This document shows, in pieces, positions 1 to 64,000 of a stretch of DNA of 64,000 bases. This stretch comes from a virus. The stretch lies in the IMG/VR virus record IMGVR_UViG_3300032236_001457, positions 1 through 64,000 of that record; one strand, written 5' to 3'. The notes under the pieces are model-generated. The model saw only the letters and a program-made list of their open reading frames with translations, did not search any database and was not told where the DNA came from. The position numbers and the translations under genes are program-made. Each line of letters begins with the position of its first letter. Positions within the stretch are counted from its first letter, which is position 1.

Positions 1-1638
1 AGCATCTTTATCTGCATCAGTTTTGCCAAACTTTCCAGCATCCATCTTTTTATCAATCTCACGCTTGGCATATCCTGGAACAACTTTGCGTAGAGTCTGT
101 GGTAAGCCTTCCGCCACACCTTGTTTTGATTTCAAGTAGGCTATGATTTTTTCAAGATTTTTAATTTTGACATCGTGTGCTCCATTGGCATTGAATTTTT
201 TATATTTGGCCAATTCTCTCTCGTAGTTTTTAATATTGGCAACGGTTCGGTCATCGCCTTCCGCCACACCTTGCTTTTTCTTTACAATTTCAAACTTGTG
301 CCCAAATTTTGTATGTAAAGGATGATCTAAGAATTTCTGTAGTTCTTCTTTAGCCCTTTGCCAAGAATCAAAACTGCCTGCGGCAAAGTCTTTTTCGCCA
401 TCGGGCTTAGTTCTAATAATGACATATTTTTCACCTAATTCCGGTCTATTCATGCCAGACCATGGACCTTTGATAACTTCACCTTCCGCCATACCTTGCT
501 CGTGTATGGTGTTAGGTTTGGGATTTGATAAGTTTTCAATAAATTGTAAAATTGCGTTATATTGTTGTGCGTATATTCTTGGCAGATCACTAGCCGCAGA
601 TTCTGGATCATTGTAAGCGTCACTGCCATCGTAAGCAGTATCAGTGATTGCTCTGGCTTCTTGGCTGCTTATTTTTTTACCAAGATTGTGAAGTCTAATA
701 ACTGCGTTATATAACCCTTCGGCCTTTGGGGCCCATTTTGCTACAACTTTTTGCCATTTGGGGCTTTGAGCAAACTCCTCGTCGTAATTACTGAGGCTAT
801 GCTCACCTATTAGGTCTTTGAATATGTTTAGTTCTAATAGTTCAAGAGCAGCATCTCCACTTGATATTAAGCCTTCCGCCACACCTTCATTCGACACACA
901 GTTGTTTACTCTAATGCCACCTTTGATCTTAGTGCCTTCTTTATGCTTGCCTTTCCAGCACTTGGCATCTAGGCGTTGCTTGACTTCCATCATGTTATTG
1001 CCGTGTGTTCGACACATACCACAATCTGGACAAGTCATTTCCATTTCCACACTTTCATTGTGCTTACGCTTACCGGCACAGTGAGCCCGCTGGCTAAATC
1101 CCTTTGGATGGCTACAGTTGATACTGTTCTTGTATTTTTGACTCCACCCTTCTCCCATCATTTCGTGTTGTAGGCTCTGTAGCACACTGTTGAGATAATC
1201 TGCTGCTTTAGTAATCTTGCTCTGTTGCCAAGCGTCTAGACCTTCCTCTTCACTCTTGGTCTTGATCATTGAGTGTAGTTGTTTGGCATTTTGGAAAATG
1301 CTGTGTAGTTCGCTGCCAGCCATGTTGATCTCATGATCCTGATTTTCAGCAAAGTCTTTATTCTTGTGTTTCTCGCCGCGAACCTGTTTGCTCTGTTGTT
1401 TGCGATCGGTATGCCGACCGCTACCTTTGGCTACTTTCTGAGCAGCGTGAGCAACGGGGCTACGAGGAGTAAGTTTTTGGTTAGCATCCTGGACTAGAAG
1501 ATTATCTCTGCGTTGAACCCCGCCTATTGGTTTAGATACAGAAGCAACACTTCCTGCGCTGGTTCCGCCCCCGCTGGCACTTTCTAAAACATATCTAGTT
1601 GTATCACCGTTGTTGATTTTTTTAAATTCTTTATTCAT
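1..1638 (-). CDS. Modular polyprotein-like phage protein with QGVAEG repeats (3'-truncated by window edge; not in ORF track)
   Basis: Manual translation from ATG at 1638, which overlaps the stop of 1635..1994 (ATGA): MNKEFKKINNGDTTRYVLESASGGGTSAGSV... The frame stays open to base 1 and contains four (Q/E)G(V/M)AEG linkers. Confidence 0.85.
   Translation of the reverse strand, partial: MNKEFKKINNGDTTRYVLESASGGGTSAGSVASVSKPIGGVQRRDNLLVQDANQKLTPRSPVAHAAQKVAKGSGRHTDRKQQSKQVRGEKHKNKDFAENQDHEINMAGSELHSIFQNAKQLHSMIKTKSEEEGLDAWQQSKITKAADYLNSVLQSLQHEMMGEGWSQKYKNSINCSHPKGFSQRAHCAGKRKHNESVEMEMTCPDCGMCRTHGNNMMEVKQRLDAKCWKGKHKEGTKIKGGIRVNNCVSNEGVAEGLISSGDAALELLELNIFKDLIGEHSLSNYDEEFAQSPKWQKVVAKWAPKAEGLYNAVIRLHNLGKKISSQEARAITDTAYDGSDAYNDPESAASDLPRIYAQQYNAILQFIENLSNPKPNTIHEQGMAEGEVIKGPWSGMNRPELGEKYVIIRTKPDGEKDFAAGSFDSWQRAKEELQKFLDHPLHTKFGHKFEIVKKKQGVAEGDDRTVANIKNYERELAKYKKFNANGAHDVKIKNLEKIIAYLKSKQGVAEGLPQTLRKVVPGYAKREIDKKMDAGKFGKTDADKDA
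107..888 (-). repeat. Four dispersed 17-bp direct repeats CAAGGTGTGGCGGAAGG, in frame within the CDS
   Basis: Plus-strand ccttccgccacaccttg at 107-123 and 257-273; one-mismatch copies at 482-498 and 872-888. Periods are 150, 225 and 390 bp, all multiples of 3. Confidence 0.95.
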
Positions 1639-1994
1639 GATTTCTTATTCCATTGTGATATGGGGCTCACTTTGTAAACATCTGACATTTCTTCACTGCG
1701 TTTGCTAGAGTGAGTTTTTCTGCTGTCATCACCAATTTGACCTGCGGCATATTTGATCATTTCCATTTCCGCTTCGGTATAAGGAGCCAATAGCGGATCT
1801 CCGGCGATATAACTGGTTGCCTTGGTAGGATACTCCGGAGCACCAGCAAGAGCAATACCCATTCTATAGTTTAGATACTGGTTGCCGGCATTCATGTTCT
1901 GATTGGAAAATGTTGTAACATTTTGAATGGCAGATTTGTGTTCGTCACGAATATTGTGAACACCACCTTCTGTAATAAATTCATTAGCTCTCAT
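1635..1994 (-). CDS. Hypothetical protein with capsid-targeting-like leader (MRANEFITE)
   Basis: ORF track; tightly coupled to both neighbours. Confidence 0.75.
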   Translation of the reverse strand: MRANEFITEGGVHNIRDEHKSAIQNVTTFSNQNMNAGNQYLNYRMGIALAGAPEYPTKATSYIAGDPLLAPYTEAEMEMIKYAAGQIGDDSRKTHSSKRSEEMSDVYKVSPISQWNKKS

Positions 1995-2860
1995 TATGCC
2001 ATCCTTTCTATGGTGTTTTTGACATCACCTACGGTAAAATAACTTTTACCCTTACTTTTTCCAAATGCTGGATTCTGTTGCCATACTTTGGCTTTATTTA
2101 ATCCGAACACTTCGCCGCCGTTTGCATCGCCTAACACAAAATCATCGGGTTTATCTACAGCAGCAGGCATAAATGTCATCATGTAAAGATCACCAAGATC
2201 CATGCCTGGTTGAACACCGTTCATTTTATAAAATTTATAAACATAATCTAATTGTTCTACAGCAGACATTTGTGCTAGGGCTTGTGAAGTAGTTCCTAGT
2301 GATTGAGCAGTTTTTGGCATAAATTGAATTAATCCAACTGCGCTACTGGTGCCGGCACCCTGACTCGGGCTCATACTACCGCCTGTTTCGAACTTCATGA
2401 TTCTTAATAGATTCTTCGGATCCACTCCTAGTTTCTGTCCTATTAAATTTAGTTTTTCATTAAACTCGGGGCTTTGTATAGCAGCAAGATCTTCGGCGCT
2501 AGGCCCTTGGCCTCTTAGAGCATTTCTAGCAACGTCTGCCTGTGTAGATTTGACAATGGTAATATTTCCTGCTTTTAGTGCAGAATTTAATGCAGCTATA
2601 GTAGCATCATCGGCACGACTACTAGCTGGTAATTTATTTGCTGCCTGGAATTTTTTTAATGCCGCAGCAGTTAACGGTCCTAGTATACCATCTACCCCGT
2701 CTTTCTTAGGTCCGAGATTTCCGAGATCTTCTGGTGTAGCCGCACCCAATGCTAATAAGGCTTTTTGGACATCGGCAACTTCTACTCCCTTATTACCGAG
2801 AGGAGATGCCAACGGGCCGGCTACATTGGCCTCATCTTCGAATAATTCTCTTATACGCAT
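1994..2860 (-). CDS. Peptidoglycan-binding domain plus lysozyme-like/lytic transglycosylase
   Basis: PG_binding_1-like VADVQKAL...DGILGPLTAAALKKFQ; SLT-like IMKFET...AVGLIQFMPKTA. Confidence 0.8.
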   Translation of the reverse strand: MRIRELFEDEANVAGPLASPLGNKGVEVADVQKALLALGAATPEDLGNLGPKKDGVDGILGPLTAAALKKFQAANKLPASSRADDATIAALNSALKAGNITIVKSTQADVARNALRGQGPSAEDLAAIQSPEFNEKLNLIGQKLGVDPKNLLRIMKFETGGSMSPSQGAGTSSAVGLIQFMPKTAQSLGTTSQALAQMSAVEQLDYVYKFYKMNGVQPGMDLGDLYMMTFMPAAVDKPDDFVLGDANGGEVFGLNKAKVWQQNPAFGKSKGKSYFTVGDVKNTIERMA

Positions 2861-3324
2861 TATGCTCTCTTAATACTAGAACGTAAGAACCATGCGTGTT
2901 TTTTATGAGCATCCATACGCTCGGCTAGAAAATTGCTAAGTCCATGTTCTCCTGCCGCTTCGGCAGCATCGTAATTTTTCTTCAGCACAATCTGAATTTT
3001 CTCACTGTCCAATAACAGTTCTTGAATCATTTGTTGTAGATTAGGGACTTGATTTTCGTCTTCGATACGAGTCAGCATGTTCAGTGTGTGATAACTGGTA
3101 GGCATATATCCGCCTAACTTACGAACATTTTCAGCAAATGGATCTACAGCTCCATATACTTCTTCGTAGATCTCTTCGAACAGTTTATGATATTCGTAGA
3201 AATCTGGCCCTTCAACGTTCCAATGCATCGAATGGACCTTAACGTAGAAACTAAATGTAGTAGCAAACCCTATACGAGTAAGTTGAATTAATTTATCCAT
3301 AGTATTATATTTATTATTAACCAA
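2860..3324 (-). CDS. dps: Dps family ferritin-like protein
   Basis: HWNVEGPDFYEYHKLFEEIY, D..AE ferroxidase residues, C-terminal HKKHAWFLRS. Confidence 0.9.
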   Translation of the reverse strand: MVNNKYNTMDKLIQLTRIGFATTFSFYVKVHSMHWNVEGPDFYEYHKLFEEIYEEVYGAVDPFAENVRKLGGYMPTSYHTLNMLTRIEDENQVPNLQQMIQELLLDSEKIQIVLKKNYDAAEAAGEHGLSNFLAERMDAHKKHAWFLRSSIKRA

Positions 3325-3568
3325 ACCAAAGAGTAAACCATTCTGCGGTGCCAGGCTTTATGCCCTGTTCTCTTTGTATTTGTCCTTTATTACTGCCAAC
3401 AACCGGTGTTGCCTGTCGCGCTCTATAGTCTGCCAGTCGTTCTGCTGCCCCTAATCCTCCTAAACTGGCTGCGATTTTCAGTTCATGTATGGGATCATCA
3501 GGAGCGAGATAGCAGTCATCCGCACTGTCCTGTGGAATATTACTGCTGTCTATTCTGTATTGCTTCAT
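3317..3568 (-). CDS. Hypothetical phage protein
   Basis: ORF track; overlaps both neighbours in the operon. Confidence 0.7.
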   Translation of the reverse strand: MKQYRIDSSNIPQDSADDCYLAPDDPIHELKIAASLGGLGAAERLADYRARQATPVVGSNKGQIQREQGIKPGTAEWFTLWFG

Positions 3569-6500
3569 TTACTATAATCCGATTTATCAGTGAGGCCATA
3601 ATGTTTTCAACCGACTCGCTAACTGGAATATGGTTAGACATAGTTTGGCCAATTTTCTTTTCCTCTGGTTCTTTTTTTGGAGGAGGCATAATACGATCTA
3701 GTTCGCGTTGAAACTGTTCTCTATCAGGAGCACTTTTTTTACGCTCCTTTTCTAATGCACGATTTAATCGCACCTGTGCTGGACTAGGTGGTTTCCAGAA
3801 TGATTCCTGTGTGTCCTGCTGTTTATGATGCGACTTTTCTTTAACTAAATCTCTAAGTTCGGCAGTGCTGAGCAAGTTTAATTCGGCCACTCCATATCCT
3901 GTAGCACGAGCAACGGCCCGTATCAAACGCTGGCGCAGTTGATGTTCTTCGTCCTCCACAACTGATCTTTTTTGATTAATCAGTGCTGTTAGGATTCGTT
4001 CTGCTACTGTCTCTGGTTGTTTGGCAACAATACCCATGCCTTTACGGGTTATATCCATTAGATGTTCGATCCAATCTACACCGAGTTTATTAACATCGAA
4101 TGCCTTAGACCACACAGCCAACGCCTGTTCTGGAGAATCATTTTTCAAACTGTTGCGTAGCATAGTGCCACTAACCCCTGTACCTCTAGGAGTCACTTCT
4201 AAACTTACTTTAACATGCTCATAACCTGGAAACTTATTCACCGCCTTCATTAGTGCCTGTGGCATGTTTAGATTTTTGCGATCTTCGCCGACCATAATAA
4301 CAATGTTGTCATAGCGTGGCGGTTTGCCTGGCAACGGATTGATCAATTCGTGTTTGATCTTTTGTATTAGTGATCCACCTTCCTGTGTCACGGTGCTGAT
4401 ATTTTTAGCATACTGGGGATATAGCTTATGCCATGTTTCGACCTTAACGCTGGGTGGAATAGGATCGTCTTTGCCTTCTGCATTGCCAATGAACAAGTAA
4501 GGATCACCGTGCAGTTCTCGTGCCTTATCGACAGTGTAGTTCCATAGTTCCTGGTGTCCGCGATGACCGATAAAACTGCCAATAGCAACCACTGCGGTTT
4601 TGTTAGCGTTATCCCTACCGCGATCAGTGCGGGCTGCGGCTCTAGCAGCATTTTTAGTAGCGATAAGATCTTTTTGTTTTTGACTGGTAACTTTGATAGG
4701 ACCTAGTCTGCTGTTGATAACAATGCCTTCGTATTCTGTGCCTAGTTTATCTTTGCCTACAATGTTAGGATCTTCGTCGATGGCTTTTTCTAACGCAATT
4801 TGCACAGGCTTTAATTTTTCTTCAATCTGTTGGCGTAGATCCGCACTGGCACGATCACGCTTGCCTGCTGTGCCGCTGACAATGTCTTTGAGTTCATCAA
4901 TATTGTCTAATACATTAACAATTTCTGTAACATCTAGACCTTGCTTTTGAACCAGTCTATTGCTCATAAACATGACATTGTCGCTTTGTCCTAGTTCTGC
5001 TATCTGCTGAACAGCAGCATCACCATCGGGTATTTCTTCTCCAGTGCCGCCCTCTACGATGCGGAATGGAACCAATACCAGATCAATACCTTCGGGGATT
5101 TGATCATATTCAATACCTACAAACTTTAATCCACCCGATTCTGTTTTGGTGGCAAATGGTAGGAATAACACTTCGCAGGTAACCTGCCTATCTACTAAAA
5201 AGTCTGGCCCTAACGCACTATCCACCATTTTGATAGCAGTCATCATTTCGTTGAATAGTTTGTCAAAGTTGGCGGCACGACCTAACACTTCAGGATCGGT
5301 GGTTCCTTTTTGTTTGTGATAATCTAAGAATCCTGCTTTGTATTTGGGCTCAGTGCGACTGGTGCCCATAAACGGTTTGCCCTCGGCGTCCTTACCGAAG
5401 CGTCCACCGAATCCGTCGATCTTGACATTTAATGGAATATTTTGTAAAACAAATCTGCCACCCGAGTCCTGTAGTTCATCTACTAGGTCTAAAAAGTCTG
5501 CTGGTTTTAGATCACGCAGATGAGGCATGCCTTTGCGTAGTTGTGCCTTTACTGCTGGTTGTGGTTTATCTTCTTCTGCTTCTGCTAGACCCTGTGATGC
5601 CTTGGCTTTTTTCAATGCTGCTCTAGGTTGTTTTTCTTCAGGATGTTCTTTTTTGTATGCTTCAACTTCGTAATAATCATCTTCGTAAGATTTGGCCTGT
5701 GCTATGGCCTGTGCTCGCATACTGCCCATGCCCAATTTTTCCAACATGACATCGATAGCAGCAAATTTAGTTTGAGCATCTCTTACAGGATCATCTTTGG
5801 TAATCATTTGACCACCGATTTCAAAACAGATGTCTAGGAAATCTTGCACGATGCCAGGCTTTTGTTCAGGTTTAATATATTTGTTGATTAGATCCAGTGT
5901 GCCTACAAAACTCTGCTGTAGTTGGCTGTCGTTGCCTTGGGGTTTGCGACCAAAGACCATTTCAAATTGTTCAGCAAGACTTTGAACATAAGTTCTATCT
6001 TTAGGATCAACAGGAGTCACAATAGGAATGCCATCTCGACTGCTTTCACCAGTTTCTGGGTCGGTATAAGGCACATACTTTCTGCTCATACCTCCTCCCT
6101 GTTTGCTGGCCACAGCGAATGACAACATACTGACTTCGGTCGGTTCGGGACTGACCACCATTGCTCGTGCCTTGCCGCGTCCTTCCAATTTGGCTATATA
6201 AACTTGTTGTGTGCTAGCGGCCGCTGCCAATGCTCTGTAGAGATACTTGTGGAATACTCCTTTGATACCGGCAGTGATGTCATTCCAATCGCTGCTGTGG
6301 CTGAACGCAAACCACTCGTCTGGCGTGCCAGTTTCTTCACCGTATCCACCAAACTCAAAATCTATTTGTATTTTGAAAGGCGGATCTTCAAATTGAAAAA
6401 GTGCGTTAAATTGTGCAGAGCCTTTGCTAAACCCTAAACATTTGGTATCACCAATTTGTTTTCCGGTCATTGCAGTTAGGAATTCTTCTACTTCGGGCTC

Positions 6501-7178
6501 TAATTTAGCATCAACCTGTGTATCAATATCGCCTACCTTGGGTTTATGCTTGACAAACTCGTCATCACTAATACCGGAGGTATTAAAAAAGTGTAGGCTA
6601 CTACCGCTTAGAAATTCGCGACTTTGTAATAGATTTGCTGACCATAATGGCTTTTTATATTTGGCTTGAAATACGGCACTAATATCGTGTAGTAACTTGT
6701 TTAGTAGTCCTACCATGTATGTGCGATTATGAACCTTGAGATTAATTTCCTGTGCTTGATGTGGTTGAGTAGGATCTTCGGGATTAGGTAGTTCTAAATT
6801 ACCACCTTCCATTAATTTGTATTTGTCGCGTTTAATATCGTCGTTATAGTGATCATACAATCGATCACACAGTTCTTCACGCATTTCCAATGGGAATAGT
6901 TTTCCTAACTTGCCAGTTAGTTTATTTTTATGATAGAATTCTTTACAGCCCTTTTCTACCATAGGCATGAATTCTTTGACCAAACGACTTTTATTTTCTT
7001 TTTTGTTTTGTTGTTGACGTTGTATTTTCTTTGCTAGCGGATGAAAATATTCTTTATGTAGACGATCGTGCTCTAGTATGTATTGAAACAGTTCATTGGC
7101 TATTTCTTGATCATCATGATCTCGATCAGTTGGTGATTTAATATCTAGGCTTTTGCCAAAAAATTCAGTTAAAAACAT
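3540..7178 (-). CDS. Multidomain protein: Pol-beta-like nucleotidyltransferase, ATP-dependent (RNA) ligase-like domain and HIGH-class cytidylyl/adenylyltransferase
   Basis: GSS...GDIDTQVD...QIDFE; VKIDG...CEVLF...EGIVI...IKV; GSFIGHRGH...VGEDR...SGT. Confidence 0.75.
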   Translation of the reverse strand: MFLTEFFGKSLDIKSPTDRDHDDQEIANELFQYILEHDRLHKEYFHPLAKKIQRQQQNKKENKSRLVKEFMPMVEKGCKEFYHKNKLTGKLGKLFPLEMREELCDRLYDHYNDDIKRDKYKLMEGGNLELPNPEDPTQPHQAQEINLKVHNRTYMVGLLNKLLHDISAVFQAKYKKPLWSANLLQSREFLSGSSLHFFNTSGISDDEFVKHKPKVGDIDTQVDAKLEPEVEEFLTAMTGKQIGDTKCLGFSKGSAQFNALFQFEDPPFKIQIDFEFGGYGEETGTPDEWFAFSHSSDWNDITAGIKGVFHKYLYRALAAAASTQQVYIAKLEGRGKARAMVVSPEPTEVSMLSFAVASKQGGGMSRKYVPYTDPETGESSRDGIPIVTPVDPKDRTYVQSLAEQFEMVFGRKPQGNDSQLQQSFVGTLDLINKYIKPEQKPGIVQDFLDICFEIGGQMITKDDPVRDAQTKFAAIDVMLEKLGMGSMRAQAIAQAKSYEDDYYEVEAYKKEHPEEKQPRAALKKAKASQGLAEAEEDKPQPAVKAQLRKGMPHLRDLKPADFLDLVDELQDSGGRFVLQNIPLNVKIDGFGGRFGKDAEGKPFMGTSRTEPKYKAGFLDYHKQKGTTDPEVLGRAANFDKLFNEMMTAIKMVDSALGPDFLVDRQVTCEVLFLPFATKTESGGLKFVGIEYDQIPEGIDLVLVPFRIVEGGTGEEIPDGDAAVQQIAELGQSDNVMFMSNRLVQKQGLDVTEIVNVLDNIDELKDIVSGTAGKRDRASADLRQQIEEKLKPVQIALEKAIDEDPNIVGKDKLGTEYEGIVINSRLGPIKVTSQKQKDLIATKNAARAAARTDRGRDNANKTAVVAIGSFIGHRGHQELWNYTVDKARELHGDPYLFIGNAEGKDDPIPPSVKVETWHKLYPQYAKNISTVTQEGGSLIQKIKHELINPLPGKPPRYDNIVIMVGEDRKNLNMPQALMKAVNKFPGYEHVKVSLEVTPRGTGVSGTMLRNSLKNDSPEQALAVWSKAFDVNKLGVDWIEHLMDITRKGMGIVAKQPETVAERILTALINQKRSVVEDEEHQLRQRLIRAVARATGYGVAELNLLSTAELRDLVKEKSHHKQQDTQESFWKPPSPAQVRLNRALEKERKKSAPDREQFQRELDRIMPPPKKEPEEKKIGQTMSNHIPVSESVENIMASLINRIIVNEAIQNRQQ

Positions 7179-7187
7179 AATTATTCC

Positions 7188-7607
7188 TTACCAAGCGCGA
7201 CACGACCAGTATCTAGCCTTAGTTCTAGGTCCGGGATTTTCACAATGATGGCGAGCTCTGAAACTTTTACGATGTCCGGGCAGATGTTTTTTAATGCTGA
7301 GTTTTTTATCACCAAAATTTACCTTTTTAACATTGCCTGTGCTGGGATCTTTTACATAGACCTTGCTTTTTTTAACATCGCCTTTCATTGGTTTGCCTAG
7401 AGGAACGGTGCGTCCATGGTATTTGGCTTCTTCTAAGGGAATATATGCTAGTGCTGTGGCATCTATAGCTAGGATAGGACCGTCACTTTTTAGGCCAATT
7501 ACGGTGGTTTCTAGAACAAAATCACCAAGTTCTAGTTCAAACACATCACCTTCTTGGATGGTTTCTTCAACGAAATCAAGTCCATCGAAAAGATCAACGA
7601 TACGCAT
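7188..7607 (-). CDS. Conserved hypothetical phage protein with basic C-terminal domain (KKVNFGD...RKSFRARHHC...YWSC)
   Basis: ORF track; preceded by GGAG RBS and ATAAATA. Confidence 0.75.
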   Translation of the reverse strand: MRIVDLFDGLDFVEETIQEGDVFELELGDFVLETTVIGLKSDGPILAIDATALAYIPLEEAKYHGRTVPLGKPMKGDVKKSKVYVKDPSTGNVKKVNFGDKKLSIKKHLPGHRKSFRARHHCENPGPRTKARYWSCRAW

Positions 7608-7629
7608 ACAAATACTCCTAAGTTTAGAG

Positions 7630-7636
7630 TATTTAT
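7630..7636 (-). promoter_or_regulatory. T4-like late promoter variant ATAAATA
   Basis: Intergenic, about 23 nt upstream of the 7607 start; the motif recurs upstream of many operons. Confidence 0.6.
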
Positions 7637-7658
7637 TACAAATTAAACAAATGAAATA

Positions 7659-8051
7659 TTAGTGATTATAGTGTATAACTTCTACGGCGCCATCAACGAT
7701 TTCTACTCGTCCGCGCACCCAAACAAAGTTTCCAGTGAAGTTATAACAATCTACAGTAGCAGTATTTCTATCATCGAATTGGGTATAGTTTACTGTTGTG
7801 TCATAAACAAGAAACCAATCGCTGTTGGTAGGATCAGTAGCAAGACTGGCCTGCATACTGACTGTGCCAATAAAAGTAGGAGCAGCAGTATAGGCCACTG
7901 TGTGGATACCATCACTAGATCCATAATATCCATCACCTTTAACACGATCACTGTAATAAGTCATCATAGTTGTAGCAGTGTTGGGATAAATCACTGCTAC
8001 AGTGCTGGTCCCACGAGTGTTAAATTCTAAACTTTGGCTAAGTGCTGGCAT
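7659..8051 (-). CDS. Hypothetical protein, probably structural
   Basis: ORF track; ATAAATA at 8074-8080 upstream. Confidence 0.7.
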   Translation of the reverse strand: MPALSQSLEFNTRGTSTVAVIYPNTATTMMTYYSDRVKGDGYYGSSDGIHTVAYTAAPTFIGTVSMQASLATDPTNSDWFLVYDTTVNYTQFDDRNTATVDCYNFTGNFVWVRGRVEIVDGAVEVIHYNH

Positions 8052-8743
8052 AAGATTTCCTGATCGGCAACCTTATTTATGCTATATCTAGGAACAAACT
8101 CTTCTACTCTGCGGATCTTCCCACCCGCTGCCATAGTAATCATCATGACCATGTTGCGATCGCGGGCATAAAAATAACAGGCACTGGGCCAAAATCCTCG
8201 TTTACCGGAAAAGTTCTTTCGTGTTGCATTAGGAATCCCGATACAGTTCTCGTCATACTTTTCTGCCCATTCAAGCATATTGGATGCAGTATCGGTATCC
8301 ATGTCCTTGAACACTACTCTGAACTTATACCTGTGTTTAGGAAGATGATTACATAACACGATCTTGCTATCGCCCTCCATGATCTCAAGTTCTGCGGTAT
8401 CAGCTGGCTCTGTCACACTGATAACATAATCTGCAAGTTCTGTGGCCATTTCCTGATACAGCACCGGATCCTTGATAAAAATACTAATTTGATCATGCTC
8501 TATTCGTAATTTTATACCAAGTGCTATATAGTGCTCTAATTTGATTAGATAATCCAGCAACAATAACGGATCGATATTCTTTCTTTTTGACCAATGCCGA
8601 TTGATGTTAGGAGTGATACACCATTTTTTTAGGTATTCAATTCCGCGAGCCCTTAACAGCGTGGCTCCTACCATACCAGTTGAGATCTTGTAGGGCCACT
8701 CTCCGTAGAACAGTTTATTGGTCTTCAGTTTCTTCGGTATCAT
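8027..8743 (-). CDS. Hypothetical protein
   Basis: ORF track, 238 aa, in operon after clpA. Confidence 0.7.
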   Translation of the reverse strand: MIPKKLKTNKLFYGEWPYKISTGMVGATLLRARGIEYLKKWCITPNINRHWSKRKNIDPLLLLDYLIKLEHYIALGIKLRIEHDQISIFIKDPVLYQEMATELADYVISVTEPADTAELEIMEGDSKIVLCNHLPKHRYKFRVVFKDMDTDTASNMLEWAEKYDENCIGIPNATRKNFSGKRGFWPSACYFYARDRNMVMMITMAAGGKIRRVEEFVPRYSINKVADQEILCQHLAKV

Positions 8744-10988
8744 TTTTAACCTTGCTGACAGGAAGGATATCTACAATATTGAGTTTGAGTTCGGTTCCAT
8801 CGACACTGAGTTCTACAATACCGCCATTAGCTAGACTGCCAAATAGGATTTCACGGCTTAATGGTTTCTTGATCTGCTCATCGATAACACGCTGCAAAGG
8901 TCTGGCACCCATTTTGCTATCAAACCCTCGATCGACCAAATATGCCAGTGCTAGAGCATTTGGTTTGACATGAATATTTTTATCTTTAACTAAACTATTG
9001 AGATCATCGATAAACTTCTTAACAATCTTAGTCATTGTATTCTTGTCCAACTTACCAAAGCGGATAACCCCGTCTAGCCGATTGCGGAATTCTGGAGCAA
9101 AGAATTTATTAACAGCATCTTTTGGATCGCCGTCTCGTTCCAGACTACCAAATCCTACGCCGTTCTTTTCAGCATCAGCAGCACCCAAGTTGCTGGTCAT
9201 AATGATGATAGCACTACGAGCATCTGCTTTCTTACCATTGCTACCGGTAATAAATCCATTGTCCATGATCTGTAGTAGAAGTGTTAGCACATCTGGGTGT
9301 GCTTTTTCTACTTCGTCTAGCAACAACACACAATGTGGAGTTTCCTGCAGACTAGTAATTAGTTGTCCAGCATTTTCTTCGAAGCCTACATATCCTGGAG
9401 GACTACCGATGAACTTGGCCACGCTGTGTTTTTCTTGGAACTCACTCATGTCAAACCTAATCAGTTTGATACCCATGTTAAGTGCCAGTTGTTTAGCAGC
9501 CTCGGTCTTGCCTACGCCAGTTGGTCCTACGAACAAGAAACTACCTACTGGTTTGTTCAGACTCTTCAATCCGGCTTGAGCAATAAACACCTTATCAAGT
9601 AGACTTTCAATAGCCTTTTCCTGCCCATACACTTTGGATTTCATGTTCTTTTCCAGTGATTGTGTATTGACATTTTCCTTGTTGTTGATCTGGTCGAAGC
9701 TGAGGTTAGCAAGTTTTGCTACTTCAAAAACGATTTCCTCGTGATCCACAATGCCGCCTTCTTGATCTTTCACTTTAAATCTAGCACAGGCACAGTCAAT
9801 CAGATCAATGGCCTTGTCTGGTAGCTTCTTATCAGTTAGATATTTCACGCTGTATTTGACACTGTCAATTACGGCCTGGTTAGTAATTTTAACCTTGTGA
9901 TGACGCTCGTAGTATTTTTTAATACCTTTAACAATCTTAATTGCAGTATCCTCATCGGGCTCATCGACAACTACACGCTGGAAACGACGCATAAGAGCAC
10001 GATCTTTTTCAAAGTGTTTGCGGTATTCTTCCCAAGTAGTGCTGGCAATAACTTTAATAGTGCCTTTGCCCAGTGCGGATTTCAACATATTGGCCATGTC
10101 GTTGCTGCTGCCATTAGCAGCACCGGCACCATTCATCATGTGTGCTTCGTCAATAAAAAGAATAGATTTGCCTTTCTTTTCAATAGCACCAATAACTGCC
10201 TTTAATCGTTCTTCAAAATCACCACGATATTTGCTGCCTGCTAGCAGTGCGCTGATGTCTAGACTATAGACATTGTGCTCTTGAATAAATTTAGGAACAT
10301 TACCTTCAAAGATTTTACGAGCCAATCCTTCGGCAATAGCAGTTTTACCGACACCGGGGTCGCCGATCAGAATAGCGTTGGCTTTGGTACGACGAGCCAA
10401 CACCAATTCAATTTCTTCAATCTCCTTGTCTCGCCCAATAACAGGATCAATTTTTTTAGACTTGGCTTTAGCAGTTAGATTAGTGCAGAACTGAACAATC
10501 ATGCGTTCTAGCTGTGCTGTTTTAGAATCAGTTGCTGCTGCTTCTTCATCTTCGCGAACTAGCTCTTTCTTAACAAAGTTAATGAATTTGTCTTTGTCAA
10601 TATTGGCCTTTCTAATGAAAAAGCTAGCATGACTTTTCTTTTCAGAAAACATGCTGAGGAAACAATCAACTGGTTCGATGATTTGCCTGCCACTGAACAA
10701 GACCTGTGTAAAAGCACGATTCAACATGCGATCTACAGTGTTGGTCTTTTTGGGTTTTTCTTGTTCAGGATTTACGATTTCCTGTAGATTGTTTTTGATA
10801 TAACTGTCTAGATCTTCTTTGAGAACATTTACATCTGCTCCAAATGCGGTTAGTATTTCAGCAAAGGAATTATTATTGACCATGCTGTATAAAAAGTGTT
10901 CCAATGTAATATATTCATGGTCGTATACACTGGCTATTTTAACAGCATTTTCAAAAATGCTCTCGAGATCTTTATTTGGTTCTAACAT
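8715..10988 (-). CDS. clpA: ATP-dependent Clp protease ATP-binding subunit ClpA
   Basis: Clp N-domain, two Walker A motifs (GDPGVGKT, GPTGVGKT), KYRGDFEERLK, ClpP-docking VGFG loop, GARPLQR. Confidence 0.95.
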   Translation of the reverse strand: MLEPNKDLESIFENAVKIASVYDHEYITLEHFLYSMVNNNSFAEILTAFGADVNVLKEDLDSYIKNNLQEIVNPEQEKPKKTNTVDRMLNRAFTQVLFSGRQIIEPVDCFLSMFSEKKSHASFFIRKANIDKDKFINFVKKELVREDEEAAATDSKTAQLERMIVQFCTNLTAKAKSKKIDPVIGRDKEIEEIELVLARRTKANAILIGDPGVGKTAIAEGLARKIFEGNVPKFIQEHNVYSLDISALLAGSKYRGDFEERLKAVIGAIEKKGKSILFIDEAHMMNGAGAANGSSNDMANMLKSALGKGTIKVIASTTWEEYRKHFEKDRALMRRFQRVVVDEPDEDTAIKIVKGIKKYYERHHKVKITNQAVIDSVKYSVKYLTDKKLPDKAIDLIDCACARFKVKDQEGGIVDHEEIVFEVAKLANLSFDQINNKENVNTQSLEKNMKSKVYGQEKAIESLLDKVFIAQAGLKSLNKPVGSFLFVGPTGVGKTEAAKQLALNMGIKLIRFDMSEFQEKHSVAKFIGSPPGYVGFEENAGQLITSLQETPHCVLLLDEVEKAHPDVLTLLLQIMDNGFITGSNGKKADARSAIIIMTSNLGAADAEKNGVGFGSLERDGDPKDAVNKFFAPEFRNRLDGVIRFGKLDKNTMTKIVKKFIDDLNSLVKDKNIHVKPNALALAYLVDRGFDSKMGARPLQRVIDEQIKKPLSREILFGSLANGGIVELSVDGTELKLNIVDILPVSKVKNDTEETEDQ

Positions 10989-10989
10989 A

Positions 10990-11487
10990 TTACTTGTGCT
11001 TCCTCTTTTGTGTTTTTTTAACTGCTAACGCCCATTTAAGAGTGCTAACTCTATCTTGAAATACAATACCTTCTAAATGGTCTAACTCATGTAAAAAACA
11101 CCTACATTGATAGTCTTCAAACTCACCTTCTTGCCATGCTCCTGTTCTATCCTGCCATCTAGCACGAATCTTGCGTGGACGATTAATTTTAACATAGATA
11201 TTGGGAAAACTCAAGCAGCCTTCCTCTAGTTCGACTAAATCCTCTGTATTGGCCACAACCATGGGATTAAAAAACGCCTGTGCCAGTTTGGGCAGTCGAA
11301 CATGACCCATGGCAAATACACGGGTCGCTATGCCCATTTGGTTGGCAGCCAGTCCAATACCATTGTTGGCCAACATGTTATCTACTAGTAATCGTTCCAA
11401 CTCTACTGGATCCATTATAGGATTGTCAAAGTCAAATTCTGGGCATGTCGATCTCAATGCCTCATTAGGAAAAGTTAATATTGTCAT
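10990..11487 (-). CDS. def: Peptide deformylase
   Basis: GIGLAANQ, EGCLS and HELDHLEG motifs. Confidence 0.95.
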   Translation of the reverse strand: MTILTFPNEALRSTCPEFDFDNPIMDPVELERLLVDNMLANNGIGLAANQMGIATRVFAMGHVRLPKLAQAFFNPMVVANTEDLVELEEGCLSFPNIYVKINRPRKIRARWQDRTGAWQEGEFEDYQCRCFLHELDHLEGIVFQDRVSTLKWALAVKKTQKRKHK

Positions 11488-11495
11488 ATTGGTAT

Positions 11496-12344
11496 TTAAC
11501 GAAACACTTGAGACAGTGCGGCTCGTTGGAAGTCGGTTAGATTGGTTGGTATGCTAATGTTTATAGTCATCAACATTCGACCACGAAATCTAGAATCATT
11601 GATATTAGGCATACCGTGGCCCTGTGCTGCTAGTATTTGTCCTGGCTGTGTTCCAGGATTAATGGTAACCGCTAGGGTTCTTCCATCAATAGTATCTATG
11701 TCAACGGTTTTTCCTAACATAGCATCAACACAGGTAATATCTATATCTCTAACAAGATCATCGCCTTGTCTTTGAAAGACTGGGTGTTCTAATATATTCA
11801 CAGTGAGATGTATATCTCCTCTAGGTATATTAGCATAACTATCATCGCCCATTCCACTTAATCTCAGTGTGGTATTATCCTGTATACCAGCGGGTATTTT
11901 TATTTCAAGTGTTTGATTACGGCCACTGGGCAGTGTAAGATTAGCTAATAATTCTTTGCCGTGGAATGCTTCTTCTAGTGAGATTTGTGTTTGTATGTTT
12001 AGTGTTCGATTACGGGGACCCTGTTGGCGCCGTTGACCGAATATATCTCCAAATGGGTTTTGGCCACCAAACGCATGAGCAAATATATCTTCAAACCCTG
12101 GAGGCATTCCTCCGCCTGTATGAAAGTGGAATCCACCTGGCATACCTTGCGGTTGGGGATTGTCGTATTGTGATCGTTTATCTGGATCACTCAGTGTGTC
12201 GTATGCTGCCTGTATTTCTTGGAAGCGTTGGGTATCGCCGCCCTTATCCGGATGATTTTGGCTAGCTAAACGACGATATGCTCGTTTAATATCTTCTGAG
12301 CTGGCATTTCGATCAACGCCGAGTATTGAGTAGTAATCTGACAT
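11496..12344 (-). CDS. dnaJ: DnaJ-class (CbpA-like) chaperone without Zn finger
   Basis: J domain with HPD, G/F-rich region, DnaJ C-terminal domain. Confidence 0.92.
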   Translation of the reverse strand: MSDYYSILGVDRNASSEDIKRAYRRLASQNHPDKGGDTQRFQEIQAAYDTLSDPDKRSQYDNPQPQGMPGGFHFHTGGGMPPGFEDIFAHAFGGQNPFGDIFGQRRQQGPRNRTLNIQTQISLEEAFHGKELLANLTLPSGRNQTLEIKIPAGIQDNTTLRLSGMGDDSYANIPRGDIHLTVNILEHPVFQRQGDDLVRDIDITCVDAMLGKTVDIDTIDGRTLAVTINPGTQPGQILAAQGHGMPNINDSRFRGRMLMTINISIPTNLTDFQRAALSQVFR

Positions 12345-12351
12345 ATCATAG

Positions 12352-12385
12352 AAAAAGGTATAGCATATAGTATACTATACCTTTT
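12352..12385 (-). terminator. 11-bp inverted repeat with T tract; probable terminator overlapping the promoter
   Basis: aaaaggtatag (12353-12363) / ctatacctttt (12375-12385). Confidence 0.55.
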
Positions 12386-12397
12386 GTGCTGTGTCAA
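12369..12397 (-). promoter_or_regulatory. Sigma70-type promoter TTGACA-N17-TATACT upstream of dnaJ-def-clpA
   Basis: Near-consensus hexamers with exact 17-bp spacer. Confidence 0.8.
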
Positions 12398-12402
12398 TGT
12401 GT

Positions 12403-13155
12403 TTAGTAACCGTAGGCTGCTTTTGTAGCGCTCCATACACCTACTAAAGTTGAACTAGGATATGCTGTGCCATCGATTATTCTAACTTCTCGCATGGCTT
12501 GTGCTGGTTGAACACCACCGATATATTGGTCGTATGCTAATCTTACTGGTATCCCAGATCCTTCGAATGCGGTTGTATTACCACTGGTTGTATATGTAGT
12601 GCCGTCTACAACATAAACTACGGTGCTACCAGTTTGTGATACAGAAATAAAGTGCCAATCATTTGCAGTCAATGCGGTATTTAAAGAGATAGTCTGGTCT
12701 CCTCTATTATATTTTACTAGATTTACTGCGTTACCGCTACTATCGACCCGTAATCCCCATCCGTAGTTCCCGGCATTTCTACTAATTAATGTCATACTAC
12801 CCGAGAAGGCAGGAGCAGCAAACCATCCCATCAGTGTCATAGCAGTTGCTCCAGCTGTAGGAATACTAGAATTATTTGCTGTGGCATAGGTTGAGCCATT
12901 GAAATTGTAGTATTGTGAATTTCCTGCCGACGCATTTGATAGTGTAAAGGTATTACCGCTGCCGGAAATATCGGGCACTGTTGTGCCACTGGTCCAAAGA
13001 CCCATTTCGAATACCACAGCAGGATCTCCTAAAGATGTTGGGCTACCGGTTGGAGTAGTATAACTACCTCCGCCACCTCCGCCACCTGAGCCAGCTGTAA
13101 CTCCATTTCCGATTGTAATGCCTTGTCCGAATCTAATATTGTATGGTGCAGTCAT
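12403..13155 (-). CDS. LamG/concanavalin-A-like domain virion protein
   Basis: FNG..Y, TLMGW, NDWHFISVS...YVVDG pattern. Confidence 0.75.
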   Translation of the reverse strand: MTAPYNIRFGQGITIGNGVTAGSGGGGGGGSYTTPTGSPTSLGDPAVVFEMGLWTSGTTVPDISGSGNTFTLSNASAGNSQYYNFNGSTYATANNSSIPTAGATAMTLMGWFAAPAFSGSMTLISRNAGNYGWGLRVDSSGNAVNLVKYNRGDQTISLNTALTANDWHFISVSQTGSTVVYVVDGTTYTTSGNTTAFEGSGIPVRLAYDQYIGGVQPAQAMREVRIIDGTAYPSSTLVGVWSATKAAYGY

Positions 13156-13334
13156 TTTTTATTAGGTGATGTAGGAATCGCCTCTCCTTCTAGTTTTTTG
13201 TGGACTTTGATTGTTTTACATACTTCAACCTGTTTGCCATTTTTGTCCTCTTTGTGGCAAACTTTTTTCATTTCGGCTTCTGCTTGGGCTGCTGTCATTG
13301 CCAATCCTAGCAATGTTGCGATTAAATATTTCAT
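13152..13334 (-). CDS. Small secreted protein (signal peptide, two Cys)
   Basis: MKYLIATLLGLAMTAAQA signal peptide. Confidence 0.7.
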   Translation of the reverse strand: MKYLIATLLGLAMTAAQAEAEMKKVCHKEDKNGKQVEVCKTIKVHKKLEGEAIPTSPNKK

Positions 13335-13345
13335 AGTATTTTTCC

Positions 13346-13882
13346 TTATAGAATTGGTTGTGGTGGTTGAACTGGAGCAGGTTTCCCACCAAACCCTGCT
13401 ACAACTGGCGCTGCTGAACCAAAACCACTGCCAAATCCGCTAGTTGCGGCCGGTGCTGGCGCTGATCCAAATCCACTACCAAATCCACCTGCAGCTGGTG
13501 CGGGTGAACTAAAACCACCGGCTGCTGGCGTTGGGCTTGTTGGAGGTGGCGTATATGTTGTTCCGAAACTTGATGGTGTAGATAATCCGCCATTGTTTGC
13601 TCCCGCTAGTTTTTCCTGTGTGCGACCAAAAGCAGCAAGACCTAACACGGCACCCATTGCGATGTGATATAGCCCGGCACCTTGCAGTGTAAGTGGTTGC
13701 CATTGACTATTAACTGAACCATGGCTGATACTTTGTAGAACGCTCCATAATATAGGAAATATAACAAAATCTGCCGTACAGGTGGCCATATAGACCCATC
13801 CCATCATAGGACGCCATTTACTATTCATCCAATCTTCTTTTTTCTGTTCGCTTGCGCTTAGTTCAACTTTTTCATCTGCCAT
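13346..13882 (-). CDS. Holin (3TM/GTA-holin-like)
   Basis: WRPMMGW motif, TM helices, G.RT.EK; lies in the lysis cassette. Confidence 0.8.
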   Translation of the reverse strand: MADEKVELSASEQKKEDWMNSKWRPMMGWVYMATCTADFVIFPILWSVLQSISHGSVNSQWQPLTLQGAGLYHIAMGAVLGLAAFGRTQEKLAGANNGGLSTPSSFGTTYTPPPTSPTPAAGGFSSPAPAAGGFGSGFGSAPAPAATSGFGSGFGSAAPVVAGFGGKPAPVQPPQPIL

Positions 13883-13891
13883 GATATTTCC

Positions 13892-14482
13892 TTAAATCCA
13901 AAGTAGCAGCCCTTGGCTACTGAGTAATAAACCTGCCCCTGCTACTACAAAACTGGCCCAAAACATAGGCATACTGACTGCTAGAATACTAGCACTTAGC
14001 AACACAATGCTAAGTTGATATGCAGTGCTGGCATAACCGATCCATGGACTACGCTTTTTGGCTTCGTCGCGGTCGGCTTCTAGCTTCTTGGCCTTTTCAA
14101 ATAATTCTTTCTTGCCTTCGCCTTTTTCGGGATCGCTTTCATAACGATTGATTTTGGCAGTTAGCTCTGCCACACGCTTGTCATCCTTGCGGAAAGCGGC
14201 ATCATCACGAGCATATTCGGCCATGGTCTGTTTCATGCTTTTGGCTTGATAGAATGCCCATACATCATTGGCCTTAATGGTATTGTTTAACACTGTGCTA
14301 GATAGTGTGCCACCATACCACGCATTTACTGCTAGCAGAAGTGCGAACACATTGATGACCAATCCGGCCTTGTCTTTGATCTTAGCTTCGCGCTCGCTAC
14401 GACTACCGGCTGGCGGTTTAGGAGCGTTAGGATCCTTAGGTTGCTTGTTTACCAAGTTTAACATACTGTCGATTAATGCCAT
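13892..14482 (-). CDS. DUF4337-like membrane protein
   Basis: TM segment, WAFYQAKS.K, coiled region, two C-terminal TMs. Confidence 0.7.
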   Translation of the reverse strand: MALIDSMLNLVNKQPKDPNAPKPPAGSRSEREAKIKDKAGLVINVFALLLAVNAWYGGTLSSTVLNNTIKANDVWAFYQAKSMKQTMAEYARDDAAFRKDDKRVAELTAKINRYESDPEKGEGKKELFEKAKKLEADRDEAKKRSPWIGYASTAYQLSIVLLSASILAVSMPMFWASFVVAGAGLLLSSQGLLLWI

Positions 14483-14483
14483 G

Positions 14484-15107
14484 TCATGCTCCTAAAATAT
14501 GTAGTGCGTGTTCGTAATGTTTTTGACGATCCGCTAGTCCTAGCGTTCCACCATTGATCTTTTTAGTCAGTGTAAGTATATCTCCTGCGTCTGCCCACTT
14601 GTTTAAGTTATTACTTTCCCAGAACCAGCAAGCACTTTGAACAGCACCTTCAAATGTTGCTAGATATTCTGGAATGTCGTTAATATCAGTTTCGATGCTG
14701 TCGGCAAAGGCTTGATAGTTGCTGCGACCAGTAAGTTGAATTAGTCCGCGACCGCAAAAACGCCATCCATCGCCACTTGCTTCATTGCCATTACCCATGC
14801 GATTAGCATAAGCACGATTAGCGATAGCCTCTTGATTGTGTGCGTATTGTTGTGCTACAGCAGGATCTTTGAAATACTTAGGCCAAACACGTGAGAGACT
14901 TTCTGCTTTGTAGTTTAGATTTTCTTTAAGGAATTTGAATCCACCACTTTCATGAGCACATTGTGCTACAAAGGCAGCGACACGAGGAGGAGTGTTAATA
15001 TCGTAGTCGGGCAGTGCCTGCTCTAAGGCATGGTGCCAGTGATCCACATAAGGATTACCTGGAATTAATTGTGCTAACTGCTCAAGACTTAGGATAAAAT
15101 CACTCAT
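14484..15107 (-). CDS. Endolysin, glycoside hydrolase family 19
   Basis: AFVAQCAHESGG, GRGLIQLTGRSNY, KKINGG..GL.DR. Confidence 0.92.
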   Translation of the reverse strand: MSDFILSLEQLAQLIPGNPYVDHWHHALEQALPDYDINTPPRVAAFVAQCAHESGGFKFLKENLNYKAESLSRVWPKYFKDPAVAQQYAHNQEAIANRAYANRMGNGNEASGDGWRFCGRGLIQLTGRSNYQAFADSIETDINDIPEYLATFEGAVQSACWFWESNNLNKWADAGDILTLTKKINGGTLGLADRQKHYEHALHILGA

Positions 15108-15715
15108 TTATTAACTTCCTCATATATGCGTTTTTGCTGCTTGTACCACTCCTGCCAAGTAATTAATTTTTCTCGGATTTCGTTGTATTTTCCGTAGTTT
15201 TCGACGACGGTGTCGAGGAGGTCACTTGCTTTAACTCCGGAACTGGCTCCATCAGAAACGGTGGGACTTCCGGAAACTTCATTTTTACTGGCGCTGTTGA
15301 CGAGCATGACTGTAGAAACAGGCAACTCGCACTTAGCATCAAGCTGAGCCCCAGCAACTTCTTTAATGATTTTCTTGTTGGCATTGGTTTTTTCCTTTAC
15401 AATTTTAACCTTTTCCACTACTTTTGTTTCGATAACAGTATTGACTTCTTTAGATTTTGCCTCAGCAACTTGCACTTTGGCTTCCATATCTTTTACTTTA
15501 GCTTCCCAGGCAGCCTGTATTCCGCGGCCACCCTCGTAGTAAACTCCTACTACTGTGAGGACTATACCGATAAGATGAATTGGGAAATTATATTGACTGA
15601 TAAATGTTATGCGTTTCAATATCCAGGAAGCTAGTATCAGTCCAATTCCTGTTGTTACTATAATATGAAACATCCAGGTTGGAAGTAAGCCAATCATCCA
15701 TTCAATTTGCCACAT
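15104..15715 (-). CDS. Rz-like inner-membrane spanin
   Basis: N-terminal TMs plus coiled coil, next to the endolysin, with an embedded lipoprotein ORF. Confidence 0.75.
   Translation of the reverse strand: MWQIEWMIGLLPTWMFHIIVTTGIGLILASWILKRITFISQYNFPIHLIGIVLTVVGVYYEGGRGIQAAWEAKVKDMEAKVQVAEAKSKEVNTVIETKVVEKVKIVKEKTNANKKIIKEVAGAQLDAKCELPVSTVMLVNSASKNEVSGSPTVSDGASSGVKASDLLDTVVENYGKYNEIREKLITWQEWYKQQKRIYEEVNK
15163..15384 (-). CDS. Rz1-like outer-membrane lipoprotein spanin nested in Rz
   Basis: Basic N-terminus, hydrophobic core, lipobox LQSC, Pro-rich mature region; lies in an alternate frame inside Rz. Confidence 0.75.
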   Translation of the reverse strand: MPTRKSLKKLLGLSLMLSASCLFLQSCSSTAPVKMKFPEVPPFLMEPVPELKQVTSSTPSSKTTENTTKSEKN

Positions 15716-15718
15716 ATA

Positions 15719-16477
15719 TTACCACCTTGTTTTTTCTATCACCATACCACGATCACCGTTGCGAATTAAGAATTTGTTCCCAATTTTATCGATATCGTAT
15801 TTGCCCAAATATTTAGTTAGAAACAGACATTGACTCTGGCTGCTCTCGTCTAAACTTAGTCGTCCCGGGACAGTGTCTTTAACTGCTTCGTAATCGCCTA
15901 TGGCAATGAATTTCGCCTCTATAGGACCAGCATATGGTCTGCTAAAAACTAATGTATTATCTGCTTCCAGTGTTACTTCTGTGCTGCCCTGATCAAAGAA
16001 ATCTTTCACATCAACGTTTTTAATTTCTAATATCTTAGATTCGTATTCTTCCGCAGTCATTGGAATATGCTCTAGTATACTTTCTTCTGTAAATTCTACA
16101 CTCTTAGAAGCCTTTTGGTATCTAAAACGCCAATCGTAACTGTCGCATAGTTGTCCAATACCGTTTAATAGTTCTCTCATTTGACCGGGTAATTCTTGTG
16201 TTCTAGGGATTTCTACAAATACCTGATATTGACCGTCGTGCTCTTCACCTGAGCTCATGTCTGCATCGAGAATAAATGAATATCCTTTTTCAATAAATTC
16301 CATTAAGTCCATAGCAGGGGATTTTTCTTTGACTCGAAAACCAAGAACTACAACATCTTGATCCTCACCCATCTTGCTCTTATATTGATCTACAGTGAAT
16401 AGGTCGCTGACCTGTGAATAGAGATCCCCACTGCGGAGACCTTCTGTTAAATTAGATTTCTTCTGGTTCTTCGGCAT
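15719..16477 (-). CDS. Hypothetical phage protein
   Basis: ORF track, 252 aa. Confidence 0.75.
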   Translation of the reverse strand: MPKNQKKSNLTEGLRSGDLYSQVSDLFTVDQYKSKMGEDQDVVVLGFRVKEKSPAMDLMEFIEKGYSFILDADMSSGEEHDGQYQVFVEIPRTQELPGQMRELLNGIGQLCDSYDWRFRYQKASKSVEFTEESILEHIPMTAEEYESKILEIKNVDVKDFFDQGSTEVTLEADNTLVFSRPYAGPIEAKFIAIGDYEAVKDTVPGRLSLDESSQSQCLFLTKYLGKYDIDKIGNKFLIRNGDRGMVIEKTRW

Positions 16478-16991
16478 CTGAAGGTGCCTCCTGTGCTACT
16501 TCGTCTGTTGCTATAGCGTTAGCGCTGTTATAGCGCATGAATTCGGCCATTTGATTATTTTCTTGATTCTCTTTGCCCACATAAATGTCTTGCATTAGTT
16601 TTTTGGGCATTTCAATGGTTACTGTCCATATAGGGTGAGCATCAATTTTTCCCTTTTTAGTTCCTGGTCTGAAGTCGCTTGGATCTTTAATCTTACGAGG
16701 AACTAGAATATGTTCTTTAGCGTAGGTTACACGGCACCCATAATCGTTCAATCTTCTGCCACCTTTGGGGTCGGGCATCTCATCGCGGTCCCACATAAAT
16801 GTGCATTTAACTGTATAACGACCTACCTCAGGACCGCGGCAGAGTTCTCCCTCCTCCCAATTTTTAAAAACATAAACATCTAGTTCGTCAATAACACGTT
16901 CAAAGTCCTTAAGGACCTGAAAAGCGTCATTGTTTTCTCCTAGAGTTTGTAAATTTTTAACTACATCAAGTATATCGTGGTGCATAGGCAT
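16452..16991 (-). CDS. Hypothetical phage protein
   Basis: ORF track; TATAAATA immediately upstream. Confidence 0.75.
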   Translation of the reverse strand: MPMHHDILDVVKNLQTLGENNDAFQVLKDFERVIDELDVYVFKNWEEGELCRGPEVGRYTVKCTFMWDRDEMPDPKGGRRLNDYGCRVTYAKEHILVPRKIKDPSDFRPGTKKGKIDAHPIWTVTIEMPKKLMQDIYVGKENQENNQMAEFMRYNSANAIATDEVAQEAPSDAEEPEEI

Positions 16992-17004
16992 TCTCTTTAT
17001 CTAA

Positions 17005-17012
17005 TATTTATA
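17005..17012 (-). promoter_or_regulatory. T4-type late promoter TATAAATA
   Basis: Exact T4 late consensus 14 nt upstream of 16991, heading the operon that runs into the lysis cassette. Confidence 0.7.
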
Positions 17013-17113
17013 CGTTTTGATCCTAATGTCTATATACTGGCTGTTTATATTGCTTTTTATTTCAATTGAGTAAATACCTATGCAGGTCAATCTTCACGAA
17101 AGGGAGGTTAAAA

Positions 17114-17860
17114 TTGCCTAAAGCTAGAAGAAGAGAACAAGGATCAGATCATGATCCACGCTTTGCTAACAATAAAAACAACTTGATACCCATCAAGCCA
17201 TATCTTAAGAGAAACCAACAGGTACAGATAATTCCTAGAAACCTAAGCCAAGAAACTTATCTAGAACTGTTAAAAAATCCTAAAAAATATATAGTATTTG
17301 CTGTGGGCCCAGCCGGCACCGGTAAAACTATGTTGGCTGTTCAAATGGCAATCAAGTTGTATAAAGAAGGGATGATTAGTAAAATTATTATTACACGGCC
17401 AGCTGTAAGCGTTGATGAGGATCACGGTTTCTTACCGGGTACACTAAATCAAAAAATGGAGCCGTGGACACGCCCGATAATGGACGTTTTTGAAGAGTAT
17501 TATCATCCAAAAGAAATTGCCGACATGTTGGCGGATGGTGTTATTGAAATTTCACCATTGGCCTATATGAGGGGTCGTACATTTAAAAATGCATTTGTCA
17601 TAGCCGACGAAATGCAAAATGCCACGCCCAGTCAGATGAAGATGTTGTTAACTAGATTAGGCGACGGAAGTCGAATGGTAGTTACAGGTGACTTGAATCA
17701 AGCGGACCGTCCTAGGGAGAACGGCTTGCTACAATTTTGCGAACTATACGGCCAAGGGGGTGATTATCGTATGGTTGCGATGGCAAGGTTTGATACAAGA
17801 GACGTTGAGCGCCATCCTGTAGTTAGGGAAGTTCTTGGGATATATAAGGAGGCTGCTTAA
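17114..17860 (+). CDS. phoH: PhoH-like ATPase
   Basis: GPAGTGKT, RPAV, GFLPG, YMRGRTF, DEMQN, TGD..Q.D. The TTG start at 17114 follows GGAGG. Confidence 0.93.
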   Translation: MPKARRREQGSDHDPRFANNKNNLIPIKPYLKRNQQVQIIPRNLSQETYLELLKNPKKYIVFAVGPAGTGKTMLAVQMAIKLYKEGMISKIIITRPAVSVDEDHGFLPGTLNQKMEPWTRPIMDVFEEYYHPKEIADMLADGVIEISPLAYMRGRTFKNAFVIADEMQNATPSQMKMLLTRLGDGSRMVVTGDLNQADRPRENGLLQFCELYGQGGDYRMVAMARFDTRDVERHPVVREVLGIYKEAA

Positions 17861-17887
17861 CAGATATTATTAATTTTTAACCCAAAG

Positions 17888-17933
17888 AAAAATCGCACAG
17901 CATTGACCTGCAAATCAGCTGTGCGATTTTTTT
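17888..17933. terminator. Bidirectional intrinsic terminator
   Basis: aaaaatcgcacagc...gctgtgcgattttt between convergent phoH and clamp loader genes. Confidence 0.8.
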
Positions 17934-18858
17934 ATCCTAGATTTCTTGCCAGTTTAATTAAACAGGCAGATAGGTTTATTTCCGAGTCGGCACAAATTAC
18001 ATGATCGACCAGTCCTTGTTTAATGATTAGGATTGCTGAATCTTTTTGTTCCTCTGTCGTTCCTAGAAGATCGATATTTGTATATAGCCATCGATAGATA
18101 TCTTCCATTTCCTCTGGGCGAGCACGGCCGCATAGCAGTTTACGAGCAGATTGAATCTTACCTTGTTTAAACAGTTCGATCATTTCGATACGATAATCGC
18201 TAATGCCACTGTCTTCTTGTTTAGGATTAATTAGGGCACCGCCAATGCTGTTCTGTTGCAGTAGGTTAATACACTTGCGCAAATCTGGATATGTAGCCTT
18301 AACATAAGTGTCAAGCAAATCAAGATCAAATTCAATGTTTTCTTCGACTAGGATAGTAGCAGCTCTAGCAGTGAATTCAGTTTGATCAATTGACGCAAAA
18401 TGCATCTGTTGACATCTACTGTGAATAGCAGGAATAATTTTGTTAGGATGATTACAGGTAAGAATAAATCTGCTAGTATTAGAAAACTCTTCCATTACAC
18501 CACGCATGGCGGCCTGTGCTTCCGGTGTCAAAAAGTCTGCCTCATCTAACAGCACAACTTTAAATGGACCAAATGGGATCATGCTGATAAAGTTTGTGAT
18601 TCTATTTTTAACTTCGTCAATACCACGCTGTCTACTGGCGTTAATCTCTAATAGATCAAAATCTTCAATGCCGATTTCATTTAGCAGCAGTTTGGCCAGG
18701 GTAGTTTTGCCAATGCCTGGACTACCACTTAGTAGTAGATGGGGAATTGACTGATCTTTGATCCAAGTTTGAACTTGTCTTTTTTGAGACTCGTCGCGGA
18801 ATACATATCCTTCGACAGTTTTTGGGCGATATTTTTCAGTCCAAAGTTCTTTTGCCAT
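17932..18858 (-). CDS. Clamp loader AAA+ subunit (RFC small/T4 gp44-like)
   Basis: WTEKYRP, GSPGIGKTT, LDEAD, SRC motif. Confidence 0.92.
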   Translation of the reverse strand: MAKELWTEKYRPKTVEGYVFRDESQKRQVQTWIKDQSIPHLLLSGSPGIGKTTLAKLLLNEIGIEDFDLLEINASRQRGIDEVKNRITNFISMIPFGPFKVVLLDEADFLTPEAQAAMRGVMEEFSNTSRFILTCNHPNKIIPAIHSRCQQMHFASIDQTEFTARAATILVEENIEFDLDLLDTYVKATYPDLRKCINLLQQNSIGGALINPKQEDSGISDYRIEMIELFKQGKIQSARKLLCGRARPEEMEDIYRWLYTNIDLLGTTEEQKDSAILIIKQGLVDHVICADSEINLSACLIKLARNLG

Positions 18859-18988
18859 TTTTTCCCTGTAGCCAGTTTAAGATTTTTTCGATGTCGATCA
18901 GTGGTGGATGGTGGGGACAACGCCCCTGTTTATAATCACAGTTAGCAGTATACGCTTTTTTGCAGATTTTGCAAGCGTCATCAGCCAC
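18836..18988 (-). CDS. Small Cys/His-rich protein (50 aa, not in ORF track)
   Basis: GTG start: MADDACKICKKAYTANCDYKQGRCPHHPPLID...; fills the gap and overlaps both neighbours. Confidence 0.55.
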   Translation of the reverse strand: MADDACKICKKAYTANCDYKQGRCPHHPPLIDIEKILNWLQGKNGKRTLD

Positions 18989-19280
18989 GCAGACTTTCCA
19001 TAGTAATGATTTTGTCTAAACTTGTGGCCAAGTCTTGATCGTGAGTAATCACGTGAAGAGAGTTATAATGACGATCGCGTTGTGGATCATATGTTCTTGC
19101 TTCAATAACAATACCACCGGACGCACGATAAACATTGAGCCGCATTGGATGTCCCTCTAGCCCATCATCACCCCTGACTAAAACAGGCCCCCTTCCCACA
19201 GTAGCCCTGTTCGCAGTTTCAGGTTTGTCCTCAACTGAATTAATCCAGTTTCTCAACCAGTATCTAAATTTTTGTATCAT
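18981..19280 (-). CDS. Hypothetical protein
   Basis: ORF track. Confidence 0.7.
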   Translation of the reverse strand: MIQKFRYWLRNWINSVEDKPETANRATVGRGPVLVRGDDGLEGHPMRLNVYRASGGIVIEARTYDPQRDRHYNSLHVITHDQDLATSLDKIITMESLRG

Positions 19281-19522
19281 TCTTCGTCCTTGAGTAGTTT
19301 GATAATTTTTCTCTGTTCGCGATCCTTAAGCCACCGTTCTTCAGTGTCGCCAAAGGTTGAGCATTTTTTCATGACGTCATTGATGGTTTCTTGGATCATG
19401 TATAGATCCTTTTTGATTTCCCATTGATTAAAGCCGTCATTATATGGACTGCTACATTCTCTAGCAGCGGAGTATATTTGTCGGAGGATGTATTCTACAT
19501 CCCAGTTTTTCTTAAATCCCAT
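19277..19522 (-). CDS. Hypothetical protein
   Basis: ORF track. Confidence 0.7.
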   Translation of the reverse strand: MGFKKNWDVEYILRQIYSAARECSSPYNDGFNQWEIKKDLYMIQETINDVMKKCSTFGDTEERWLKDREQRKIIKLLKDEE

Positions 19523-19558
19523 GCTGTTATAATAACATGGGATTTAAGGGCAGGTCAA
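19511..19558 (-). promoter_or_regulatory. Sigma70-like promoter (TTGACC-N18-TATTAT) overlapping a 13-bp inverted repeat that covers the ATG
   Basis: cttaaatcccatg (19511-19523) / catgggatttaag (19536-19548). Confidence 0.55.
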
Positions 19559-19563
19559 CGGTA

Positions 19564-19902
19564 TTAGGCGTTTTCTCTTTGAATATCGGCAGGTTTTTCA
19601 TCCGATATCATCATAATAGCATCGTTATCAACCATGCGTGATTCGAGCACTTCGCCCGATTCTAATTCAATTTCCACTGATCTGGTCCAGCGTCCATGTT
19701 CAACACAGATCCAATCGCCAATTTTAACTTGTTCTTGTTCGGGCCCAATTGCCCATACCCGACCCCACCGTGGGTGAATGCCCTGTGTTTTGCCATCGTC
19801 GGTAGGGATGTAAATACCTCCGGCAGTTTTTTGCACTCCGAAGTCCATATCAACAACAAATACCTTGTCTCGCAGGGGTCTAACTGTACCTCTAACTTTC
19901 AT
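19564..19902 (-). CDS. groES: GroES-like co-chaperonin
   Basis: VRPLRDKVFV, KTAGGIYIP, G.V.AIGP, VKIGD. Confidence 0.85.
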   Translation of the reverse strand: MKVRGTVRPLRDKVFVVDMDFGVQKTAGGIYIPTDDGKTQGIHPRWGRVWAIGPEQEQVKIGDWICVEHGRWTRSVEIELESGEVLESRMVDNDAIMMISDEKPADIQRENA

Positions 19903-20208
19903 TTATTCCTCTGTTTTTTTAGTTTTAACAACCGGAAGCTCTTCCTCCAGCTCATCAAAGTAGTCAGGCACTACAGGATCTGGTTGAGATTCTGCGGCCT
20001 CTGCCGGTCTGGCAGGGGTCTTTTTAACAATATTTGGTTCGTAATATTCGCTAACAATATCTTCTCTGCGTCGAATGATTTTGCCGCCTGGGCCAAGTTC
20101 GTCACCACGGGCATTTACACGAGTATTACCAATAGCAGGTGTCAACTCATTTTGTCTAATTAGTTTTTCTAGATCGATTTCTCGACCTTGCATTGTTCTG
20201 TAGACCAT
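19903..20208 (-). CDS. Hypothetical phage protein
   Basis: ORF track; GGAG RBS. Confidence 0.75.
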   Translation of the reverse strand: MVYRTMQGREIDLEKLIRQNELTPAIGNTRVNARGDELGPGGKIIRRREDIVSEYYEPNIVKKTPARPAEAAESQPDPVVPDYFDELEEELPVVKTKKTEE

Positions 20209-20220
20209 TTTATAATCTCC

Positions 20221-20739
20221 TTATTTAAAGAATTCTCTAATGTCTAAATCGTATTTAATGCTATCAATCCTATGAACATTTAAAAGATATAAACAATAAC
20301 TAGCTACACTGCTGCCACGACCTACTCCCCATACAATGTTATTCTCTTTCATAGTATCTACGAGATATCTGAGATAGCATAACAGTTCTATCATATCGTT
20401 TTTAGCAAACAGTTCTAATTCTTCAAGAACTCTATTTCGTTCTATATTTGTTGCACACTTGTCTAACAAGAATGAAACAATATCAAAACTGGTCGATTTA
20501 TATCTCTCGGGCATGAACCAATTGTCCTGTAAATTTGCATCAAATTGTTCTATGCTAATTGTATGTTCAGGCAATGATTTTAGCAGATCCATAGAGTCTG
20601 CATTGGTTCTTACAGCGGTATTGTATTGATCAGGTTGATCTATATAAATGCCATTGATATTGGTTATGGTTTTATTGTATAACGCATCAAATGCTTCGGT
20701 TTCAGTAAGTTCAATCTGTCCGTAGTGATTAGTTTTCAC
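20221..20739 (-). CDS. DNA polymerase III alpha (DnaE) fragment
   Basis: R..EEL..., WGVGRGSSVASYCLYLL.VH.IDSIKYDL corresponds to the DnaE GRGS segment; ends before the catalytic PDIDxD. Confidence 0.85.
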   Translation of the reverse strand: MKTNHYGQIELTETEAFDALYNKTITNINGIYIDQPDQYNTAVRTNADSMDLLKSLPEHTISIEQFDANLQDNWFMPERYKSTSFDIVSFLLDKCATNIERNRVLEELELFAKNDMIELLCYLRYLVDTMKENNIVWGVGRGSSVASYCLYLLNVHRIDSIKYDLDIREFFK

Positions 20740-21286
20740 TCAATCCGCCTTGTATAATTTTAGGAGAAAATTTTGGTCTATCTCTAAAATTAAGATCTTC
20801 CCAGCTGGGAGCATTTCCATATCCAGTATCAACCGAATCTTGATTCCACCAGAAACTACCTTCCATCTCAAGATTAGCCGAATCTAGTTCCATAATTGTA
20901 TATTCTACACGATCGCCTATAAGGCTGTCAAGACTTAGATATCCGATATCAAAATATTTTTCTGCAATTGCACTGAGTTTATTATACAATATAGCAGCAA
21001 CAAAATAATCGTATGGCTCGCATGGCATCAATATGATATTGGTGTTTAAGTTTACAGTTAATTCATTTAACGGATTAGCTTGATTAATAATTAATCCATT
21101 GTTTAAGTAATTGGCAATAAAATACTTGACTTTTTTAAGTCCTAAATTGACATCAGTTGATTCGGAATTATTTGGTTCTACACCTATTCTAATAGAGTAG
21201 TTATTTGGAAGGATTAATTTTTCTGTAATGATAGTACAGATTATTTCAGTTGGCCAGGAAAAACTTTCAATATGATTAGTCAACAT
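20729..21286 (-). CDS. Hypothetical protein
   Basis: ORF track. Confidence 0.7.
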   Translation of the reverse strand: MLTNHIESFSWPTEIICTIITEKLILPNNYSIRIGVEPNNSESTDVNLGLKKVKYFIANYLNNGLIINQANPLNELTVNLNTNIILMPCEPYDYFVAAILYNKLSAIAEKYFDIGYLSLDSLIGDRVEYTIMELDSANLEMEGSFWWNQDSVDTGYGNAPSWEDLNFRDRPKFSPKIIQGGLSEN

Positions 21287-21518
21287 TTATTAAATCATCT
21301 AGGTCTTTATTTTGTTTCTTCATAACAGACTTCATTGTTTCCTGTTGTCTTTTATTTTGTTCTTCTTTTAGTGTTTCTAATATAATAACAACCTGTTGAC
21401 AAATCTGTCCCTGCCCCATACTGGCTGCTATGTGATATTTTCTAGTAAGATCTAGTATTTTATTTTCTAATTCTTGATCTTTCAGTTTGGTAGGATTTTC
21501 AAGTAATGGATGAAACAT
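21276..21518 (-). CDS. Hypothetical protein
   Basis: ORF track. Confidence 0.7.
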   Translation of the reverse strand: MFHPLLENPTKLKDQELENKILDLTRKYHIAASMGQGQICQQVVIILETLKEEQNKRQQETMKSVMKKQNKDLDDLINVD

Positions 21519-23243
21519 TTAAAAATTCTGTTGACGTCCTGATACTTTCATAATGTAATATAAGGCATAGAACGGAGGAAGGTTAGCATAGTTAGTAGAA
21601 GAAGAAACAGCACCAGTGGTGTCGACGTTAATAGTTCCTTTCATAGTAATATGGTGGGGATCGATAACACCAGTTCCTCCTCCGGAGGTATATGATAACC
21701 CACTTGTAACAGCTCCCTGTAATCTACCTACAGTATCTCTGGTATTGGCTCCGGCTAGTCCACCGGTGGTAGTAATTTGATCATAGGTATGAGTGTGTGA
21801 CAAATCCCAGGTATGATTAAGTGTTTGAGCATCACCTGTGAATTGTGCAGTATGTATGTGAGATACAAGACCTAACTCTGCTGTACCGCCTGTTGAAGTG
21901 CTGGAGCCTGCAACGGTTGTTCCTGGGAATTGCCCATAAAAATCTCCACTCGCTGCTACAACAAATTTATCTGAGAGATTAGGAGTACCATTAGTTCCAT
22001 CGCATATAGCCCACCCGAATGGTATTTTAGATTTAATTCCATACCACATGATAACAGCACCATAAGGCATTATGTTGTGTACAAATTCAGTGCTGGCCAA
22101 TGTTGCACTATCATTACTGGCTGTGTTTACTGCTAGTGTATCGATAGCAAAAGTGTTCTTAACACCGTTACCATAATTATCATATGCTACTTCTAGTTTG
22201 TTGGCATCAGCATAGATAGAACCAACATAGTTAGTAAATGTTCCAGAGCTGGTGGTAGCAGCAGTAGGCGCAAGCGTGACTACTGTAGGTTGATCATGGA
22301 ATGTGGGATTTACAAAAGTTATCGGTTCTCCGACAACTAAATCGGTGACATCAAAATCATTAGGAATAATTAGTAAGGTGTTACCACTTTGTGTATTAAC
22401 AATGTATGTAGATGTTCCAACTTCTGGACGAAGATTGAACGTGGCATTTTTATAAACATTACTAGCATCATTAACTGTTAAACTTACCCACCCTGGATTA
22501 GATTCGCTAGCAGTAGTTAATGTTTTTACTACTCTATTAGGAACCAATGCCAATTGAGCAATAGTTCCAGAGTTTCTTACTAGGGTAACATGTCCAGTTC
22601 CTGTAGTATATACATTGGTGCTAGGGTTATCGTCGACTACTCCTAGCTTTAGTTGGTTGATCCATATTACTTGAGTGCTGGTGCTTCCATCATATAAGAA
22701 ACTGTTTAATTGTTTAACATAAACATTACCACTGTCCTCTTCATTCCACAGTTCAAAGAAATTGGTAATACCATAAGTTAATTCGTATGGATTCTGTGCT
22801 GGTCCTACTGCTGTAGTTCCTAGGAAATTTAGGGCTGTATATACGTCGTTAGTAGGAGTTACTGATAGTTTTAAATTGCCAGTTTTTCCTGCGCCGGGCC
22901 AATTTTCTATATAAAGATCATGTAATCCGGCACTCAGTTCAAATTTTTGATAGCTACCTAACGTGTAGTCTATATTGACAGCATTGGTTTGCAGTGCGTA
23001 TGAATATAGTTCGTTTGAGCAGTTTTTAAAATTAGCAGAATCAAGGGTGTTACCGCCAAACGTTGAGGTGGTATTGGTTTTTATAGTAGTCTGATCTAAC
23101 AGGTCTACATTTTCATTAACATACTTAATTGCTTCGTGAATGTTATGAAAGTTGTCTCTGAACCCCTGTGAATCATTGTCCTGCCCTTTTACAGGGAAGT
23201 TCTGTTTAATTTTAGAAAGGTAGCTGGTTACGGTGCTGGTCAC
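21519..23243 (-). CDS. Baseplate/tail fibre protein with tail-collar domain
   Basis: N-terminal FPVKGQDNDSQGFRDNF; collar MPYGAVIMWYG...GWAICDGTNGTPNL; C-terminal NLPPFYALYYIMK. Confidence 0.8.
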   Translation of the reverse strand: MTSTVTSYLSKIKQNFPVKGQDNDSQGFRDNFHNIHEAIKYVNENVDLLDQTTIKTNTTSTFGGNTLDSANFKNCSNELYSYALQTNAVNIDYTLGSYQKFELSAGLHDLYIENWPGAGKTGNLKLSVTPTNDVYTALNFLGTTAVGPAQNPYELTYGITNFFELWNEEDSGNVYVKQLNSFLYDGSTSTQVIWINQLKLGVVDDNPSTNVYTTGTGHVTLVRNSGTIAQLALVPNRVVKTLTTASESNPGWVSLTVNDASNVYKNATFNLRPEVGTSTYIVNTQSGNTLLIIPNDFDVTDLVVGEPITFVNPTFHDQPTVVTLAPTAATTSSGTFTNYVGSIYADANKLEVAYDNYGNGVKNTFAIDTLAVNTASNDSATLASTEFVHNIMPYGAVIMWYGIKSKIPFGWAICDGTNGTPNLSDKFVVAASGDFYGQFPGTTVAGSSTSTGGTAELGLVSHIHTAQFTGDAQTLNHTWDLSHTHTYDQITTTGGLAGANTRDTVGRLQGAVTSGLSYTSGGGTGVIDPHHITMKGTINVDTTGAVSSSTNYANLPPFYALYYIMKVSGRQQNF

Positions 23244-23297
23244 ACTATTGATCCTGGTATTATTAACTATTTATTGAAATATAAACTGCTCAGTAAA

Positions 23298-25751
23298 TTA
23301 TGTATTAATTTTAGCAGATAGAGCATCAACCTTGGCACTGAGTTCCTGAATAGCTTTAATTAATGGTGCTATAAGTTCTTCATATCCAATGCTTAGTACA
23401 TCATCCCCGCCTTTAATAGAGTGGTCTTGATATCCACCAAAATCTACACCTTTGTTGTCCATTACAGATTTAACTTCTTGTGCAATTAATCCATGATGAT
23501 ATCTGGTTCTAATCTTACTGCCATCATGCACGAGATTAGACATTTTTACTGACTCTTGCCAGGCCGACATAGCAGAGTTATATGCTTCTAATGCAGAGTT
23601 GTATTCGGCAGTTTGTTCTTCAGTAGGATCAACAGGCAACACTGGTTTGGATAGATCGGGTGCCGGTTGTTTATAATCTTCCCGCATATCCCATTTATAA
23701 TCTACTGGTCTTAGTGCTAGAATAAAATCTAACCCTAATTGTGTGTCACGAATTTCTGTTTTATCTCGTTGATCCGATCTGATTGACAATGCTGCGTAAG
23801 CATATGGAGTTGTGCTGGAATCTCCAAGTTGAACCTGATTATCCCCTGTAACCGCTGTATTGGCTCCTACTCCAGTACAATTATTATATGCAGTCATTGA
23901 GTACATGCTACTGAATCCCAATGCGGTATTATAAGAACTGACAAGATTGTTTTGTAAGGCGCCTACTCCGAGTGCTGAGTTATTACTTCCATTAGTTAAT
24001 GAATATAATGATTTATATCCAACTGATGCATTATTAGCACCGCCAATAAAGGTGAAAAGTGATTGAACTCCTACTGCTGTATTCTTATCCCCAGTTGTAG
24101 TTGTTGATCCACCGTATAATGATTGGTTACCTACTGCTGTATTATTGCTAGCTTCTGAATAGTATCCAGCACTGCTGCCTACAAATGTTCCGTTAGATCC
24201 TGAAACATTAGACAGTCCGGCATTCATTCCTATTCCTACATTATCTGATCCACTTGTAGAATTTCTAAGAGAAGAAGATCCGCCTACTGCTGTATTATTT
24301 ACACCGGTTGTTAGTGCTATAAGTGCATTAGCACCTATTGCTATATTAGAAGAATCTGCTGCTCCGCTAGCACCACCGAGTCCGATAGCAATAGCATTAG
24401 CAACAGTTAATGTCTTATTTCCAGAACTCCATCTAAGTCCTGAATCGCCTGTTAATCCTGATCCATTTCCATAGGCTACATAGCCGCTAACAAGAGCAGG
24501 TCCTGAGCTACCTGCTCCACTTGGGCCGCTTGGTCCCTGTGGTCCCTGCGCTCCAGTATTACCTTGTGGACCCTGTGGTCCTTGTGATCCGGCAACTCCT
24601 TGTGGCCCGGTTGGTCCTGAACTGCCTACCCCACTTGGACCCTGTGGACCAGTTACTCCTTGTGGCCCCTGTGGACCTTGCACACCACCGACTCCAACTC
24701 CTGTTGGTCCTAGCGGCCCTTGTGGTCCTGCTACGCCTTGTGGGCCTTGCGGTCCAGCAACTCCTTGTGGTCCTTGTGGCCCGGAACTTCCTGCACTAGC
24801 AGCCAATAGATCGCTACCGACACCAGTGTTAGCGGACGACAGATCGATGAATACACCTCTATTACTACCGCCTGTTTCAAAAATTCTTAATTTATTTCTA
24901 AAGATATCTATAGTAACACCAGTATCAAGTGTGGTGTTGGTAGCTGCTTTGTTTAATCTTAATTCACCACCTTCGTCTCCGGATTGGCTAGAAGAATATA
25001 AAAATGGAGTTGTTAGTAACCCACTAAACGGTCTGTAAAATAGTCCGGCGTCGACGGCTATGTCATTGTATGCATTAGCACTGGCAGACATTGTAACATA
25101 GAGATCGCTGTTGGCATTGCTTTCTGCAGTATATATCTTAGTTGTTTTATCTGCATTACCTACAACTACAGTGGATGTATTGACCCATGTAGCAGTGCTG
25201 GCATTGCTCTGTAAAATATATCCGGCAGACCCGATAGGTATAAAAGCTGTTGTATTAGTAGCACTCTGTATAGGAATGCTTCCACCTGTGCCACCTGCAA
25301 TATTAGCAGGAGTTGATGGGCCGCTCGGTCCCTGTGGTCCTTGAACACCTGCTCCTGTCGGTCCAACTGGTCCTTGTGGCCCTGTTGCTCCTTGCGGTCC
25401 TGTTGCTCCTTGCGGTCCTTGTGGCCCTTGTGGCCCTGCAACTCCTTGTGGTCCTTGTGGTCCAGTTACTCCTTGCGGTCCCTGTGGTCCAGTGACACCC
25501 TGCGGTCCTTGTGGCCCTGTAACTCCTTGCGGTCCCTGTGGACCTGTAACTCCCTGCGGTCCTTGTGGCCCAGTTACACCTTTTGGGCCTGTTGGTCCTA
25601 CTGGTCCGGATGTTGCTAATAACGAAGCGGTTTGTGGTACTGTTAGATATTGATAAACAGCAGAATCCTGCACAACAAATTTAGTTTCGCCCTCAGTGGG
25701 ATTGGTCAGTTGTGGCAACGAAGATATATTGATGTCAGGGCGGAATGTCAT
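23298..25751 (-). CDS. Collagen-repeat tail fibre with beta-helix/YadA-like head and intramolecular chaperone (peptidase S74)
   Basis: GPQ triplets, NNTAVG repeats, SDQRDK...LRPVDYKW...HGLIAQEV...[15 protein letters not shown]. Confidence 0.85.
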
Positions 25752-25779
25752 AGTTGTATTTATTTAAAAAGTAACAATA

Positions 25780-26133
25780 CTACTCTATGGATTCAATCCA
25801 ATTCAGATTAGTTATAGTTTGAGTTTGTGTGTTTATCACGGTTATAGCATATTGAGCACCATTAGCCTCAATTTCACGAATTCTAGGAGTTCCTACAATC
25901 TCGTAAATCCATGATAATGTTTGTTCACGAGTTAAACTTTCTAATGGAATGTAGTTATCTGAATTTGGCAATGACAACACTGTTTGACCGATAGATACAT
26001 GACGATGACCGCCCAATGCGCTAGCATCAGTGACTAGTGCCCATTCAACCATATTAACCACATTGGTTAATGTTCCTAATTCTGGTAAAACATCTATTCG
26101 AGTAATTTTCCAGGTTTGTGTTACGCCTTCCAT
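25780..26133 (-). CDS. Tail-fibre-associated hypothetical protein
   Basis: ORF track; located between fibre genes. Confidence 0.65.
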   Translation of the reverse strand: MEGVTQTWKITRIDVLPELGTLTNVVNMVEWALVTDASALGGHRHVSIGQTVLSLPNSDNYIPLESLTREQTLSWIYEIVGTPRIREIEANGAQYAITVINTQTQTITNLNWIESIE

Positions 26134-26150
26134 ATTTTATAAATCCTATA

Positions 26151-27044
26151 TTATGTTACATAAAAAACAATTCTACCTTGGCGACCTTGTTGACCATGCC
26201 TTGTTCCGTTGCCACTAGCTGGACCTTGCCCACCTCGACCGCCGCCGCCGTAGTAAGTTGGAAGTGTGCCATAATCAGTGCTCCCAAAATTACCACCTTG
26301 CCCACCATCGCTTGAATAATAAGAGTAAGTTCCACCGGCTAAAGTATAGGTACTGCCAACTCCGCCTTGACCTGCGTTGTTAAGCGTATCATATCCAACT
26401 CCACCGTTTCCGCCACCACCGCCGCCATTACCTGATCCGCCGTAATCCCCGCCGGCTCCTCCAGAATTACCATTTCCGCTATTACCACCGGTGCCTGTTA
26501 AATAGACTCCATTAACAGACGAAACTGAACCATATGTTCCGCCATATCCTCCTGTACAAGATACACTGCCTCCGCCGGAGAATCCTGACATACTGCTGGC
26601 ACCGCCTTGGGATCCATTACCTACTGCATTACCGTATGCCCCTCCGTCGCCTACTGTTAAACTTAAACTGCTGGTTCCTGACAATGAAAGAGAGAAATAA
26701 TAAGCCTGACCGCCACCGCCGCCTCCCCCTCGTGAAGGAATAGTTCCGCCGGTATTATTTGCATTTGATGCACCGCCCCCGCCACCGCCGCCCGCAACAC
26801 AAATTGCTTCTATAGTGCTAGCACCGCTAGGCTTGGACCAGCTAAATGTGCCTACGGTAACATAATCATATAAAGTAGGAGTAAACGCACTCTTCCCTAA
26901 AAAATCCTGCATACTGGTAGGCAAAGGATTTAATCCGGCTAGGAAAGATGCATATGCTAGCCCTCCGGATAATCCAGGTCCGACCGCTGGAAACTCGGCC
27001 TGTATCGCTAATAAATCAATCGGTAATGAATTAGTTAATGCCAT
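26151..27044 (-). CDS. Glycine-rich adhesin-like protein (gp38-like)
   Basis: Short N-domain ending SMQDFLGKS, multiple polyglycine motifs; directly downstream of a chaperone-bearing fibre. Confidence 0.65.
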
Positions 27045-29436
27045 TTATGCTAGCTTTAATATTATCTAACTCTTTTTTAAGTTCTTTGATGGCTTCAATT
27101 AGCAATCCAGTAATATTACCATAAGCCACTGATAGATATCCATTGGTATTTTCTTGCACGACCTCGGGAATTATTGTCTGTATCTCTTGGGCAATAACTC
27201 CGATATTTGTCTTGCCATCTTGAAGACTGCGATAATTTACTCCCCTTAATTGTAGAACTTTTTCTAAAGCATCTTCAATGGTAGTAATATCGGTTTTTAA
27301 TCTTTGATCAGATGTAGCAGTAACGTTAACAAAACTAGGGCTATCGGTAGTAGCCACTCCTTGGTTCATTGCTAAAGCATAGGAATTACTAGGTCCTTGT
27401 GGTCCTTGCGGCCCAGTATTACCCTGCGGTCCCTGTGGTCCTTGTGCGCCAGTATTACCCTGCGGTCCCTGCGGTCCTTGTGCGCCAGTATTGCCTTGTG
27501 GACCTTGTGGTCCTTGTGCTCCAGTATTGCCTTGAGGTCCCTGTGGCCCTTGTGCTCCAGTATTGCCTTGCGGGCCTTGCGCACCAGTATTTCCCTGTGG
27601 CCCTTGGGGTCCCTGCGGACCGGCATTACCTTGGGGTCCCTGTGGTCCTTGTGCGCCAGCATTACCCTGTGGCCCTTGTGGTCCGGTATTTCCCTGTGGC
27701 CCTTGTGGCCCTTGTGGACCAGCATTACCCTGTGGCCCTTGTGGTCCGGTATTGCCTTGTGGTCCTTGTGGTCCTTGTGCGCCAGCATTACCCTGTGGCC
27801 CTTGTGGTCCTTGAGGGCCTTGTGGTCCTTGGGCACCTGCTCCACTTGGTCCTTGTGGTCCAGTAACTCCTTGTGGTCCAGTTGGACCTTGAACTCCGCC
27901 GATTCCGACTCCAGTCGGTCCACTCGGTCCTTGTGGTCCAGTTACTCCTTGAGGCCCTTGCACTCCACCAATTCCGACCCCTGTTGGCCCACTTGGCCCT
28001 TGCGGTCCAGTCACACCTTGTGGTCCTTGCGAACCTACTCCACTCGGTCCTTGTGGTCCAGTGACTCCTTGTGGTCCAGTTGGTCCTTGAACTCCGCCGA
28101 TTCCGACTCCAGTCGGTCCACTTGGTCCTTGTGGTCCGGCAACTCCTTGTGGGCCTTGCGCACCTACTCCGCTCGGTCCTTGTGGTCCAGTAACTCCTTG
28201 AGGTCCAGTCGGTCCTTGCACTCCACCAATTCCGACTCCAGTTGGCCCGCTCGGTCCTTGTGGTCCAGTTACTCCTTGTGGTCCCTGTGGTCCTTGAGCA
28301 CCTACTCCGCTCGGTCCTTGTGGTCCAGTATCCCCTTGTGGTCCAGTCGGTCCCTGAACTCCACCAAGCCCTACTCCTGTTGGCCCCACTGGTCCTTGTG
28401 GTCCAGTTACTCCTTGTGGTCCTTGAGCACCTGCTCCGCTCGGCCCCTGTGGTCCTGCAACTCCTTGTGGTCCGGTCGGTCCTTGCACTCCACCGATTCC
28501 GACTCCAGTTGGCCCTGCTGGTCCTTGCGGTCCGGTAACTCCTTGTGGTCCTTGAGCACCTGCTCCTGTAGGACCCGACGGTCCTTGTGGCCCAGTTAAT
28601 CCTTGTGGCCCAGTTGGTCCTTGCACTCCGCCGAGCCCTACTCCGGTCGGTCCTACTGGTCCTTGTGGTCCTTCTACACCTTGCGGTCCCTGTGGACCAG
28701 GATCGCCTTGTGCCCCTTGTGGGCCAGTTAATCCTTGTGGTCCGGTTGGTCCTTGAACTCCACCAAGTCCGACACCTGTTGGTCCTACTGGTCCTTGTGG
28801 TCCAGTTACTCCTTGTGGCCCTTGAGCACCTGCCCCACTCGGTCCTACTGGTCCTTGTGGCCCAGTTGCTCCCTGTGGTCCTTGAACACCTGCTCCTGTT
28901 GGTCCACTGGCTCCTTGTGGACCAGTTACACCTTGCGGTCCTGGATCACCTTGTGGTCCTTGCGGTCCTTCTACTCCAGTTGGTCCTGTATAACCTGTAT
29001 ATCCCTGCGGCCCAGATACTCCACTTGGGCCGCTCGGTCCTGTAACTCCTTGCGGGCCGGGCACGTTGCTAACTCCACTTGGTCCCTGTGGCCCGACAAC
29101 TCCCTGTGGACCTTGTGGTCCTGTAACTCCCTGTGGTCCTTGAGGCCCGGTAACTCCTTGTGGACCTTGTGGTCCTGTAACTCCCTGCGGTCCTTGAGGC
29201 CCAGTAACTCCCTGCGGTCCTTGTGGTCCCTGCGGTCCAGTTACACCTTGCGGTCCTTTCGGACCCTGTGGACCGGCTCCTCCGGAAACTACACCTAATA
29301 GTTGTGTAACTTGATCTGCGGTGATATATTGAGTCACTGCACTATCTTGTACAACAAATGTAGTTTCCGCAGTTGTAGGGTTATTTAAATGCGGTAATTG
29401 TACAAGATTAGGAGGAAATGGTGGTCTAGTAGTCAT
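27031..29436 (-). CDS. Long collagen triple-helix tail fibre with C-terminal intramolecular chaperone
   Basis: About 630 aa of mostly Gly-X-Y repeats, then SDQRLK...IGVIAQE...[15 protein letters not shown]. Confidence 0.88.
27390..29280 (-). repeat. Collagen-coding tandem repeats ([29 protein letters not shown])
   Basis: Dense ggtccttgtggtcc-type repeats on the + strand. Confidence 0.95.
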
Positions 29437-31534
29437 TGGAGATACTCTGGTTGCTGAATATTAGATATTTAGCAGAACTACTGTCTTTGCTTTTCTGCAC
29501 AATTAGGCGATCTACTTCGAAATCTAGTAGTTTAAAATCAAATCCACTTAATTGAATTCTGCTGGCAATACGAGAACCTTGCCCGGGTAGAGCATAACAT
29601 ATCGGTATTACGCTCATGTAATAAGGAGGCAAATAATCTCCAGATTGTGCAGTTCGCATATAGACTGGTTCATTATATTCATTAGTTTCAATAACACTGT
29701 TATCTTCTAATGTTAACTGTTGTAATCTAGTTCTTTGATTTTTTATATTGGAAGGGTAATAGGTTACTCCATTGGATTCAATTGAAGTAACTGCTCCTGC
29801 TTGATCATTTACAGCATCAACATACACCACTTCATATACCACAGTTCCGGTGCTGTCTTTGGCTATGGCAGTTTTAACTTTACCAAAATAGATACGCTGT
29901 TTGTAAAAGTTTTGTGCTAATGCCGGCACATACTGTTCTAGATTTATTCGTTCTATACCAAATTCTAAAACCATTTTAATATTGTGTTGAACTCCAAAGT
30001 TGGGATCATAATATCTATAGATCAGTGCAGGATCAAATGTAAATGTATTGCCGGTAAAGTCTTGATAGTTTCTGCGTTTGTCTAAAGGCAAGAATGGTCT
30101 GTAATAAATTTCAGTATATTCAGTGCTGGTAGTTTCAGCAACAGTTAAATTAAACTCTCTTGATACAGAACTTAATTCATACACATCGCTGGCTAATACA
30201 GTGAATGTAGAAGTTCCTATAGAGTGATAATCAACCTTGCCACAGATGCTGCCATCTCTAGCCAGTGTCAATCCGGGAGGTAATGCTCCGTCAGTTAAAG
30301 AATATTTTATAGTGTATTCTGAATTTAGCTGACGAGCAACAACTCCAAGCTCGCTGACAATTCCAGTTTCGATAGTGCCTAGATTGGGTTCAGTGACCCA
30401 TTCTATAGTGCTTTCCACCTCACCTTTTACAGTCATGGTGAATGTGTTTACTACTACTATAGTGCTGGTTGACATATTATCGTATTTTGTGGCTGCTACA
30501 GTTACCGAATAATCTGTAGAATAAGCCGGTTGATAAGGAAGGTAACCAAAGATATATCCGGTTGTAGGATCTAATTCTAATCCCGGCGGTAAATTAGTGT
30601 ATGCTGTGGTCCCGGTGACTATAGAATAGGTTATGATTCCTGTTTCCGGACGTGGATCGTATGCTGTTACTGGCTGATCTAAATTGTTATTCGATCGAAA
30701 TACGCCAAGGCTAGTTCCATTTAAAAACTGTGGAGGTTGTAGGTAACTAACATTTGCTCGTAATAAACTGATATCTAAGATAGATTGACTAAATTTTAAC
30801 AAATTATCAGATCTAAATATGTCAGGATGCACTCCTATCACGGTAAACGATTTAATGACACTAGCAACTCCATCACTAGCTGACACTGAAAAATTATAAG
30901 TCTTAGGTTGGCTAATATAGTATTCGTAATTATCGGAATCTGATGTGACAAAGTTATCATTATAGACACCGTAAATTCTTCCAGATTTAGATAAACTTAA
31001 ATTTGGAGGAAGATGTCCGGACACTAGAGAGTAGGTAATTGATGTGGATAACGGTGCTTGTTCTGGAACAGATTCAAGTTGATATTCTACCCATTGATTA
31101 TTAACAATGTAAGGATCATTGTTTAGCCCTAATTTTAAATATCCGCCTACTAGTGTTTGCGACAGTGTTCCTATAATAGTTATTGTATTACTAGCTGTTA
31201 AGGTAGATGTTGATGTGCTTATGGTAAAGGTAGCAGTAACTCCGTATGTTGTCCATTGGGGATCGTCGGGTCCTTGCACATCAATAGTAAAGGTACGATC
31301 GGTAATCTGAGTGTTATTATATGCTCTTACGACAAACTTGCTGGTTTTGACATCTAAAACATATCCAGGTGTTCCTGATATAGTTCCAATTGGACTGAGG
31401 TTGAGCCCGTCGGGTAATCGGCCACTGATTATTTTATATTCAGTATTGGTTCCTGATGCATGGATAGCAGTGGAAAAATAAACATTTTCCGTGGCAGTAG
31501 CTAATGCACCGGCGGTGGTGATCCAAGTAATCAT
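29426..31534 (-). CDS. Virion protein with putative Ig (He_PIG-like) domains
   Basis: Repeated Y.(I/L).SG.LP.GL.L...G.I.G units. Confidence 0.8.
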
Positions 31535-31535
31535 A

Positions 31536-31982
31536 TTATGGTTTCTGTGGCCATACTACATTAAACGGAAATTCTGGCTGTTGGGTAATATCACGAAGCT
31601 GTTGGCGATAAGTTTGCCAATCCTGCGGAATTGGTGTACCTGTATCCATCGCCTTAACTACTACCCAATCACAGTCGTTTAATAACTTAGCACGGTTTAC
31701 CTTAATTAAGTTGGCTGCTTGATTATACTTTTGTTCTTCGGTTCTTGTATCTTCCCAAGTTTTAGTAGACCAATTCCAAGTATGTTTTAAGTCTGGTCTA
31801 TCTGGAAAAGCCGCAGTTTCCTTAGTTTCTAAATTGAGATAATATTTTCCATTATCTATAGGTTCTGCTACTTCCAGATAATCAAATTCAGGAGGATATG
31901 GAGAAAGGTTATCCGAACTGTGTGTAGACACATTGCTGAATATTTCTCCGGTTGTGGTATTATAAATTATATAGTTCTTCAT
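31536..31982 (-). CDS. Tail fibre assembly chaperone-like protein
   Basis: R..LL..CDW...WQTYRQQLRDITQQPEFP..V.WP..P. Confidence 0.85.
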   Translation of the reverse strand: MKNYIIYNTTTGEIFSNVSTHSSDNLSPYPPEFDYLEVAEPIDNGKYYLNLETKETAAFPDRPDLKHTWNWSTKTWEDTRTEEQKYNQAANLIKVNRAKLLNDCDWVVVKAMDTGTPIPQDWQTYRQQLRDITQQPEFPFNVVWPQKP

Positions 31983-31983
31983 A

Positions 31984-34983
31984 TTATCTCTTAGTAGATA
32001 TAACTACCAAACTCCTGCCTTGGTAAAAATGAGCACCATGGCTATCACCGCCTCGAACTCTGTAAAAAACTGGACTATTATCACCAACTACATCAGTAAA
32101 TGCCCAACTGATTACCTGTCCTGTATAGTAGGAGTTTGGAGGAGGAGTTACGGCCCATGCAGATTGTATATTTTCATTAGAACCACTATAGCATCTATAA
32201 AGACTAAATGTTGCAGGATCTAGTTGGGATACTCCGTCCCACGGAATAAACACGACATATACACTGATAACTATACTTACCGAACCAAATTGCGTAGGAG
32301 TAACATAACTTCCTTGTAATAATATGTCATTTCCTGTAGCAGAGACACTGTTATTTGCACTGCTACCACCTTGTTCGGTAATAGCATTGGTATTAACGTT
32401 ACCGGTGGAAATTATACTACCATTTATAGTTAGTGCCGATCCATCCCATACCACACTCTTCGAACTGTTACCAAATGCAAATGTCCCATCATTGGCTATG
32501 GTAGCACCTGTACCGGTCATTGTGGTGCCGGACCTTGTTGGAGTTGTTCCAATAGACAGACTACCTGTTACTACAGCGTTGGCCATATTAACAGTGCTGC
32601 CGGATACACTGAACGGAACTACATTCCCGCTGCCGGTATATACTTTAAAATTGTCGGCTTTAACTATAAAATTACTAGACCCACCACCGCTATTGAGTTC
32701 ATATCCGGTGATGGCACCATTGTTGTCAATGGTTACACCATATTTGGCCTGAACTCCATTAATACTGCTGCTAAAATTAGTAATACTGGTCGAATGTCCG
32801 CTAACAGTAGTTTGTAATGTCTGTACACTTGTTGCTAAACTCGAAGTGCTATTTGCAACTGCGGTGTTAACATAACTTTGAGTAGCATATGAACTTAATC
32901 CAGAAGTAGTGACATAATTACTTTCAATTGTGCTTACTCGAGTAGTAATACTGGCAGTGCTATTGGCAATAGCTGTAGTGACATCCGAACTATTGGCTTT
33001 GCTTGATACTGTGCCACTTAATGTGGTATAATTAGTTTCAAGTGTGCTTACCCTAGTAGCAACACTGGCTGTGCTATTGGAGACTGCGGTGTTAACATAA
33101 CTTTGAGTAGCATATGAACTTAATCCAGAAGTAGTGACATAATTACTTTCAATTGTGCTTACTCTAGTGGTAATACTGGCTGTGCTATTAGCAATAGCAG
33201 TAGTAACGTCTGAACTATTGGCTTTACTAGATACTGTGCCGCTTAATGTAGTGTAATTAGTTTCAAGTGTGCTTACTCTGGTAGCAACGCTGGCTGTGCT
33301 GTTAGTAACAGCGGTATTAACATAACTTTGAGTAGCATATGAACTTAATCCAGAGCTAGTAACATAATTACTTTCAATTGTGCTTACTCTAGTGGTAATA
33401 CTGGCTGTGCTATTGGTAATTGCAGTAGTAACATCTGAACTATTAGCTTTACCTGATACTGTGCCACTTAATGAAGTATAATTGGTCTCGAGAGTAGATA
33501 CCCTAGTGGCAACACTGGCTGTGCTATTAGAGACAGCAGTATCAACATATAATGTGCTGGCCTTACCTGATACTGTGCCACTTAATGAAGTATAATTAGT
33601 TTCAAGTGTGCTTACCCTAGTAGCAACACTGGCTGTACTGCTGCTAATCAACGACACCAAATTAGTATAGGTGGCAGAATCAGCCGACACCTTATTATTA
33701 AAATTGGTAGTTAAGGTCTGCAATGAAGTTGCTAAACTGGCTGTGCTATTACTGATTAATGATACTAAATTGGTATAGGTGGCAGAATCAGCCGACACCT
33801 TATTATTAAAATTGGTAGTTAATGTTTGTAATGAACTTGCTAGACTGGCTGTGCTATTAGCTACTGCTGTATCTACATAACTAACTGTGGCACCAGTTCC
33901 GGTGCTTAGTGTATCAAATTTTGCACTTAATATGTTGAATTCACTGATAATACTGGTTACACTGTTAGCCACAGTGACTATATAATTTGTTGAAGTGGCA
34001 ATTGAAGTAACTGATGTTGCGATATTGGTATAGTTACTCTCAAGTGTTGTCACTCTAGAAGCAATACTACCTGTGCTGCTGCTAATTAGTGATACTAAGT
34101 TGGTATAGGTAGCAGAATCTGCTGTAACTTTATCATTAAAATTGGTTGTTAGTGTTTGCAATGAAGTTGCTAAACTACTGGTGCTGTTTGATACAGCAGT
34201 ATCAACATATGATATACTGGCCTTACCCGATACTGTGCTACTTAATGAAGTATAGTTGGTTTCGAGTGTGGATACTCTAGTAGCAATACTACCTGTGCTA
34301 TTACTGATTAGTGATACTAAATTGGTATAGGTAGCAGAATCCGCGGTTACTTTGTTATTAAAATTAGTAGTTAGTGTTTGTAATGAACTTGCTAGACTGG
34401 CTGTGCTATTGGATACAGCAGTGTCAACATATGATATACTAGCTTTGCCCGATACTGTGCTACTTAATGAAGTGTAATTGGTTTCGAGTGTAGATACTCT
34501 GGTAGCAATACTGCCTGTGCTATTGCTGATCAACGATACTAAATTAGTGTAGGTAGCAGAATCAGCTGTTACTTTATCATTAAAATTGGTTGTTAGTGTT
34601 TGTAATGAACTTGCTAGACTAGAGGTGCTGTTAGAAACAGCCAGATCTACATAACTGACTGTAGCACCGGTTCCGGTGCTCAGTGTATTAAAATTAGTTT
34701 CTAGGGTGGTTATTCTAGTAGTAATACTACCTGTGCTACTAGAAATTAATGATATTAAATTAGTATAACTACTAGAAACTTGCAGTTCTAAATTACTTAA
34801 TCTAGTAGTTAATGTAGTTAGATCAACTACAGAATTCCCGCCATTCTCAAGCACTAGGGTAGTCGAAAACCCTCCTGAATAGAGTTCAGCAAAATTGGTA
34901 TTAATTTTATCAAACGCATCTCGGATACTGTCGCCGACGCCGTCGTTTGGTTGACTACCAATATTGATTAATCTTTGTGCCAT
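31984..34983 (-). CDS. Long repetitive tail fibre with DUF1983/lambda-J-like C-terminal segment
   Basis: Anchor INIGSQPNDGVGDSIRDAFDKIN.NF.ELY; Ser/Thr-rich heptad repeats; YGVTIDNNGAITGY...FIVKADNF. Confidence 0.8.
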   Translation of the reverse strand: MAQRLINIGSQPNDGVGDSIRDAFDKINTNFAELYSGGFSTTLVLENGGNSVVDLTTLTTRLSNLELQVSSSYTNLISLISSSTGSITTRITTLETNFNTLSTGTGATVSYVDLAVSNSTSSLASSLQTLTTNFNDKVTADSATYTNLVSLISNSTGSIATRVSTLETNYTSLSSTVSGKASISYVDTAVSNSTASLASSLQTLTTNFNNKVTADSATYTNLVSLISNSTGSIATRVSTLETNYTSLSSTVSGKASISYVDTAVSNSTSSLATSLQTLTTNFNDKVTADSATYTNLVSLISSSTGSIASRVTTLESNYTNIATSVTSIATSTNYIVTVANSVTSIISEFNILSAKFDTLSTGTGATVSYVDTAVANSTASLASSLQTLTTNFNNKVSADSATYTNLVSLISNSTASLATSLQTLTTNFNNKVSADSATYTNLVSLISSSTASVATRVSTLETNYTSLSGTVSGKASTLYVDTAVSNSTASVATRVSTLETNYTSLSGTVSGKANSSDVTTAITNSTASITTRVSTIESNYVTSSGLSSYATQSYVNTAVTNSTASVATRVSTLETNYTTLSGTVSSKANSSDVTTAIANSTASITTRVSTIESNYVTTSGLSSYATQSYVNTAVSNSTASVATRVSTLETNYTTLSGTVSSKANSSDVTTAIANSTASITTRVSTIESNYVTTSGLSSYATQSYVNTAVANSTSSLATSVQTLQTTVSGHSTSITNFSSSINGVQAKYGVTIDNNGAITGYELNSGGGSSNFIVKADNFKVYTGSGNVVPFSVSGSTVNMANAVVTGSLSIGTTPTRSGTTMTGTGATIANDGTFAFGNSSKSVVWDGSALTINGSIISTGNVNTNAITEQGGSSANNSVSATGNDILLQGSYVTPTQFGSVSIVISVYVVFIPWDGVSQLDPATFSLYRCYSGSNENIQSAWAVTPPPNSYYTGQVISWAFTDVVGDNSPVFYRVRGGDSHGAHFYQGRSLVVISTKR
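32820..34750 (-). repeat. Coding tandem repeats, composite units of about 75 aa (225 nt)
   Basis: Recurring NSTAS, TRVSTLETNY, ADSATYTNLVSLIS and SYATQSYVNTAV blocks. Confidence 0.9.
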
Positions 34984-35036
34984 TTCTACCCCAATAAAAT
35001 AACTATAAGGGTATTTATCTATATATTAGATAGTAT

Positions 35037-35258
35037 TCAATGTAGGGTTTTATTCCCTAATTCTTCAAAAGAATTAATGCCAAATACACTCAATATGGCC
35101 TGTATTTCTTGTGGTGGATCTTCCATTAAATGCTCAGGATACATCACGCTTTTTAATGTGCCATCTGGACCTATAATAAATCCAAAATCATCGTGATGCA
35201 TTTCGTCTTCATCGTCTTGATACTCTTCAATTTCTACTGCGGCTGTGTTGTTGGACAT
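35037..35258 (-). CDS. Hypothetical acidic protein
   Basis: ORF track; GGAG RBS. Confidence 0.7.
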   Translation of the reverse strand: MSNNTAAVEIEEYQDDEDEMHHDDFGFIIGPDGTLKSVMYPEHLMEDPPQEIQAILSVFGINSFEELGNKTLH

Positions 35259-35271
35259 TGTGTTACTCCGG

Positions 35272-35844
35272 TTAAGTATTGTCTAGATTAATTCTATCGT
35301 TTATGACCGACCAATCAATTGCCCTCCATATGTTGTTTAAGTATTTTGCTTTATCTGCTTGGTAGTCCAATGACCAACTATGCTCCCACCAGTCTATTAA
35401 CAGTATAATATCTGATCGCATTTCGTGGTTAACAATGGTTTTAATTTTTCCATTGCGGGCAAGATACACCCATCCTGACCCCTGTATTGCCATAGCAGTC
35501 TTTTCAAATTCTGATTTCATGTCATCAAAACTGCTGAATTTTTTATTAATGAATTCTAAACTGACCCCGGTTGGTTTATTACTACCAGCAGGTGCTTTTA
35601 ACTGTGGGAAAAATATGTTATGTAAGAAAGCACCGGCTTGATTAAAGCGGTCATCACCTTCGCTGCGGTTGTATCTATCAACATAACCCTTGGCTAATTT
35701 ACCATAATGGTAGTCAATAGTTTCTTTACTCATTACGGGTGCTAGATCATCTCTACCATACGGTAATGGTTCTAATGCCAGTTTTTCTCTTTTAGATTCA
35801 GTTAGATCTATGAATCTTTTTAAGTCGCTTAATGATTTTTCCAT
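35272..35844 (-). CDS. sod: Fe/Mn superoxide dismutase
   Basis: LPY...LAPVMSKETIDYHYGK, HNIFF, GSGW, DWWEH; the four metal ligands are retained. Confidence 0.9.
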   Translation of the reverse strand: MEKSLSDLKRFIDLTESKREKLALEPLPYGRDDLAPVMSKETIDYHYGKLAKGYVDRYNRSEGDDRFNQAGAFLHNIFFPQLKAPAGSNKPTGVSLEFINKKFSSFDDMKSEFEKTAMAIQGSGWVYLARNGKIKTIVNHEMRSDIILLIDWWEHSWSLDYQADKAKYLNNIWRAIDWSVINDRINLDNT

Positions 35845-35849
35845 ATAAG

Positions 35850-35857
35850 TATTTATA
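35850..35857 (-). promoter_or_regulatory. T4-type late promoter TATAAATA
   Basis: Exact consensus directly upstream of sod. Confidence 0.65.
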
Positions 35858-35897
35858 GAGGTTAAATAAACTTACATTATTTGAAAAGGAATTCAAA

Positions 35898-36221
35898 ATG
35901 GAACTGATTATCGTTTTAGCTATTGTAGGCATCATCATTGCCTTTCTAGTCATGCAGAGAAGAAAAGAAATTGCAGTTGTAGACCAACCTGCAGTAGGTC
36001 AACCGTTTCTACCTACAGAACCTGTAGCAGAGCCAGTCATTGAGCCAGTGGTAGAAGCTGCTCCTGTAGTAGCAACTGCAGAGGTTGCCGCTCCGGCTGT
36101 TGTAGTTGATAAACCGGCGTCAAAGGCCAAAAAGCCACGTAAGCCTAAGGCTGTTGTGGCAGATGATTCGGCTGCCGAGGCTGTTAAGAAGCCCCGCAAG
36201 CCACGTTCAAAGAAGGTTTAA
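35898..36221 (+). CDS. Membrane-anchored protein with Pro/Ala linker and Lys-rich tail
   Basis: N-terminal TM, AAGGA RBS, TAAATA upstream. Confidence 0.7.
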   Translation: MELIIVLAIVGIIIAFLVMQRRKEIAVVDQPAVGQPFLPTEPVAEPVIEPVVEAAPVVATAEVAAPAVVVDKPASKAKKPRKPKAVVADDSAAEAVKKPRKPRSKKV

Positions 36222-37220
36222 TTCTCGAGCCTGATTGGCCAGTTCGAAGCTGGCTAAATTTTTGGCCTTGCTTTCGCACATAAGGTCGAAATGTTCTAGA
36301 AATTGTAGTGCCCATTCATTAACAGACCTATTCCAGTAATAGTCACTGTGGGCACGTAGCTTTTGTTTCTTATGTCCGGACTCAATCAGTGAATGATAAT
36401 CGGGTAGGATGTCTGTGGCATGATCAACGAGATAGTCTTCACGGCTGACGCTATAATGAAGAGTAGGGCGCACACCACGCCAGCTTTCCAAGACACGTCG
36501 GACACGCGGGTCAGTAGGGCTGATATATTCACCCTCCCTCGCCCAATGGTGGTGAATATCAAGAACAATAGGCACAATGTCAGCAATAGATAAGCAATCA
36601 TCTAGCCCCCAGGCGTTTTCTTCGTTTTCGATAGTGAGACAATTACGGGCTTCTGGTGAGAGTCGATTGTAGGTATCGCGAATACCTTGGGGACCGGCTC
36701 TACCGGCGATGTGGACGTTGATCTTGAAATCTTGGAAGGTCTTGCCATATCCCATGTAACGGGCCATATCCGCATGGTATTCAAACTCCTCTATCGAGCG
36801 GGTAACAATATCAGGGTCAGCGGAAGCAAGAACAACAAACTGACCAGGATGCATACTAAGACGAATATTGCTTTCACGAGCGCGATCCCCAATAGGACCA
36901 AGATGCTGCTGAAGATAATTGCAAACATCCCCACGCCGCCAAAAATAGCTCCAATTAGGCTCGGTATAAGCAGTACATAAATCACTACCAAGCCTAACCA
37001 TTTTGAGATGCTCATCAAGCCCACCTATATAATTAACCAAGTTGCCCACAGCAGCAACATTATGGACCATAATGTCCCATAGTCGTTGCTCGGCAATCCC
37101 ACGTTCTTGATTATTTAACCAAGTTATTGTAGTGCTTTTGAAATTGAGGTCAGGAATAGCTTCGATGCCTTTTTTGGTCAAGGCAGATGCCTTGCAGGCA
37201 AAACCGATACGTTTAACCAT
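36207..37220 (-). CDS. uvsE: UV damage endonuclease UvsE/UVDE
   Basis: RIGFAC, RLSMHPGQF, IENEE, VLDIHHH, RAHSDY. Confidence 0.92.
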   Translation of the reverse strand: MVKRIGFACKASALTKKGIEAIPDLNFKSTTITWLNNQERGIAEQRLWDIMVHNVAAVGNLVNYIGGLDEHLKMVRLGSDLCTAYTEPNWSYFWRRGDVCNYLQQHLGPIGDRARESNIRLSMHPGQFVVLASADPDIVTRSIEEFEYHADMARYMGYGKTFQDFKINVHIAGRAGPQGIRDTYNRLSPEARNCLTIENEENAWGLDDCLSIADIVPIVLDIHHHWAREGEYISPTDPRVRRVLESWRGVRPTLHYSVSREDYLVDHATDILPDYHSLIESGHKKQKLRAHSDYYWNRSVNEWALQFLEHFDLMCESKAKNLASFELANQARELNLL

Positions 37221-37419
37221 TGATTAGTTTAACAGCAAGAGTTTGGATTTCTTCTTGGGTAAGAAAGAAGTTGTAAACCGAACGATCTGTAACTTCGCCA
37301 CGGTCGTTAAGACATTCGCCAGCCAGTTCAATACTGAATAGTCCATCGGGTTTTAAACAGGCAGTCTTTTTGCCAATAAGTCTAAAATCCTCTGTTTCTT
37401 TAACAATAAACTCTTTCAT
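37213..37419 (-). CDS. Hypothetical protein (start MKEFIVK)
   Basis: ATGA coupling with the upstream gene. Confidence 0.65.
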   Translation of the reverse strand: MKEFIVKETEDFRLIGKKTACLKPDGLFSIELAGECLNDRGEVTDRSVYNFFLTQEEIQTLAVKLING

Positions 37420-37607
37420 TTGTCTTCCTTTACTTTTGACAAAAACCATTCTCCATTCTCGCCTTCTTTCCATTCTAATGTATCGCCATCGCCCCAACCT
37501 TGCATAGTCAACATATCTGCGGGCAATGGTAAAATTAGTTCACCAGTTTCTGGATCTTCTTCTACGGTTACTGTCCAACGTGTGGGCAATTCATCTGACG
37601 GTCTCAT
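37416..37607 (-). CDS. AbrB/SpoVT-like small DNA-binding protein
   Basis: ELILPLP..ML...GW..GD.LEW pattern. Confidence 0.7.
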   Translation of the reverse strand: MRPSDELPTRWTVTVEEDPETGELILPLPADMLTMQGWGDGDTLEWKEGENGEWFLSKVKEDK

Positions 37608-37636
37608 TTGATATTCCTGTGATGTTGTATGTATAC

Positions 37637-37665
37637 AGTTTACAATACTTTGCGGAAGTAGTCAA
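37637..37665 (-). promoter_or_regulatory. Sigma70-type promoter TTGACT-N17-TAAACT
   Basis: Hexamer match with 17-bp spacer upstream of the AbrB-like/uvsE unit. Confidence 0.55.
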
Positions 37666-38572
37666 TCGTTTTCAACAGTCCTTCTTCCAACTGAATTTTA
37701 GGTTCCCATCCTAGTAGAGATTTGGCTTTGGTAATATCCGGACGACGCTGTTTAGGATCATCCTGTGGTAGTTCTGTTAAATGAATTTGGCTAGTTGATC
37801 CGGTTAATTCAATAATCTTTTGAGCCAATTCCCAAATAGTAAACTCGCCAGGATTTCCAATATTAAAAGGACCTACTGTATCATCATCAGTGGCCATCAG
37901 TGCCATCATACCATCCAGTAAATCATCAACATAGCAAAAACTACGAGTTTGGTGTCCGGAGCCATACATAGTGATATTCTGACCTTTTAATGCCTGAACA
38001 ATAAAGTTACTGACCACTCGTCCATCTCCCTCGGCCATTCTAGGTCCATAGGTGTTGAAGATACGCATGATTTTAGCTCTAACCAAATGAACACGATAGT
38101 AGTCCATAAACAGTGTTTCGGCAGCACGTTTACCTTCGTCGTAGCAAGACCTAATACCAATTGGGTTAACATTACCCCAATATTCTTCAGGCTGTGGGTG
38201 AACGGAGGGATCACCATAGACCTCGCTAGTGCTGGCTTGTAGGATTTTAGCACCAGTTCGTTTTGCCAGTCCGAGCAGGTTGTATGCTCCTAACACACTG
38301 GTCTTCATAGTTTGAATAGGGTCCCATTGATAATGGAATGGGCTGGCAGGACAAGCAAGATTATAAATCTCATCTACTTCCACATATAAAGGGAAGCATA
38401 CATCTTGACGCATTACTTCAAAGTTTTTACGATCTAACAGATGTTCAATATTCTTTTTGCTGCCTGTAAAGTAATTGTCGACACAGAGAACGTGATGTCC
38501 TTGGTTAACTAATCTGTCGCAGAGATGACTACCTAAAAATCCGGCACCGCCGGTTACTAATATTTTCTTCAT
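37640..38572 (-). CDS. UDP-glucuronate decarboxylase (UDP-xylose synthase), SDR family
   Basis: [42 protein letters not shown]. Confidence 0.92.
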
Positions 38573-39394
38573 TTATACCTTCAATAAATTTGTTATATCA
38601 TACATTTTTTTCATGTATGGTGATGGGTTATTTAAAACACTGACTTCTAAATCACCTGCTCTTCTGGGCAAAACTTCGATGTCAAAATAACAGTCATTAA
38701 CTGTTTTAAAAATTTCAACAATTTCCTTTACGCTGTATCCATGCCCGTGTCCGAGATTTTCAATATCGCCGCTGGACTGTTTCACAGCAGTAACTAGTGC
38801 TTGGCAGATTTCGTTAACATGAACATAGTCTCTTATACAAGTTCCGTCGGATGTATTATAGTCATCGCCATAGAGATTAAATGTTCCTGTTTCCCCGGCA
38901 CGAATTAAATTATACATTAATCCATCGGGATTGGTTGGGGCACGACATTCACTACCTAGCACATTATAGAACCTGAATATAGTATGATTTTTTGGTTGAT
39001 GTATTTTGCAAAACTCTGCTGTTACCTGTTCAGCGGCTCGTTTGCTCATCCCATAAACATTTTGTGGATTGCTAGCAACCCCGGTACTGGCCAATATAAA
39101 ATTATCAGTTGTTACACGATTGAGAACATTTAGTGTGCCTTGAATATTCGTTGAATAATATCGAATCGGGCGTGATTCGCCTTCTCCTACTCTGACCTGT
39201 GCTGCTAGATGTATTACAGCATCAAACTGTTGTGGTATATGGAAATTTCCAACTATATCTACAGGATAAAAATCATGAACAGGAATAACTGGATCGACAA
39301 TATCTAGTCCGTGGATTTCGTATTGTCCAGCCATCATGTGGCATAGATGAGAACCGATGTATCCTGATGATCCTGTGATTAATACTTTCTTCAT
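38573..39394 (-). CDS. galE: UDP-glucose 4-epimerase-like NAD-dependent epimerase
   Basis: GSSGYIGSH, YGMSK, DGTCIRDYVHV, RRAGD. Confidence 0.8.
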   Translation of the reverse strand: MKKVLITGSSGYIGSHLCHMMAGQYEIHGLDIVDPVIPVHDFYPVDIVGNFHIPQQFDAVIHLAAQVRVGEGESRPIRYYSTNIQGTLNVLNRVTTDNFILASTGVASNPQNVYGMSKRAAEQVTAEFCKIHQPKNHTIFRFYNVLGSECRAPTNPDGLMYNLIRAGETGTFNLYGDDYNTSDGTCIRDYVHVNEICQALVTAVKQSSGDIENLGHGHGYSVKEIVEIFKTVNDCYFDIEVLPRRAGDLEVSVLNNPSPYMKKMYDITNLLKV

Positions 39395-40569
39395 TGTTTC
39401 ATTAACATTACTAACATTTTAGCAGTTAATGGGCTCAATGTCCAACCTAAATGGCCATGTCCAGTATGATAATATACCTTGGGATTTTTCTTGCTACGTT
39501 TAACAATGGGCATCATGTTTGGTGTCATAGGACGCAGACATGCCCAACTGGTATAGTCGCTCGTATCGATATTGGGGAAGTTTGCATGGACCCATTTCAG
39601 TAGAGGAACGATTCTATCCTGTCGAATATCATAATTCTCTCCGGCTAATTCTGCCGTGCCGGCTACACGAAACCTATTACCCAGTGTGCTGGTTACAATT
39701 TTTGCCTGATCATCTAACAAACTAACAGTAGGCAAATATTTAGGATCAACGTCATTAATTGTGATACTGTATCCTTTTACAGGGTAGATGGGCAAATCAT
39801 CGCCAATACTACGGGCAAGTTTTACACTGCCTACACCATTGGCCATAACAATCTGATCATAATGATCTATAGTTTTAATATTGTCTATACTGTTGCCATA
39901 GAAAAACTGCACACGATATTTCTTAATTAGAATTTTTTCTAATTCGGCACAGAATTTATGTATGTCGCCTGTAAAGTCCGATGGTGTCCAAGCGCCACCT
40001 ACGATGCCTTGAATATTTCCTAATGCTGGATCTAGAGACATTACTTGTTTTGTTTCTAACAAATTCCACTCACACCCATTTGATTCGTAAATGTCTTTGG
40101 ACTTTATGGCGCTGTTCCAATAGGATTTATTTTTGTAGAAATGTAGAATTCCGCTGTTGCTCTGATCAAAATCTATACCTTCTTCCTTCATGATCTCACG
40201 ATATAGATCTCTAGACTCTAGCCCCATTAAGATGGTTAATTCGGTATTACGACGATAACTGTTTGTAGCAGTATAGAATAAAAATCTAGCCAACCACTTG
40301 ATTTTATCGGGATCTGATATTAAGCTATCTCGGCGAATTAGTAGGGGTGCATCTTTTTTACCCAGCCATTTGATACCTTTTAAAACATTACTCCAAGTAG
40401 TCCATACTTCGCTATTGCTTACTGAGATTTGTCCACCATTTGCGAAACTGGTTTTACGAGCAGGCCCAGATTCTTCTTCATAAACGAATACGCTGTGTCC
40501 TGCTCGTGCGAGATAATAAGCAGCAGTAATACCAGCAATTCCAGCACCAATGACTGCTATTCTTTTCAT
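39391..40569 (-). CDS. dadA: D-amino acid dehydrogenase-like FAD oxidoreductase
   Basis: GAGIAG, TSFANGGQ, YPVKGYSIT, RVAGTAE, LRPMTP, GHGHLGWT. Confidence 0.88.
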   Translation of the reverse strand: MKRIAVIGAGIAGITAAYYLARAGHSVFVYEEESGPARKTSFANGGQISVSNSEVWTTWSNVLKGIKWLGKKDAPLLIRRDSLISDPDKIKWLARFLFYTATNSYRRNTELTILMGLESRDLYREIMKEEGIDFDQSNSGILHFYKNKSYWNSAIKSKDIYESNGCEWNLLETKQVMSLDPALGNIQGIVGGAWTPSDFTGDIHKFCAELEKILIKKYRVQFFYGNSIDNIKTIDHYDQIVMANGVGSVKLARSIGDDLPIYPVKGYSITINDVDPKYLPTVSLLDDQAKIVTSTLGNRFRVAGTAELAGENYDIRQDRIVPLLKWVHANFPNIDTSDYTSWACLRPMTPNMMPIVKRSKKNPKVYYHTGHGHLGWTLSPLTAKMLVMLMKQ

Positions 40570-41234
40570 GATTTTTTATAATTCCCGCTGGCCAATACAA
40601 TTTTACAAATATGTTCAAGGCGTTCAATATGCTCATATGCTCGCCAGGGACTGCTATCGATTGCCACAACTCCGTGTCCTTTAATACCTACAATGTCGTA
40701 TTTGATATGACCACTATAGGGATCAAGTTCTAATTTTTCATGACATTGATCGGCCAGTTCTTGGCTAATAGGAGGGACATCACCTACATTAGGTGCTACT
40801 TTGGTATATCTACTTAGTTCGGGGAAATCAGTTGTAAGTTCATTTAGTTGAATACCGGCATGCATTGCTGCAACACAATAAGTAGGATGCAAGTGAACAA
40901 CCACTCGCACATCATTGTTGTGTTGTCCTAAATTCTTCTGTAACCCAAAGTGTAAAGGAATTTCACCACTGGGTTTTAGACTAGAGCTGATGGCAGTATA
41001 TTCCATTTCGCTCCAACTATATCCAAACTTATCAGACCCTACCGACTCCATTCCCCATTTATGAATTTTAATCTTTTTAAATTGGTCAGGCTGTAGAGTT
41101 TGTTTTCTTACGCCAGTAGGAGTAATATAAAAATGATCTCTGTCATAATAACGAATACTGACATTAGAATCCCTACTGGTGCTCCAATTACGTTTATATC
41201 CTTCAATTAATACATCACAAATTGTTTCTAGCAT
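40566..41234 (-). CDS. Class II aldolase/adducin family protein
   Basis: N.S.R, ITPTG, PSGEIPLH, VVHLHP, GHG. Confidence 0.85.
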   Translation of the reverse strand: MLETICDVLIEGYKRNWSTSRDSNVSIRYYDRDHFYITPTGVRKQTLQPDQFKKIKIHKWGMESVGSDKFGYSWSEMEYTAISSSLKPSGEIPLHFGLQKNLGQHNNDVRVVVHLHPTYCVAAMHAGIQLNELTTDFPELSRYTKVAPNVGDVPPISQELADQCHEKLELDPYSGHIKYDIVGIKGHGVVAIDSSPWRAYEHIERLEHICKIVLASGNYKKS

Positions 41235-41236
41235 AA

Positions 41237-41782
41237 TTAACCCTCGTAGATTGCAGAATTAGCACCGTGTTCAAATACCTCGGCGCTCTTAACCCTTACA
41301 TTAGGATTAATAGGATATCGCATATTTCCGCTGGCCAACAATTCAGCCATCTTATCATAGCACATTTTAGCAAACATTTCGCATCCAACGCCTTCTACAA
41401 TACGTAGATCGCATAGAGAGCCTCTTTGGTATGGCTCGAAATTATTTCTATCAACTTGCATTTCATCTGGGCCGGTTTCGGGCAAAGTCCAGTTTGTGTC
41501 AATTAATGCCATTTGTTTAAAAAATTCTAAATGAGGATCGTCATGGGCGATAACCAATGTGTGATCAAACATGTAGTCGGCCCAAGCCTTAAATGATTTT
41601 AGCCCGCCAAAATCCATACACCAGTTTTTGTCATCCAGTGTTTCACATTCAAATACTAGCTTGATTCCGATACTGTATCCATGTAGTGTAGAACAGTGGC
41701 TATGACTAGCTCGCCACTGTCTAAAACAGCAGCTTAGTCCTCGATCATTCCCATAAGTCTTAACACTATAATATTTACTCAT
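41237..41782 (-). CDS. queD: 6-pyruvoyl/6-carboxy-tetrahydropterin synthase
   Basis: C..LHGY, DFG, FDH, E..A, V.VFE motifs. Confidence 0.85.
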   Translation of the reverse strand: MSKYYSVKTYGNDRGLSCCFRQWRASHSHCSTLHGYSIGIKLVFECETLDDKNWCMDFGGLKSFKAWADYMFDHTLVIAHDDPHLEFFKQMALIDTNWTLPETGPDEMQVDRNNFEPYQRGSLCDLRIVEGVGCEMFAKMCYDKMAELLASGNMRYPINPNVRVKSAEVFEHGANSAIYEG

Positions 41783-42407
41783 ATTTAAACCCTTCTTTTC
41801 CTTTAATAATCCAATTTTTTATTGTATCCCATCTGACATTGTATGCAATGCCTGCTTCTTTAAGTGTAGTATATTTTCCTTGAGGGGTACTAACCGATAT
41901 TGCCCTGCCATTATTTCCACCTAATACTTTCTTACTTTGGTCTGGGCGCTTTTTTCCAGACCAAAATTTATTAAATCCTGTTTCAAAATTTCTTATTGAT
42001 GCGTCCTGCCTTGTATAGGTTTTGGTAGATTTTGTTGATATCACAGAATCTCTAATTTGAATTTTAGATTTATTAGAATGAGAATGGCCTTTAAATGGTG
42101 GAGATTTTGGTATAAAGTTTTCAACTGTAAAGTGTTGGTTCATAAATGACTTATGAGTCACAACATTCATTCGTCGTAACACTTTTGCTTCCCAACTATT
42201 CATCGCACCTTGTGTTCTAAAGATGCGTCGAATTTCCCATACAAATGAATGTACCCCATAATTTTTAATTTCTCGTTTAACTACTTTCGAACTTGTAAAA
42301 TAATGAGTCCAAAAATCCTCTAACGGAGGTTTTTTACTAGTTCTTTTTCCATAATACACTTTTTCAGTTGTTAAACATTTTAATAGATATGTGTAGAAAT
42401 ACATCAA
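41775..42407 (-). mobile_element. Free-standing GIY-YIG-like homing endonuclease gene
   Basis: YTY...KVYYGKR, YFTSS, NUMOD3-like FKGHSHS..SK, C-terminal HTH; GTAAATA just upstream. Confidence 0.7.
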
Positions 42408-42445
42408 TATTCTCCTTTGATGTATTTACCACGATCGTTCCGTTG

Positions 42446-42619
42446 CTATTTAAGTTCTTTAACTTCTTCTTTAACTATTTTCAATTCTTGTTTAATTTCA
42501 TTGATCATTTGTAATTCTTGATCACTATACTTAAAAATATGATATATCACAATACCTAACCCTATCCAACTGCCTATACACCCTAATATTAAAATTAATA
42601 TAATATGATTATTTTCCAT
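42446..42619 (-). CDS. Small membrane protein with coiled tail
   Basis: ORF track; start taken at MENNH, about 30 nt downstream of a TAAATA-like motif region. Confidence 0.55.
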   Translation of the reverse strand: MENNHIILILILGCIGSWIGLGIVIYHIFKYSDQELQMINEIKQELKIVKEEVKELK

Positions 42620-42675
42620 AAAATTCTCCATAAGCAATTTATTTACTTGCTGTATGGAGAAAATTTTATCCAGAG

Positions 42676-43263
42676 TTATCGGTTAGCTACAATCTTATCA
42701 CACAGACCGTATGCCAGTGCTGCTTCAGCTGACATAAATGTATCTCGGTCCATATCGCGTTCAAAATCCTCAAAGGTTTTACCTGCTGTATTGTGTTTAA
42801 CATACAGTTCGGTTAGTCGCTTTTTCCAGAACATGATCTCGTTATAGGAGATTTCGATATCACTGGCCATGCCACGAGCACCTCCCGACGGCTGATGTAT
42901 CATATGGCGACTATTGGGCAGCATGAATCTTTTGCCTGCTGTTCCGGCTTGTGCTAGAAAACTACCCATACTACAGGCCTGGCCCATAACATAAGTTGCT
43001 ACATCGGGTTTAACGAACTGCATAACATCATAGATACCCATACCGGCGGTAATTACACCACCGGGGCTATTGATATAAAAATGAATGTCCTTTTCGCTGT
43101 CAGAACTTTCTAAGTGTAGAATCTGTGCGATAACCAAGTTGGCACTGTGATCATCTACAGGTCCATTTAGAAACACGATTCTTTCCGATAATAATCTAGA
43201 AAAAATATCAAACGCTCTCTCTCCGCTTCCTGTTTTTTCAATAACAATAGGAACTAAACTCAT
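42676..43263 (-). CDS. clpP: ATP-dependent Clp protease proteolytic subunit
   Basis: LVPIVIE, DIFSRLL, YINSPGG, ACSMG (Ser), MIHQP (His), RD.FMSA. Confidence 0.95.
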
Positions 43264-43299
43264 TGTGTTGCTGCCTTCTAAAAGAGTGTGTTGTAAAAC

Positions 43300-43306
43300 A
43301 TAAATA
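43300..43306 (+). promoter_or_regulatory. Late promoter ATAAATA of the homing endonuclease
   Basis: 22 nt upstream of 43329, with AAGGA RBS. Confidence 0.55.
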
Positions 43307-43328
43307 AGTATAACAAGGAAAACTGTAA

Positions 43329-44120
43329 ATGTCAACTACTTCTGGAGTATATAAAATAACATTAAAAAATGATGGTAGAATTTATATTGGTAGTTCGGCA
43401 GGAATAGAGGACAGATGGAACTGGCACATTCGCAGACAGATCCAACTTATAGGTAAAATGATTGAAAAATATGGAAAAGAATCTTTTACCTTTGAAATTA
43501 TTGAAGAAGTTGAACCTGTTAAAGAAAAATTAATCGAACGAGAACAATTCTATCTTGATACATTACAGCCATTTCCTTGGGTTAATAACAACGGTTTTAA
43601 TTTGGCGCCAACTGCCTATTCACCACTTGGAATTAAACGATCTGAAGAAACTAAAAAGAAAATGAGCAGTTCATGGCATAAATCAAGAAATACTGTTGAA
43701 TATAAACAACAGGCAAGCGATAGAATTAAAGGTGATAAAAATCCAGCAAAGCGCCCTGATGTAGCCGCTAAAATATCTAAATCTAGGCTTGGACAAACTT
43801 GGGCCAACGATGCTGATAGAGTTGAGAAGCATCGACAGGCAAGACTAGGTAAAACTCATTCTATAGAAACTATAGAAAAAATGCGAATTTCTCAACAAAA
43901 AAACAAGACAAGATCTGATGCTGCTAAAGAAAAATTCTATCTCTCGCAAAGAACATTATACGAAATAACCAAGCCCGATCAATCTACATTTCAAATTTAT
44001 AGCCGAGAATTAAAAGAGTATTGTAAAAATAATAAACTACAATATTCTAATTTAATTACAACGGCCAAAACAGACAAAGTGTATAAGAAAGGTTGGAAGG
44101 CTCGAATATTAGTAGACTAA
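43329..44120 (+). mobile_element. GIY-YIG homing endonuclease with NUMOD3 repeats, inserted antisense
   Basis: SGVYKI...IYIGSS...R...H, FEIIE, REQFYLD, GFN; SEETKKKMS and HSIETIEKMR repeats. Confidence 0.88.
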
Positions 44121-44560
44121 TCTACTTTTTGATAAGTTTGTGCGAAGATATCTTTCTTTACTACGCCATAATCATTAGGGCCATGACGAACAATAACATC
44201 TTTGCCTGGATTATAGTGTAGCTTTTCTCCCCAGCTTGTGTCAACAGTTCCAACGTGATCTGCCAGTTTAGCTACTTTGATAATCTTTTTTGGAGTGCAG
44301 ATACCATATCCATGATCATCTTTGAGTTCTTTGAATTTTTCTGGACTAATTGGATATTTTTCTCCCTTTGGACCAGTCATAATGTAGTAACCCGCAGGAT
44401 ATTTTACAGGACCTTCTAGGGTATCAATAGTTCCTGGTTCAGTGGCAATGTTATAGTGTTCTTTGGCTGGCTTTTTATAAGTTTCGAATCCACCGTGTTT
44501 AAACCAATCATCGGTGATATTATCCAATGATTCCACAATATTAATAAATTCTCTAATCAT
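44117..44560 (-). CDS. PGDYG-like protein (internally duplicated) with capsid-targeting-like leader
   Basis: TLEG...GYYIMTGPKGEKYPI and TSWGE...VIVRHGPNDYGVVKKDIFAQTY; N-terminus MIREFINIVES. Confidence 0.65.
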   Translation of the reverse strand: MIREFINIVESLDNITDDWFKHGGFETYKKPAKEHYNIATEPGTIDTLEGPVKYPAGYYIMTGPKGEKYPISPEKFKELKDDHGYGICTPKKIIKVAKLADHVGTVDTSWGEKLHYNPGKDVIVRHGPNDYGVVKKDIFAQTYQKVD

Positions 44561-44955
44561 TTTACTACCTTTAAGTTAGATAATCCCGCAATCATTTTAA
44601 ATTGTTCCCAAGCCGTGCGGGCAGCTGGGTTCTCATCCAATTCCTCATCCACTAGCACAACTTCCCGCCAATGATAGTAGGGCGATCTTGGTTGAGCACC
44701 AAACTTACGAGGTTGATGTATTTTACCATCATGCCATAGTTGGCAGATTACTGCGCGAACTTCATCCTCACGCCCTCGCAATCCGGCCCATGGTCCTTGA
44801 TGTTCGTAAGCATAACCGAGCCAAATGTTATCCCATTGATCGTCCAGTGTAGGATCAAAGTGAGTTCTGGTGATTAAGACCTGAACATCTTCGGGGTCTA
44901 CACGACCTTCTACAATGTCCTTTACGCAACGACTCAGGGAATAACCAATTTTCAT
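44557..44955 (-). CDS. Hypothetical protein
   Basis: ORF track. Confidence 0.7.
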   Translation of the reverse strand: MKIGYSLSRCVKDIVEGRVDPEDVQVLITRTHFDPTLDDQWDNIWLGYAYEHQGPWAGLRGREDEVRAVICQLWHDGKIHQPRKFGAQPRSPYYHWREVVLVDEELDENPAARTAWEQFKMIAGLSNLKVVK

Positions 44956-45431
44956 TAGACTACCTGATGTTTATCTACAACCTGTTGAATAACTTTCGCT
45001 ACCAATTGATTAAGTGTGATGTCCTGTTCGTGAGCCAAGCTCATTAGACGGAACATTTCGACTTCACCCAGTTCTAGTGGAATACTAACACGAGTATCAT
45101 AGTCTCGACCTGCCACAATGGCTTCAGCCTTTTCTAACCAATCTGCTTCATCTTCCAAATCTGTCCATTCAACATCATCCCAGGCTTGTTTATCAAGATC
45201 CTTACGATGATCTGGGTGGGTATACCGGTAAGCACGACTGTTTTTATAGTCGCAGGCTTGGACACAATAGACTGTTTGATCTTGTGTATTGAAGATCACA
45301 CAGAGGCTATGGCCATCTTGATCGCCGTTCCAACTGTCCAGACTGTAGGCACCGGGCTCAAATCCATACCAATCACTACCTTCTGAAATACGATAGTTAA
45401 CAGTTTCCATGAATTGTTTCAGTGTAATCAT
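44955..45431 (-). CDS. Hypothetical protein with possible C-terminal ribbon-helix-helix
   Basis: ORF track; LAHEQDITLNQLV. Confidence 0.7.
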   Translation of the reverse strand: MITLKQFMETVNYRISEGSDWYGFEPGAYSLDSWNGDQDGHSLCVIFNTQDQTVYCVQACDYKNSRAYRYTHPDHRKDLDKQAWDDVEWTDLEDEADWLEKAEAIVAGRDYDTRVSIPLELGEVEMFRLMSLAHEQDITLNQLVAKVIQQVVDKHQVV

Positions 45432-45640
45432 TTCCGGTCCTCTTCGTTAATTGTTTCACTATTATAAATGACGGTGCCGTCTGTGTCAAGAACTTCGTAT
45501 ACCAGAGGTTCTGGGCCCAATGCGGATCTCAAGGAGGAGATGGCCTGTTCGGCTACGATTCTTCCTTGGGATCCAGGTTTGAATGCCACAATGAGCCATT
45601 CAAGAGCCTCCAGGGCTTCTCGCATGGCCTCTGTGCTCAT
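45428..45640 (-). CDS. Hypothetical protein
   Basis: ORF track; ATGA-coupled. Confidence 0.6.
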   Translation of the reverse strand: MSTEAMREALEALEWLIVAFKPGSQGRIVAEQAISSLRSALGPEPLVYEVLDTDGTVIYNSETINEEDRK

Positions 45641-45807
45641 AGATCGAATTCGGAATCGTTTGGACCTTTTTTAATCTTAGCAGGTGGTTTTTGTTCACTG
45701 GCAATAATAGCATTGATCATAGCTCGTTTATAATCGGCACGACGATCAGCGGGCATTAGGGCCATTACAGTTTTATATTGTTTAGGGAATTTTACTACTC
45801 GTTTCAT
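45637..45807 (-). CDS. Small hypothetical protein (56 aa, not in ORF track)
   Basis: MKRVVKFPKQYKTVMALMP...; GGAG RBS comes from the upstream HFGVK tail; ATGA-coupled downstream. Confidence 0.6.
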   Translation of the reverse strand: MKRVVKFPKQYKTVMALMPADRRADYKRAMINAIIASEQKPPAKIKKGPNDSEFDL

Positions 45808-45808
45808 T

Positions 45809-45982
45809 TTATTTTACTCCAAAATGTTTTTTAATTAGATCGGTGGCGTGGTATGGTTCGGCGGTTTCGGCTATGCGAGCGCATTCTGCTACGGCAAGTT
45901 CGATTAGTCGTTCCAATCTATCTTGTTCGTATGTTGAACTAAATCCTGCCAGTTTGATTAGTTGTTGAATATTTGTGTTCAT
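45809..45982 (-). CDS. MNERI/HFGV-family micro-protein
   Basis: MNTNIQQLIKLAG...AECARIA...KKHFGVK. Confidence 0.7.
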   Translation of the reverse strand: MNTNIQQLIKLAGFSSTYEQDRLERLIELAVAECARIAETAEPYHATDLIKKHFGVK

Positions 45983-46713
45983 TTTTTGTTGTTTATAAAA
46001 ATTCCTCTCCAAGAGAGATCTAAAAACTTTGATAAATTAACATTGGATTCTTTTTCTGTGTGAAAAGGTTCTACATTTTCCTCAGAAAAATAATTCTTTA
46101 AATCTCGTAAATTGTCGGTTTTAGGATGAGCCCACAAGTGTTTTTTAAAATCTACAGTTTCTTCTGTTATGCCGTCAGGTAGTTCAACATCTACAAGAAA
46201 TTCGTCGGTTGTATTTTGAGATGGATCCACAGGCACAATTGGCCAAGATTTCATCTTTGCATCAAACACACAAAATTTACTATTGAATTTTAATTTTTTT
46301 CGTATATTTTTAATAATTGTTTTGGTATCTATGGTATGTTGCAATGCCCAGACGGCAATACCTACAGTGAAATAATTATCAGGAAGCCGAGAGAATTCCG
46401 CATTATTGATGGCTGTGAAATTTGAATGATTAACATATTTGGTTGCATATTCCAACATTTTAGATTGAAAGTCTACACCTATTACTTTACAATTAAATTC
46501 TTCAATAATAGGTTTTGCTAACCTTCCTATGCCACACCCCCAATCTAGCACAACACTGTCTTCGTTAAAGAGATTGGTCTCGCGAAAATATTTCATTGTC
46601 CATTTGGTTTCTGTTTCCCATTGATCGGGAATAGAATCATCCGTTAGTATTATTTTTTTAGCATGTTCAATATCAGTTGGCTCAAAAAAATCGTAATTGT
46701 ATTTTACTAACAT
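45979..46713 (-). CDS. Class I SAM-dependent methyltransferase
   Basis: VLDWGCGIGR, GVD, WALQH motifs. Confidence 0.85.
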   Translation of the reverse strand: MLVKYNYDFFEPTDIEHAKKIILTDDSIPDQWETETKWTMKYFRETNLFNEDSVVLDWGCGIGRLAKPIIEEFNCKVIGVDFQSKMLEYATKYVNHSNFTAINNAEFSRLPDNYFTVGIAVWALQHTIDTKTIIKNIRKKLKFNSKFCVFDAKMKSWPIVPVDPSQNTTDEFLVDVELPDGITEETVDFKKHLWAHPKTDNLRDLKNYFSEENVEPFHTEKESNVNLSKFLDLSWRGIFINNKK

Positions 46714-46958
46714 AAAACTCCAAAATGTTTAGATATGCGACTCATAGCCTGTTTCAATGCTCTGTTATGTGCCCGGTATAATCCTTCTATGGATTCATCA
46801 TGAGGATCAGGTTCAATCAGGTCATCAACGCAGTTAATACATTCCTTTACTAATAATTCGGCAAACTTTTCCAAACTGAACTGACGAGTATGTAAACCAG
46901 TTTGCCCGGGTATATGTATCATTGCTTCTTCTGCCAATCTTTCAAATTGTTCGTTCAT
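46707..46958 (-). CDS. MNERI/HFGV-family micro-protein
   Basis: MNEQFERLAEEA...KFAELLVKECI...KHFGV. Confidence 0.75.
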   Translation of the reverse strand: MNEQFERLAEEAMIHIPGQTGLHTRQFSLEKFAELLVKECINCVDDLIEPDPHDESIEGLYRAHNRALKQAMSRISKHFGVLC

Positions 46959-47296
46959 CGGCAGACCTCTATAGTAGCATCGGGTTCATTCCAGCAGGCA
47001 TTACGGTATTCATAAACAAACCGCCAAAGATTATCGTAATTACCCCAACCATTCTCTGGATTATGTTGTTTGAAACGATCGGGCTCACTCAGTAGTATGT
47101 TCCAACCTTCGTCCAGCAATTCCGCAATATCTTTAGCATAAACCAATTCATGTTCATCGGGTCGCCATAACACATCGTATAGTGTTAGTCCATTAGACAA
47201 TTTAACTTCGGAAGCCATCTTACACAAGTTATGAGTAATGTTGTTGTCATAGACTCTTACAGGTTTGGTCACATTTAAGGATACGGTTAAACTCAT
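46955..47296 (-). CDS. Hypothetical phage protein
   Basis: NITHNL..MA, NPENGWG.Y motifs; coupled to both neighbours. Confidence 0.7.
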   Translation of the reverse strand: MSLTVSLNVTKPVRVYDNNITHNLCKMASEVKLSNGLTLYDVLWRPDEHELVYAKDIAELLDEGWNILLSEPDRFKQHNPENGWGNYDNLWRFVYEYRNACWNEPDATIEVCR

Positions 47297-47400
47297 TCTT
47301 CAATTCCTACTGATTTACATTTGTGGAATGGCATAATTCGACCAAGCCATCCAATCAGTTCACCGCAATTTTGGCAACAGTATGATGGGTATTTCTTCAT
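47293..47400 (-). CDS. 35-aa Cys-rich peptide ending GIEE (not in ORF track)
   Basis: MKKYPSYCCQNCGELIGWLGRIMPFHKCKSVGIEE; ATGA overlaps at both ends. Confidence 0.6.
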   Translation of the reverse strand: MKKYPSYCCQNCGELIGWLGRIMPFHKCKSVGIEE

Positions 47401-47585
47401 TCTTCAACACCAAAATGTTCTTTGAGATAATCTACATTGTCGCCGCGGTGAAACGCAACATCGATACATTCTCTCACCATCAACTCGGCGAACTTTTTAC
47501 ACTCGGGCATATCCCAATGACCAAATCCAAACATATCCGCTTTATATCCAGCCTGTTCGGCAAGTTGTTCAATTCGTTCGTTCAT
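47397..47585 (-). CDS. MNERI/HFGV-family micro-protein
   Basis: MNERIEQLAEQAG...KFAELMVRECI...EHFGVEE. Confidence 0.8.
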   Translation of the reverse strand: MNERIEQLAEQAGYKADMFGFGHWDMPECKKFAELMVRECIDVAFHRGDNVDYLKEHFGVEE

Positions 47586-47893
47586 TCGTCAACTCCATAC
47601 TTCTTGTTTAGTTTTTTAATCTCTGCTCGGAGATTTCGTTTCTCATATTCAGCCCAACCAAGTTGCTCCTGCATATCCCGCATTTGTTGAGCAAAGTCAC
47701 GATCAGCAGGTGAGAGTTCTTCTTCTGCTCGTAGAATAAACTTACCATTTTCCCAATCAAATCCATTCTGAGCACTTTTAACAGCGACCATAGGAATCGC
47801 ACCAACTGTAGAGTAGGGCAGTTTAATGGCAATCATTACTTCATTCTCATCGCGGACATGTTCCAGTATGCGTTTGAGTTCGCTAACTTTCAT
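47582..47893 (-). CDS. Hypothetical protein ending in a YGVDE tail
   Basis: ORF track; ATGA-coupled at both ends. Confidence 0.7.
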   Translation of the reverse strand: MKVSELKRILEHVRDENEVMIAIKLPYSTVGAIPMVAVKSAQNGFDWENGKFILRAEEELSPADRDFAQQMRDMQEQLGWAEYEKRNLRAEIKKLNKKYGVDE

Positions 47894-48105
47894 TCTTCAA
47901 CTCCAAAATGTTCTAGAATCTGTAGGCTACAATGTTGTCTGCTTCTAACATCATCACCGGGGCTGGGACGACTTTCACATATTAGAGCACATTCCCGCAC
48001 AATCAACTCGGCGAACTTCTCAGCAAACTTTCCATAAGTTGAAAACTGGTCGTTGACAATGACCATTCCAGCCTGTTCGGCAAGTTCTTTAATTCGTTCG
48101 TTCAT
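47890..48105 (-). CDS. MNERI/HFGV-family micro-protein
   Basis: MNERIKELAEQAG...KFAELIVREC...EHFGVEE. Confidence 0.8.
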   Translation of the reverse strand: MNERIKELAEQAGMVIVNDQFSTYGKFAEKFAELIVRECALICESRPSPGDDVRSRQHCSLQILEHFGVEE

Positions 48106-48215
48106 GGTTTACCCCATATTGCTTCTAATACTGTATTAAGAGATACATTCAATATCCTTGAGATTACTTCTATTTGGAATCCTTCTTTATACATCTCTCT
48201 GATTTCATCCTTCAT
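48102..48215 (-). CDS. 37-aa HTH-like peptide (not in ORF track)
   Basis: MKDEIREMYKEGFQIEVISRILNVSLNTVLEAIWGKP; ATGA overlaps at both ends. Confidence 0.65.
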   Translation of the reverse strand: MKDEIREMYKEGFQIEVISRILNVSLNTVLEAIWGKP

Positions 48216-48433
48216 TCTTCAACTCCGAAATGTTCTAGTTTCTCGTTTAAGAGATTCCAACTGACGCTACCAACTATGAACATATCACGGCAAATCTCAA
48301 TCTGTTCTTTCGCAATCAACTCGGCGAACTTTTCTAATTCATCGTAGCCTACAGTAGTGGCAGGTTTACTGCCAAACCAAAAACACTCTTCTGCTCTAGC
48401 CTGCTCTAAAAGTTGTTCAATTCGTTCGTTCAT
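48212..48433 (-). CDS. MNERI/HFGV-family micro-protein
   Basis: MNERIEQLLEQA...KFAELIAKE...EHFGVEE. Confidence 0.8.
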   Translation of the reverse strand: MNERIEQLLEQARAEECFWFGSKPATTVGYDELEKFAELIAKEQIEICRDMFIVGSVSWNLLNEKLEHFGVEE

Positions 48434-48786
48434 TTCATATTCCTTCCAATTTCAGCCGCGGCCCTGACGATGGCACGGCGGGTGGCGGCGTAGGGGTCGG
48501 TGCCGTACATGATTTTTCCAGTGCCTATGTAGCCTCCGTCAAACCAGCCGACCACGTAGTCGTCGTAATGCTTTATGTCGATCTTCAACTTCACCGCCAT
48601 CCTGAAGGCATCTCCATCGTCGGTCAGGGGTAGCCAAGCAAACGGTCGCCGGCTAGGCGTTGATGGGTCGCTGACATAAAGACAATTGTCCATCATGTCG
48701 TCCCAGCCAGAGATTCCATACCCCGCCGCCTTGGCAGCGTACTGGAGCAATTCATGGTCCAATTCTTGTATTCGTTCATTCATCAT
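48430..48786 (-). CDS. Chimeric hypothetical protein: MNERIQEL head plus GC-rich body
   Basis: ORF track; the body is visibly more GC-rich than its flanks. Confidence 0.75.
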   Translation of the reverse strand: MMNERIQELDHELLQYAAKAAGYGISGWDDMMDNCLYVSDPSTPSRRPFAWLPLTDDGDAFRMAVKLKIDIKHYDDYVVGWFDGGYIGTGKIMYGTDPYAATRRAIVRAAAEIGRNMK

Positions 48787-49049
48787 TTTCTTTCCCTAGT
48801 TTTTAACAACATCACTTGTTCTTCGGTGGCAAATTCACTAATAAAGACACTGCTGTATTCTTTGCCTAACACTTTGTTTAGTAGGCCTGGCCCTAGTCCG
48901 ATAAATTCATATCTATAGTTATCCAGTTCGACTATCATGTTTTTAGTATCAACACGAAGATTTTGATTGGTAGTAAGGGTATCTTTACATTGATTAAATT
49001 TATGTTTGGCTTGTTCGTGCGTATCACAAACAAATAGTGTGCTATTCAT
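48783..49049 (-). CDS. Hypothetical protein
   Basis: ORF track; ATGA-coupled. Confidence 0.65.
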   Translation of the reverse strand: MNSTLFVCDTHEQAKHKFNQCKDTLTTNQNLRVDTKNMIVELDNYRYEFIGLGPGLLNKVLGKEYSSVFISEFATEEQVMLLKTRERK

Positions 49050-49261
49050 CCGTCAACTCCGAAATGTTCTTTAATCGCATCAATCATCTTCTCGCAAGCA
49101 CGGTTATATCCAATAACAAAGTGTGTATCAGTTTTCGGTTCTCCTCTAACCTCTGAGGCAATGTCTAAAAATTCCCGAACAATTAACTGGGCGAACTTGA
49201 AATCATCATAGTGTGCTGAGCCATATACTTGTTCAGCAAGTTCTTTAATTCGTTCATTCAT
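49046..49261 (-). CDS. MNERI/HFGV-family micro-protein
   Basis: MNERIKELAEQ...KFAQLIVRE...EHFGVDG; start reassigned to 49261. Confidence 0.8.
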   Translation of the reverse strand: MNERIKELAEQVYGSAHYDDFKFAQLIVREFLDIASEVRGEPKTDTHFVIGYNRACEKMIDAIKEHFGVDG

Positions 49262-49484
49262 TGTTTGCCACACTATATCGTTCTGCCAGTCGGCGAATAG
49301 TGTCAATCCTTGGGCTTCCTAATGAATCATCATTGGTCAATTCGCTTAGAACATCGTAGACAATACACTTGTAGAATTTGGTCAGTTCTTCACGATTGAA
49401 AGTAAAAGATGCTGGAGGTTTGGGAAAGTCCCATTCTTTTTGACCGGCACAATCAATAGCAAGTTGTTCAAATAGTTCGTTCAC
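49254..49484 (-). CDS. Divergent MNERI-family micro-protein
   Basis: MNELFEQLA...ELTKF; first gene after a strong promoter. Confidence 0.65.
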   Translation of the reverse strand: MNELFEQLAIDCAGQKEWDFPKPPASFTFNREELTKFYKCIVYDVLSELTNDDSLGSPRIDTIRRLAERYSVANNE

Positions 49485-49516
49485 GATTCAATTCCGTTTT
49501 TACACTGTATGAATAC

Positions 49517-49545
49517 ATTATACAGACATTGCAGGGAATCGTCAA
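49517..49545 (-). promoter_or_regulatory. Strong sigma70-type early promoter TTGACG-N17-TATAAT
   Basis: Near-perfect consensus heading the MNERI array. Confidence 0.85.
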
Positions 49546-49568
49546 TCCGTTGTGGTTATACAACAATT

Positions 49569-49814
49569 TTAGGACCACCTCAACATAAACCACATAAATT
49601 TCTTTTCATCAACAATGCGGTAGTCTTCAATACTGTGGAGTTTGTGATTCAAATCAAGTTCTATGCCGTATTCAACTAGTATACGATGTATTTGAGCGTC
49701 AAGTCTTGCATTGCCCGTGACAAGTCGTGCTTCTGGTGTAAGAGTGACTGGAACATGACGCCCAAATTCACTGTATTCTCGACTTAATATTGTTTGTAAT
49801 TCGCAAGGCTTCAT
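49569..49814 (-). CDS. LRWS-tail micro-protein
   Basis: Ends FMWFMLRWS; start reassigned to the ATGA overlap. Confidence 0.7.
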   Translation of the reverse strand: MKPCELQTILSREYSEFGRHVPVTLTPEARLVTGNARLDAQIHRILVEYGIELDLNHKLHSIEDYRIVDEKKFMWFMLRWS

Positions 49815-50017
49815 GACCACCTCAATATGAACCAAGCATAATCACGATCATTGTCAAAATGAAACAGCATCTCTTGAGCCATAATACGAAATCCCCATCT
49901 AAACTGGTCGCCTACACTGTATAGGTCAGGAGCCATTTGTCCAAATTGTTGATCGCACCAATCCAGCATTTTACTCACTACATACGGATTCATACACTGA
50001 AATTTAGCTTCAATCAC
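49811..50017 (-). CDS. LRWS-tail micro-protein
   Basis: WC..QFG...F.F....D.AWFILRWS; GTGA overlap start. Confidence 0.7.
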   Translation of the reverse strand: MIEAKFQCMNPYVVSKMLDWCDQQFGQMAPDLYSVGDQFRWGFRIMAQEMLFHFDNDRDYAWFILRWS

Positions 50018-50196
50018 GACCACCTCAAAGAAAACATTAACGCATCTTTTTCGTCGCTAAAATGATAATCAACCTTAGTATGATCATATGTATTGTATCC
50101 ATCCATGTGCATATCGTTAGTAATATAACTTGAACAATATTTTTTAGCCCAATGCAATGGTTCCCAAAATGGATCGTAAGGTATGGTAACTGTCAT
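50014..50196 (-). CDS. LRWS-tail micro-protein
   Basis: Ends FSDEKDALMFSLRWS; ATGA overlap start. Confidence 0.7.
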   Translation of the reverse strand: MTVTIPYDPFWEPLHWAKKYCSSYITNDMHMDGYNTYDHTKVDYHFSDEKDALMFSLRWS

Positions 50197-50411
50197 GACC
50201 ACCTCAATATAAACCACGCACAGTCAGGTTCATTGCGAAATTTGAAAACACCCTCGCCATCATAATGCCAGCTAGAGTCCAGGGTGTAACCAAACTGTTT
50301 CTCGCACCATTCTATACAGGGTGTCCAACCTTCATACATTTCTCCTCTTGGAGGAACCGTTGTAATCGGTGCCGGCACACTGGCCACATACCATCCATCG
50401 TAGGTCTGCAT
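50193..50411 (-). CDS. LRWS-tail micro-protein
   Basis: WCEKQFG...FKFRNEPDCAWFILRWS. Confidence 0.7.
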   Translation of the reverse strand: MQTYDGWYVASVPAPITTVPPRGEMYEGWTPCIEWCEKQFGYTLDSSWHYDGEGVFKFRNEPDCAWFILRWS

Positions 50412-50506
50412 TTTAACAAAGACCGAATGTAGAGTGGGTGATTAAGTAATGGGCACTGATGATCATCACAATGATGCCAAACAGTTGGATGATTCGATCC
50501 ATGTGA

Positions 50507-50716
50507 TTATTTTTCATTACTGGGCAATCCAAAATGTTGTCGAATTTCTCTTGCGGTGCCTCCGCCGGTCATTTTGCTTTCGGCAATTTTGACACATTCA
50601 ATAGCAATCGACTCAGCGAATTCTCGCATCTGCTCAAAAGTGTATCCGTGGAGATCGCCTCGTTCTGGATCATACCCTAGCCATTCTTGAGCGGGTAGTT
50701 TAATTCTTTCGTTCAC
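50507..50716 (-). CDS. MNERI/HFG-family micro-protein
   Basis: MNERIKL...EFAESIAIECVKIA...IRQHFG. Confidence 0.7.
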   Translation of the reverse strand: MNERIKLPAQEWLGYDPERGDLHGYTFEQMREFAESIAIECVKIAESKMTGGGTAREIRQHFGLPSNEK

Positions 50717-50795
50717 TCAATACCCCCAAGATAGTATACCACCACACCCGCTCCAATAGTAATTGTCGCAACCAATTAATTGAATAGGATAAAAT

Positions 50796-51002
50796 TCAAT
50801 CACCTTTACCAACCCACATATGAGCTACTTCTTCAAAGTCAAAGATTTCTCCTGCTTGTCGATAACGATCTTCACATGGTCCGCAGACAGTTTGATACAC
50901 GATGGCTCGCTCGCCATAACGATCTGTGCCTTTGGTCATAATATGATAAGCGTGTGGAAAGTCAAATACCTCATGACCGCAACTCAGTATAATTCTGCTC
51001 AT
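50796..51002 (-). CDS. Small Zn-binding-like protein (CGH...C..C)
   Basis: ORF track. Confidence 0.65.
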   Translation of the reverse strand: MSRIILSCGHEVFDFPHAYHIMTKGTDRYGERAIVYQTVCGPCEDRYRQAGEIFDFEEVAHMWVGKGD

Positions 51003-51136
51003 TACCGATCCTTGGTATCCTTTGTTTCTTCAACTTGCGTTTCAAACCTAGGTTCGATATATCGATCCCAAACCTTTTGGCCACTGTTCCAACCAAATAC
51101 TGAGAAAAACCCAAATAGTATAGCACCCCAGATCAT
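51002..51136 (-). CDS. Small membrane peptide (MIWGAILFGFFSVFGW...)
   Basis: ORF track; start taken at the ATGA overlap with 51133..51342. Confidence 0.55.
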   Translation of the reverse strand: MIWGAILFGFFSVFGWNSGQKVWDRYIEPRFETQVEETKDTKDR

Positions 51137-51342
51137 AGTGGTCTCGTATAAAAGTCTTTGATTTCCTGTGCCACTTGGCGGCCATTGCCATCTGACAGTA
51201 GTGCAATTCCTATGCAATCTTCAATGATCAACCGAGCAAAGCGTGTTAATTCTTTTTCGTAAGCCATTATTGGTTTACCGTGTTCAAATCCAGCAGATGC
51301 GAATCCTGATTCAAACGCTAGTTCTTTAATTCTTTCGTGCAT
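51133..51342 (-). CDS. MNERI-family micro-protein
   Basis: MHERIKELAFESG...RFARLIIEDCI. Confidence 0.7.
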   Translation of the reverse strand: MHERIKELAFESGFASAGFEHGKPIMAYEKELTRFARLIIEDCIGIALLSDGNGRQVAQEIKDFYTRPL

Positions 51343-51674
51343 GATTCCTCTCCTTTAAGAATACTCATTATTTGACGATTGCGTTCATCTTGTTCTTTAC
51401 GCTCACGAGTCTTGTCGTGTTTAACGCCAAACACCATACGATCGTATTGTCGAGCCCATTGAATACCCCTAAGCCATAGTTCGAGTTGGTCAATGGTGCC
51501 TAAAAATAATTCAGCATCGCGACTGTATACAGGGAGACTATTTTGATCTTTTGGTTTAAGGGCAAGAACATCTTGTCCGTAACTACCAAATTTACTGTGA
51601 CAGAACATGAGACCCAATTCATCACATTCTCGCTCAAGACGACGAATTTTAAGAACTGCTTCGTATCCGCTCAT
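51318..51674 (-). CDS. Hypothetical protein
   Basis: ORF track. Confidence 0.7.
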   Translation of the reverse strand: MSGYEAVLKIRRLERECDELGLMFCHSKFGSYGQDVLALKPKDQNSLPVYSRDAELFLGTIDQLELWLRGIQWARQYDRMVFGVKHDKTRERKEQDERNRQIMSILKGEESCTKELKN

Positions 51675-52090
51675 TTTACAACCTTAGCAATTTGTTTATA
51701 ACCTGCCCAACTGGGGTGAATACCATCACTTTCTGCACGGGCAATTGGGATTACCGTATCACCGTGTAGTGCAGCAATTACCTTAATTATACGCTGAACC
51801 TCTTCAACGGGCAAGCCTCCCTTAGGATTGTTGCCCTTTGGCAACACCCAGAACACACGACTGGCCTGAACCTTTTCCCGCAACCGTTCTAATTCTGCTT
51901 GAGTTTGAATACCTTTATGATCATTGCTGCCCAAACTGATAATCACAGTGCCGGCAGTGAGGTCGTATTTGAGATAATCTCGATTCCATTGTGCTGTATT
52001 CCAGCCGGTCTTGCTGAGGGATTCACAGGGAGCCACATGATGGTATAGGCCTACAGCAATGCTATCGCCTAACAATAAACATTCAAACAT
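51671..52090 (-). CDS. SGNH/GDSL hydrolase
   Basis: GDSI, GSND and DGIHP blocks. Confidence 0.85.
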   Translation of the reverse strand: MFECLLLGDSIAVGLYHHVAPCESLSKTGWNTAQWNRDYLKYDLTAGTVIISLGSNDHKGIQTQAELERLREKVQASRVFWVLPKGNNPKGGLPVEEVQRIIKVIAALHGDTVIPIARAESDGIHPSWAGYKQIAKVVK

Positions 52091-52097
52091 TTTATTT

Positions 52098-52694
52098 CTA
52101 TACTACTGGATCAGTTATGACTAGGGAATCGCCGCGTTTCATAATATTACTTAGATTCAAATCATCGTCGCCGTTGTAACTACTTAGATCTAGAATGGTT
52201 TCAAAAGCGGCCAAAAGATCAGGCCAATGTTCTTTTAAAAAGTCCTCATTCTCTGGCCAAAATATTTCTTCCCAACTCCTGCTGTTTAATTCAGGATCTA
52301 TATATTTGGCAAAAACAGGATCTGTTTTTGAGTTAAATGGCGTTAATCTTTCCATTCTAACTGCATAGGCTGTGGGACTTATACGCCACATCTTACCATA
52401 TACTCTAGGCAAAAATGGATTTTTTTGATTGGCCACAACATACTTGAGCCAATCTACACCCCCGGTGTGTTCAGTAAATACTTTAAGAACATACTCATAT
52501 TTTGGATTAGAGTATACTAGAGAGAACATACCACTACCCAACAGCGTCCAACCAAGTTTTTCTAAATGAGTTGATAAATTCTCTTGTTCCTTTTTTCCAT
52601 AGAATTTATCATTTAATCCAGGATCGCTGCCAAGTTGTTGTGCAGCCTGAAAAGCAGGATGTTGTTTATAGCCAGTTAGTTCATTTATTCTCAT
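52098..52694 (-). CDS. Protein kinase-like protein (T7 gp0.7-like) with MRINEL leader
   Basis: LGSGMFSLVY, VLKV, ME.L, DLNLSNIM, LVITDP; ATAAATA at 52700-52706. Confidence 0.75.
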   Translation of the reverse strand: MRINELTGYKQHPAFQAAQQLGSDPGLNDKFYGKKEQENLSTHLEKLGWTLLGSGMFSLVYSNPKYEYVLKVFTEHTGGVDWLKYVVANQKNPFLPRVYGKMWRISPTAYAVRMERLTPFNSKTDPVFAKYIDPELNSRSWEEIFWPENEDFLKEHWPDLLAAFETILDLSSYNGDDDLNLSNIMKRGDSLVITDPVV

Positions 52695-52717
52695 GTAATT
52701 ATTTATTTCGATAAGAT

Positions 52718-53359
52718 CTATTGTTCCATTAGATCATTGACAAAATTCAATAATAACTCATGATGCCGAAACTCATGCCAATGTTCTTTCATGTAAGGTT
52801 GGCGATACCATGATAGCGATGATTCCGGATGACACCCAATTAGACCAATACGGTTTTGAATGATTGCCATTGGATCACCGTTGGCATAGGTGGCAATGGT
52901 TTTTTGTTTATGTGGTTTACTGACAAAAGCACACCCATCGTAGAAATACATGGTCTCTGGATTGCCATTCCAGGTCACTTCGGCTACAGTAGCATAACTG
53001 CGTTTGATTTCGGTGTTGGGTCGTTTGATATACTGAACTGCTTTAACGCCATCTAATAGATCAAAGTAGTAATGACCTGCCCAGTATGCTCCCATACAGA
53101 TACCGAGGTATCTGCCACCTCCTGCGAGATATTCTTTAACTGTATCAACACGATCTTCGAGCAGTTCTTCAAATGATCCACTATTGCCTATACCGCCCGG
53201 GAAGGCAATAATGTCGGCTTTTTTAAGAGTTTTTTTATTAAGGTCGTGGCGAGTAAAAATACGAATATCATAGACTTCAGACAGCGCCTCATACATACCA
53301 GCACAGCAGATAACTGAGCATTCTGGATCGTTGAGGAATATTGCTATCTTAGGTTTCAT
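52718..53359 (-). CDS. BPL_N/class I glutamine amidotransferase-like protein
   Basis: FPGG, GGRYLGICMGAY, GCHPE. Confidence 0.8.
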   Translation of the reverse strand: MKPKIAIFLNDPECSVICCAGMYEALSEVYDIRIFTRHDLNKKTLKKADIIAFPGGIGNSGSFEELLEDRVDTVKEYLAGGGRYLGICMGAYWAGHYYFDLLDGVKAVQYIKRPNTEIKRSYATVAEVTWNGNPETMYFYDGCAFVSKPHKQKTIATYANGDPMAIIQNRIGLIGCHPESSLSWYRQPYMKEHWHEFRHHELLLNFVNDLMEQ

Positions 53360-53564
53360 TCTTGTTTTTTAGTCTATTAATTTCTAATTTAAGTCTTTCG
53401 CAATCATGTTTATAGCTTTCGCTAAGATTACGATATAGTTCTAAATCTTTTCTAACCTGTTGATCAACTTCATAAAATGTTTTATTGTATTGATCAGCAA
53501 GTCGTTGGGTTCTCATGGTAACTCCAACTAAGATACCTGCTATAAAAAATATAAGTTCTAACAT
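53349..53564 (-). CDS. Small membrane-anchored coiled-coil protein
   Basis: ORF track. Confidence 0.6.
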   Translation of the reverse strand: MLELIFFIAGILVGVTMRTQRLADQYNKTFYEVDQQVRKDLELYRNLSESYKHDCERLKLEINRLKNKNET

Positions 53565-53806
53565 TCTTTATCTTGATCGTATTGTTTAACCCATCTATAC
53601 AGCGGTTCCATTTCTTTTTGGAAAACACGTGGAGCCAAGTTAGCGGTCTCCTGCATTTCCCATTCGGAAGGAAAATGTCTAAGACAGCGTCTTGCCTCTA
53701 ATCTTAGGACCGCCGGCACTCTTGGCGTTTGCTTTGGATCCATCAATTTAGTTAGCAAATGACGGGCCATTGTGATGGAAAGGTATCGTTCATCTGGTAA
53801 TGTCAT
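53558..53806 (-). CDS. Hypothetical phage protein (MTLPDER...CLRHFP)
   Basis: ORF track; start may be 53836. Confidence 0.65.
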   Translation of the reverse strand: MTLPDERYLSITMARHLLTKLMDPKQTPRVPAVLRLEARRCLRHFPSEWEMQETANLAPRVFQKEMEPLYRWVKQYDQDKEC

Positions 53807-53832
53807 GATCTGTCTCTTTCTATTTAAACTGG

Positions 53833-55014
53833 TCACTTGAACACTTTGAGAATAACTACATCCTCGTTAAGACGGCCAGTTAGCACAGTCTCAGTAGTTT
53901 TAATACGACTAAACCAAGTCTCTACTCGTTTCTGTGTATTCTGTTCTTTAAACTCTTTAAGCTCTACTAATGGCTTACGCAGAGTCTTCTGGAAACTCTT
54001 TTCTGTAAAGTTGGTAATAGTAGTGCCTTTAATCCCAAAGCCTTCGGAATTTGTAGCATAATACAGTCCCAACTTGCGAGTTTTGCTGTTAAACACAATA
54101 GCTGACTGCGCTCGAATCAATTGTGCAGGTGGCACACTGGTAATGCCCAGTTTGTCATCGCTGACTTTGAATTTAACACGCTTAACCAACTCCTCCGCAG
54201 GCTTGACCTTACGAGCACGAGGCTTCTTAATAACTTTGGCCTCTGCGGCAATTTGGTCACAAGCGGTAAGCACAGACTGATAAAACTCAATCAATTTGCG
54301 TACATTCTTACGGGTATGACGGCTATAGGCCTCGCGCAGTTGTTCGTCAGCATTACCACTGGCCAGTTCCGTCAGTTCATCATGCCCACGCTGGAAGAAA
54401 CTTTTAATATAGCGGGCCTGTTGGGCCTTACAGCCTTTACCTCTCAGCATATTAAGCACTTTGTATGCTTTGGGATCAAATGCTTCGCTATCCACAATCC
54501 AACTGTCAATAGTGTAGTCAATATCCTCACTGATCTTCACGGCCTGGTCTCGGATCTTTTCTTGGATAGTGGGTTCTGGTGCTGCCACCTTTTTAACTTC
54601 AGCAACCGGCACTTCATCCTCCTGCCCTGCAGAGACCACATCGGCAATAGCATTGCGGAGCCACTCTGCGGTATTGCGACCACCGTTAAAGTCCGGGCGG
54701 GATTCTGGCATACCACGAAGCAGGCAAGCGGCAATAGCCCCCATTACTACACTACACCGCCAATCTTTAGTGTCCTTAAATGCTCGAATTTGGTCACGGT
54801 CATAGTCGTTACGACCCATCCAATCGATCACCTTGCTTTTAAGTTCTCGCCCACTATGCTCCAGATTGTAATAACTCATCGCTTCGCGATAGCGGCGACC
54901 AAACTCAGCGCCGGTCCATTCTTCCGCACCTTCCCACTTAGGGCTACGGTCGCGTTTGGCTGCGGCACTGGCAGATTCTTTTGCGGCAATTTTACGAGTT
55001 TTAACTTCAGTCAT
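53833..55014 (-). CDS. Hypothetical phage protein (393 aa), probably early
   Basis: ORF track; directly behind a consensus sigma70 promoter. Confidence 0.8.
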   Translation of the reverse strand: MTEVKTRKIAAKESASAAAKRDRSPKWEGAEEWTGAEFGRRYREAMSYYNLEHSGRELKSKVIDWMGRNDYDRDQIRAFKDTKDWRCSVVMGAIAACLLRGMPESRPDFNGGRNTAEWLRNAIADVVSAGQEDEVPVAEVKKVAAPEPTIQEKIRDQAVKISEDIDYTIDSWIVDSEAFDPKAYKVLNMLRGKGCKAQQARYIKSFFQRGHDELTELASGNADEQLREAYSRHTRKNVRKLIEFYQSVLTACDQIAAEAKVIKKPRARKVKPAEELVKRVKFKVSDDKLGITSVPPAQLIRAQSAIVFNSKTRKLGLYYATNSEGFGIKGTTITNFTEKSFQKTLRKPLVELKEFKEQNTQKRVETWFSRIKTTETVLTGRLNEDVVILKVFK

Positions 55015-55045
55015 TTTGGGTCTCTGTTATTTAAACAATACATAC

Positions 55046-55074
55046 ATTATACGGCCAGATCTCGGCTGTGTCAA
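55046..55074 (-). promoter_or_regulatory. Perfect sigma70 promoter TTGACA-N17-TATAAT
   Basis: Exact consensus. Confidence 0.9.
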
Positions 55075-55094
55075 TGGGTGTGGCATTTTTGCGA

Positions 55095-55676
55095 TCAGCT
55101 GTCGCAGTCGTCGTAATCGACTAGTATCCAGCCAAGCCGTTTTAGGTCTGCTCGAATCTCTTCAGTAACACAACTTTCTCCGACAAACTGATTAGTAATG
55201 GCCAATCGTTGTTGCATCTCTTCAGTTATTTCTACTTCAGTGGTATCATACATCTCGCCTTTAATTCCACTGCAATACCAATCAATATAATCACCAGATT
55301 GCCGCATGTCAGCAACGATGCCGCCGGCATAACGCCAACTGCATGACCATTTATCATTTCGAAGAATAGGCATGACTTCTAATTTTTGGAACTCGTTATT
55401 ACACATGGCAGCATATAAATGCTGGGCATATACTTCACTTGCACGAACTTTGTTGAGAATCCAATCGGTGCTACGCAGATCGTATTCCATATTATCTTTT
55501 TTCCAGGCAGGATCTTGTTCTCTTTGTTCTGTCATGATCTTCACATTTTTATAGTATTGAATCATTTCCTGAGTATGAGTATCAGTATCTACATCAAGGC
55601 CTTTTTCTTTGGCTCGACGAATAATACCGTTTATACCAAAAGTTCCGCGATCTGGGCTGTTAGATAAGATCGACAT
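55095..55676 (-). CDS. Hypothetical phage protein
   Basis: ORF track; YAAMCNN, WSCSWR.AG, DY.DWYCSG. Confidence 0.75.
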   Translation of the reverse strand: MSILSNSPDRGTFGINGIIRRAKEKGLDVDTDTHTQEMIQYYKNVKIMTEQREQDPAWKKDNMEYDLRSTDWILNKVRASEVYAQHLYAAMCNNEFQKLEVMPILRNDKWSCSWRYAGGIVADMRQSGDYIDWYCSGIKGEMYDTTEVEITEEMQQRLAITNQFVGESCVTEEIRADLKRLGWILVDYDDCDS

Positions 55677-55679
55677 AAT

Positions 55680-56423
55680 TTAATCCCACAACCCTTGATA
55701 ATATTTTCCAAAAAGTTTTAGTCCGTTGTTAATACGATCTTGATGTGCCTTTAATCCTTCTTGATCGATTTTAACAGTATGATTAGGCCCATCTTTCATT
55801 TCATACATTGTAGGCTTGCCGTCCTCACCCCATGCAGTGGGAACGCTACGCAAGTCATACTCTCCTGTGTAGTATTGTTTTTCCCAATCACATTCAGGTT
55901 GTAATTGCTCAAATGTCCAAATTAATTCGTCCATGATCCAATCCCACCGAGCAAAATGGTTGCCATCGACATCGTATTCATTTTCTCTTGGTGGTGCTGC
56001 AGTGCTACGCAGGTGTTCTGGAACATCGTCATCATCGACCAGTGGAGCACCGTGTTTGGTAGCATGTAGTTGTTTCAGCATGGGCAGAATGATCATGCTC
56101 AGTGTAGAGTCCATGCCCCAAGTATCGTATCGATCAATACGGATTTTGACTTTGCGTTTGCGTTTGGATTCAATCCACAGTAAAAACCGATACAGTAGTG
56201 TATTGGGGCGATCCCGATCACGATTGAGAATGTCGATGCCTGTATGGAAATCTGGCTCAGGTTCTACGCTACCATGAGCCAGCCATTCTCCAAAGTTATG
56301 GACCCAGTCTGGTTTGCTTTCAATACCATATTTGTCCTTTACAGGCTTAGCCCAAAAGCATAGCTTTTCGGCAATTTGATATGGCCCAACCCAGGACTTA
56401 TGAGGTCCAATATAAACTTTCAC
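55680..56423 (-). CDS. Hypothetical phage protein
   Basis: ORF track. Confidence 0.75.
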   Translation of the reverse strand: MKVYIGPHKSWVGPYQIAEKLCFWAKPVKDKYGIESKPDWVHNFGEWLAHGSVEPEPDFHTGIDILNRDRDRPNTLLYRFLLWIESKRKRKVKIRIDRYDTWGMDSTLSMIILPMLKQLHATKHGAPLVDDDDVPEHLRSTAAPPRENEYDVDGNHFARWDWIMDELIWTFEQLQPECDWEKQYYTGEYDLRSVPTAWGEDGKPTMYEMKDGPNHTVKIDQEGLKAHQDRINNGLKLFGKYYQGLWD

Positions 56424-57106
56424 TCTTTTCTTCCGCCAAATAGTTGTAACAAACTTAGGAACAGGTTGATAAAATCCATATACAGTGTCAATGCACCCAT
56501 GATTTCCACACGATGATCATCATCATACATTAGCATTTCGCGAATCTTTTGGGTATCGTAAGCAGTCAACCCGGTAAAGATCACAATAGCCAGTGCGCTA
56601 ACCACCTGTGCCAGTGGGCCACTTTGCAAGAACATGTTAATTATACTGGCAATACAGATAGCAACCAACCCCACAAACATCCATTTTCCAATGCTGTCCA
56701 AACTGCGTTTAGTGAAGTATCCATAAAAACTCATCACACCGAACAGCACAGCAGCACTCATAAATGCACCGGCAATACTGCCCATTTGGTAGACAGCAAA
56801 AATTACAGAAAAACTCAGTCCCATAGCTGCCGCAAATACATGTAGCAGTAATGGTGCCATGGTCTTGCCAGCATTACTCAGTGCCCAAGGCACAACAAAT
56901 GCCAGAACCAATGGAAGAAACATCACAATCCATTTCATTACGCCGGTAAAGAAAAAGGCGAGTAGTGATGGACTGGTTCCTACAAAGTAACTGACAATCA
57001 TACTGGTCACTACTGCCAATCCCATGTGGCCATACACACGAGCCATAGCGGTATTGATTGCTTCGGCTCCTCTATAACTACTTCCGTAATAACTGGTTCC
57101 GTACAT
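56420..57106 (-). CDS. Bax inhibitor-1/YccA family membrane protein
   Basis: About 7 TMs; AYDTQKI, ALTLYMDFINLFL.LL. Confidence 0.9.
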   Translation of the reverse strand: MYGTSYYGSSYRGAEAINTAMARVYGHMGLAVVTSMIVSYFVGTSPSLLAFFFTGVMKWIVMFLPLVLAFVVPWALSNAGKTMAPLLLHVFAAAMGLSFSVIFAVYQMGSIAGAFMSAAVLFGVMSFYGYFTKRSLDSIGKWMFVGLVAICIASIINMFLQSGPLAQVVSALAIVIFTGLTAYDTQKIREMLMYDDDHRVEIMGALTLYMDFINLFLSLLQLFGGRKE

Positions 57107-57110
57107 GGTA

Positions 57111-57482
57111 TTACTCCTTTGTTAAAAATGGTTTAAGGTCAGGAGGTGAGTAAGTGATGGGTTTAAGAACTTTTCCATCTTCACGCTTTCTAACCATTCC
57201 GGTTTCTTTATCAATCTTACTGAGATTTGAGCGCATAACTTCCTTCCACGCTCCTTCGGCATCTACGCCGAGACTATGCAATGCTCCAACGGTGACCACT
57301 AGGATATCAATCAGTGCGTCTAGTTCTTCAAGACGGTCGTTGCGAGCAAATGCTGTAGAGTGCTCTTCCATTTCTTCTCTAATAAGTTTTAGATAAAGTT
57401 TATACTGATCGTCGTCATATTTACCAACGATTTGATCGCAAGCCCGCATAAACTTTTCTTGATCGCGAAACACATTAGGCAT
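57111..57482 (-). CDS. MazG-like/PRA-PH nucleotide pyrophosphatase
   Basis: LIREE..E, DALID, EV.RSNLSK, DGKVLKP. Confidence 0.85.
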   Translation of the reverse strand: MPNVFRDQEKFMRACDQIVGKYDDDQYKLYLKLIREEMEEHSTAFARNDRLEELDALIDILVVTVGALHSLGVDAEGAWKEVMRSNLSKIDKETGMVRKREDGKVLKPITYSPPDLKPFLTKE

Positions 57483-57678
57483 CTTTCTTCTCCACTAGCC
57501 GTAGAATTTTTTCACTGTAAACATGTAGCACACCACGATCGTCTTCCACAACCAAACGAATTGCTCCACTCAGTTTGGCAAATACGCAAACAACGTGTCC
57601 TACAAATTGATAATCCCCGCCGACCTTTTCCACAAGGTCACCTACTTTAAATTGTGCGTTTTCCATTATGTTCCCCAT
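57475..57678 (-). CDS. Small SH3-like hypothetical protein
   Basis: FKVGDLVEKVGG.Y.F.G.V. Confidence 0.65.
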   Translation of the reverse strand: MGNIMENAQFKVGDLVEKVGGDYQFVGHVVCVFAKLSGAIRLVVEDDRGVLHVYSEKILRLVEKKDA

Positions 57679-57956
57679 TTTAAATAATATTCTGTTACTC
57701 TTGGTCCCGGCAGTTCTGCCATTATTGCGTATCTATATCCAAAGCTGTTATGGTCTATATCTCTATGCCAGGTCGGTGGTTCTACGGCATGTTCCATTAC
57801 CCATTGACCTTTTAGTGATCGTTCCCACACCCAAAGTGGTTGTGCGGCGTAAATGTCTGGATCCGCAACATCACTTACTCTAAAAATGTGTACCACAATT
57901 TTATGTATTTCCTCAATGGAACCATCTTCTCTAATACGTTTTCTTACTCTGCCCAT
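57666..57956 (-). CDS. Hypothetical protein ending YLKW
   Basis: ORF track. Confidence 0.7.
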   Translation of the reverse strand: MGRVRKRIREDGSIEEIHKIVVHIFRVSDVADPDIYAAQPLWVWERSLKGQWVMEHAVEPPTWHRDIDHNSFGYRYAIMAELPGPRVTEYYLKWGT

Positions 57957-58273
57957 TTTAGATTGTATAAGGTGATGAATTTTTCAGCATCTCGTTTATG
58001 TTTGAAATGCCACATGTCCCACGCTTGCCTACTGACATTTTCCCAAGTATCCAGTTGATGAGCGGCCCAAATCACTCGTGCGTCAAGGCTAGGTGTGCCC
58101 CACGGATTGCCGTAGTCATCAAACATGCCCCAGTCTATTTTAATTCGTAGAACCCAAGTTCGTTTAACCAATTCTAGCATTGGTTTAATTTGCGGCCCTT
58201 TATCCATGAATTCTTTTAACTCATCATAATTGGGTTGTAGCATACGAAGGGTATGACCCCAAGGTTGAGTCAT
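57944..58273 (-). CDS. Hypothetical protein ending LKW
   Basis: ORF track; F.HKRDAEKF...LKW tail. Confidence 0.7.
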   Translation of the reverse strand: MTQPWGHTLRMLQPNYDELKEFMDKGPQIKPMLELVKRTWVLRIKIDWGMFDDYGNPWGTPSLDARVIWAAHQLDTWENVSRQAWDMWHFKHKRDAEKFITLYNLKWAE

Positions 58274-58737
58274 GGCTTGCGTGGTTTTTTATTATAACGT
58301 CGAGGTTTATTGGACTTGGAATCTTTAAGAACCAGCGGTGGAAGAACCGCGGTTTGTTGAGATCTTTCCATAGCAGCATGAATTTCTTCCGGAGTAGGAT
58401 CATCTGATTCTTCATCTCCGTCAAAAAAGTCAGCAGTCCTGCCGAGATCAAACCCAGTCTTTGCCAATACCTTTCTATCTGCAGTGTCATCAAGTCCACG
58501 CAAACCACCAACCGGACCCTGATCGTCTTGACTAATAGTTTCCCAGGTTCGCACTTCAATTAAGGGTTCAATGTGACTGTCCACAGCGATAACATAATGT
58601 TCTACGGTAGGATCAAACCCTTCAAATTTGAGATTGAACCGATGAATGATTCGTCCCTGGCATGGAACATCGTTACGAACATAGATGCCATAAATCCAAA
58701 CTGTTTCGCCGATGCTATATCGTTTTCGAATAGTCAT
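58270..58737 (-). CDS. Hypothetical protein
   Basis: ORF track. Confidence 0.7.
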   Translation of the reverse strand: MTIRKRYSIGETVWIYGIYVRNDVPCQGRIIHRFNLKFEGFDPTVEHYVIAVDSHIEPLIEVRTWETISQDDQGPVGGLRGLDDTADRKVLAKTGFDLGRTADFFDGDEESDDPTPEEIHAAMERSQQTAVLPPLVLKDSKSNKPRRYNKKPRKP

Positions 58738-58901
58738 GCTTCGGCCTGTTCGCGGGTCTTGGTCTCCAGCAGATCCTTGACAAATTTAACTGCCTTCCGA
58801 TCCGTGTCGTAGACGTATTCTTCATCTTCGTCCTCATCGGTTCGCAAGGTCACAATGACCCCATTCTTAACCTTGCGAATTTCAATACTTTCGAACATCA
58901 T
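58734..58901 (-). CDS. Small acidic protein (55 aa, not in ORF track)
   Basis: MMFESIEIRKVKNGVIVTLRTDEDEDEEYVYD...; ATGA-coupled to 58737. Confidence 0.6.
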   Translation of the reverse strand: MMFESIEIRKVKNGVIVTLRTDEDEDEEYVYDTDRKAVKFVKDLLETKTREQAEA

Positions 58902-58913
58902 AAGTAAACCTTT

Positions 58914-59648
58914 TTATTTTGGTACGCTAAGGTTATAGTTGAAATGAAAGATACCAATATGTGATGTTTCACGACTGAGTTCCTGATCACACCAAATCTC
59001 ATAACCTGCTTTTTGTGCCTGTTGACAGAAGAAAATATCCTCACCAATCTCAAGATTAAGACTAGGAACATATTCTTGCAAGTAGTGTGGGTGAGGAATC
59101 TTCTCGTAAACTTCACGTTTAACCATAACCAATCCGTGTGGCAGAACGTCAATCAATTCCATAGCCGGGCTGTTATCAGTTGTTTGAAACTCAGTAAATT
59201 GTCCGCTTTTACCCATCATACCAGTAAAGTTTGGATTAGGGAAGCGCCGACGACGATAGTTAGCACCAACAATGTCTTTGTTACGTTGAAGCAGTCTTAC
59301 TGGAGCGTCAATTGGAAACTTCATATCACTGTCAACCCAAAAGATATAATCAAAGTCTGACTTCAAAAAGATATCAACCAAGTTGCGACGAGCAATAGTA
59401 ATCACCGAACCGATGTTAAAGGCACAGTTGATTTTGATATTGTGTGCTACCATGTTGGCAGCAGCCATAGCTAGGTGTTGAGCAAATTCAGCATTAACCA
59501 TTTCCATAGCAGGAACTGCAATCATTACGCTAGGGGGACGGCCTTTTGGGGCAGCACCAGGAGCATTGATAGCACCCTGAGTAGGTGGTGGCATAGTCTT
59601 CGGTTGTGCCGAGCGACTGGGAATATTCAATTTACCTTTATTTTTCAT
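58914..59648 (-). CDS. GT-A fold glycosyltransferase-like protein
   Basis: IAVP, ARR.LV..FL, WVDSD (DxD), GED.FFC, HIG. Confidence 0.8.
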   Translation of the reverse strand: MKNKGKLNIPSRSAQPKTMPPPTQGAINAPGAAPKGRPPSVMIAVPAMEMVNAEFAQHLAMAAANMVAHNIKINCAFNIGSVITIARRNLVDIFLKSDFDYIFWVDSDMKFPIDAPVRLLQRNKDIVGANYRRRRFPNPNFTGMMGKSGQFTEFQTTDNSPAMELIDVLPHGLVMVKREVYEKIPHPHYLQEYVPSLNLEIGEDIFFCQQAQKAGYEIWCDQELSRETSHIGIFHFNYNLSVPK

Positions 59649-59716
59649 TTCATTCCTTAGATGTTGTAATTGTATGAGGTTATTGTGTCAAGAGCAATGA
59701 CTAATTTGCTCAAAGT

Positions 59717-60403
59717 TTAACCATGTCCTTTCATGCTGAGACAGATGTCGTAGAACTCTTTCTTTAGGGCAGGGTCGGTTCCGAATGCCCCTAGCATGAT
59801 AGCAGTGGTCATGTCCGATTCATGTTCACGAACACCACGCATTGTCATGCAATGATGCTCGGCTTTGACCACAACAGCAATATTTTCTGTCTTAGCATAT
59901 TGTCGCAGTGCTTCGGCAATCTGTGTGGTCATTTCTTCCTGGATCTGTGGTCGTTCGCAAATATGGTGGACTAGTCTGTTAAACTTACTTAGTCCAATGA
60001 CCTCCTGCTCTGGCACAATTCCGACCCAGCATTTGCCTACGATATTCTGAAAATGATGGGCACAGGTGCTGCGAACACTGATTGGCCCTGTGGTATATAG
60101 ACTTTTGTATCCCATATTAGGAAATGCTGTTACCTTAGGAATGTTCCTATAACGACCGCTAAATGTTTCACGCACAAACATTTTGGCTACACGACGAGCA
60201 GTATCTTGTGTGTTGTGATCATTGTCTGTGTCAATGATGAGACTAGAGAGAACACCTTGGAATCGTTCTGCTACTTCGTCTACCAGTTGATCAATTTCTT
60301 CTTCGTCTTCAATGAATTCTGCAATGTTGTCGTTACAGTGAAACCGGGCATTTGCTGCCTTGATGCGGGCGCGAATTACTTCGCTGATGTATTTGTCACT
60401 CAT
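59717..60403 (-). CDS. folE: GTP cyclohydrolase I
   Basis: STCAHH, GLSK..R, QIQE, HHCMTMRGV. Confidence 0.95.
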   Translation of the reverse strand: MSDKYISEVIRARIKAANARFHCNDNIAEFIEDEEEIDQLVDEVAERFQGVLSSLIIDTDNDHNTQDTARRVAKMFVRETFSGRYRNIPKVTAFPNMGYKSLYTTGPISVRSTCAHHFQNIVGKCWVGIVPEQEVIGLSKFNRLVHHICERPQIQEEMTTQIAEALRQYAKTENIAVVVKAEHHCMTMRGVREHESDMTTAIMLGAFGTDPALKKEFYDICLSMKGHG

Positions 60404-60445
60404 TTATTATTCTCCGATGTTAAGGCAGAGGATTGCCAATTGTTT

Positions 60446-60474
60446 ATTTTAAACGATTATTTAGGCTGTGTCAA
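60446..60474 (-). promoter_or_regulatory. Sigma70 promoter TTGACA-N17-TAAAAT upstream of folE
   Basis: Hexamer match with 17-bp spacer. Confidence 0.75.
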
Positions 60475-60484
60475 CCATAGAACA

Positions 60485-60536
60485 ACAAAAAGAAAGTGCC
60501 ATTGTTTACAGGATTCGTTTCTGTAAACAATGGCAC
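60485..60536 (-). terminator. Intrinsic terminator after rubredoxin
   Basis: 16-bp stem gtgccattgtttacag/ctgtaaacaatggcac followed by a T-rich tract on the - strand. Confidence 0.85.
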
Positions 60537-60557
60537 AGCGATTAATAAAAAGTTAAG

Positions 60558-60698
60558 TTAGACTAACTCAAAGTCTTGTTTTCCAACTCCGCATTCTGGG
60601 CAGGCATAGTCTTCTGGTAAATCTTCCCAAGGCCCGTGATTTTCTTCAGAATGAATATAACCGCAGACAATGCAAACGTGTTCTTGTTGTTCAGTCAT
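60558..60698 (-). CDS. Rubredoxin (46 aa, not in ORF track)
   Basis: MTEQQEHVCIVCGYIH...WEDLPEDYACPECGVGKQDF. Confidence 0.9.
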   Translation of the reverse strand: MTEQQEHVCIVCGYIHSEENHGPWEDLPEDYACPECGVGKQDFELV

Positions 60699-61152
60699 GA
60701 TGTAGTAATACCTCCAATTGTTGTTGATAAGCAGCAGCGTGTCTCTGTTCCACGCTCTTCAATGCAGCAAATCTTTTCTCTGCTTTAGCCAGCACAGCCT
60801 TAAATTCTTCAGCATGTTCCTGACTTTCGGCGATTTGATCAACCATTTCTTTTTCGGCCAACTCATTGCCTTCGTAAACAGCGTCATCTCTAAAATTTGG
60901 ATACATTGTGGTGAACTCGTAAGTTTCACCTGCAATGGCTTTTTCCAAACATTCTTTAGTCGATGGGCGACCAACCAGCAGTTCCAAGTGACCCCACGCA
61001 TGTTTGAGTTCTTGATCTGCGGTGTGTTCAAAGTGTTGAGCAATATCTTCGTGACCTTCTTCACGAGCAATACGGGCAAAGTAGCGATATTTGACATGTG
61101 CCATAGATTCGCCTGCCAGTGCGCTTTCTAAATTCTTTAATGTAGCTGACAT
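60691..61152 (-). CDS. rbr: Rubrerythrin (diiron domain only)
   Basis: NLE.A.AGES.A..KY..FA..A..EG, E..HA, GETYE...MYP, E..H. Confidence 0.9.
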   Translation of the reverse strand: MSATLKNLESALAGESMAHVKYRYFARIAREEGHEDIAQHFEHTADQELKHAWGHLELLVGRPSTKECLEKAIAGETYEFTTMYPNFRDDAVYEGNELAEKEMVDQIAESQEHAEEFKAVLAKAEKRFAALKSVEQRHAAAYQQQLEVLLHHD

Positions 61153-61242
61153 ACAAGTGATCTCCTTAAAGTGTGTGTTGTCTTACATATATTATATATG
61201 CTTTTAATACCGGAGATCAAGTGGATTTTCACTAGTTTTGTT

Positions 61243-61279
61243 AAGGATAATTTCTATAACTATTATAGGAAAAGTCAAT
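61243..61279. promoter_or_regulatory. OxyR/LysR-type operator-like sequence upstream of rubrerythrin
   Basis: AAGG-N7-CTAT-N7-ATAG-N7-CAAT versus the OxyR consensus ATAG-N7-CTAT-N7-ATAG-N7-CTAT; candidate promoter TTGATC-N18-TATAAT at 61191-61220. Confidence 0.5.
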
Positions 61280-61285
61280 AACGAT

Positions 61286-61927
61286 TTAAATTGTTCCAGG
61301 GTCAATTCGCCCCAGTTGATCAAATCCCCATTGCCGTTCATTGCAACCGTTGCAGGATCCGCACTTACCGGGCATGTTACAACTGTGGGTAAGTTCAAAT
61401 AATTTTTCTTGATTGAAATGGTAAATCAAATCTACTATGTGGCTTTTGTTTAGATCTTTAAATGGATATTTACGAGTTTCTGTTTCTGTCCATTTTATTG
61501 GGTCTCTCCAACCTATAGTATGTATAGCCAGTTCTTCGATTAATCCTAAGTATAAAATATTTGATTTTTCTAGCACATCGGCGCACCCAGATTCTACCTG
61601 TAAGGATTCTGGTAAGGCAGGGTCTCCTGCAATCTCGGTCGATAGGTGAGGTAAATTGAATTGATCGTGAACATAGTCAATTACGGATTGAGCGAATTGA
61701 CAAGATCCGTCTTTTCTAAGAATAGTATAAGGAGTAATCTTATGTGTAAGACCTTGTTCTATGTTTAGTTTCACTAACAAATAATAAAGTAAGGCACTAT
61801 CCATTCCTCCACTTATCAATATGCCAACCCGTCTTCTTAATGGGTTTAGGTAAATTTTTAAGATTTTTCGGTTGATGGAGGGACCGCATTCGACTACAAT
61901 TTTGTTTTTAATATTAAGAGGAAACAT
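61286..61927 (-). CDS. QueC-like PP-loop ATPase
   Basis: ISGGMDS, PF..L.K..IV, THSC....CGSCNGC.ER. Confidence 0.7.
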   Translation of the reverse strand: MFPLNIKNKIVVECGPSINRKILKIYLNPLRRRVGILISGGMDSALLYYLLVKLNIEQGLTHKITPYTILRKDGSCQFAQSVIDYVHDQFNLPHLSTEIAGDPALPESLQVESGCADVLEKSNILYLGLIEELAIHTIGWRDPIKWTETETRKYPFKDLNKSHIVDLIYHFNQEKLFELTHSCNMPGKCGSCNGCNERQWGFDQLGRIDPGTI

Positions 61928-61940
61928 TTAATATGTAGAG

Positions 61941-62795
61941 TTATATTTTATTTGTTATTATTTTTAACATAGGTGATTGCAGTTTTTTTTCGTAAGGATG
62001 TCTTAGTAATAGATCAAAAACTCTACGACTAATATTCCTAGAAATCATTAATTTATGTTTCGGAGTTATCAAGTTCATGTAATGCTGATCATAGTAATCT
62101 TTAACTTTTTCAAATCCTGTATACTTTTGATCTTGGGGAATAACAGGATATCCGCCTAGATGATAACATTTCGTGTCGTGTATATATCCATCTGTTGTCG
62201 ATGACAATTGTTGAACTATTTTTTCAAAAGAATATGCCAGCTCGGGTGTTGCTAAAAAGAAAAATGGAACTATCGATGTATTGGAAATTTCAGAATATCT
62301 TTTTATTCCTAACTGGGTATAATCTATCGGGACCATGGAATTAACAATGTAATTACCACTAAAAATTCTGGTTCCTGAATCTACTAAGCTAGCAATCTTC
62401 ATATGTACACAAATCTGAGGGCTGCTACAATGATATTCAGTTGCCCAATTATCATATTCGTTGTCTAAAAAGCCAAATAGATCAAAATTTATAAATGTTA
62501 TAGGTATATGATAAAGAGAGGAAAATTCTTCAATGTTTTTTAAATCATAATCATTTAAATTATGATTGTATCTAGCAGATAATGTATTAAATTTATGTCC
62601 AGACATGTGCCAGGCCCATAGCATAGCCTGGCTATCGATGCCACCACTTAACATTAGTGTATATGGTGGGGGATAGTTTTCTACAATATAATTGACCGTG
62701 TATATTCCGGCATCGACCGGAAACATGTCATTAACGTTTGCTGTAAAGTCTAATGTTATTTGATTATTAGTATTCTCAAATCGAACCCAATTCAT
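61941..62795 (-). CDS. PP-loop/asparagine-synthase-like adenine nucleotide alpha-hydrolase
   Basis: LMLSGGIDSQ motif; start taken at MNWVRF. Confidence 0.65.
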   Translation of the reverse strand: MNWVRFENTNNQITLDFTANVNDMFPVDAGIYTVNYIVENYPPPYTLMLSGGIDSQAMLWAWHMSGHKFNTLSARYNHNLNDYDLKNIEEFSSLYHIPITFINFDLFGFLDNEYDNWATEYHCSSPQICVHMKIASLVDSGTRIFSGNYIVNSMVPIDYTQLGIKRYSEISNTSIVPFFFLATPELAYSFEKIVQQLSSTTDGYIHDTKCYHLGGYPVIPQDQKYTGFEKVKDYYDQHYMNLITPKHKLMISRNISRRVFDLLLRHPYEKKLQSPMLKIITNKI

Positions 62796-62799
62796 TTCA

Positions 62800-64000
62800 T
62801 TAGCAGGTGCAATTTTTCCTTGTTGCCGGTGTTTTACAAGTGCTACTATTACAAGGGGTTGAGGTACAATCATTAGTGCAACTAATACCGGTTAAAATTC
62901 CAGTAGGACACGCAGAATTGTTAGAGCAATTAGCGGCATCTAAGTTAATTTGTAAAATAGGATCACCAGCAGGAACTTGAGTTTTATCAAACTCGGGACT
63001 TAATATTGCTATAACCAAAGTAGTATCTCTTACTACATCGTTGGTATCGGTAATTCTTACCAACGAATTAAAAATCTGATAACTACTACTAATTGAGTCG
63101 GCAATACCTCCAATTTGGCCACTAGTCATGATATAAAAGCCAGGGGGTAATGGATTGATAATTTCTACATGTTTGGTAATTTGAGGGTTGTAAATTTGTC
63201 CTATTATTTTGTTAGAACCAACGTAGGTATGAAACTCGTAGTAATCTAGGTCAATACTCTCATGTAGTAGTTTATTAATTAATGTAGAAATACGATTTGT
63301 AGAATTGGCATATTTAGGATCTGATAAATCCATCAGACCTCGACGAAGCATACTAATTTCTGACAACTGAAAAATGGATCCGGGTTGAAACACTCCTGGC
63401 TTTGTATTTCCACCAAGAAGTATATCTGATGTATTATACGCCAATACACAGCTATGAATTGCTGCCGATATACTAGTTCCTGAACAATATCCATAACTTC
63501 CATCTAATGCTGCTACCCAAATTTGCTCTCCCGGAGCCCATCCATTTAGCTGACCGCTGTTAACTGTATTGGCAGTATTACTAATCACCGATGAATTAGA
63601 ATAGTTTGAAAAATCGCTAGGTTCAAAATTGAGACCATATGACCCAATGGTCAATACTTCGGGCATGGATGCTGGAGTTACTGTTTCAATAGGCACTCCG
63701 CTATTGCCAGCTGATGCTACAACAGAAATTCCCTGACTAATTAATTTTAGAAACTTGCTTTCGATATAGCTATTTTTAGCAATGTGCCAGCTACAATTTA
63801 ATATAGCAGCCTGGTTATTATTATTTGAAAAATCCCCTAAAATAGAATCTAGAGCATTCAACATATCACTTTGTTTTGTTGGTTGATTTTTATCAAATAT
63901 TTTTACAATTTTCAAAGTAGCATTACTTAGTCCACAGGTTTTTCCTGAAATAATACTAGCGATAGCAGTGCCGTGGCCACTTGTATCAGTATAATTATCT
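62800..64000 (-). CDS. Subtilisin-like S8 serine protease with Cys-rich C-terminal tail (5'-truncated)
   Basis: The frame extends to the window edge: DTSGHGT (His), ASAGN (oxyanion Asn), APG, SGTS (Ser). Confidence 0.88.
   Translation of the reverse strand, partial: DNYTDTSGHGTAIASIISGKTCGLSNATLKIVKIFDKNQPTKQSDMLNALDSILGDFSNNNNQAAILNCSWHIAKNSYIESKFLKLISQGISVVASAGNSGVPIETVTPASMPEVLTIGSYGLNFEPSDFSNYSNSSVISNTANTVNSGQLNGWAPGEQIWVAALDGSYGYCSGTSISAAIHSCVLAYNTSDILLGGNTKPGVFQPGSIFQLSEISMLRRGLMDLSDPKYANSTNRISTLINKLLHESIDLDYYEFHTYVGSNKIIGQIYNPQITKHVEIINPLPPGFYIMTSGQIGGIADSISSSYQIFNSLVRITDTNDVVRDTTLVIAILSPEFDKTQVPAGDPILQINLDAANCSNNSACPTGILTGISCTNDCTSTPCNSSTCKTPATRKNCTC

Follow-up and report, generated by a model that had tools for sequence, protein, structure and literature searches.

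Does a short DNA sequence that recurs within a phage gene mark the joints of a protein, the joints of the DNA that encodes it, or both? This question is raised by P0001, a multi-module polyprotein ORF of 546 aa so far, which occupies 1..1638 on the minus strand (read 1638 to 1) of the window, i.e., of the whole stretch of 64,000 nucleotides that was analysed. By our estimate, the source is an uncultured freshwater T4-type giant phage of 300-400 kb.

Linker copies and modules of P0001

A preliminary description of the locus reported four repeats at 107, 257, 482 and 872 with at most one mismatch each, which a pattern search of the window confirms. That is, the 17-mer CAAGGTGTGGCGGAAGG is found in four copies within the 64-kb window, all on the minus strand, and no further match is present in the whole window when up to 3 mismatches are allowed. 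The chance expectation is 0.08, and 4 copies were reached in 0/100 shuffles. Copies 3 (257-273) and 4 (107-123) are exact matches to CAAGGTGTGGCGGAAGG and encode KQGVAEG. Copy 1 (872-888; GAAGGTGTGGCGGAAGG, NEGVAEG) and copy 2 (482-498; CAAGGTATGGCGGAAGG, EQGMAEG) deviate by one base each, namely CAA to GAA (Gln to Glu) and GTG to ATG (Val to Met), respectively. All copies share one frame of P0001 with spacings of 150, 225 and 390 nt, i.e., the in-frame periods of 50, 75 and 130 codons described before. The reported conservation at synonymous positions is also seen, since both mismatches (n=2) are non-synonymous and the wobble bases are the same in 4/4 copies.

With regard to the extent of the gene, the described ORF does run from 1638 to 1, on the minus strand that the description left unstated, but its true extent is larger. 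The first base of the window is also the first base of a 101,834-bp IMG/VR contig, and thus the contig ends inside the ORF and the C-terminus of P0001 is missing.

P0001 opens with an N-terminal leader MNKEFKKINNGDTTRYVLE (1582..1638, minus strand, as are all features given below), which ends in V-L-E and is followed by SASGGG. By analogy with the T4 capsid targeting sequence (CTS; PMC9026906), we consider it a putative capsid-targeting/propeptide segment; its pattern MNxEFKK...YxLES is kept in orthologues. The remainder up to the first linker, module M0 (889..1581), is a composite of basic low-complexity, helical and Cys-rich (WSQKYK...NNCVSNE) parts, each of which is found separately in other proteins, among them proteins of the T4-like cyanophage S-SM2. 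Within M0, the joint MMGE|G (1147..1161) is the place where two related loci, L242 and L243, carry an additional 50-aa segment with GAAGG at either edge.

Module M1 (499..871; ~126 aa) is modelled as an all-helical domain (pLDDT 89) that probably folds independently, and its family also comprises small stand-alone proteins whose leader ends in L-N-E. A Foldseek search of this confident model against PDB and BFVD returned no match at E <= 0.001. ESM Atlas labels, i.e., a helical bundle for M1 and an AP2/ERF-like domain for M2, scored below 0.8 and were set aside as leads only. The M2 family (274..481; ~71 aa) is represented in over 25 further proteins, many of them with GVAEG-type linkers on both sides. 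In a search of 1.84 billion proteins, the M1 and M2 families match 106 cluster representatives separately, and M2 homologues typically have GVAEG at both boundaries. They stem from this search only, i.e., tblastn found no M2 homologue in the fetched linker loci. Module M3 (124..256; 46 aa) has copies of ~97% nucleotide identity in two different genes of one contig (L078) with differing flanks. Of module M4 (1..106; beginning GLPQTLRKVVPGYAKREIDKK), the first 36 of ~51 aa are present before the contig ends. Copies of M4 with 86-100% identity are present in 16 further sequence contexts, across which their nucleotide homology stops within linkers at both edges.

The modules had been called unrelated, in line with which the five segments between linkers show no mutual similarity (BLASTP, best E 0.3). 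No Pfam family is found in P0001 or the polyproteins of L242 and L243, and relatives show only DUF6321 and DUF192. Searching P0001 against PHROGs yields weak matches only, to families of unknown function. Among cultured phages, megablast of 1-4000 gives no match and tblastn of P0001 only partial module matches, in T4-like cyanophages.

Codon lock and cassette exchange at the linker

The linker is conserved as DNA and not only as a peptide. In the contig, GTG accounts for 15% of Val codons and GCG for 6.4% of Ala codons. Nevertheless, the rare GCG is used in all four linker copies and GTG likewise, save for the ATG (Val to Met) at 482-498. Searching four related giant genomes (1.31 Mb) with the degenerate pattern GGNGTNGCNGARGG gives 12 matches, of which 11 contain the identical 14-mer and the remaining one is off by one base; the reversed control gives 0. 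For loci picked by protein similarity only, GVAE is encoded by GGTGTGGCGGAA in 110/129 cases. Other GVAEG copies thus do not use random codons, which upholds the idea of fixed wobble bases.

The lock is confined to the linker. At identical residues, modules of 30-60% aa identity have a codon identity of 0.46-0.53 vs. 0.87-0.91 in their flanking linkers, and in the unbiased set of loci picked by protein similarity the values are 0.50 vs. 0.83. Nucleotide conservation drops to background outside the ~20 nt of the linker, and wobble bases vary about as seldom as replaceable non-wobble bases. A search of other phages for the motif, as had been proposed, finds the 16/17-mer in at least 119 other viral contigs, and 165 of the 172 matches listed are in the GVAEG frame (longest-open-frame test). 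Unlike this multi-copy, multi-context motif, a control 16-mer of common codons (AAGGTGTTGCTGAAGG) yields, among the matches listed, single-copy sites in few conserved gene families and hydrophobic context.

Next, we compared orthologous loci. L242 and L243 share with the window the gene order ClpA-like, g238, g130, g139, g1212, g83, Dps, SLT, g119 and polyprotein, where the neighbour genes are ~59-99% aa identical. Their polyproteins match P0001 only as far as the first linker and continue with other modules. Syntenic loci thus carry different modules, and the breakpoints lie at the repeat, as the preliminary description had anticipated. Its second expectation, i.e., that modules recur in other genes beside the same repeat, is borne out for M1, M2, M3 and M4, many of whose occurrences are repeat-flanked. 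Internal ends of homology blocks lie within 8 aa of a linker in 32% of cases vs. 8.6% for random positions. On the other hand, two thirds of the block ends have no recognisable linker, which we count against a head-protein polyprotein built from exchangeable cassettes.

Contigs of three studies part from the window at 105/123, 275/276, 484 and 869/887, and loose ends at 275/276 (linker copy 3) occur in three runs. Contig joints that appear to lack 124-256 were considered as deletion variants and rejected, since they match over only 20-23 letters, i.e., the linker itself. Relatives among cyanophage polyproteins join like modules via other x-E joints without the 17-mer, and linker DNA is therefore not needed for modularity as such.

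The repeat, its codon lock and the exchange of cassettes with breakpoints at the linker are hence observed directly. The preliminary description had taken each repeat for both a DNA recombination point and a protease site. Its recombination half is well supported, while the protease half stays circumstantial.

Context of the proposed head-protease cleavage and packaging

The T4 prohead protease recognises L/I-x-E (PMC9026906). Among linker variants, P3 is V, M or L (once I), P2 is A, S, E, K or T, P1 is nearly always E, and P1' is variable. This substitution pattern fits hydrophobic-x-Glu, i.e., a putative cleavage site, although the Val at P3, in place of the Leu/Ile of the T4 rule, counts against a head protease. 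Peptidase_S77 (gp21) and Gp23 are encoded by 4/5 large linker-carrying contigs, and where maturation of the carriers' capsid protein is expected, its sequence reads ...LLAE|SSAG. Both gp21 and gp23 are absent from the window's own contig (27% complete, ~102 kb).

Linker ORFs and module homologues open with T4 CTS-like leaders, e.g., MRATEFITEG and MKINEIISE, and in the locus L094 a leader is joined directly to the linker. The same holds for several of the genes upstream of P0001 on its strand (1635..7607), namely those at 1635-1994 (MRANEFITEG), 1994-2860 (MRIRELFEDE, with PG_binding and SLT), 3540-7178 (MFLTEFFGKS) and 7188-7607 (MRIVDLFDGL); a Dps-like gene lies at 2860-3324. Compared to the T4 reference MKTYQEFIAE (~10 aa, ending L/I-x-E), the neighbours and most linker ORFs elsewhere fit well and the P0001 leader is only loosely similar. 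With 19 aa (MNKEFKK...YVLE), the latter is longer and less T4-like than the leaders of its neighbours, which we count against a head protein. From 16991 down to P0001 (1635-16991), the picked open reading frames are on the minus strand throughout. The gene at 16452-16991 is preceded, at a distance of 14 nt, by a putative late promoter, TATAAATA (17005..17012), which matches the T4 consensus for such promoters.

Explanations and comparison with known systems

We consider it moderately probable that P0001 is an internal-head-protein polyprotein, in which the linker serves as prohead-protease site and, at the same time, as the sole homology available for in-frame cassette exchange. P0001 would be the 5' part of a late gene that encodes a targeting leader at the N-terminus and, behind it, cassettes that fold independently and are joined by the linker (K/E)-Q-G-V-A-E|G. 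The polyprotein would enter the prohead as a single chain and be cleaved there into separate modules, where V-A-E would serve as T4-type prohead protease site with the cut after Glu. At the DNA level, the ~20-nt GC-rich (A/G)A(G/A)CAAGGTGTGGCGGAAGG(C/T) would be the sole homology common to unrelated cassettes. Wherever two copies meet, in the same genome or from co-infecting phages, general phage recombination could thus insert, delete or replace whole cassettes in frame. Silent positions would stay fixed, since only cassettes with intact linkers continue to move. Packaging and cleavage are inferred, and so is the idea that recombination brings about the codon lock. One point against this explanation is that 17-20 nt is little homology for general recombination to be efficient. 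We found no published description of the linker, and the papers found under GVAEG and QGVAE are unrelated.

Several rival explanations make different use of the same observations. The linker might be an uncleaved spacer between the domains of one chain, virion-associated or not, with the repeat acting as recombination joint only. This is rather unlikely in our view. The recombination evidence is independent of cleavage and phage polyvalent proteins may be packaged unprocessed (PMC5512222), but a passive spacer needs no invariant Glu, and hydrophobic-x-Glu, with P2 and P1' free, is precisely what stays invariant in the linker. Furthermore, the same joints are found directly behind CTS-like leaders, the leader of stand-alone M1 homologues ends in L-N-E, and carrier genomes encode gp21. 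The codon lock could also serve some other nucleotide-level function. We regard it as improbable that a DNA or RNA signal other than recombination homology conserves the linker, with module exchange as a by-product. Candidates would be a ribosome-pausing/SD-like purine tract that separates module folding, a target of an RNase or a nicking/homing endonuclease, or a protein-binding site. Wobble conservation that is independent of module divergence and a motif that is purine- and GC-rich (AAGG...GGAAGG) within AT-rich genomes are in favour of such a signal. In contrast, an Rfam search of 1-2000 gives no match, pairing-probability profiles over 80 linker contexts reveal no shared RNA structure, and conservation ends with the ~20 nt noted above. 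Among the matches listed, none suggests a free-standing signal by lying out of frame, in antisense or between genes. Breakpoints fall inside the motif, and as copies decay, wobble bases go at a rate similar to that of replaceable bases, as is expected when homology and not a structured signal is lost. Chi-like sites and SD-like internal initiation were rejected for lack of their defining features, and 2A/StopGo-type skipping given the linker peptide (K/E)QGVAEG and the absence of NPGP from P0001.

That a dedicated site-specific system, an 'intragenic integron', moves the cassettes as excised circles instead of general homologous recombination is quite improbable. The site is sharply defined and uniform over GC contents of ~30-50%, one cassette is duplicated with clean ends in two genes of one genome, and the PeSL repeats known from T4-type phages recombine into cassette mini-circles (PMC2839356). 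However, indels are also seen at minimal GAAGG joints, for which microhomology is a better fit than a specific enzyme. An integron-like array, which needs imperfect-palindrome sites and an adjacent recombinase, was rejected, since the linker has no dyad symmetry or hairpin and the neighbouring genes scanned include no integrase-like gene. Finally, the pattern could stem from chimeric assembly at the repeat, or from one gene whose copies diverged recently. The data consist entirely of metagenomic contigs, and the window's contig ends within the repeated M4 cassette, whose depth in the source run is 2x that of the rest. Still, assemblers usually work with k-mers longer than this 17-20-nt repeat, the same mosaics are found in contigs from independent studies, the modules on either side of a linker are unrelated, and linkers are fixed where homologous modules are saturated at silent sites. 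Artefact and common descent are thus highly improbable.

Two further ideas go beyond these explanations. The linker might be an exchange site kept for this purpose, i.e., an in-frame counterpart of the attC sites of integrons or of PeSL mini-circles. Excised one-linker circles would re-insert at the linker of any co-infecting phage, such that giant freshwater phages share a pool of injectable modules and selection acts on the linker DNA; we deem this doubtful. A more exotic possibility is that ribosomes or polymerases skip cassettes between identical linkers, resulting in several isoforms from one gene.

The reading of P0001 as a cleaved head polyprotein can be related to known systems. The T4 proteins IPI, IPII, IPIII and Alt have a capsid targeting sequence and undergo gp21 processing (PMC9026906, citing Mullaney and Black 1996). 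Similar to P0001 and its relatives are the short leader ending in hydrophobic-x-Glu, the stand-alone leader-plus-module genes (M1 family), the T4-type prohead protease and capsid protein of the carriers, and the small, fast-evolving, basic or acidic cargo. In contrast to T4, many modules are chained in one ORF by a fixed hexapeptide junction with fixed codons and Val at P3, and packaging and cleavage are predicted. In the PeSL cassettes of T4-type phages, a conserved short motif flanks unrelated ORFans, recombination inserts, deletes or replaces cassettes, and mini-circles are possible cassette vectors (PMC2839356, PMC4122927). As for our linker, a short nucleotide-conserved motif borders unrelated cassettes and homology breaks at the motif. 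PeSLs, however, are intergenic promoter-terminator stem-loops, whereas the GVAEG linker is translated in frame, has no consistent fold, shuffles protein modules inside a gene and is in addition a putative protease site.

Conserved in-frame motifs at which exchanges map are also known from phage adhesion genes. The His boxes of T-even tail fibre genes are reportedly such motifs (Tetart et al. 1998). Likewise, the glycine-rich motifs of the gp38 adhesin are conserved in frame between hypervariable segments, and exchanges map there (PMC3157838). Both are part of the structural core of one domain, at fixed positions in one gene family, whereas the GVAEG linker occurs across many gene families, between domains that are unrelated. 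Many unrelated domains are also combined in a single polypeptide in the polyvalent proteins of phages and conjugative elements. For these, packaging and delivery together with the DNA is predicted, and they may be processed (PMC5512222). P0001 differs in that the Pfam search finds none of their hallmark domains (MPTase, ART, nucleases), that the head protease would do the processing, at a repeated linker, and that the concept includes no codon-locked joint. Among cyanophages, SSM2_109 of S-SM2, encoded between gp16 and gp17, is a modular head-region protein that shares the helical and Cys-rich modules of M0, along with a DUF6321 module, with relatives of P0001. In contrast to P0001, its joints are MNE, VSE, VKE, IEE and LDE, without the 17-mer.

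The linker is a rare, clean case of selection on synonymous sites that can be tested by recoding, and its layout suggests a design for multi-cargo packaging in T4-based delivery vectors. As a query, the 16-mer provides a handle to retrieve hundreds of candidate injected modules from metagenomes, which are probably anti-defence or host-takeover factors. If the explanation by head packaging, cleavage and recombination is true, one short sequence is constrained twice, with its peptide acting as protease site and its DNA as recombination joint. Phages would then assemble, test and trade injected proteins in a plug-and-play manner with reading frames and folds unbroken, which would account for the way T4-type phages diversify their fast-evolving arsenals of internal proteins.

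Linker copies and their codons

Four copies of the 17-mer CAAGGTGTGGCGGAAGG are found in the window, always on the minus strand (107-123, 257-273, 482-498 and 872-888); of these, two match exactly and the other two differ at one base each. The chance expectation for 17-mer matches is 0.08, and no further match was found in the 64 kb at up to 3 mismatches. All four copies share one frame of P0001, a 546-aa ORF on the minus strand that extends from 1638 down to base 1. Since window base 1 is also base 1 of the IMG/VR contig (101,834 bp; CheckV completeness 27%), P0001 is truncated by the contig end. The copies encode KQGVAEG (twice), EQGMAEG and NEGVAEG, i.e., each mismatch is an amino-acid replacement, and the silent positions are the same in 4/4 copies. 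Spacings of 50, 75 and 130 codons, as given in the preliminary description, are borne out by the measured 150, 225 and 390 nt. No similarity was found among the five segments separated by the linkers (M0 to M4, from the N-terminus).

On the window's contig, GTG accounts for 15% of the Val codons and GCG for 6.4% of the Ala codons. The linker 16-mer is present in at least 119 contigs of an IMG/VR scan, many with two to five copies inside about 1-2 kb, and among the matches listed 165/172 hold the GVAEG frame (longest-open-frame test). A 16-mer built from the commonest codons, used as a control, shows a different pattern, that is, among the matches listed, single-copy sites within a few conserved gene families.

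Three further codon tests that are independent of selection by the 16-mer all agree. Four related genomes (1.31 Mb) contain the degenerate pattern GGNGTNGCNGARGG 12 times, 11/12 with the same 14-mer and one off by one base; its reversed pattern, used there as a control, has 0 matches. Within 33 loci picked by protein similarity to P0001, GGTGTGGCGGAA encodes 110/129 GVAE tetrapeptides. Furthermore, homologous modules were paired between contigs, and we scored how often their identical residues share the same codon. Modules at 30-60% amino-acid identity reach 0.46-0.53 compared to 0.87-0.91 in their flanking linkers; for the protein-selected set, the values are 0.50 and 0.83. The conserved element spans ~20 nt, (A/G)A(G/A)CAAGGTGTGGCGGAAGG(C/T), outside of which information content equals background.

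Module exchange at the linkers

Modules are exchanged at the linker. Two related loci, L242 and L243, share the gene order of the window (ClpA-like, g238, g130, g139, g1212, g83, Dps-like, SLT lysin, g119, polyprotein), with about 59-99% amino-acid identity for the neighbouring genes. Their polyproteins match P0001 at 71-80% across M0 and diverge completely past the first linker, and the domain directly after the first linker in L243 comes behind two extra modules in L242. Within M0, both hold a 50-aa segment that is absent from the window and has GAAGG at each end. M4 recurs in 16 other sequence contexts (86-100% identity), where nucleotide homology begins and ends within linkers, and one contig holds M3 in two separate genes, at about 97% nt identity and with both flanks differing. 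A search with M1+M2 against 1.84 billion cluster representatives yielded 106 proteins, which split into M1-only and M2-only matches; three cover both. M1 relatives include small stand-alone proteins, and many M2 relatives have GVAEG-type linkers on both sides, in proteins of 82 to 1103 aa. Of the internal homology-block ends in 174 linker ORFs, 32% fall no more than 8 aa from a linker, compared to 8.6% for random positions.

We also compared the window with Logan contigs from the source run and three other runs (three studies in all). These span M0 and neighbouring genes and depart from the window at 105/123, 275/276, 484 and 869/887, i.e., at the four linkers. In the source run, M4 has 2x the depth seen elsewhere, which is the probable reason for the contig ending in M4. 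An assembly artefact, i.e., chimeric contigs mimicking mosaics, is unlikely, since the 17-20-nt repeat is shorter than assembly k-mers.

Head-protease and leader context

T4-type clamp loader and tail fibre genes are present in the window, and no head genes were found in its contig fragment. The prohead protease gp21 (Peptidase_S77) and the capsid protein Gp23 are encoded in 4/5 large linker-carrying contigs (260-400 kb), and the carriers' Gp23 reads ...LLAE/SSAG or near variants at the position of T4 gp23 maturation. The T4 late-promoter consensus TATAAATA is depleted in the window (2 sites vs. 5.9 expected); both sites (17005-17012, 35850-35857; minus) lie shortly upstream of a minus-strand gene, and every ORF picked between the former and P0001 (1635-16991) is encoded on that strand.

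Leaders such as MRATEFITEG, MKINEIISE and MNLFDMFES open most linker ORFs elsewhere as well as most proteins found via M1/M2. They resemble the T4 capsid targeting sequence (CTS) MKTYQEFIAE, whose first ten residues are enough for packaging and which gp21 removes after Glu (PMC9026906). CTS-like leaders are also found on four genes just upstream of P0001 and on a more distant kinase-like gene; P0001 itself has a conserved, longer variant (MNKEFKK...YVLE/S). Among 77 linker near-copies from unbiased loci, base 2 of the Val codon and bases 1-2 of the Glu codon are invariant, and bases 1-2 of the Ala codon nearly so. Variant peptides have V, M or L (once I) at P3 and nearly always E at P1, sometimes S, E, K or T at P2, and are free at P1', P4 and P5. 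Judged from sequence, such variation is what an L/I-x-E protease site would be expected to tolerate. M1 is modelled as a confident independent fold (pLDDT 89, pTM 0.81), for which no structural relative was found.

In locus L094 (about 3606-4638, minus strand), a CTS-like leader is joined straight to a linker (MRATEFIIE-GVAEG-L...), and in L072 an ORF stops two residues past it (QGVAEGKK-stop); both look like minimal docking ends. A 1212-aa CTS-led neighbour (3540-7178, minus) contains the linker-like SQGLAEAEE, differently encoded (6 mismatches to the 18-mer); this joint either has decayed or arose independently.

Further minus-strand genes of the window were annotated. A Dps/ferritin-like gene (2860-3324; Pfam Ferritin 4.9e-23) adjoins linker polyproteins in most related loci (36-99% identity). 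The PG_binding_1 and SLT transglycosylase protein at 1994-2860 (leader MRIRELFEDE, CTS-like) may be a murein hydrolase, either carried within the head or ejected along with the DNA. A ClpA/ClpB-type double AAA+ unfoldase (8715-10988; Clp_N, AAA, AAA_lid_9, AAA_2, ClpB_D2-small) is conserved in many related loci, where it lies a few kb away from the polyprotein, and the 195-aa ORF at 42676-43263 has an N-terminus that we take, by eye, to be ClpP-like. A 198-aa protein (52098-52694) with the CTS-like leader MRINELTGYK matches the PHROG of the T7 gp0.7-type protein kinase / host transcription inhibitor (3.4e-15). At least 7 small paralogous genes (46707-51342; 62-118 aa) with N-termini like MNERI(K/E)(E/Q)LAEQ resemble a tandem family in which the head is conserved and the tails vary.

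Proposed processing and exchange

We lean towards P0001 being a 'poly-IP' that is cut at V-A-E and whose linker DNA serves as exchange homology; here, packaging and cleavage are inferred, as is the reason for the codon lock. The leader would target the polyprotein to the prohead core, the protease of the head would cut behind every V-A-E, and the separate small proteins would stay in the head, ready for injection. As linker DNA would be the only homology common to unrelated cassettes, recombination between copies would give in-frame insertion, deletion or replacement, and silent bases would thus be fixed without a special enzyme. Cassettes with mutated linkers would no longer move; decayed copies with 2-4 mismatches are seen and may represent such stopped cassettes.

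An uncleaved spacer is an improbable account of the linker, as it leaves the invariant Glu and the leader-like context unexplained. Even less credence is given to a signal in the RNA or DNA that has nothing to do with recombination: there is neither an Rfam match nor a common fold, and no match is clearly antisense or intergenic (7/172 listed matches have a longer open frame elsewhere). Slightly lower again we rate a dedicated site-specific system that moves the cassettes, given that no recombinase was found among the neighbouring genes scanned, the linker lacks symmetry, and indels occur at minimal GAAGG joints too.

The cleaved polyprotein with exchange at linker DNA combines known themes, i.e., CTS/gp21 cargo and motif-mediated modular shuffling. 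It is akin to the intergenic PeSL cassettes of T4-type phages, for which recombination and mini-circle formation are described (PMC2839356), and to gp38 adhesins with their conserved in-frame motifs (PMC3157838). Full-text searches found no description of a GVAEG/QGVAE linker or of internal head polyproteins. T4-like cyanophages have related modular proteins with assorted x-E joints but without the 17-mer. One example is SSM2_109 of Synechococcus phage S-SM2 (L283, 4114-6240), a 708-aa protein between gp16 and gp17 with varied x-E joints, DUF192 and DUF6321 modules and some in common with M0. It would thus seem that the codon-locked linker is a specialisation within a single freshwater lineage. 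The cultured S-SM2 could be a tractable model for the cleavage of such polyproteins.

What the first reader, a model, noticed from the sequence alone, without database searches (positions are those of the whole stretch)
3540..7178. One protein fusing three unrelated nucleotidyl-transfer folds
Seen: Pol-beta-type GS...DxD...D (near 6510-6610), ligase motifs I/III/IV/V with KIDG (near 5415) and EGIVI, and a HIGH-type HRGH domain (near 4560). Glu linkers (LMEGG, QGLAEA, VVEDE) resembling those of the neighbouring polyprotein bound several modules. Known: phages counter tRNA/RNA-cleaving defences with RNA ligases and end-healing or CCA-type enzymes, and counter NAD-depleting defences with NMNAT-like enzymes. 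Inference: this is a packaged anti-defence repair unit (RNA repair and/or NAD/nucleotide restoration) or a protein-nucleotidylation system of unknown substrate.
Basis: partly seen in the sequence, partly recalled or inferred. Interest (0 to 1): 0.8.

Follow-up and report, generated by a model that had tools for sequence, protein, structure and literature searches.

The report
Head-packaged triple nucleotidyltransferase polyprotein
A giant T4-type phage encodes one 1212-residue protein that strings together a polymerase-X-like enzyme, an RNA-ligase-like enzyme and an NMNAT-like enzyme behind a T4-style head-targeting leader and protease cut sites, so the enzymes are probably loaded into the capsid and injected with the DNA; what they act on is still untested.

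Summary

- **Folds.** Confident AlphaFold models (pLDDT 94.8 and 89.8) give three unrelated nucleotidyl-transfer folds:
  - D1: palm plus thumb like family-X polymerases.
  - D2: an Rnl2/Rnl5/REL1-like ligase domain with no OB fold.
  - D3: a HIGH-type transferase nearest NMNAT, NadD and PPAT.
- **Catalytic residues.** They are invariant across the aligned homologues.
- **Processing.**
  - The N-terminus resembles the T4 Alt leader.
  - [LIV]-x-Glu sites lie exactly at the module borders (E124|GGN, E533|A, E1075|D).
  - A relative's record carries a gp21-type protease beside a gp23-type capsid gene.
  - Four consecutive genes here carry the same kind of leader.
- **Virion evidence.** The D1 homologue of Campylobacter phage IBB_35 was found in virions by mass spectrometry.
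- **New here.**
  - The mature D1 N-terminus Gly-Gly-Asn is kept in 187 of 189 homologues, made either by cleavage or by Met removal.
  - Xanthomonas phage BUDD has D1, D2 and a HIGH transferase as separate, leaderless neighbouring genes.

Best reading: an injected kit that extends and seals broken polynucleotide ends and makes NAD+. The substrates are inferred, not shown. The scan found this family before on other DNA.

The parts
3540..7178 (-). Whole ORF, 1212 aa (P0001): polyprotein made of leader, D1, linker, D2-D3 and tail
   Evidence: More than 650 homologues and 862 cluster representatives.
6807..7178 (-). Leader or propeptide, residues 1-124. It starts MFLTEFF and ends KLME|GGN. This is the long form; most homologues have a 12-22 aa leader.
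   Evidence: The T4 Alt N-terminus MELITELFDE was read from the T4 record.
5649..6806 (-). D1, residues 125-510: Pol-beta-superfamily transferase with a family-X-like palm and thumb. Mature N-terminus is GGN. Key residues: G192 S193, D217 D219, D273 E275, K306, K311.
   Evidence: Model pLDDT 94.8. Foldseek: pol beta and lambda, E from 4e-4. VIA: Pol mu, lambda, beta and TdT, Z 7.4-8.2 over 170-190 aa. Invariant residues.
5577..5588 (-). Linker cleavage motif L531-A-E533|A534 between D1 and D2
   Evidence: [LIV]-x-E|[AD] is kept in all 22 aligned homologues, although the linker varies by up to about 90 aa.
4629..5552 (-). D2, residues 543-850: ligase-type covalent nucleotidyltransferase domain without an OB fold. 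Motif I K586-I-D-G, motif III E669, motif IV E817-G-I-V, motif V K829.
   Evidence: Model pLDDT 89.8. VIA: NgrRnl Z 10.4 over 193 aa, REL1 10.0 over 206 aa, T4 Rnl2 9.4, DNA ligases 8.6-9.2. Foldseek: Trl1, Rnl3 and LigIV.
4026..4604 (-). D3, residues 859-1051: HIGH-type (HUP) nucleotidyltransferase. H872-R-G-H875 and S1003-G-T-x-L-R1008.
   Evidence: VIA: NadM NMNAT Z 12.4 and 12.3, M. jannaschii NMNAT 12.1, NadD 11.9, PPAT 11.8, FAD synthetase 10.6. phrog_3041 'cytidyltransferase' E 2.9e-8. FAD_syn 15.3 bits, below the cut-off.
3951..3962 (-). Candidate cleavage motif V-V-E1075|D1076 after D3
   Evidence: A [LIV]-x-E is kept at this place in most long homologues, less strictly than E124 and E533.
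3543..3950 (-). Variable C-terminal tail, residues 1076-1212. It ends in a conserved 28-aa peptide (nt 3543-3626, motif PVSExVEN).
   Evidence: The peptide lies at the extreme C-terminus of 29 of 128 full-length homologues, whatever the tail length. Other homologues carry HD_4, DUF6321, DUF6886 or LysM in the tail.
1..1638 (-). Neighbouring polyprotein (P0268, cut by the contig end) with repeated G[VM]AE|G sites
1635..2860 (-). Two further leader-bearing genes: 1635-1994 (MRANEFITE|GG) and 1994-2860 (MRIRELFE|D, PG_binding_1 plus SLT transglycosylase)
7188..7607 (-). Upstream leader-bearing gene (starts MRIVDLF), 139 aa

Best explanation
P0001 is a capsid-targeted polyprotein of a T4-type jumbo phage.

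**Inferred from sequence and relatives**
- The N-terminal leader takes the protein into the prohead core.
- A gp21-type prohead protease cuts after E124, E533 and E1075.
- This releases (i) D1, a family-X-polymerase-like nucleotidyltransferase whose mature N-terminus is Gly-Gly-Asn, (ii) D2-D3, a ligase-type adenylyltransferase joined to an NMNAT-like HIGH transferase, and (iii) a variable tail.
- The products stay in the head and enter the cell with the DNA.

**Inferred mechanism**
- D1 adds one or a few nucleotides to 3'-OH ends.
- D2 seals 3'-OH/5'-phosphate breaks through a Lys586-AMP intermediate.
- D3 joins AMP to a phosphorylated small molecule, most likely NMN to give NAD+.
- Together they would act at time zero as a repair kit against defence nucleases (broken tRNA or RNA, possibly nicked phage DNA) and against NAD+ depletion.

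**My odds**

| Claim | Probability |
|---|---|
| Packaging and processing | about 0.8 |
| All three domains active | about 0.75 |
| Joint repair of polynucleotide ends | about 0.45 |
| RNA rather than DNA, given repair | about 0.55 |
For: **Folds and residues**
- D1 model pLDDT 94.8 and D2-D3 model pLDDT 89.8.
- Family-X polymerases match D1 over 170-190 aa at Z 7.4-8.2.
- Nick-sealing RNA ligases match D2 at Z 9.4-10.4, and NMNAT, NadD and PPAT match D3 at Z 11.8-12.4.
- GS, DxD and D; KxDG, E, EG and K; HxGH and SxTxxR are all invariant.

**Packaging**
- The leader MFLTEFF resembles T4 Alt MELITELF.
- Short-leader homologues read M-x-L-x-[DE]-[FL]-F ... [LIV]-x-E|GGN.
- E533 is invariant in a variable linker.
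- A relative's record, G002, has a Peptidase_S77 gp21-like gene (E 9e-28), a scaffold rich in LAE sites and a gp23-like capsid gene (E 6e-83).
- Only 5 of 201 window ORFs match the leader pattern, and 4 of them lie side by side at 1635-7607.
- IBB_35 gene 1-56 is a D1 homologue with the leader MKLSELMFILE|GGN. It is among the 38 virion proteins found by ESI-MS/MS, with 17% coverage (PMC3322345).
- The T4 rules for CTS targeting and gp21 cleavage come from PMC9026906.

**Functional link between the modules**
- Xanthomonas phage BUDD has leaderless D1, an unknown 333-aa gene, D2 and a CTP_transf_like gene in a row.
- D3 and the BUDD enzyme hit the same phrog_3041.
- D2-D3 also occurs as a free-standing leaderless protein.

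**Precedent**
- RlaP Pol-beta transferases work with RNA ligases in jumbo phages and add 1-2 NMP to damaged RNA (PMC7824862, PMC12776372).
Against: - No substrate has been tested.
- D1 matches are middling (Z about 8) and tie with TUTases, PAPs and OAS over the roughly 100-aa core.
- D1 is not RlaP by Pfam, and D2 is not recognised by the Rnl2 Pfam model or by hhalign against T4 Rnl2.
- Motif V lacks the second Lys.
- No polynucleotide kinase or phosphatase, KptA or NadV was found. The five records searched are only 17-31% complete, so this is weak.
- D1 often occurs alone, as in the Campylobacter and Vibrio phages and in 4 of 80 loci. The fusion may therefore partly serve packaging only.
- The prohead protease was not found in this window's own 102-kb fragment.
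Confidence: 0.5

Rival explanations
1. DNA version: the injected enzymes mend the phage's own genome, or join its ends, on entry. D1 acts as a gap-filling or end-extending family-X-type polymerase and D2 as the nick sealer. This would resemble the packaged Pol X plus ligase of African swine fever virus (from my own knowledge, not checked here), or NHEJ.
For: The longest and best D1 alignments are to Pol mu, lambda, beta and TdT, palm plus thumb. DNA ligases score within about 1.5 Z of the RNA ligases for D2. A ferritin/Dps-like gene is a conserved neighbour of the block here and in G004.
Against: D2 has no OB domain, which DNA ligases and capping enzymes carry, and its top matches are RNA nick-sealing ligases. 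D1 lacks the 8-kDa and helix-hairpin-helix DNA-binding parts of family X, because the alignments begin at pol beta residue 134. This reading gives D3 no obvious role.
Confidence: 0.2
2. The three enzymes are unrelated cargoes joined only so that one leader loads them all. After cleavage they act on different targets, for example D3 alone restoring NAD+ and D1 alone modifying some host RNA or protein.
For: The modules are separated by protease sites. Tails carry swapped extra modules such as HD_4, DUF6321 and LysM. D1 alone is common and is packaged alone in IBB_35. The neighbouring gene is also a bead-on-string polyprotein.
Against: BUDD keeps D1, D2 and a HIGH transferase as adjacent leaderless genes, at only 24-26% identity. 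D2-D3 has no cut site between its halves and also occurs as a free two-domain protein. The triple fusion is the rule: 74 of the best 80 loci.
Confidence: 0.17
3. D1 is not a repair enzyme but a signalling or modifying transferase of the cGAS/OAS/CD-NTase, MenT or AMPylase kind. On entry it would make or cap a nucleotide signal, or nucleotidylate a host protein or tRNA.
For: OAS2, cGLR, CdnE/G, MenT1, TglT and small alarmone synthetases appear at Z 5-7. Pol-beta transferases in injected polyvalent proteins were proposed to modify proteins (PMC5512222).
Against: These matches cover only the roughly 100-aa core or have rmsd 8-9 A, whereas family-X matches also cover the thumb. The association with a ligase domain points to polynucleotide ends.
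Confidence: 0.08
4. The protein is not packaged. It is a cytoplasmic multi-enzyme, and the Glu motifs and leader-like start are coincidence.
For: No protease or capsid gene lies in this window's own fragment. Leaderless forms exist in BUDD and Vibrio phages.
Against: E|GGN occurs in 165 of 189 homologues and E533 is invariant. Leaders cluster on neighbouring genes. A relative carries a gp21-type protease. A D1 homologue was found in virions by MS.
Confidence: 0.05

Closest known systems
T4 internal head proteins IPI-III and Alt (CTS-targeted, gp21-processed, ejected with the DNA)
   Same: A short N-terminal leader like that of Alt. [LI]-x-Glu cleavage at the leader end and near the C-terminus. 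A gp21-type protease and gp23-type capsid gene in a relative. An enzyme cargo meant to act at the start of infection.
   Different: The cargo is three nucleotidyl-transfer enzymes rather than an ADP-ribosyltransferase or a restriction inhibitor. It is a multi-site polyprotein, and here the propeptide is 124 aa long.
RlaP (PF10127) plus Rnl-type RNA ligase repair pairs of jumbo phages and bacteria
   Same: A Pol-beta-fold transferase associated with a ligase-fold enzyme. The logic is to restore lost nucleotides and then seal.
   Different: D1 gives no RlaP Pfam match and looks like family X with a thumb. D2 gives no Rnl1 or Rnl2 Pfam match. The pair is fused, packaged and joined to a HIGH transferase. 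No healing kinase or phosphatase is seen.
Nick-sealing RNA ligases: T4 Rnl2, trypanosome REL1, Naegleria NgrRnl and Deinococcus DraRnl (Rnl5)
   Same: Nucleotidyltransferase fold at Z 9.4-10.4. KxDG lysine, motif III and IV glutamates, motif V lysine. No OB fold C-terminal to the domain.
   Different: No detectable sequence similarity (hhalign probability 0.13). There is an insertion of about 150 aa between motifs III and IV. The second motif V lysine is Thr. The C-terminal partner domain is an apparently active HIGH transferase.
NadM/NadR-type NMNAT of phage NAD+ salvage (NARP2, KVP40 NatV)
   Same: HIGH fold nearest to NadM NMNAT (Z 12.4), with HxGH and SxTxxR motifs.
   Different: No Nudix or kinase partner, and no NadV found in the partial records. 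The glycine-rich loop before HxGH is one residue shorter. PPAT, NadD and FMNAT score within about 1-2 Z.
Polyvalent proteins of phages and conjugative elements (Iyer et al. 2017)
   Same: Several disparate enzymatic domains in one polypeptide that is delivered with the DNA.
   Different: Targeting is by a T4-type leader and protease sites, not by MuF, portal or metallopeptidase hubs. That survey did not report RNA-ligase domains in such proteins.

Membership tests
Pol-beta nucleotidyltransferase superfamily | hG[GS] ... [DE]h[DE]h ... h[DE]h signature on a palm fold | tested here: met
   G192-S193, D217-x-D219 and D273 are invariant. The palm matches at Z 6-8. The GS-to-DxD spacer is 23 aa, longer than usual.
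Family X DNA polymerases (pol beta, lambda, mu, TdT) | 8-kDa dRP-lyase domain and helix-hairpin-helix fingers N-terminal to the palm | tested here: not met
   Mature D1 begins about 65 aa before the GS motif. Structural alignments start at pol beta residue 134 and pol lambda residue 371. No family-X Pfam hit even at E <= 1.
Family X DNA polymerases (pol beta, lambda, mu, TdT) | Palm followed by a thumb subdomain | tested here: met
   170-190 residues align over model residues 5-301 with the palm plus thumb of Pol mu, lambda, beta and TdT. Z 7.4-8.2, rmsd 3.6-4.5 A. Foldseek probability about 1, E from 4e-4.
RlaP (PF10127) | Match to the family profile | tested here: not met
   No Pfam hit for P0001 at E <= 1. 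No PF10127 match in the window's own record, which contains this gene.
Covalent nucleotidyltransferases (ATP/NAD+ ligases, capping enzymes) | Motif I KxDG lysine, with motifs III, IV and V on the ligase fold | tested here: met
   K586-I-D-G, E669, E817-G and K829 are invariant. Fold Z 8.6-10.4 to RNA and DNA ligases. The second motif V lysine is absent (Thr831).
DNA ligases and mRNA capping enzymes | OB-fold domain after the nucleotidyltransferase domain | tested here: not met
   D2 is followed directly by a basic helix and the Rossmann-like D3 (secondary structure; aligned ranges).
Rnl2 family (PF09414) | Match to the family profile, or to T4 Rnl2 | tested here: not met
   No PF09414 hit. hhalign of A3 against T4 Rnl2 gives probability 0.13. 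Fold similarity only.
HIGH (cytidylyltransferase-like) nucleotidyltransferases | HxGH and ISxTxxR-type motifs on a HUP Rossmann fold | tested here: met
   H872-R-G-H875 and S1003-G-T-x-L-R1008 are invariant. Z 10-12.4 to NMNAT, NadD, PPAT and FMNAT. phrog_3041 E 2.9e-8. Pfam FAD_syn reaches only 15.3 bits against a cut-off of 27.
NMNAT of phage NAD+ salvage (NadM/NadR with NadV) | Co-occurrence with NadV (NAPRTase family), and a Nudix or kinase partner domain | tested here: inconclusive
   No PF04095 match in five records, each 17-31% complete. No Nudix or kinase domain in P0001.
T4-type CTS-targeted internal head proteins | N-terminal leader resembling a CTS, ending in [LI]-x-Glu | tested here: met
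   MFLTEFF ... LME|GGN. Short-leader homologues have 12-22 aa. T4 Alt leader read from NC_000866.
T4-type CTS-targeted internal head proteins | gp21-type (Peptidase_S77) prohead protease in the same phage | tested here: inconclusive
   Found in relative G002, which carries a 61%-identical homologue, at E 9e-28 next to gp22- and gp23-like genes. Not found in this window's own 102-kb fragment, which is 27% complete.
T4-type CTS-targeted internal head proteins | Physical presence of the processed protein in virions | not testable with these tools
   Indirect evidence only. The D1 homologue, IBB_35 gene 1-56, was detected in virions by ESI-MS/MS with 17% coverage (PMC3322345 supplement).

The most novel reading that the evidence does not exclude
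The free alpha-amino group of the invariant mature N-terminus Gly-Gly-Asn of D1 is catalytic, for example as a Schiff-base nucleophile of an AP or dRP lyase. It would replace the missing 8-kDa lyase domain of family-X polymerases. D1 plus D2-D3 would then be a complete excise-fill-seal repair machine delivered by the virion. A second unexcluded twist is that D2 is charged by NAD+ and D3 recycles the released NMN with ATP, giving a ligase that keeps working in an NAD+-depleted cell.
Probability: 0.1. Interest if true: 0.85.

Novelty: new variant of a known kind. Interest (0 to 1): 0.62.

Why it matters
Injected phage proteins act before any phage gene is expressed, so they decide the outcome against fast defences. 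The known injected enzymes are mostly ADP-ribosyltransferases, RNA polymerases, nuclease inhibitors and lysins.

A widespread family that delivers a polymerase-like enzyme, a ligase-like enzyme and an NMNAT-like enzyme would add polynucleotide repair and cofactor synthesis at time zero to that list. The family has more than 650 homologues and 349 IMG/VR loci.

It would also give three uncharacterised enzyme families an experimental handle. The stand-alone D1 in cultured Campylobacter, Vibrio and Xanthomonas phages is one such handle. It may also shed light on the still unknown role of Rnl2-type ligases in phages.

Tried and rejected
- **Sequence searches that gave little.**
  - Pfam on the whole protein gave only a sub-threshold FAD_syn hit.
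  - phmmer and profile searches of PDB sequences found only the HxGH stretch of RibF.
  - Megablast against phage records found nothing.
- **hhalign of the D2-D3 alignment.**
  - Against T4 Rnl2: probability 0.13.
  - Against E. coli LigA residues 1-320: probability 0.29. Only the motif IV stretch aligned, so there is no support for an NAD+-type ligase.
- **Complex prediction.** Complex prediction of D1 against D2-D3 returned no answer (score 0.00). This is no evidence either way.
- **Family searches in five partial records.**
  - NadV, Rnl2 and RlaP were not found.
  - A 17-bit KptA-like hit in G004, near the homologue, was not confirmed by hmmscan of that 860-aa ORF. I dropped it.
- **The BUDD 333-aa gene between D1 and D2.** It has no Pfam or PHROG family and no homologue in this window.
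- **Other checks.** There are no tRNA genes in the window. The gene-poor-looking stretch at 45.4-51.7 kb is an array of small ORFs.
- **Tools unavailable.**
  - The atlas search with D1 gave only unnamed viral clusters.

Full report
**The object.** The window is the first 64 kb of a 101,834-base IMG/VR virus fragment, estimated at 27% of its genome. The same protein is also on record on a 352-kb contig. Tail-fibre, baseplate, ClpB-like, deformylase and other phage families show it is a large myovirus-type phage. ORF 3540-7178(-) is open for 1212 aa.
- G192-S193, D217-x-D219, D273/E275
- K586-I-D-G, E669, E817-G, K829
- H872-x-G-H875, S1003-x-T-x-x-R1008

**Family.** More than 650 proteins match at E <= 0.001 in the 90% clusters, and 862 cluster representatives match in the 50% library. 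IMG/VR holds 349 loci with a D1 relative. The conserved core is residues 115-1065. The N-terminal 124 aa and the tail after about residue 1075 vary.
- Of the best 80 IMG/VR loci, 74 carry D1-D2-D3 in one frame, 2 are cut by a contig end and 4 have D1 alone.
- D1 alone also occurs in Campylobacter Firehammerviruses and in Vibrio phages of about 191-195 kb. D1 and D2 occur as separate genes in Xanthomonas phages BUDD and X1.
- D2-D3 occurs as a free-standing protein of 498-601 aa.

**Folds.** Sequence methods see almost nothing: a sub-threshold FAD_syn hit, phrog_19290 for D1 and phrog_12709 for D2.
- **D1 (residues 125-510).** The model, built with 51 sequences, has pLDDT 94.8.
  - Foldseek ranks DNA polymerases beta and lambda first (E from 4e-4, probability about 1).
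  - VIA-align gives Pol mu, lambda, beta and TdT at Z 7.4-8.2 over 170-190 residues, model residues 5-301. That span is palm plus thumb.
  - TUTases, poly(A) polymerases and OAS/cGLR tie at Z 6-7.8, but only over the roughly 100-residue core.
  - D1 lacks the 8-kDa and helix-hairpin-helix parts of family X, because alignments begin at pol beta residue 134.
  - These Z values are middling, so I call D1 family-X-like and not a member.
  - In BFVD the fold recurs in many uncharacterised phage proteins, including one of Agrobacterium phage Atu_ph07.
- **D2-D3 (residues 536-1070).** The model has pLDDT 89.8.
  - D2 (model residues 5-307) matches NgrRnl (Z 10.4 over 193 aa), REL1 (10.0 over 206 aa) and T4 Rnl2 (9.4). 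It matches a minimal DNA ligase (9.2), Rnl3 (8.8), Trl1 (8.7), T4 Rnl1 (8.6) and DNA ligases (8.6-8.7) (Foldseek).
  - There is no OB domain.
  - D3 (model residues 324-516) matches NadM NMNAT (12.4 and 12.3), archaeal NMNAT (12.1), NadD (11.9), PPAT (11.8) and FAD synthetase (10.6).

**Packaging and processing.** Several lines agree.
1. The start MFLTEFF resembles T4 Alt, MELITELFDE, which I read from the T4 record. Alt is a head-packaged, gp21-processed, injected enzyme (PMC9026906).
2. Most homologues have a 12-22 aa leader of the form M-x-L-x-[DE]-[FL]-[FL] ... [LIV]-x-E, followed by GGN.
3. The D1-D2 linker varies in length by up to about 90 aa, yet always keeps [LIV]-x-E|[AD]. A [LIV]-x-E also follows D3.
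4. Record G002, whose homologue is 61% identical, has in a row a Peptidase_S77 gp21-like gene (E 9e-28), a scaffold protein full of LAE sites, and a gp23-like capsid protein (E 6e-83) with YLAE|S after its propeptide.
5. In this window, only 5 of 201 ORFs of 60 aa or more match a leader pattern, and 4 of them are adjacent:
   - 1635-1994 (MRANEFITE|GG)
   - 1994-2860 (a PG_binding plus SLT wall hydrolase)
   - P0001 itself
   - 7188-7607

   The next gene, 1-1638, is a polyprotein with four G[VM]AE|G sites.
6. There is experimental support for the family. Campylobacter phage vB_CcoM-IBB_35 gene 1-56 (39251-40417, 44,446 Da) is the D1 homologue (E 1e-14). It starts MKLSELMFILE|GGN. It is listed among the 38 virion proteins identified by ESI-MS/MS, with 17.0% coverage (PMC3322345 supplement).

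- **The mature N-terminus of D1.** Of 189 D1-bearing proteins, 165 have Glu|GGN and 22 begin Met-GGN with no leader. The leaderless group includes Vibrio phage pv27 and Xanthomonas phage BUDD. Gly-Gly-Asn is therefore the mature N-terminus whichever way it is produced, which argues that the free N-terminus matters to the enzyme. It lies a few residues before the segment that superposes on pol beta from residue 134 on, just before the palm. I could not inspect the coordinates.
- **Unfused synteny in BUDD.** BUDD has, as adjacent leaderless genes, D1 (26% identity), an unknown 333-aa gene, D2 (24% identity, KxDG and EG motifs kept) and a CTP_transf_like enzyme (PF01467, E 1.7e-6). That enzyme falls in the same phrog_3041 as D3. 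This is an independent association of the three activities outside the packaging context, so the fusion is unlikely to be a mere loading convenience.

**Mechanism.**
- **Shown.** Folds, conserved catalytic residues, leader and site conservation, a T4-type head protease in a relative, and virion presence of a D1 homologue.
- **Inferred.** Cleavage at E124, E533 and E1075, ejection with the DNA, and the activities themselves.
- **Closest working precedent.** The pairing of RlaP Pol-beta transferases with RNA ligases in jumbo phages. RlaP adds one or two NMPs to damaged RNA 3' ends before ligation (PMC7824862, PMC12776372).

I therefore favour an extend-and-seal activity on broken polynucleotides, with D3 most likely making NAD+ (PMC9503650 for phage NMNATs).

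The choice between RNA and DNA remains open. The ligase side leans to RNA, because there is no OB fold and the top matches are Rnl2, Rnl5 and REL1. The polymerase side leans to family X.

Counter-points:
- No healing enzymes, NadV or KptA were found. The records are very incomplete, so this is weak.
- There is no sequence-level link to Rnl2 or LigA.
- D1 frequently occurs alone.

**Other features.** A 28-aa peptide with the motif PVSExVEN ends 29 of 128 full-length homologues, whatever the tail length. This recalls the C-terminal processing of Alt. Tails of homologues carry HD_4, DUF6321, DUF6886 or LysM modules.

**Novelty.** The scan met this family before on other genomes and reached the same packaging reading (e1-5368419 and e1-5368430; stand-alone D1 in e1-5936852 and e1-5936866). 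I tested that reading independently here. I add the IBB_35 virion evidence, the GGN rule and the BUDD synteny. In the papers I could search, the polyvalent-protein survey did not report RNA ligase domains in injected proteins (PMC5512222), and I found no description of this fusion. I rate it a new variant of known kinds: T4-type injected internal proteins, and transferase-plus-ligase repair pairs.

**Limits.** The complex prediction gave no answer.

Noticed in passing
window 1-7607 (-): A block of consecutive genes with T4-type leaders: polyprotein 1-1638, then 1635-1994, 1994-2860 (PG_binding_1 plus SLT wall hydrolase), P0001 and 7188-7607. It looks like an internal or ejected-protein cassette.
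   Followed up: partly
window 1-1638 (-), P0268: A polyprotein cut by the contig end, with no Pfam family and four G[VM]AE|G sites. It also has a box KGGIRVNNCV that recurs just before the conserved C-terminal peptide of P0001 homologues.
   Followed up: partly
window 2860-3324 (-); also L012:12741-13181: A ferritin/Dps-like gene (PF00210, E 5e-23) sits next to the block. It is conserved at the same place in a distant relative, where a lysozyme-type gene follows it. It has no clear leader.
   Followed up: partly
window 3543-3626 (-): A 28-aa C-terminal peptide (motif PVSExVEN, amphipathic) lies at the extreme end of 29 of 128 homologues, whatever the tail length. It may be a second targeting or anchoring signal, or a C-terminal propeptide.
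   Followed up: partly
window 8715-12344 (-): A proteostasis cluster just upstream: a 757-aa ClpA/ClpB-like double-AAA protein (phrog_4871, E 2e-243), a peptide deformylase, and a protein whose N-terminus reads like a J-domain (YYSILGV ... HPD).
   Followed up: no
window 23298-25751 and 27031-29436 (-): Collagen-like repeat tail-fibre genes in a stretch of raised G+C (0.46-0.51, against about 0.40 elsewhere).
   Followed up: no
window 52098-52694 (-): The fifth ORF of the window with a leader-like start (MRINELT), far from the block.
   Followed up: no
window 45400-51700 (-): A dense array of about 20 small ORFs (40-118 aa) on one strand, typical of early genes. The window has no tRNA genes.
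   Followed up: partly
L014:6849-7850 (Xanthomonas phage BUDD): A 333-aa gene wedged between the D1 and D2 homologues. It has no Pfam or PHROG family and no counterpart in the window, and may be a fourth component of the unfused system.
   Followed up: partly

Follow-up and report, generated by a model that had tools for sequence, protein, structure and literature searches.

The array of very small genes at positions 45809–51342 of the window (the whole 64,000-nucleotide stretch of viral DNA analysed) is probably a hyperplastic early-region operon in which a single, very large and unannotated family of predicted three-helix proteins predominates; the best explanation, and a probable one, is that conserved framework blocks act as crossover points reshuffling two variable segments (V1 and V2) of these proteins. 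This recombination and diversification reading holds because of an excess of codon conservation in the blocks, the independent assortment of V1 and V2, an explicit chimera, proteins in which block B is duplicated and the position of breakpoints in the blocks.

A family HMM assigned nine ORFs of the array, all on the minus strand, to one family and found zero further family ORFs in the rest of the 101,834-bp record; the array is an early operon of a jumbo phage with nine copies of an unnamed protein of approximately 70 residues. The family has no match in Pfam, PHROG, NCBIfam or PDB and was absent in two tblastn searches from 50,697 GenBank phage records. In public data, 9,660 proteins match it at E ≤ 1e-3 (in a library reduced to a single representative for each 50%-identity cluster), a relative is encoded in at least 484 IMG/VR stretches, and 64 of the 79 loci fetched carry 2–10 copies. 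Family-wide analyses used 287 members from 80 IMG/VR loci, all of them metagenomic assemblies. A first-pass annotation had counted about 10 micro-ORFs sharing conserved blocks; nine of these are family ORFs, but the tenth (48430–48786) has block A only. Family genes alternate with non-family genes in an ATGA-coupled chain running from 49306 to 45809, and the features of the region are as follows.

51133–51342, minus strand: divergent family member, 69 aa, assigned by the family HMM
50507–50716, minus strand: divergent 69-aa family member that begins with GTG, assigned by the family HMM
49517–49545, minus strand: sigma-70-like promoter match (TTGACG, 17-nt spacer, TATAAT), an 11/12 consensus match only
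49254–49484, minus strand: divergent 76-aa family member that begins with GTG, first gene downstream of the promoter-like site
49046–49261, minus strand: family member, 71 aa from the MNERI ATG at 49261, in an ORF that stays open upstream as far as a TTG at 49306
48783–49049, minus strand: cargo gene, 88 aa, with no family match, ATGA-coupled at both ends
48430–48786, minus strand: chimera, 118 aa, of about 8 N-terminal block A residues (MMNERIQEL) and a phrog_5086 body
48212–48433, minus strand: family member, 73 aa, assigned by the family HMM
48102–48215, minus strand: ORF, 37 aa, ATGA-coupled on either side
47890–48105, minus strand: 71-aa family member, closest of all to the family consensus (nucleotide identity of its blocks 0.89–0.97)
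47582–47893, minus strand: 103-aa gene outside the family, with hits to PHROGs of unknown function and coupled through ATGA to the member at 47585
47397–47585, minus strand: 62-aa family member with blocks close to the consensus (A at about 47547–47585, the 17-mer of B at 47479–47495, C at 47397–47426)
47293–47400, minus strand: Cys-rich ORF, 35 aa, with a block-C-like junction
46955–47296, minus strand: cargo gene, 113 aa, phrog_4019 (function unknown), with homologs adjoining family arrays in four loci (L053, L064, L065 and L077)
46707–46958, minus strand: divergent family member, 83 aa, blocks 0.59–0.72 identical to the consensus, V classes singletons
45979–46713, minus strand: 244-aa class I SAM-dependent methyltransferase, flanked on each side by a divergent family member that it overlaps by a few bases
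45809–45982, minus strand: divergent family member, 57 aa from an ATG at 45982, in an ORF that extends to 46012

The methyltransferase predicted among the cargo genes was confirmed, and the two C-like tails ascribed to cargo are present, with YGVDE at the end of 47582–47893 encoded by GGAGTTGACGAATGA and VGIEE ending 47293–47400 on GGAATTGAAGAATGA; the putative HTH peptide has an HTH_7 match in 48102–48215, but with a score below the Pfam threshold. The promoter-like site lies ahead of the coupled genes, in a gap of 84 nt; promoter-like and terminator-like sites across 44–53 kb were not above shuffles.

Mismatch searches against shuffles placed blocks A, B and C where the first-pass annotation had put them, far above chance. 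Each framework block is approximately 30–40 nt and all are direct repeats, in-frame and coding, within ORFs. Block A (ATGAAYGAACGAAT, minus strand) had nine matches at ≤ 2 mismatches against 1.16 expected, five of them exact (47572, 48092, 48420, 48770 and 49248); the block B 17-mer was exact at 47479, 48002 and 48315 and had 2 mismatches at 49182, in the member at 49046–49261 (0.05 expected); and block C lay at 47402, 47895, 48217 and 49051 (0.11 expected), reading GGAGTTGACGGATGA in 49046–49261. The stretches between blocks are unalignable, in keeping with the unrelated sequence noted there at first. Block C had been read as a Shine-Dalgarno sequence (SD) plus a stop/start, and four family genes do end in GG(A/T)GTTGA(A/C)G(A/G)ATGA, with the ATGA overlapping the next gene. 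An AlphaFold2 model of the 47890–48105 member (pLDDT 89) has helices at residues 3–11, 26–45 and 53–67; on this model the blocks are predicted to be the framework helices of a three-helix bundle (A, helix 1; B, helix 2; C, helix 3), with V1 a putative beta-hairpin and V2 a putative loop together with the beginning of helix 3.

Codon conservation in the blocks goes further than that of the amino acids, and the blocks are near-identical in DNA across thousands of uncultured phages. Between unrelated locus clusters, codon identity at identical residues was 0.705 in block A, 0.711 in block B and 0.767 in block C by comparison with 0.476 in the loops; 15 control families drawn from these loci gave 0.44, even at columns ≥ 80% conserved. 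Codon choice is position-specific within the same genes: the Lys of column 31 is AAG in 197 of 227 members whereas Lys columns 6 and 64 have AAA, the Glu of column 34 is GAG in 197 of 228 whereas other conserved Glu columns have mainly GAA, and Arg4 is CGA in 218 of 241. The effect was unrelated to locus GC over 35–52%, and we found no earlier report of family-wide excess synonymous conservation for this family.

These data bear on whether the array is an ordinary tandem paralog family, its blocks kept for protein needs alone and its loops simply diverged. Such a family would suit the predicted mapping of blocks onto helices of a small bundle and the codon identity of window pairs, which is mostly near expectation (overall 382 observed versus 302 expected); in the five divergent window members, synonymous sites are saturated. 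Saturated synonymous sites in the blocks, together with breakpoints placed at random, had been taken at the outset as the mark of ordinary paralogs; family-wide, however, the block sites are not saturated, and the blocks are where breakpoints and the edges of modules lie. The codon data, the module assortment and the chimera described below all contradict this explanation, which we regard as very improbable.

A different reading of the same codon data is that block nucleotides are kept for a direct expression function (translation initiation, SD/coupling, or a nuclease or regulator site) and that recombination is an incidental by-product. Block A starts at the start codon; block C has the layout GGAG, 7-nt spacer, ATGA, the last of which closes 171 of 262 family genes; and 73 of 244 block-C junctions (15-mer) close non-family or fragmentary ORFs. 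Moreover, same-locus paralogs are no more similar in their blocks (0.70) than members from unrelated phages (0.71); the constant codons can therefore not be put down to local gene conversion, and the equality fits constraint better. However, block B lies mid-gene with no evident expression role, yet is as codon-constrained as the others, and its codons (AAG, GCC, GAG and TTG) are otherwise disfavoured; RNAalifold on 40 members found no consensus structure joining the blocks; and a direct function, while compatible with the duplicated-block-B proteins and the assortment reported below, explains neither on its own. We therefore consider this reading unlikely, though the most credible of the alternatives.

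V1 and V2 assort independently. Among pairs of members sharing a segment, 110 shared V1 only and 106 V2 only (216 with one segment in total) and just 3 shared both; by comparison, two 20-aa windows in control families were concordant in 44% of comparable pairs. The 269 members classified fell into 183 V1 and 184 V2 classes, and flanks were not co-inherited with shared modules (2 of 109 and 4 of 107). Window members take part in this: the V1 module of 47397–47585 (YKADMFGFGHWDMPEC) is of a class that occurs with 7 different V2 partners; the V1 class of 47890–48105 is common to 5 other members, whose V2 segments differ; the V1 and V2 classes of 48212–48433 each recur in another member, paired with a different partner; and the V2 class of 45809–45982 is common to 5 other members with 4 different V1 partners.

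Gene 7141 of locus L029 is an explicit chimera with a crossover inside block B, as its block A and V1 have 88% nucleotide identity to gene 9719 and from the end of block B onward it is 100% identical to gene 9161. Some proteins carry block B twice, in the order A-V1-B-V-B-V2-C, and these look like products of ordinary unequal homologous crossing-over. Between related loci, 10 of 16 in-array homology breakpoints, events that are few, non-independent and partly redundant, lay inside a block (null 0.15), and modules were shared more often where blocks were more consensus-like (p about 1e-3); crossovers are read here from between-locus comparisons, none being dated within the window phage's own lineage. 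Single cassettes with 4–8 differences per 210–380 nt occur in four other freshwater studies, their matches ending at block edges, although repeats tend to interrupt the Logan contigs concerned irrespective of biology; the cargo gene at 48783–49049 is matched with 5–6 differences by contigs from three other freshwater studies. Shuffling had been pictured initially at the level of whole genes, but exchange is mainly sub-genic, between two variable segments within one three-helix protein.

As every locus is metagenomic, the blocks are 17–40 nt repeats and short Logan contigs end there, the mosaic could in principle be an assembly artefact in which chimeric contigs were joined at short repeats. 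Modules shared between loci are, however, typically 60–95% identical rather than 100%, and are therefore diverged homologs, not mis-joined reads of one sample; L028 and L029, from different samples, share one chimeric arrangement; and the modules are under purifying selection (pN/pS about 0.2). We give an artefact almost no credence.

The first-pass annotation also proposed an integron-like capture of unrelated genes, and in its dedicated form this would require a site-specific recombinase that recognises the blocks and inserts or excises cassettes. Family and unrelated genes do alternate in a single coupled chain, many cargo genes carry ...GVEE tails, and numerous unrelated ORFs are closed by block-C junctions. 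The block A DNA motif occurs at 223 sites, with an ORF readable at 220; family genes begin with it in 212 cases and non-family ORFs in only 8, a number of the latter being short remnants. One of the 8 is the GC-rich chimera at 48430–48786, whose phrog_5086 body has a GC content of 0.52 versus 0.36–0.42 in its flanks and whose homologs in Pseudomonas and Acidovorax phages align from residue 10 onward only. Against capture, no recombinase domain was found in the window-array family members or cargo ORFs scanned; any one gene family accompanies the arrays in at most 12 of 65 locus clusters, and the most frequent neighbours are replication and nucleotide-metabolism genes (AAA ATPase, 5'-3' exonuclease, ligase, Mre11-like phosphoesterase and RNR); the direct, coding repeats have no hairpin potential; and a doubled block B is what unequal homologous exchange typically yields. 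A dedicated capture system thus seems very improbable, and integron-like capture in general is weakly supported, whereas the accompanying proposal of conserved DNA blocks as recombination joints that diversify the array stands.

Integrons have an adjacent IntI-type tyrosine recombinase, attC sites that are imperfect inverted repeats folding as single strands, and promoterless cassettes behind one upstream promoter. The array resembles them as a one-directional series of small genes, most of them putatively promoterless, behind a candidate promoter, with unrelated genes interspersed, but has no integrase among the array ORFs scanned and no attC-like folded sites, and its products look homologous rather than site-specific. 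Diversity-generating retroelements use a reverse transcriptase and a template repeat to make adenine-specific substitutions with no change in length; this candidate was rejected, the variable segments of the family differing in length and being unalignable, with no RT domain in the array ORFs scanned. CDI-type C-terminal displacement is the same conserved-boundary exchange as in Rhs. In Rhs, as in the family, a conserved boundary lets variable segments exchange by homologous recombination, leaving displaced fragments (PMC2935791), but Rhs and CDI proteins are large bacterial toxins with one boundary and the family is a phage mini-protein with three.

By analogy, the array appears to be a variant, itself seemingly new, of the motif-mediated modular shuffling of T-even gp38 and of PeSL. 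As outlined in PMC3157838 (citing Tetart et al. 1998), the gp38 adhesin has hypervariable segments (HVS) between conserved glycine-rich motifs (GRM), a limited palette of motifs per segment being swapped between phages with the conserved motifs mediating the shuffling. The alternation of a conserved structural core with hypervariable segments, swapped between homologs, is found in the family; homology to gp38 or to glycine-rich motifs was sought in Pfam, PHROG and NCBIfam, which gave no match. Unlike gp38, a tail-fibre tip adhesin, the family is an unrelated, predicted 70-aa three-helix bundle in multicopy tandem arrays of an early/replication-region operon, has two variable segments rather than the four in that outline, and has a last block that doubles as the RBS and start of the next gene. 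The PeSL (promoter-early stem-loop) cassettes of T4-type phages are intergenic promoter-plus-terminator elements, short repeats amid the small non-essential early genes of hyperplastic regions that serve as recombination substrates and cause ORF insertion, deletion and replacement (PMC2839356, PMC4122927). Homology breakpoints between related loci likewise tend to fall in the family's repeats, on the few events given above, but these repeats lie inside ORFs, encode the three predicted helices, form the RBS/stop-start junction, and recombine intragenically too. The T-even internal proteins Ip1-3 share a conserved capsid-targeting sequence (PMC3012670, PMC12373910), a short N-terminal tag on diverse small accessory proteins of variable loci; block A, too, heads a few non-family ORFs. 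They have no sequence relation to the family, however, and in the predicted fold block A forms a packed helix, not a leader. No TATAAATA was found near the array, and a PF03420 search of the 27%-complete record gave no match, but neither did its controls.

In the recombination reading that we favour, general homologous or annealing-type recombination repeatedly crosses over inside the blocks, within arrays and between phages, so that V1/V2 modules, and sometimes whole neighbouring genes, are recombined combinatorially; arrays expand, contract and leave debris, and block C also supplies the GGAG and the ATGA overlap for the following gene. The nucleotide constancy of the blocks would be maintained by recombination, or for it, and we infer that the proteins are early host-interaction binders with two variable surfaces in an arms race.

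Most small early phage genes are orphans; here is a family whose way of diversifying is directly legible in sequence, one that combines constant DNA joints with a large pool of conserved variable modules (about 180 × 180 classes visible in 269 genes) and free reassortment. More tentatively, the invariance of block DNA may itself be a selected trait, through lineage selection for recombinability or through phage annealing machinery, and the family may be a phage-borne combinatorial library supplying early, possibly injected, binders against variable host targets in uncultured freshwater phages; if so, it would be a functional analogue of gene-conversion-based antigen-receptor or antigenic-variation systems. 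The family offers a testable model of how phages generate new accessory proteins, of whether synonymous sites are held constant by recombination or for it, and of the binding partners of the variable surfaces. Should the modules act against host defences, the family would yield many new inhibitors as well as a compact engineerable scaffold.

The blocks of the array proved to be repeated well beyond chance in the window: block A has nine matches (five of them exact) against 1.16 expected, the block B 17-mer has three exact copies and one near-exact against 0.05, and block C occurs four times where 0.11 matches are expected, which upholds the three-block structure proposed in the first-pass annotation. 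When the four best copies are aligned as nucleotides the blocks are near-identical, and the intervening sequence is unalignable and of varying length. An HMM trained on the protein alignment found nine family members, all within 45809-51342, and no further member in the rest of the 101-kb record. Every gene surrounding the array lies on the minus strand. From 49306 down to 45809 there is a single gene chain with short overlaps, mostly ATGA stop/start, in which unrelated genes do alternate with family members, as had been claimed. These non-family genes are:

methyltransferase
37-aa ORF with a sub-threshold HTH match
35-aa Cys-rich ORF
proteins of 88, 103 and 113 aa, function not assigned

A candidate sigma-70 promoter (49545-49517; 11 of 12 consensus positions) occupies the gap upstream of the chain. 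A sigma-70 consensus matched at all 12 of 12 positions (TTGACA, 17-nt spacer, TATAAT; 45461-45489, minus strand) follows the array closely on its downstream side, inside or adjoining the ORFs at 45428-45640, and may head the next transcription unit. The late promoter TATAAATA has two sites in the window, fewer than the shuffle count, and none is near the array.

The record is 101,834 bp long with a completeness of 27% (CheckV), the window being its first 64 kb; one of its proteins is also encoded on a 352-kb contig, indicating a jumbo phage. Among the proteins of this phage are a ClpB-like ATPase, UvdE, a clamp-loader-like ATPase and fibre proteins with collagen repeats, and in the window these include:

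8715-10988, minus strand, full-length ClpB/Hsp104-like double AAA+ protein, phage-encoded
23298-25751, minus strand, large protein, likely a tail fibre, that carries collagen triple-helix repeats and, at its C terminus, a Peptidase_S74 intramolecular chaperone domain
27031-29436, minus strand, large protein with the same repeats and C-terminal Peptidase_S74 intramolecular chaperone domain, likely a tail fibre
36207-37220, minus strand, UvdE UV-endonuclease, phage-encoded

GC is raised to about 0.50 across 26-30 kb of the window. PF03420 prohead protease had no match in this 27% complete record, in a search whose controls were also silent.

Family members have no credible family in Pfam, PHROGs or NCBIfam, and neither a sequence profile nor Foldseek gave a significant match in the PDB; Foldseek matches in BFVD were limited to uncharacterised proteins of uncultured Caudovirales, and the ESM Atlas gave only uncharacterised viral proteins. 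A confident AlphaFold2 model (pLDDT 89; 120-sequence alignment) has helices at residues 3-11, 26-45 and 53-67, with a beta-hairpin joining the first two, so that blocks A, B and C would form three framework helices, with V1 (the segment between A and B) modelled as the hairpin and V2 (between B and C) as a loop and helix start. The family is very large: when 1.84 billion cluster representatives were searched with a profile, 9,660 matched at E<=1e-3; a word-indexed search gave at least 8,000 candidate relatives, and at least 484 IMG/VR stretches encode a relative. Among 50,697 GenBank phage records, there was no match by tblastn with two family members or by megablast/blastn with the array. Same-strand runs of 2-10 copies, frequently with 4-nt overlaps, occur in 64 of 79 matching loci retrieved from IMG/VR. 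Their neighbours include genes of replication and nucleotide metabolism (AAA ATPase, 5'-3' exonuclease, ligase, Mre11-like phosphoesterase and RNR); none is consistently linked, the most frequent occurring in at most 12 of 65 locus clusters. By peptide-pattern scan the 198-aa protein flanking the array (52098-52694, minus strand) has no relatives in IMG/VR, and scanning IMG/VR with array-flanking protein gave no close relative of this phage. A literature search on the block motifs or comparable phage families found nothing.

Codon choice across 287 members depends on position. Lysine is AAG at column 31 (197/227) and AAA at columns 6 and 64; glutamate is GAG at column 34 (197/228) and mainly GAA at the other conserved Glu columns; Arg4 is the rare codon CGA in 218 of 241, and Ala33 is GCC in 226/264, Leu35 TTG in 233/271 and Gly68 GGA in 231/246. 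When two members of unrelated locus clusters carry the same residue, the fraction of codons that also agree is 0.705, 0.711 and 0.767 in blocks A, B and C respectively and 0.476 in the loops; 15 other gene families of the same loci gave 0.44, both at columns conserved at 80% or more and at the remainder. This measure was preferred to a crude whole-block pS (0.44-0.53), which is confounded by non-identical residues. The effect persists over locus GC contents of 35-52%. Same-locus paralogs were no higher than members of unrelated phages, an equality that rules out local gene conversion as the cause; the constancy is a family-wide property. Among the four consensus-like window members 25/27, 22/28 and 23/29 codons are identical, against about 13 expected, and an apparent saturation of synonymous sites, the proposed mark of an ordinary paralog family, is seen in the five divergent window members. 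The blocks are thus conserved as DNA, beyond the protein level.

RNA structure was rejected as a cause, since RNAalifold gave no consensus structure linking the blocks. The main rival is that the block nucleotides are kept for a direct function in expression, and this fits blocks A and C. Block C does supply a Shine-Dalgarno sequence and start to the following gene, as first suggested: 171 of 262 family genes end in ATGA, and the service of these signals to the next gene (GGAG, a seven-base gap, then ATGA) accounts in part for the codons of block C. Block B, however, is not accommodated by a function in expression, its codons having no second-job explanation of this type. The family consensus of blocks B (AAGTTCGCCGAGTTGAT) and C (CATTTCGGAGTTGAAG) has TTCG...GAGTTGA in common, at a two-base offset and in differing frames, and two copies of the complement CGAA lie in block A; neither a stable pairing nor a role was found for this likeness, which may be due to chance.

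Evidence for recombination comes from the reassortment of V1 and V2. When members of unrelated loci are paired, V1 alone is shared (at 60% identity or more) by 110 pairs, V2 alone by 106 and both by just three; two-window concordance was 1.4% for V1/V2, against 44% of comparable pairs in control families (20-aa windows). Sorting the 269 usable members by segment gives 183 V1 and 184 V2 classes, and over half of the classes with two or more members are found with several partners; one V1 class has seven partners in six locus clusters and one V2 class seven partners in nine. Window members take part: V1 of 47397, 47890 and 48212 (named by lower coordinate) and V2 of 48212 and 45809 fall in classes that other members share, joined there to different partners. 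The upstream flank is co-shared in only 2 of 109 V1-sharing pairs and the downstream flank in 4 of 107 V2-sharing pairs, indicating that blocks A and C are joints too. Recombination occurs inside all three blocks.

Individual genes illustrate such exchange. In IMG/VR locus L029, gene 7141 is 88% identical in nucleotides to gene 9719 over A and V1 and 100% identical to gene 9161 from the 3' end of block B onward through the stop codon, an arrangement repeated in the related locus L028 from a different sample. Of 16 homology breakpoints within arrays of related loci, 10 lie in a block, where the null is 0.15; these events are few and partly redundant. Some public proteins have a second block B and a third variable segment, giving A-V-B-V-B-V-C (P0216, P0224, P0145 and P0262), and others keep A-V1-B ahead of an unrelated C-terminal half (P0136, P0140, P0156, P0238 and P0243); both are forms expected when exchange at block B is unequal or illegitimate. 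Module sharing is more frequent among members with more consensus-like blocks. The shared modules are old and functional (pN/pS ~0.2), with a synonymous conservation of 0.59-0.69 against 0.73-0.82 in the flanking blocks.

Support for whole-gene capture is thinner than for V1/V2 reassortment. The block A motif, at 223 sites, heads 212 family genes and eight non-family ORFs. One of these ORFs, 48430-48786 in the window, joins about eight codons of block A to a phrog_5086 body with a GC of 0.52 (flanks 0.36-0.42), and Pseudomonas and Acidovorax phage homologs of the product align from residue 10 onward only. The 15-nt junction GGAGTTGAAGAATGA, searched with up to two mismatches, stands at the end of 171 family genes and of 73 further ORFs or fragments. 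Many of the latter are unrelated proteins with a ...GVEE end, the 103-aa and 35-aa ORFs of the window among them; in the 101-kb record the junction is confined to 47.3-49.1 kb. Truncated ORFs with only A or only C are common and are debris. Single cassettes recur with few differences (4-8 per 210-380 nt) on contigs of four other freshwater studies:

47625-47900, recurring cassette
48404-48784, recurring cassette
48770-49076, recurring cassette
48218-48427, recurring cassette

These matches end at block edges, and many differing continuations pile up at 48105, 47890, 48018 and 48313, a pattern weighed against the fact that short metagenomic contigs break at repeats regardless; uncovered stretches and short-sided joints (e.g. 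48105->48211) are uninformative, as the blocks are generic repeats. The recurring cassettes are consistent with cassette mobility, short of proof. A second tandem family (49569-50411, minus strand) has four members, small genes encoding 67-88 aa; every product ends in ...(F/W)(I/M/S)LRWS, and three start with MV(Y/H/V)IE. Other freshwater metagenomes contain single genes of it that differ at 12-15 positions per ~190 nt, an identity of about 93%; these matches end at gene boundaries, and homologs are present in loci L032 and L048; it may be the same junction-based design in another sequence.

The proposal of diversification by block recombination therefore stands, and that of integron-like gene capture is thinly backed, by the eight A-headed non-family ORFs and the cargo genes with a ...GVEE end; the array is neither an integron nor a DGR. 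It matches the motif-mediated shuffling design of T-even gp38 without being a member (PMC3157838), and resembles PeSL cassettes, again without membership (PMC2839356). Block A also resembles the portable tag at the N terminus of T-even internal proteins, as a lead only (PMC3012670, PMC12373910). The constant joints A, B and C serve as crossover sites at which V1 and V2 modules are recombined; phage recombinases tolerate short and diverged homology (PMC3945230), and we infer that the nucleotide constancy of the blocks is maintained by, or for, recombination. The early-region context, together with conserved and freely reassorted surface modules, suggests that the family proteins are putative host-interaction binders.
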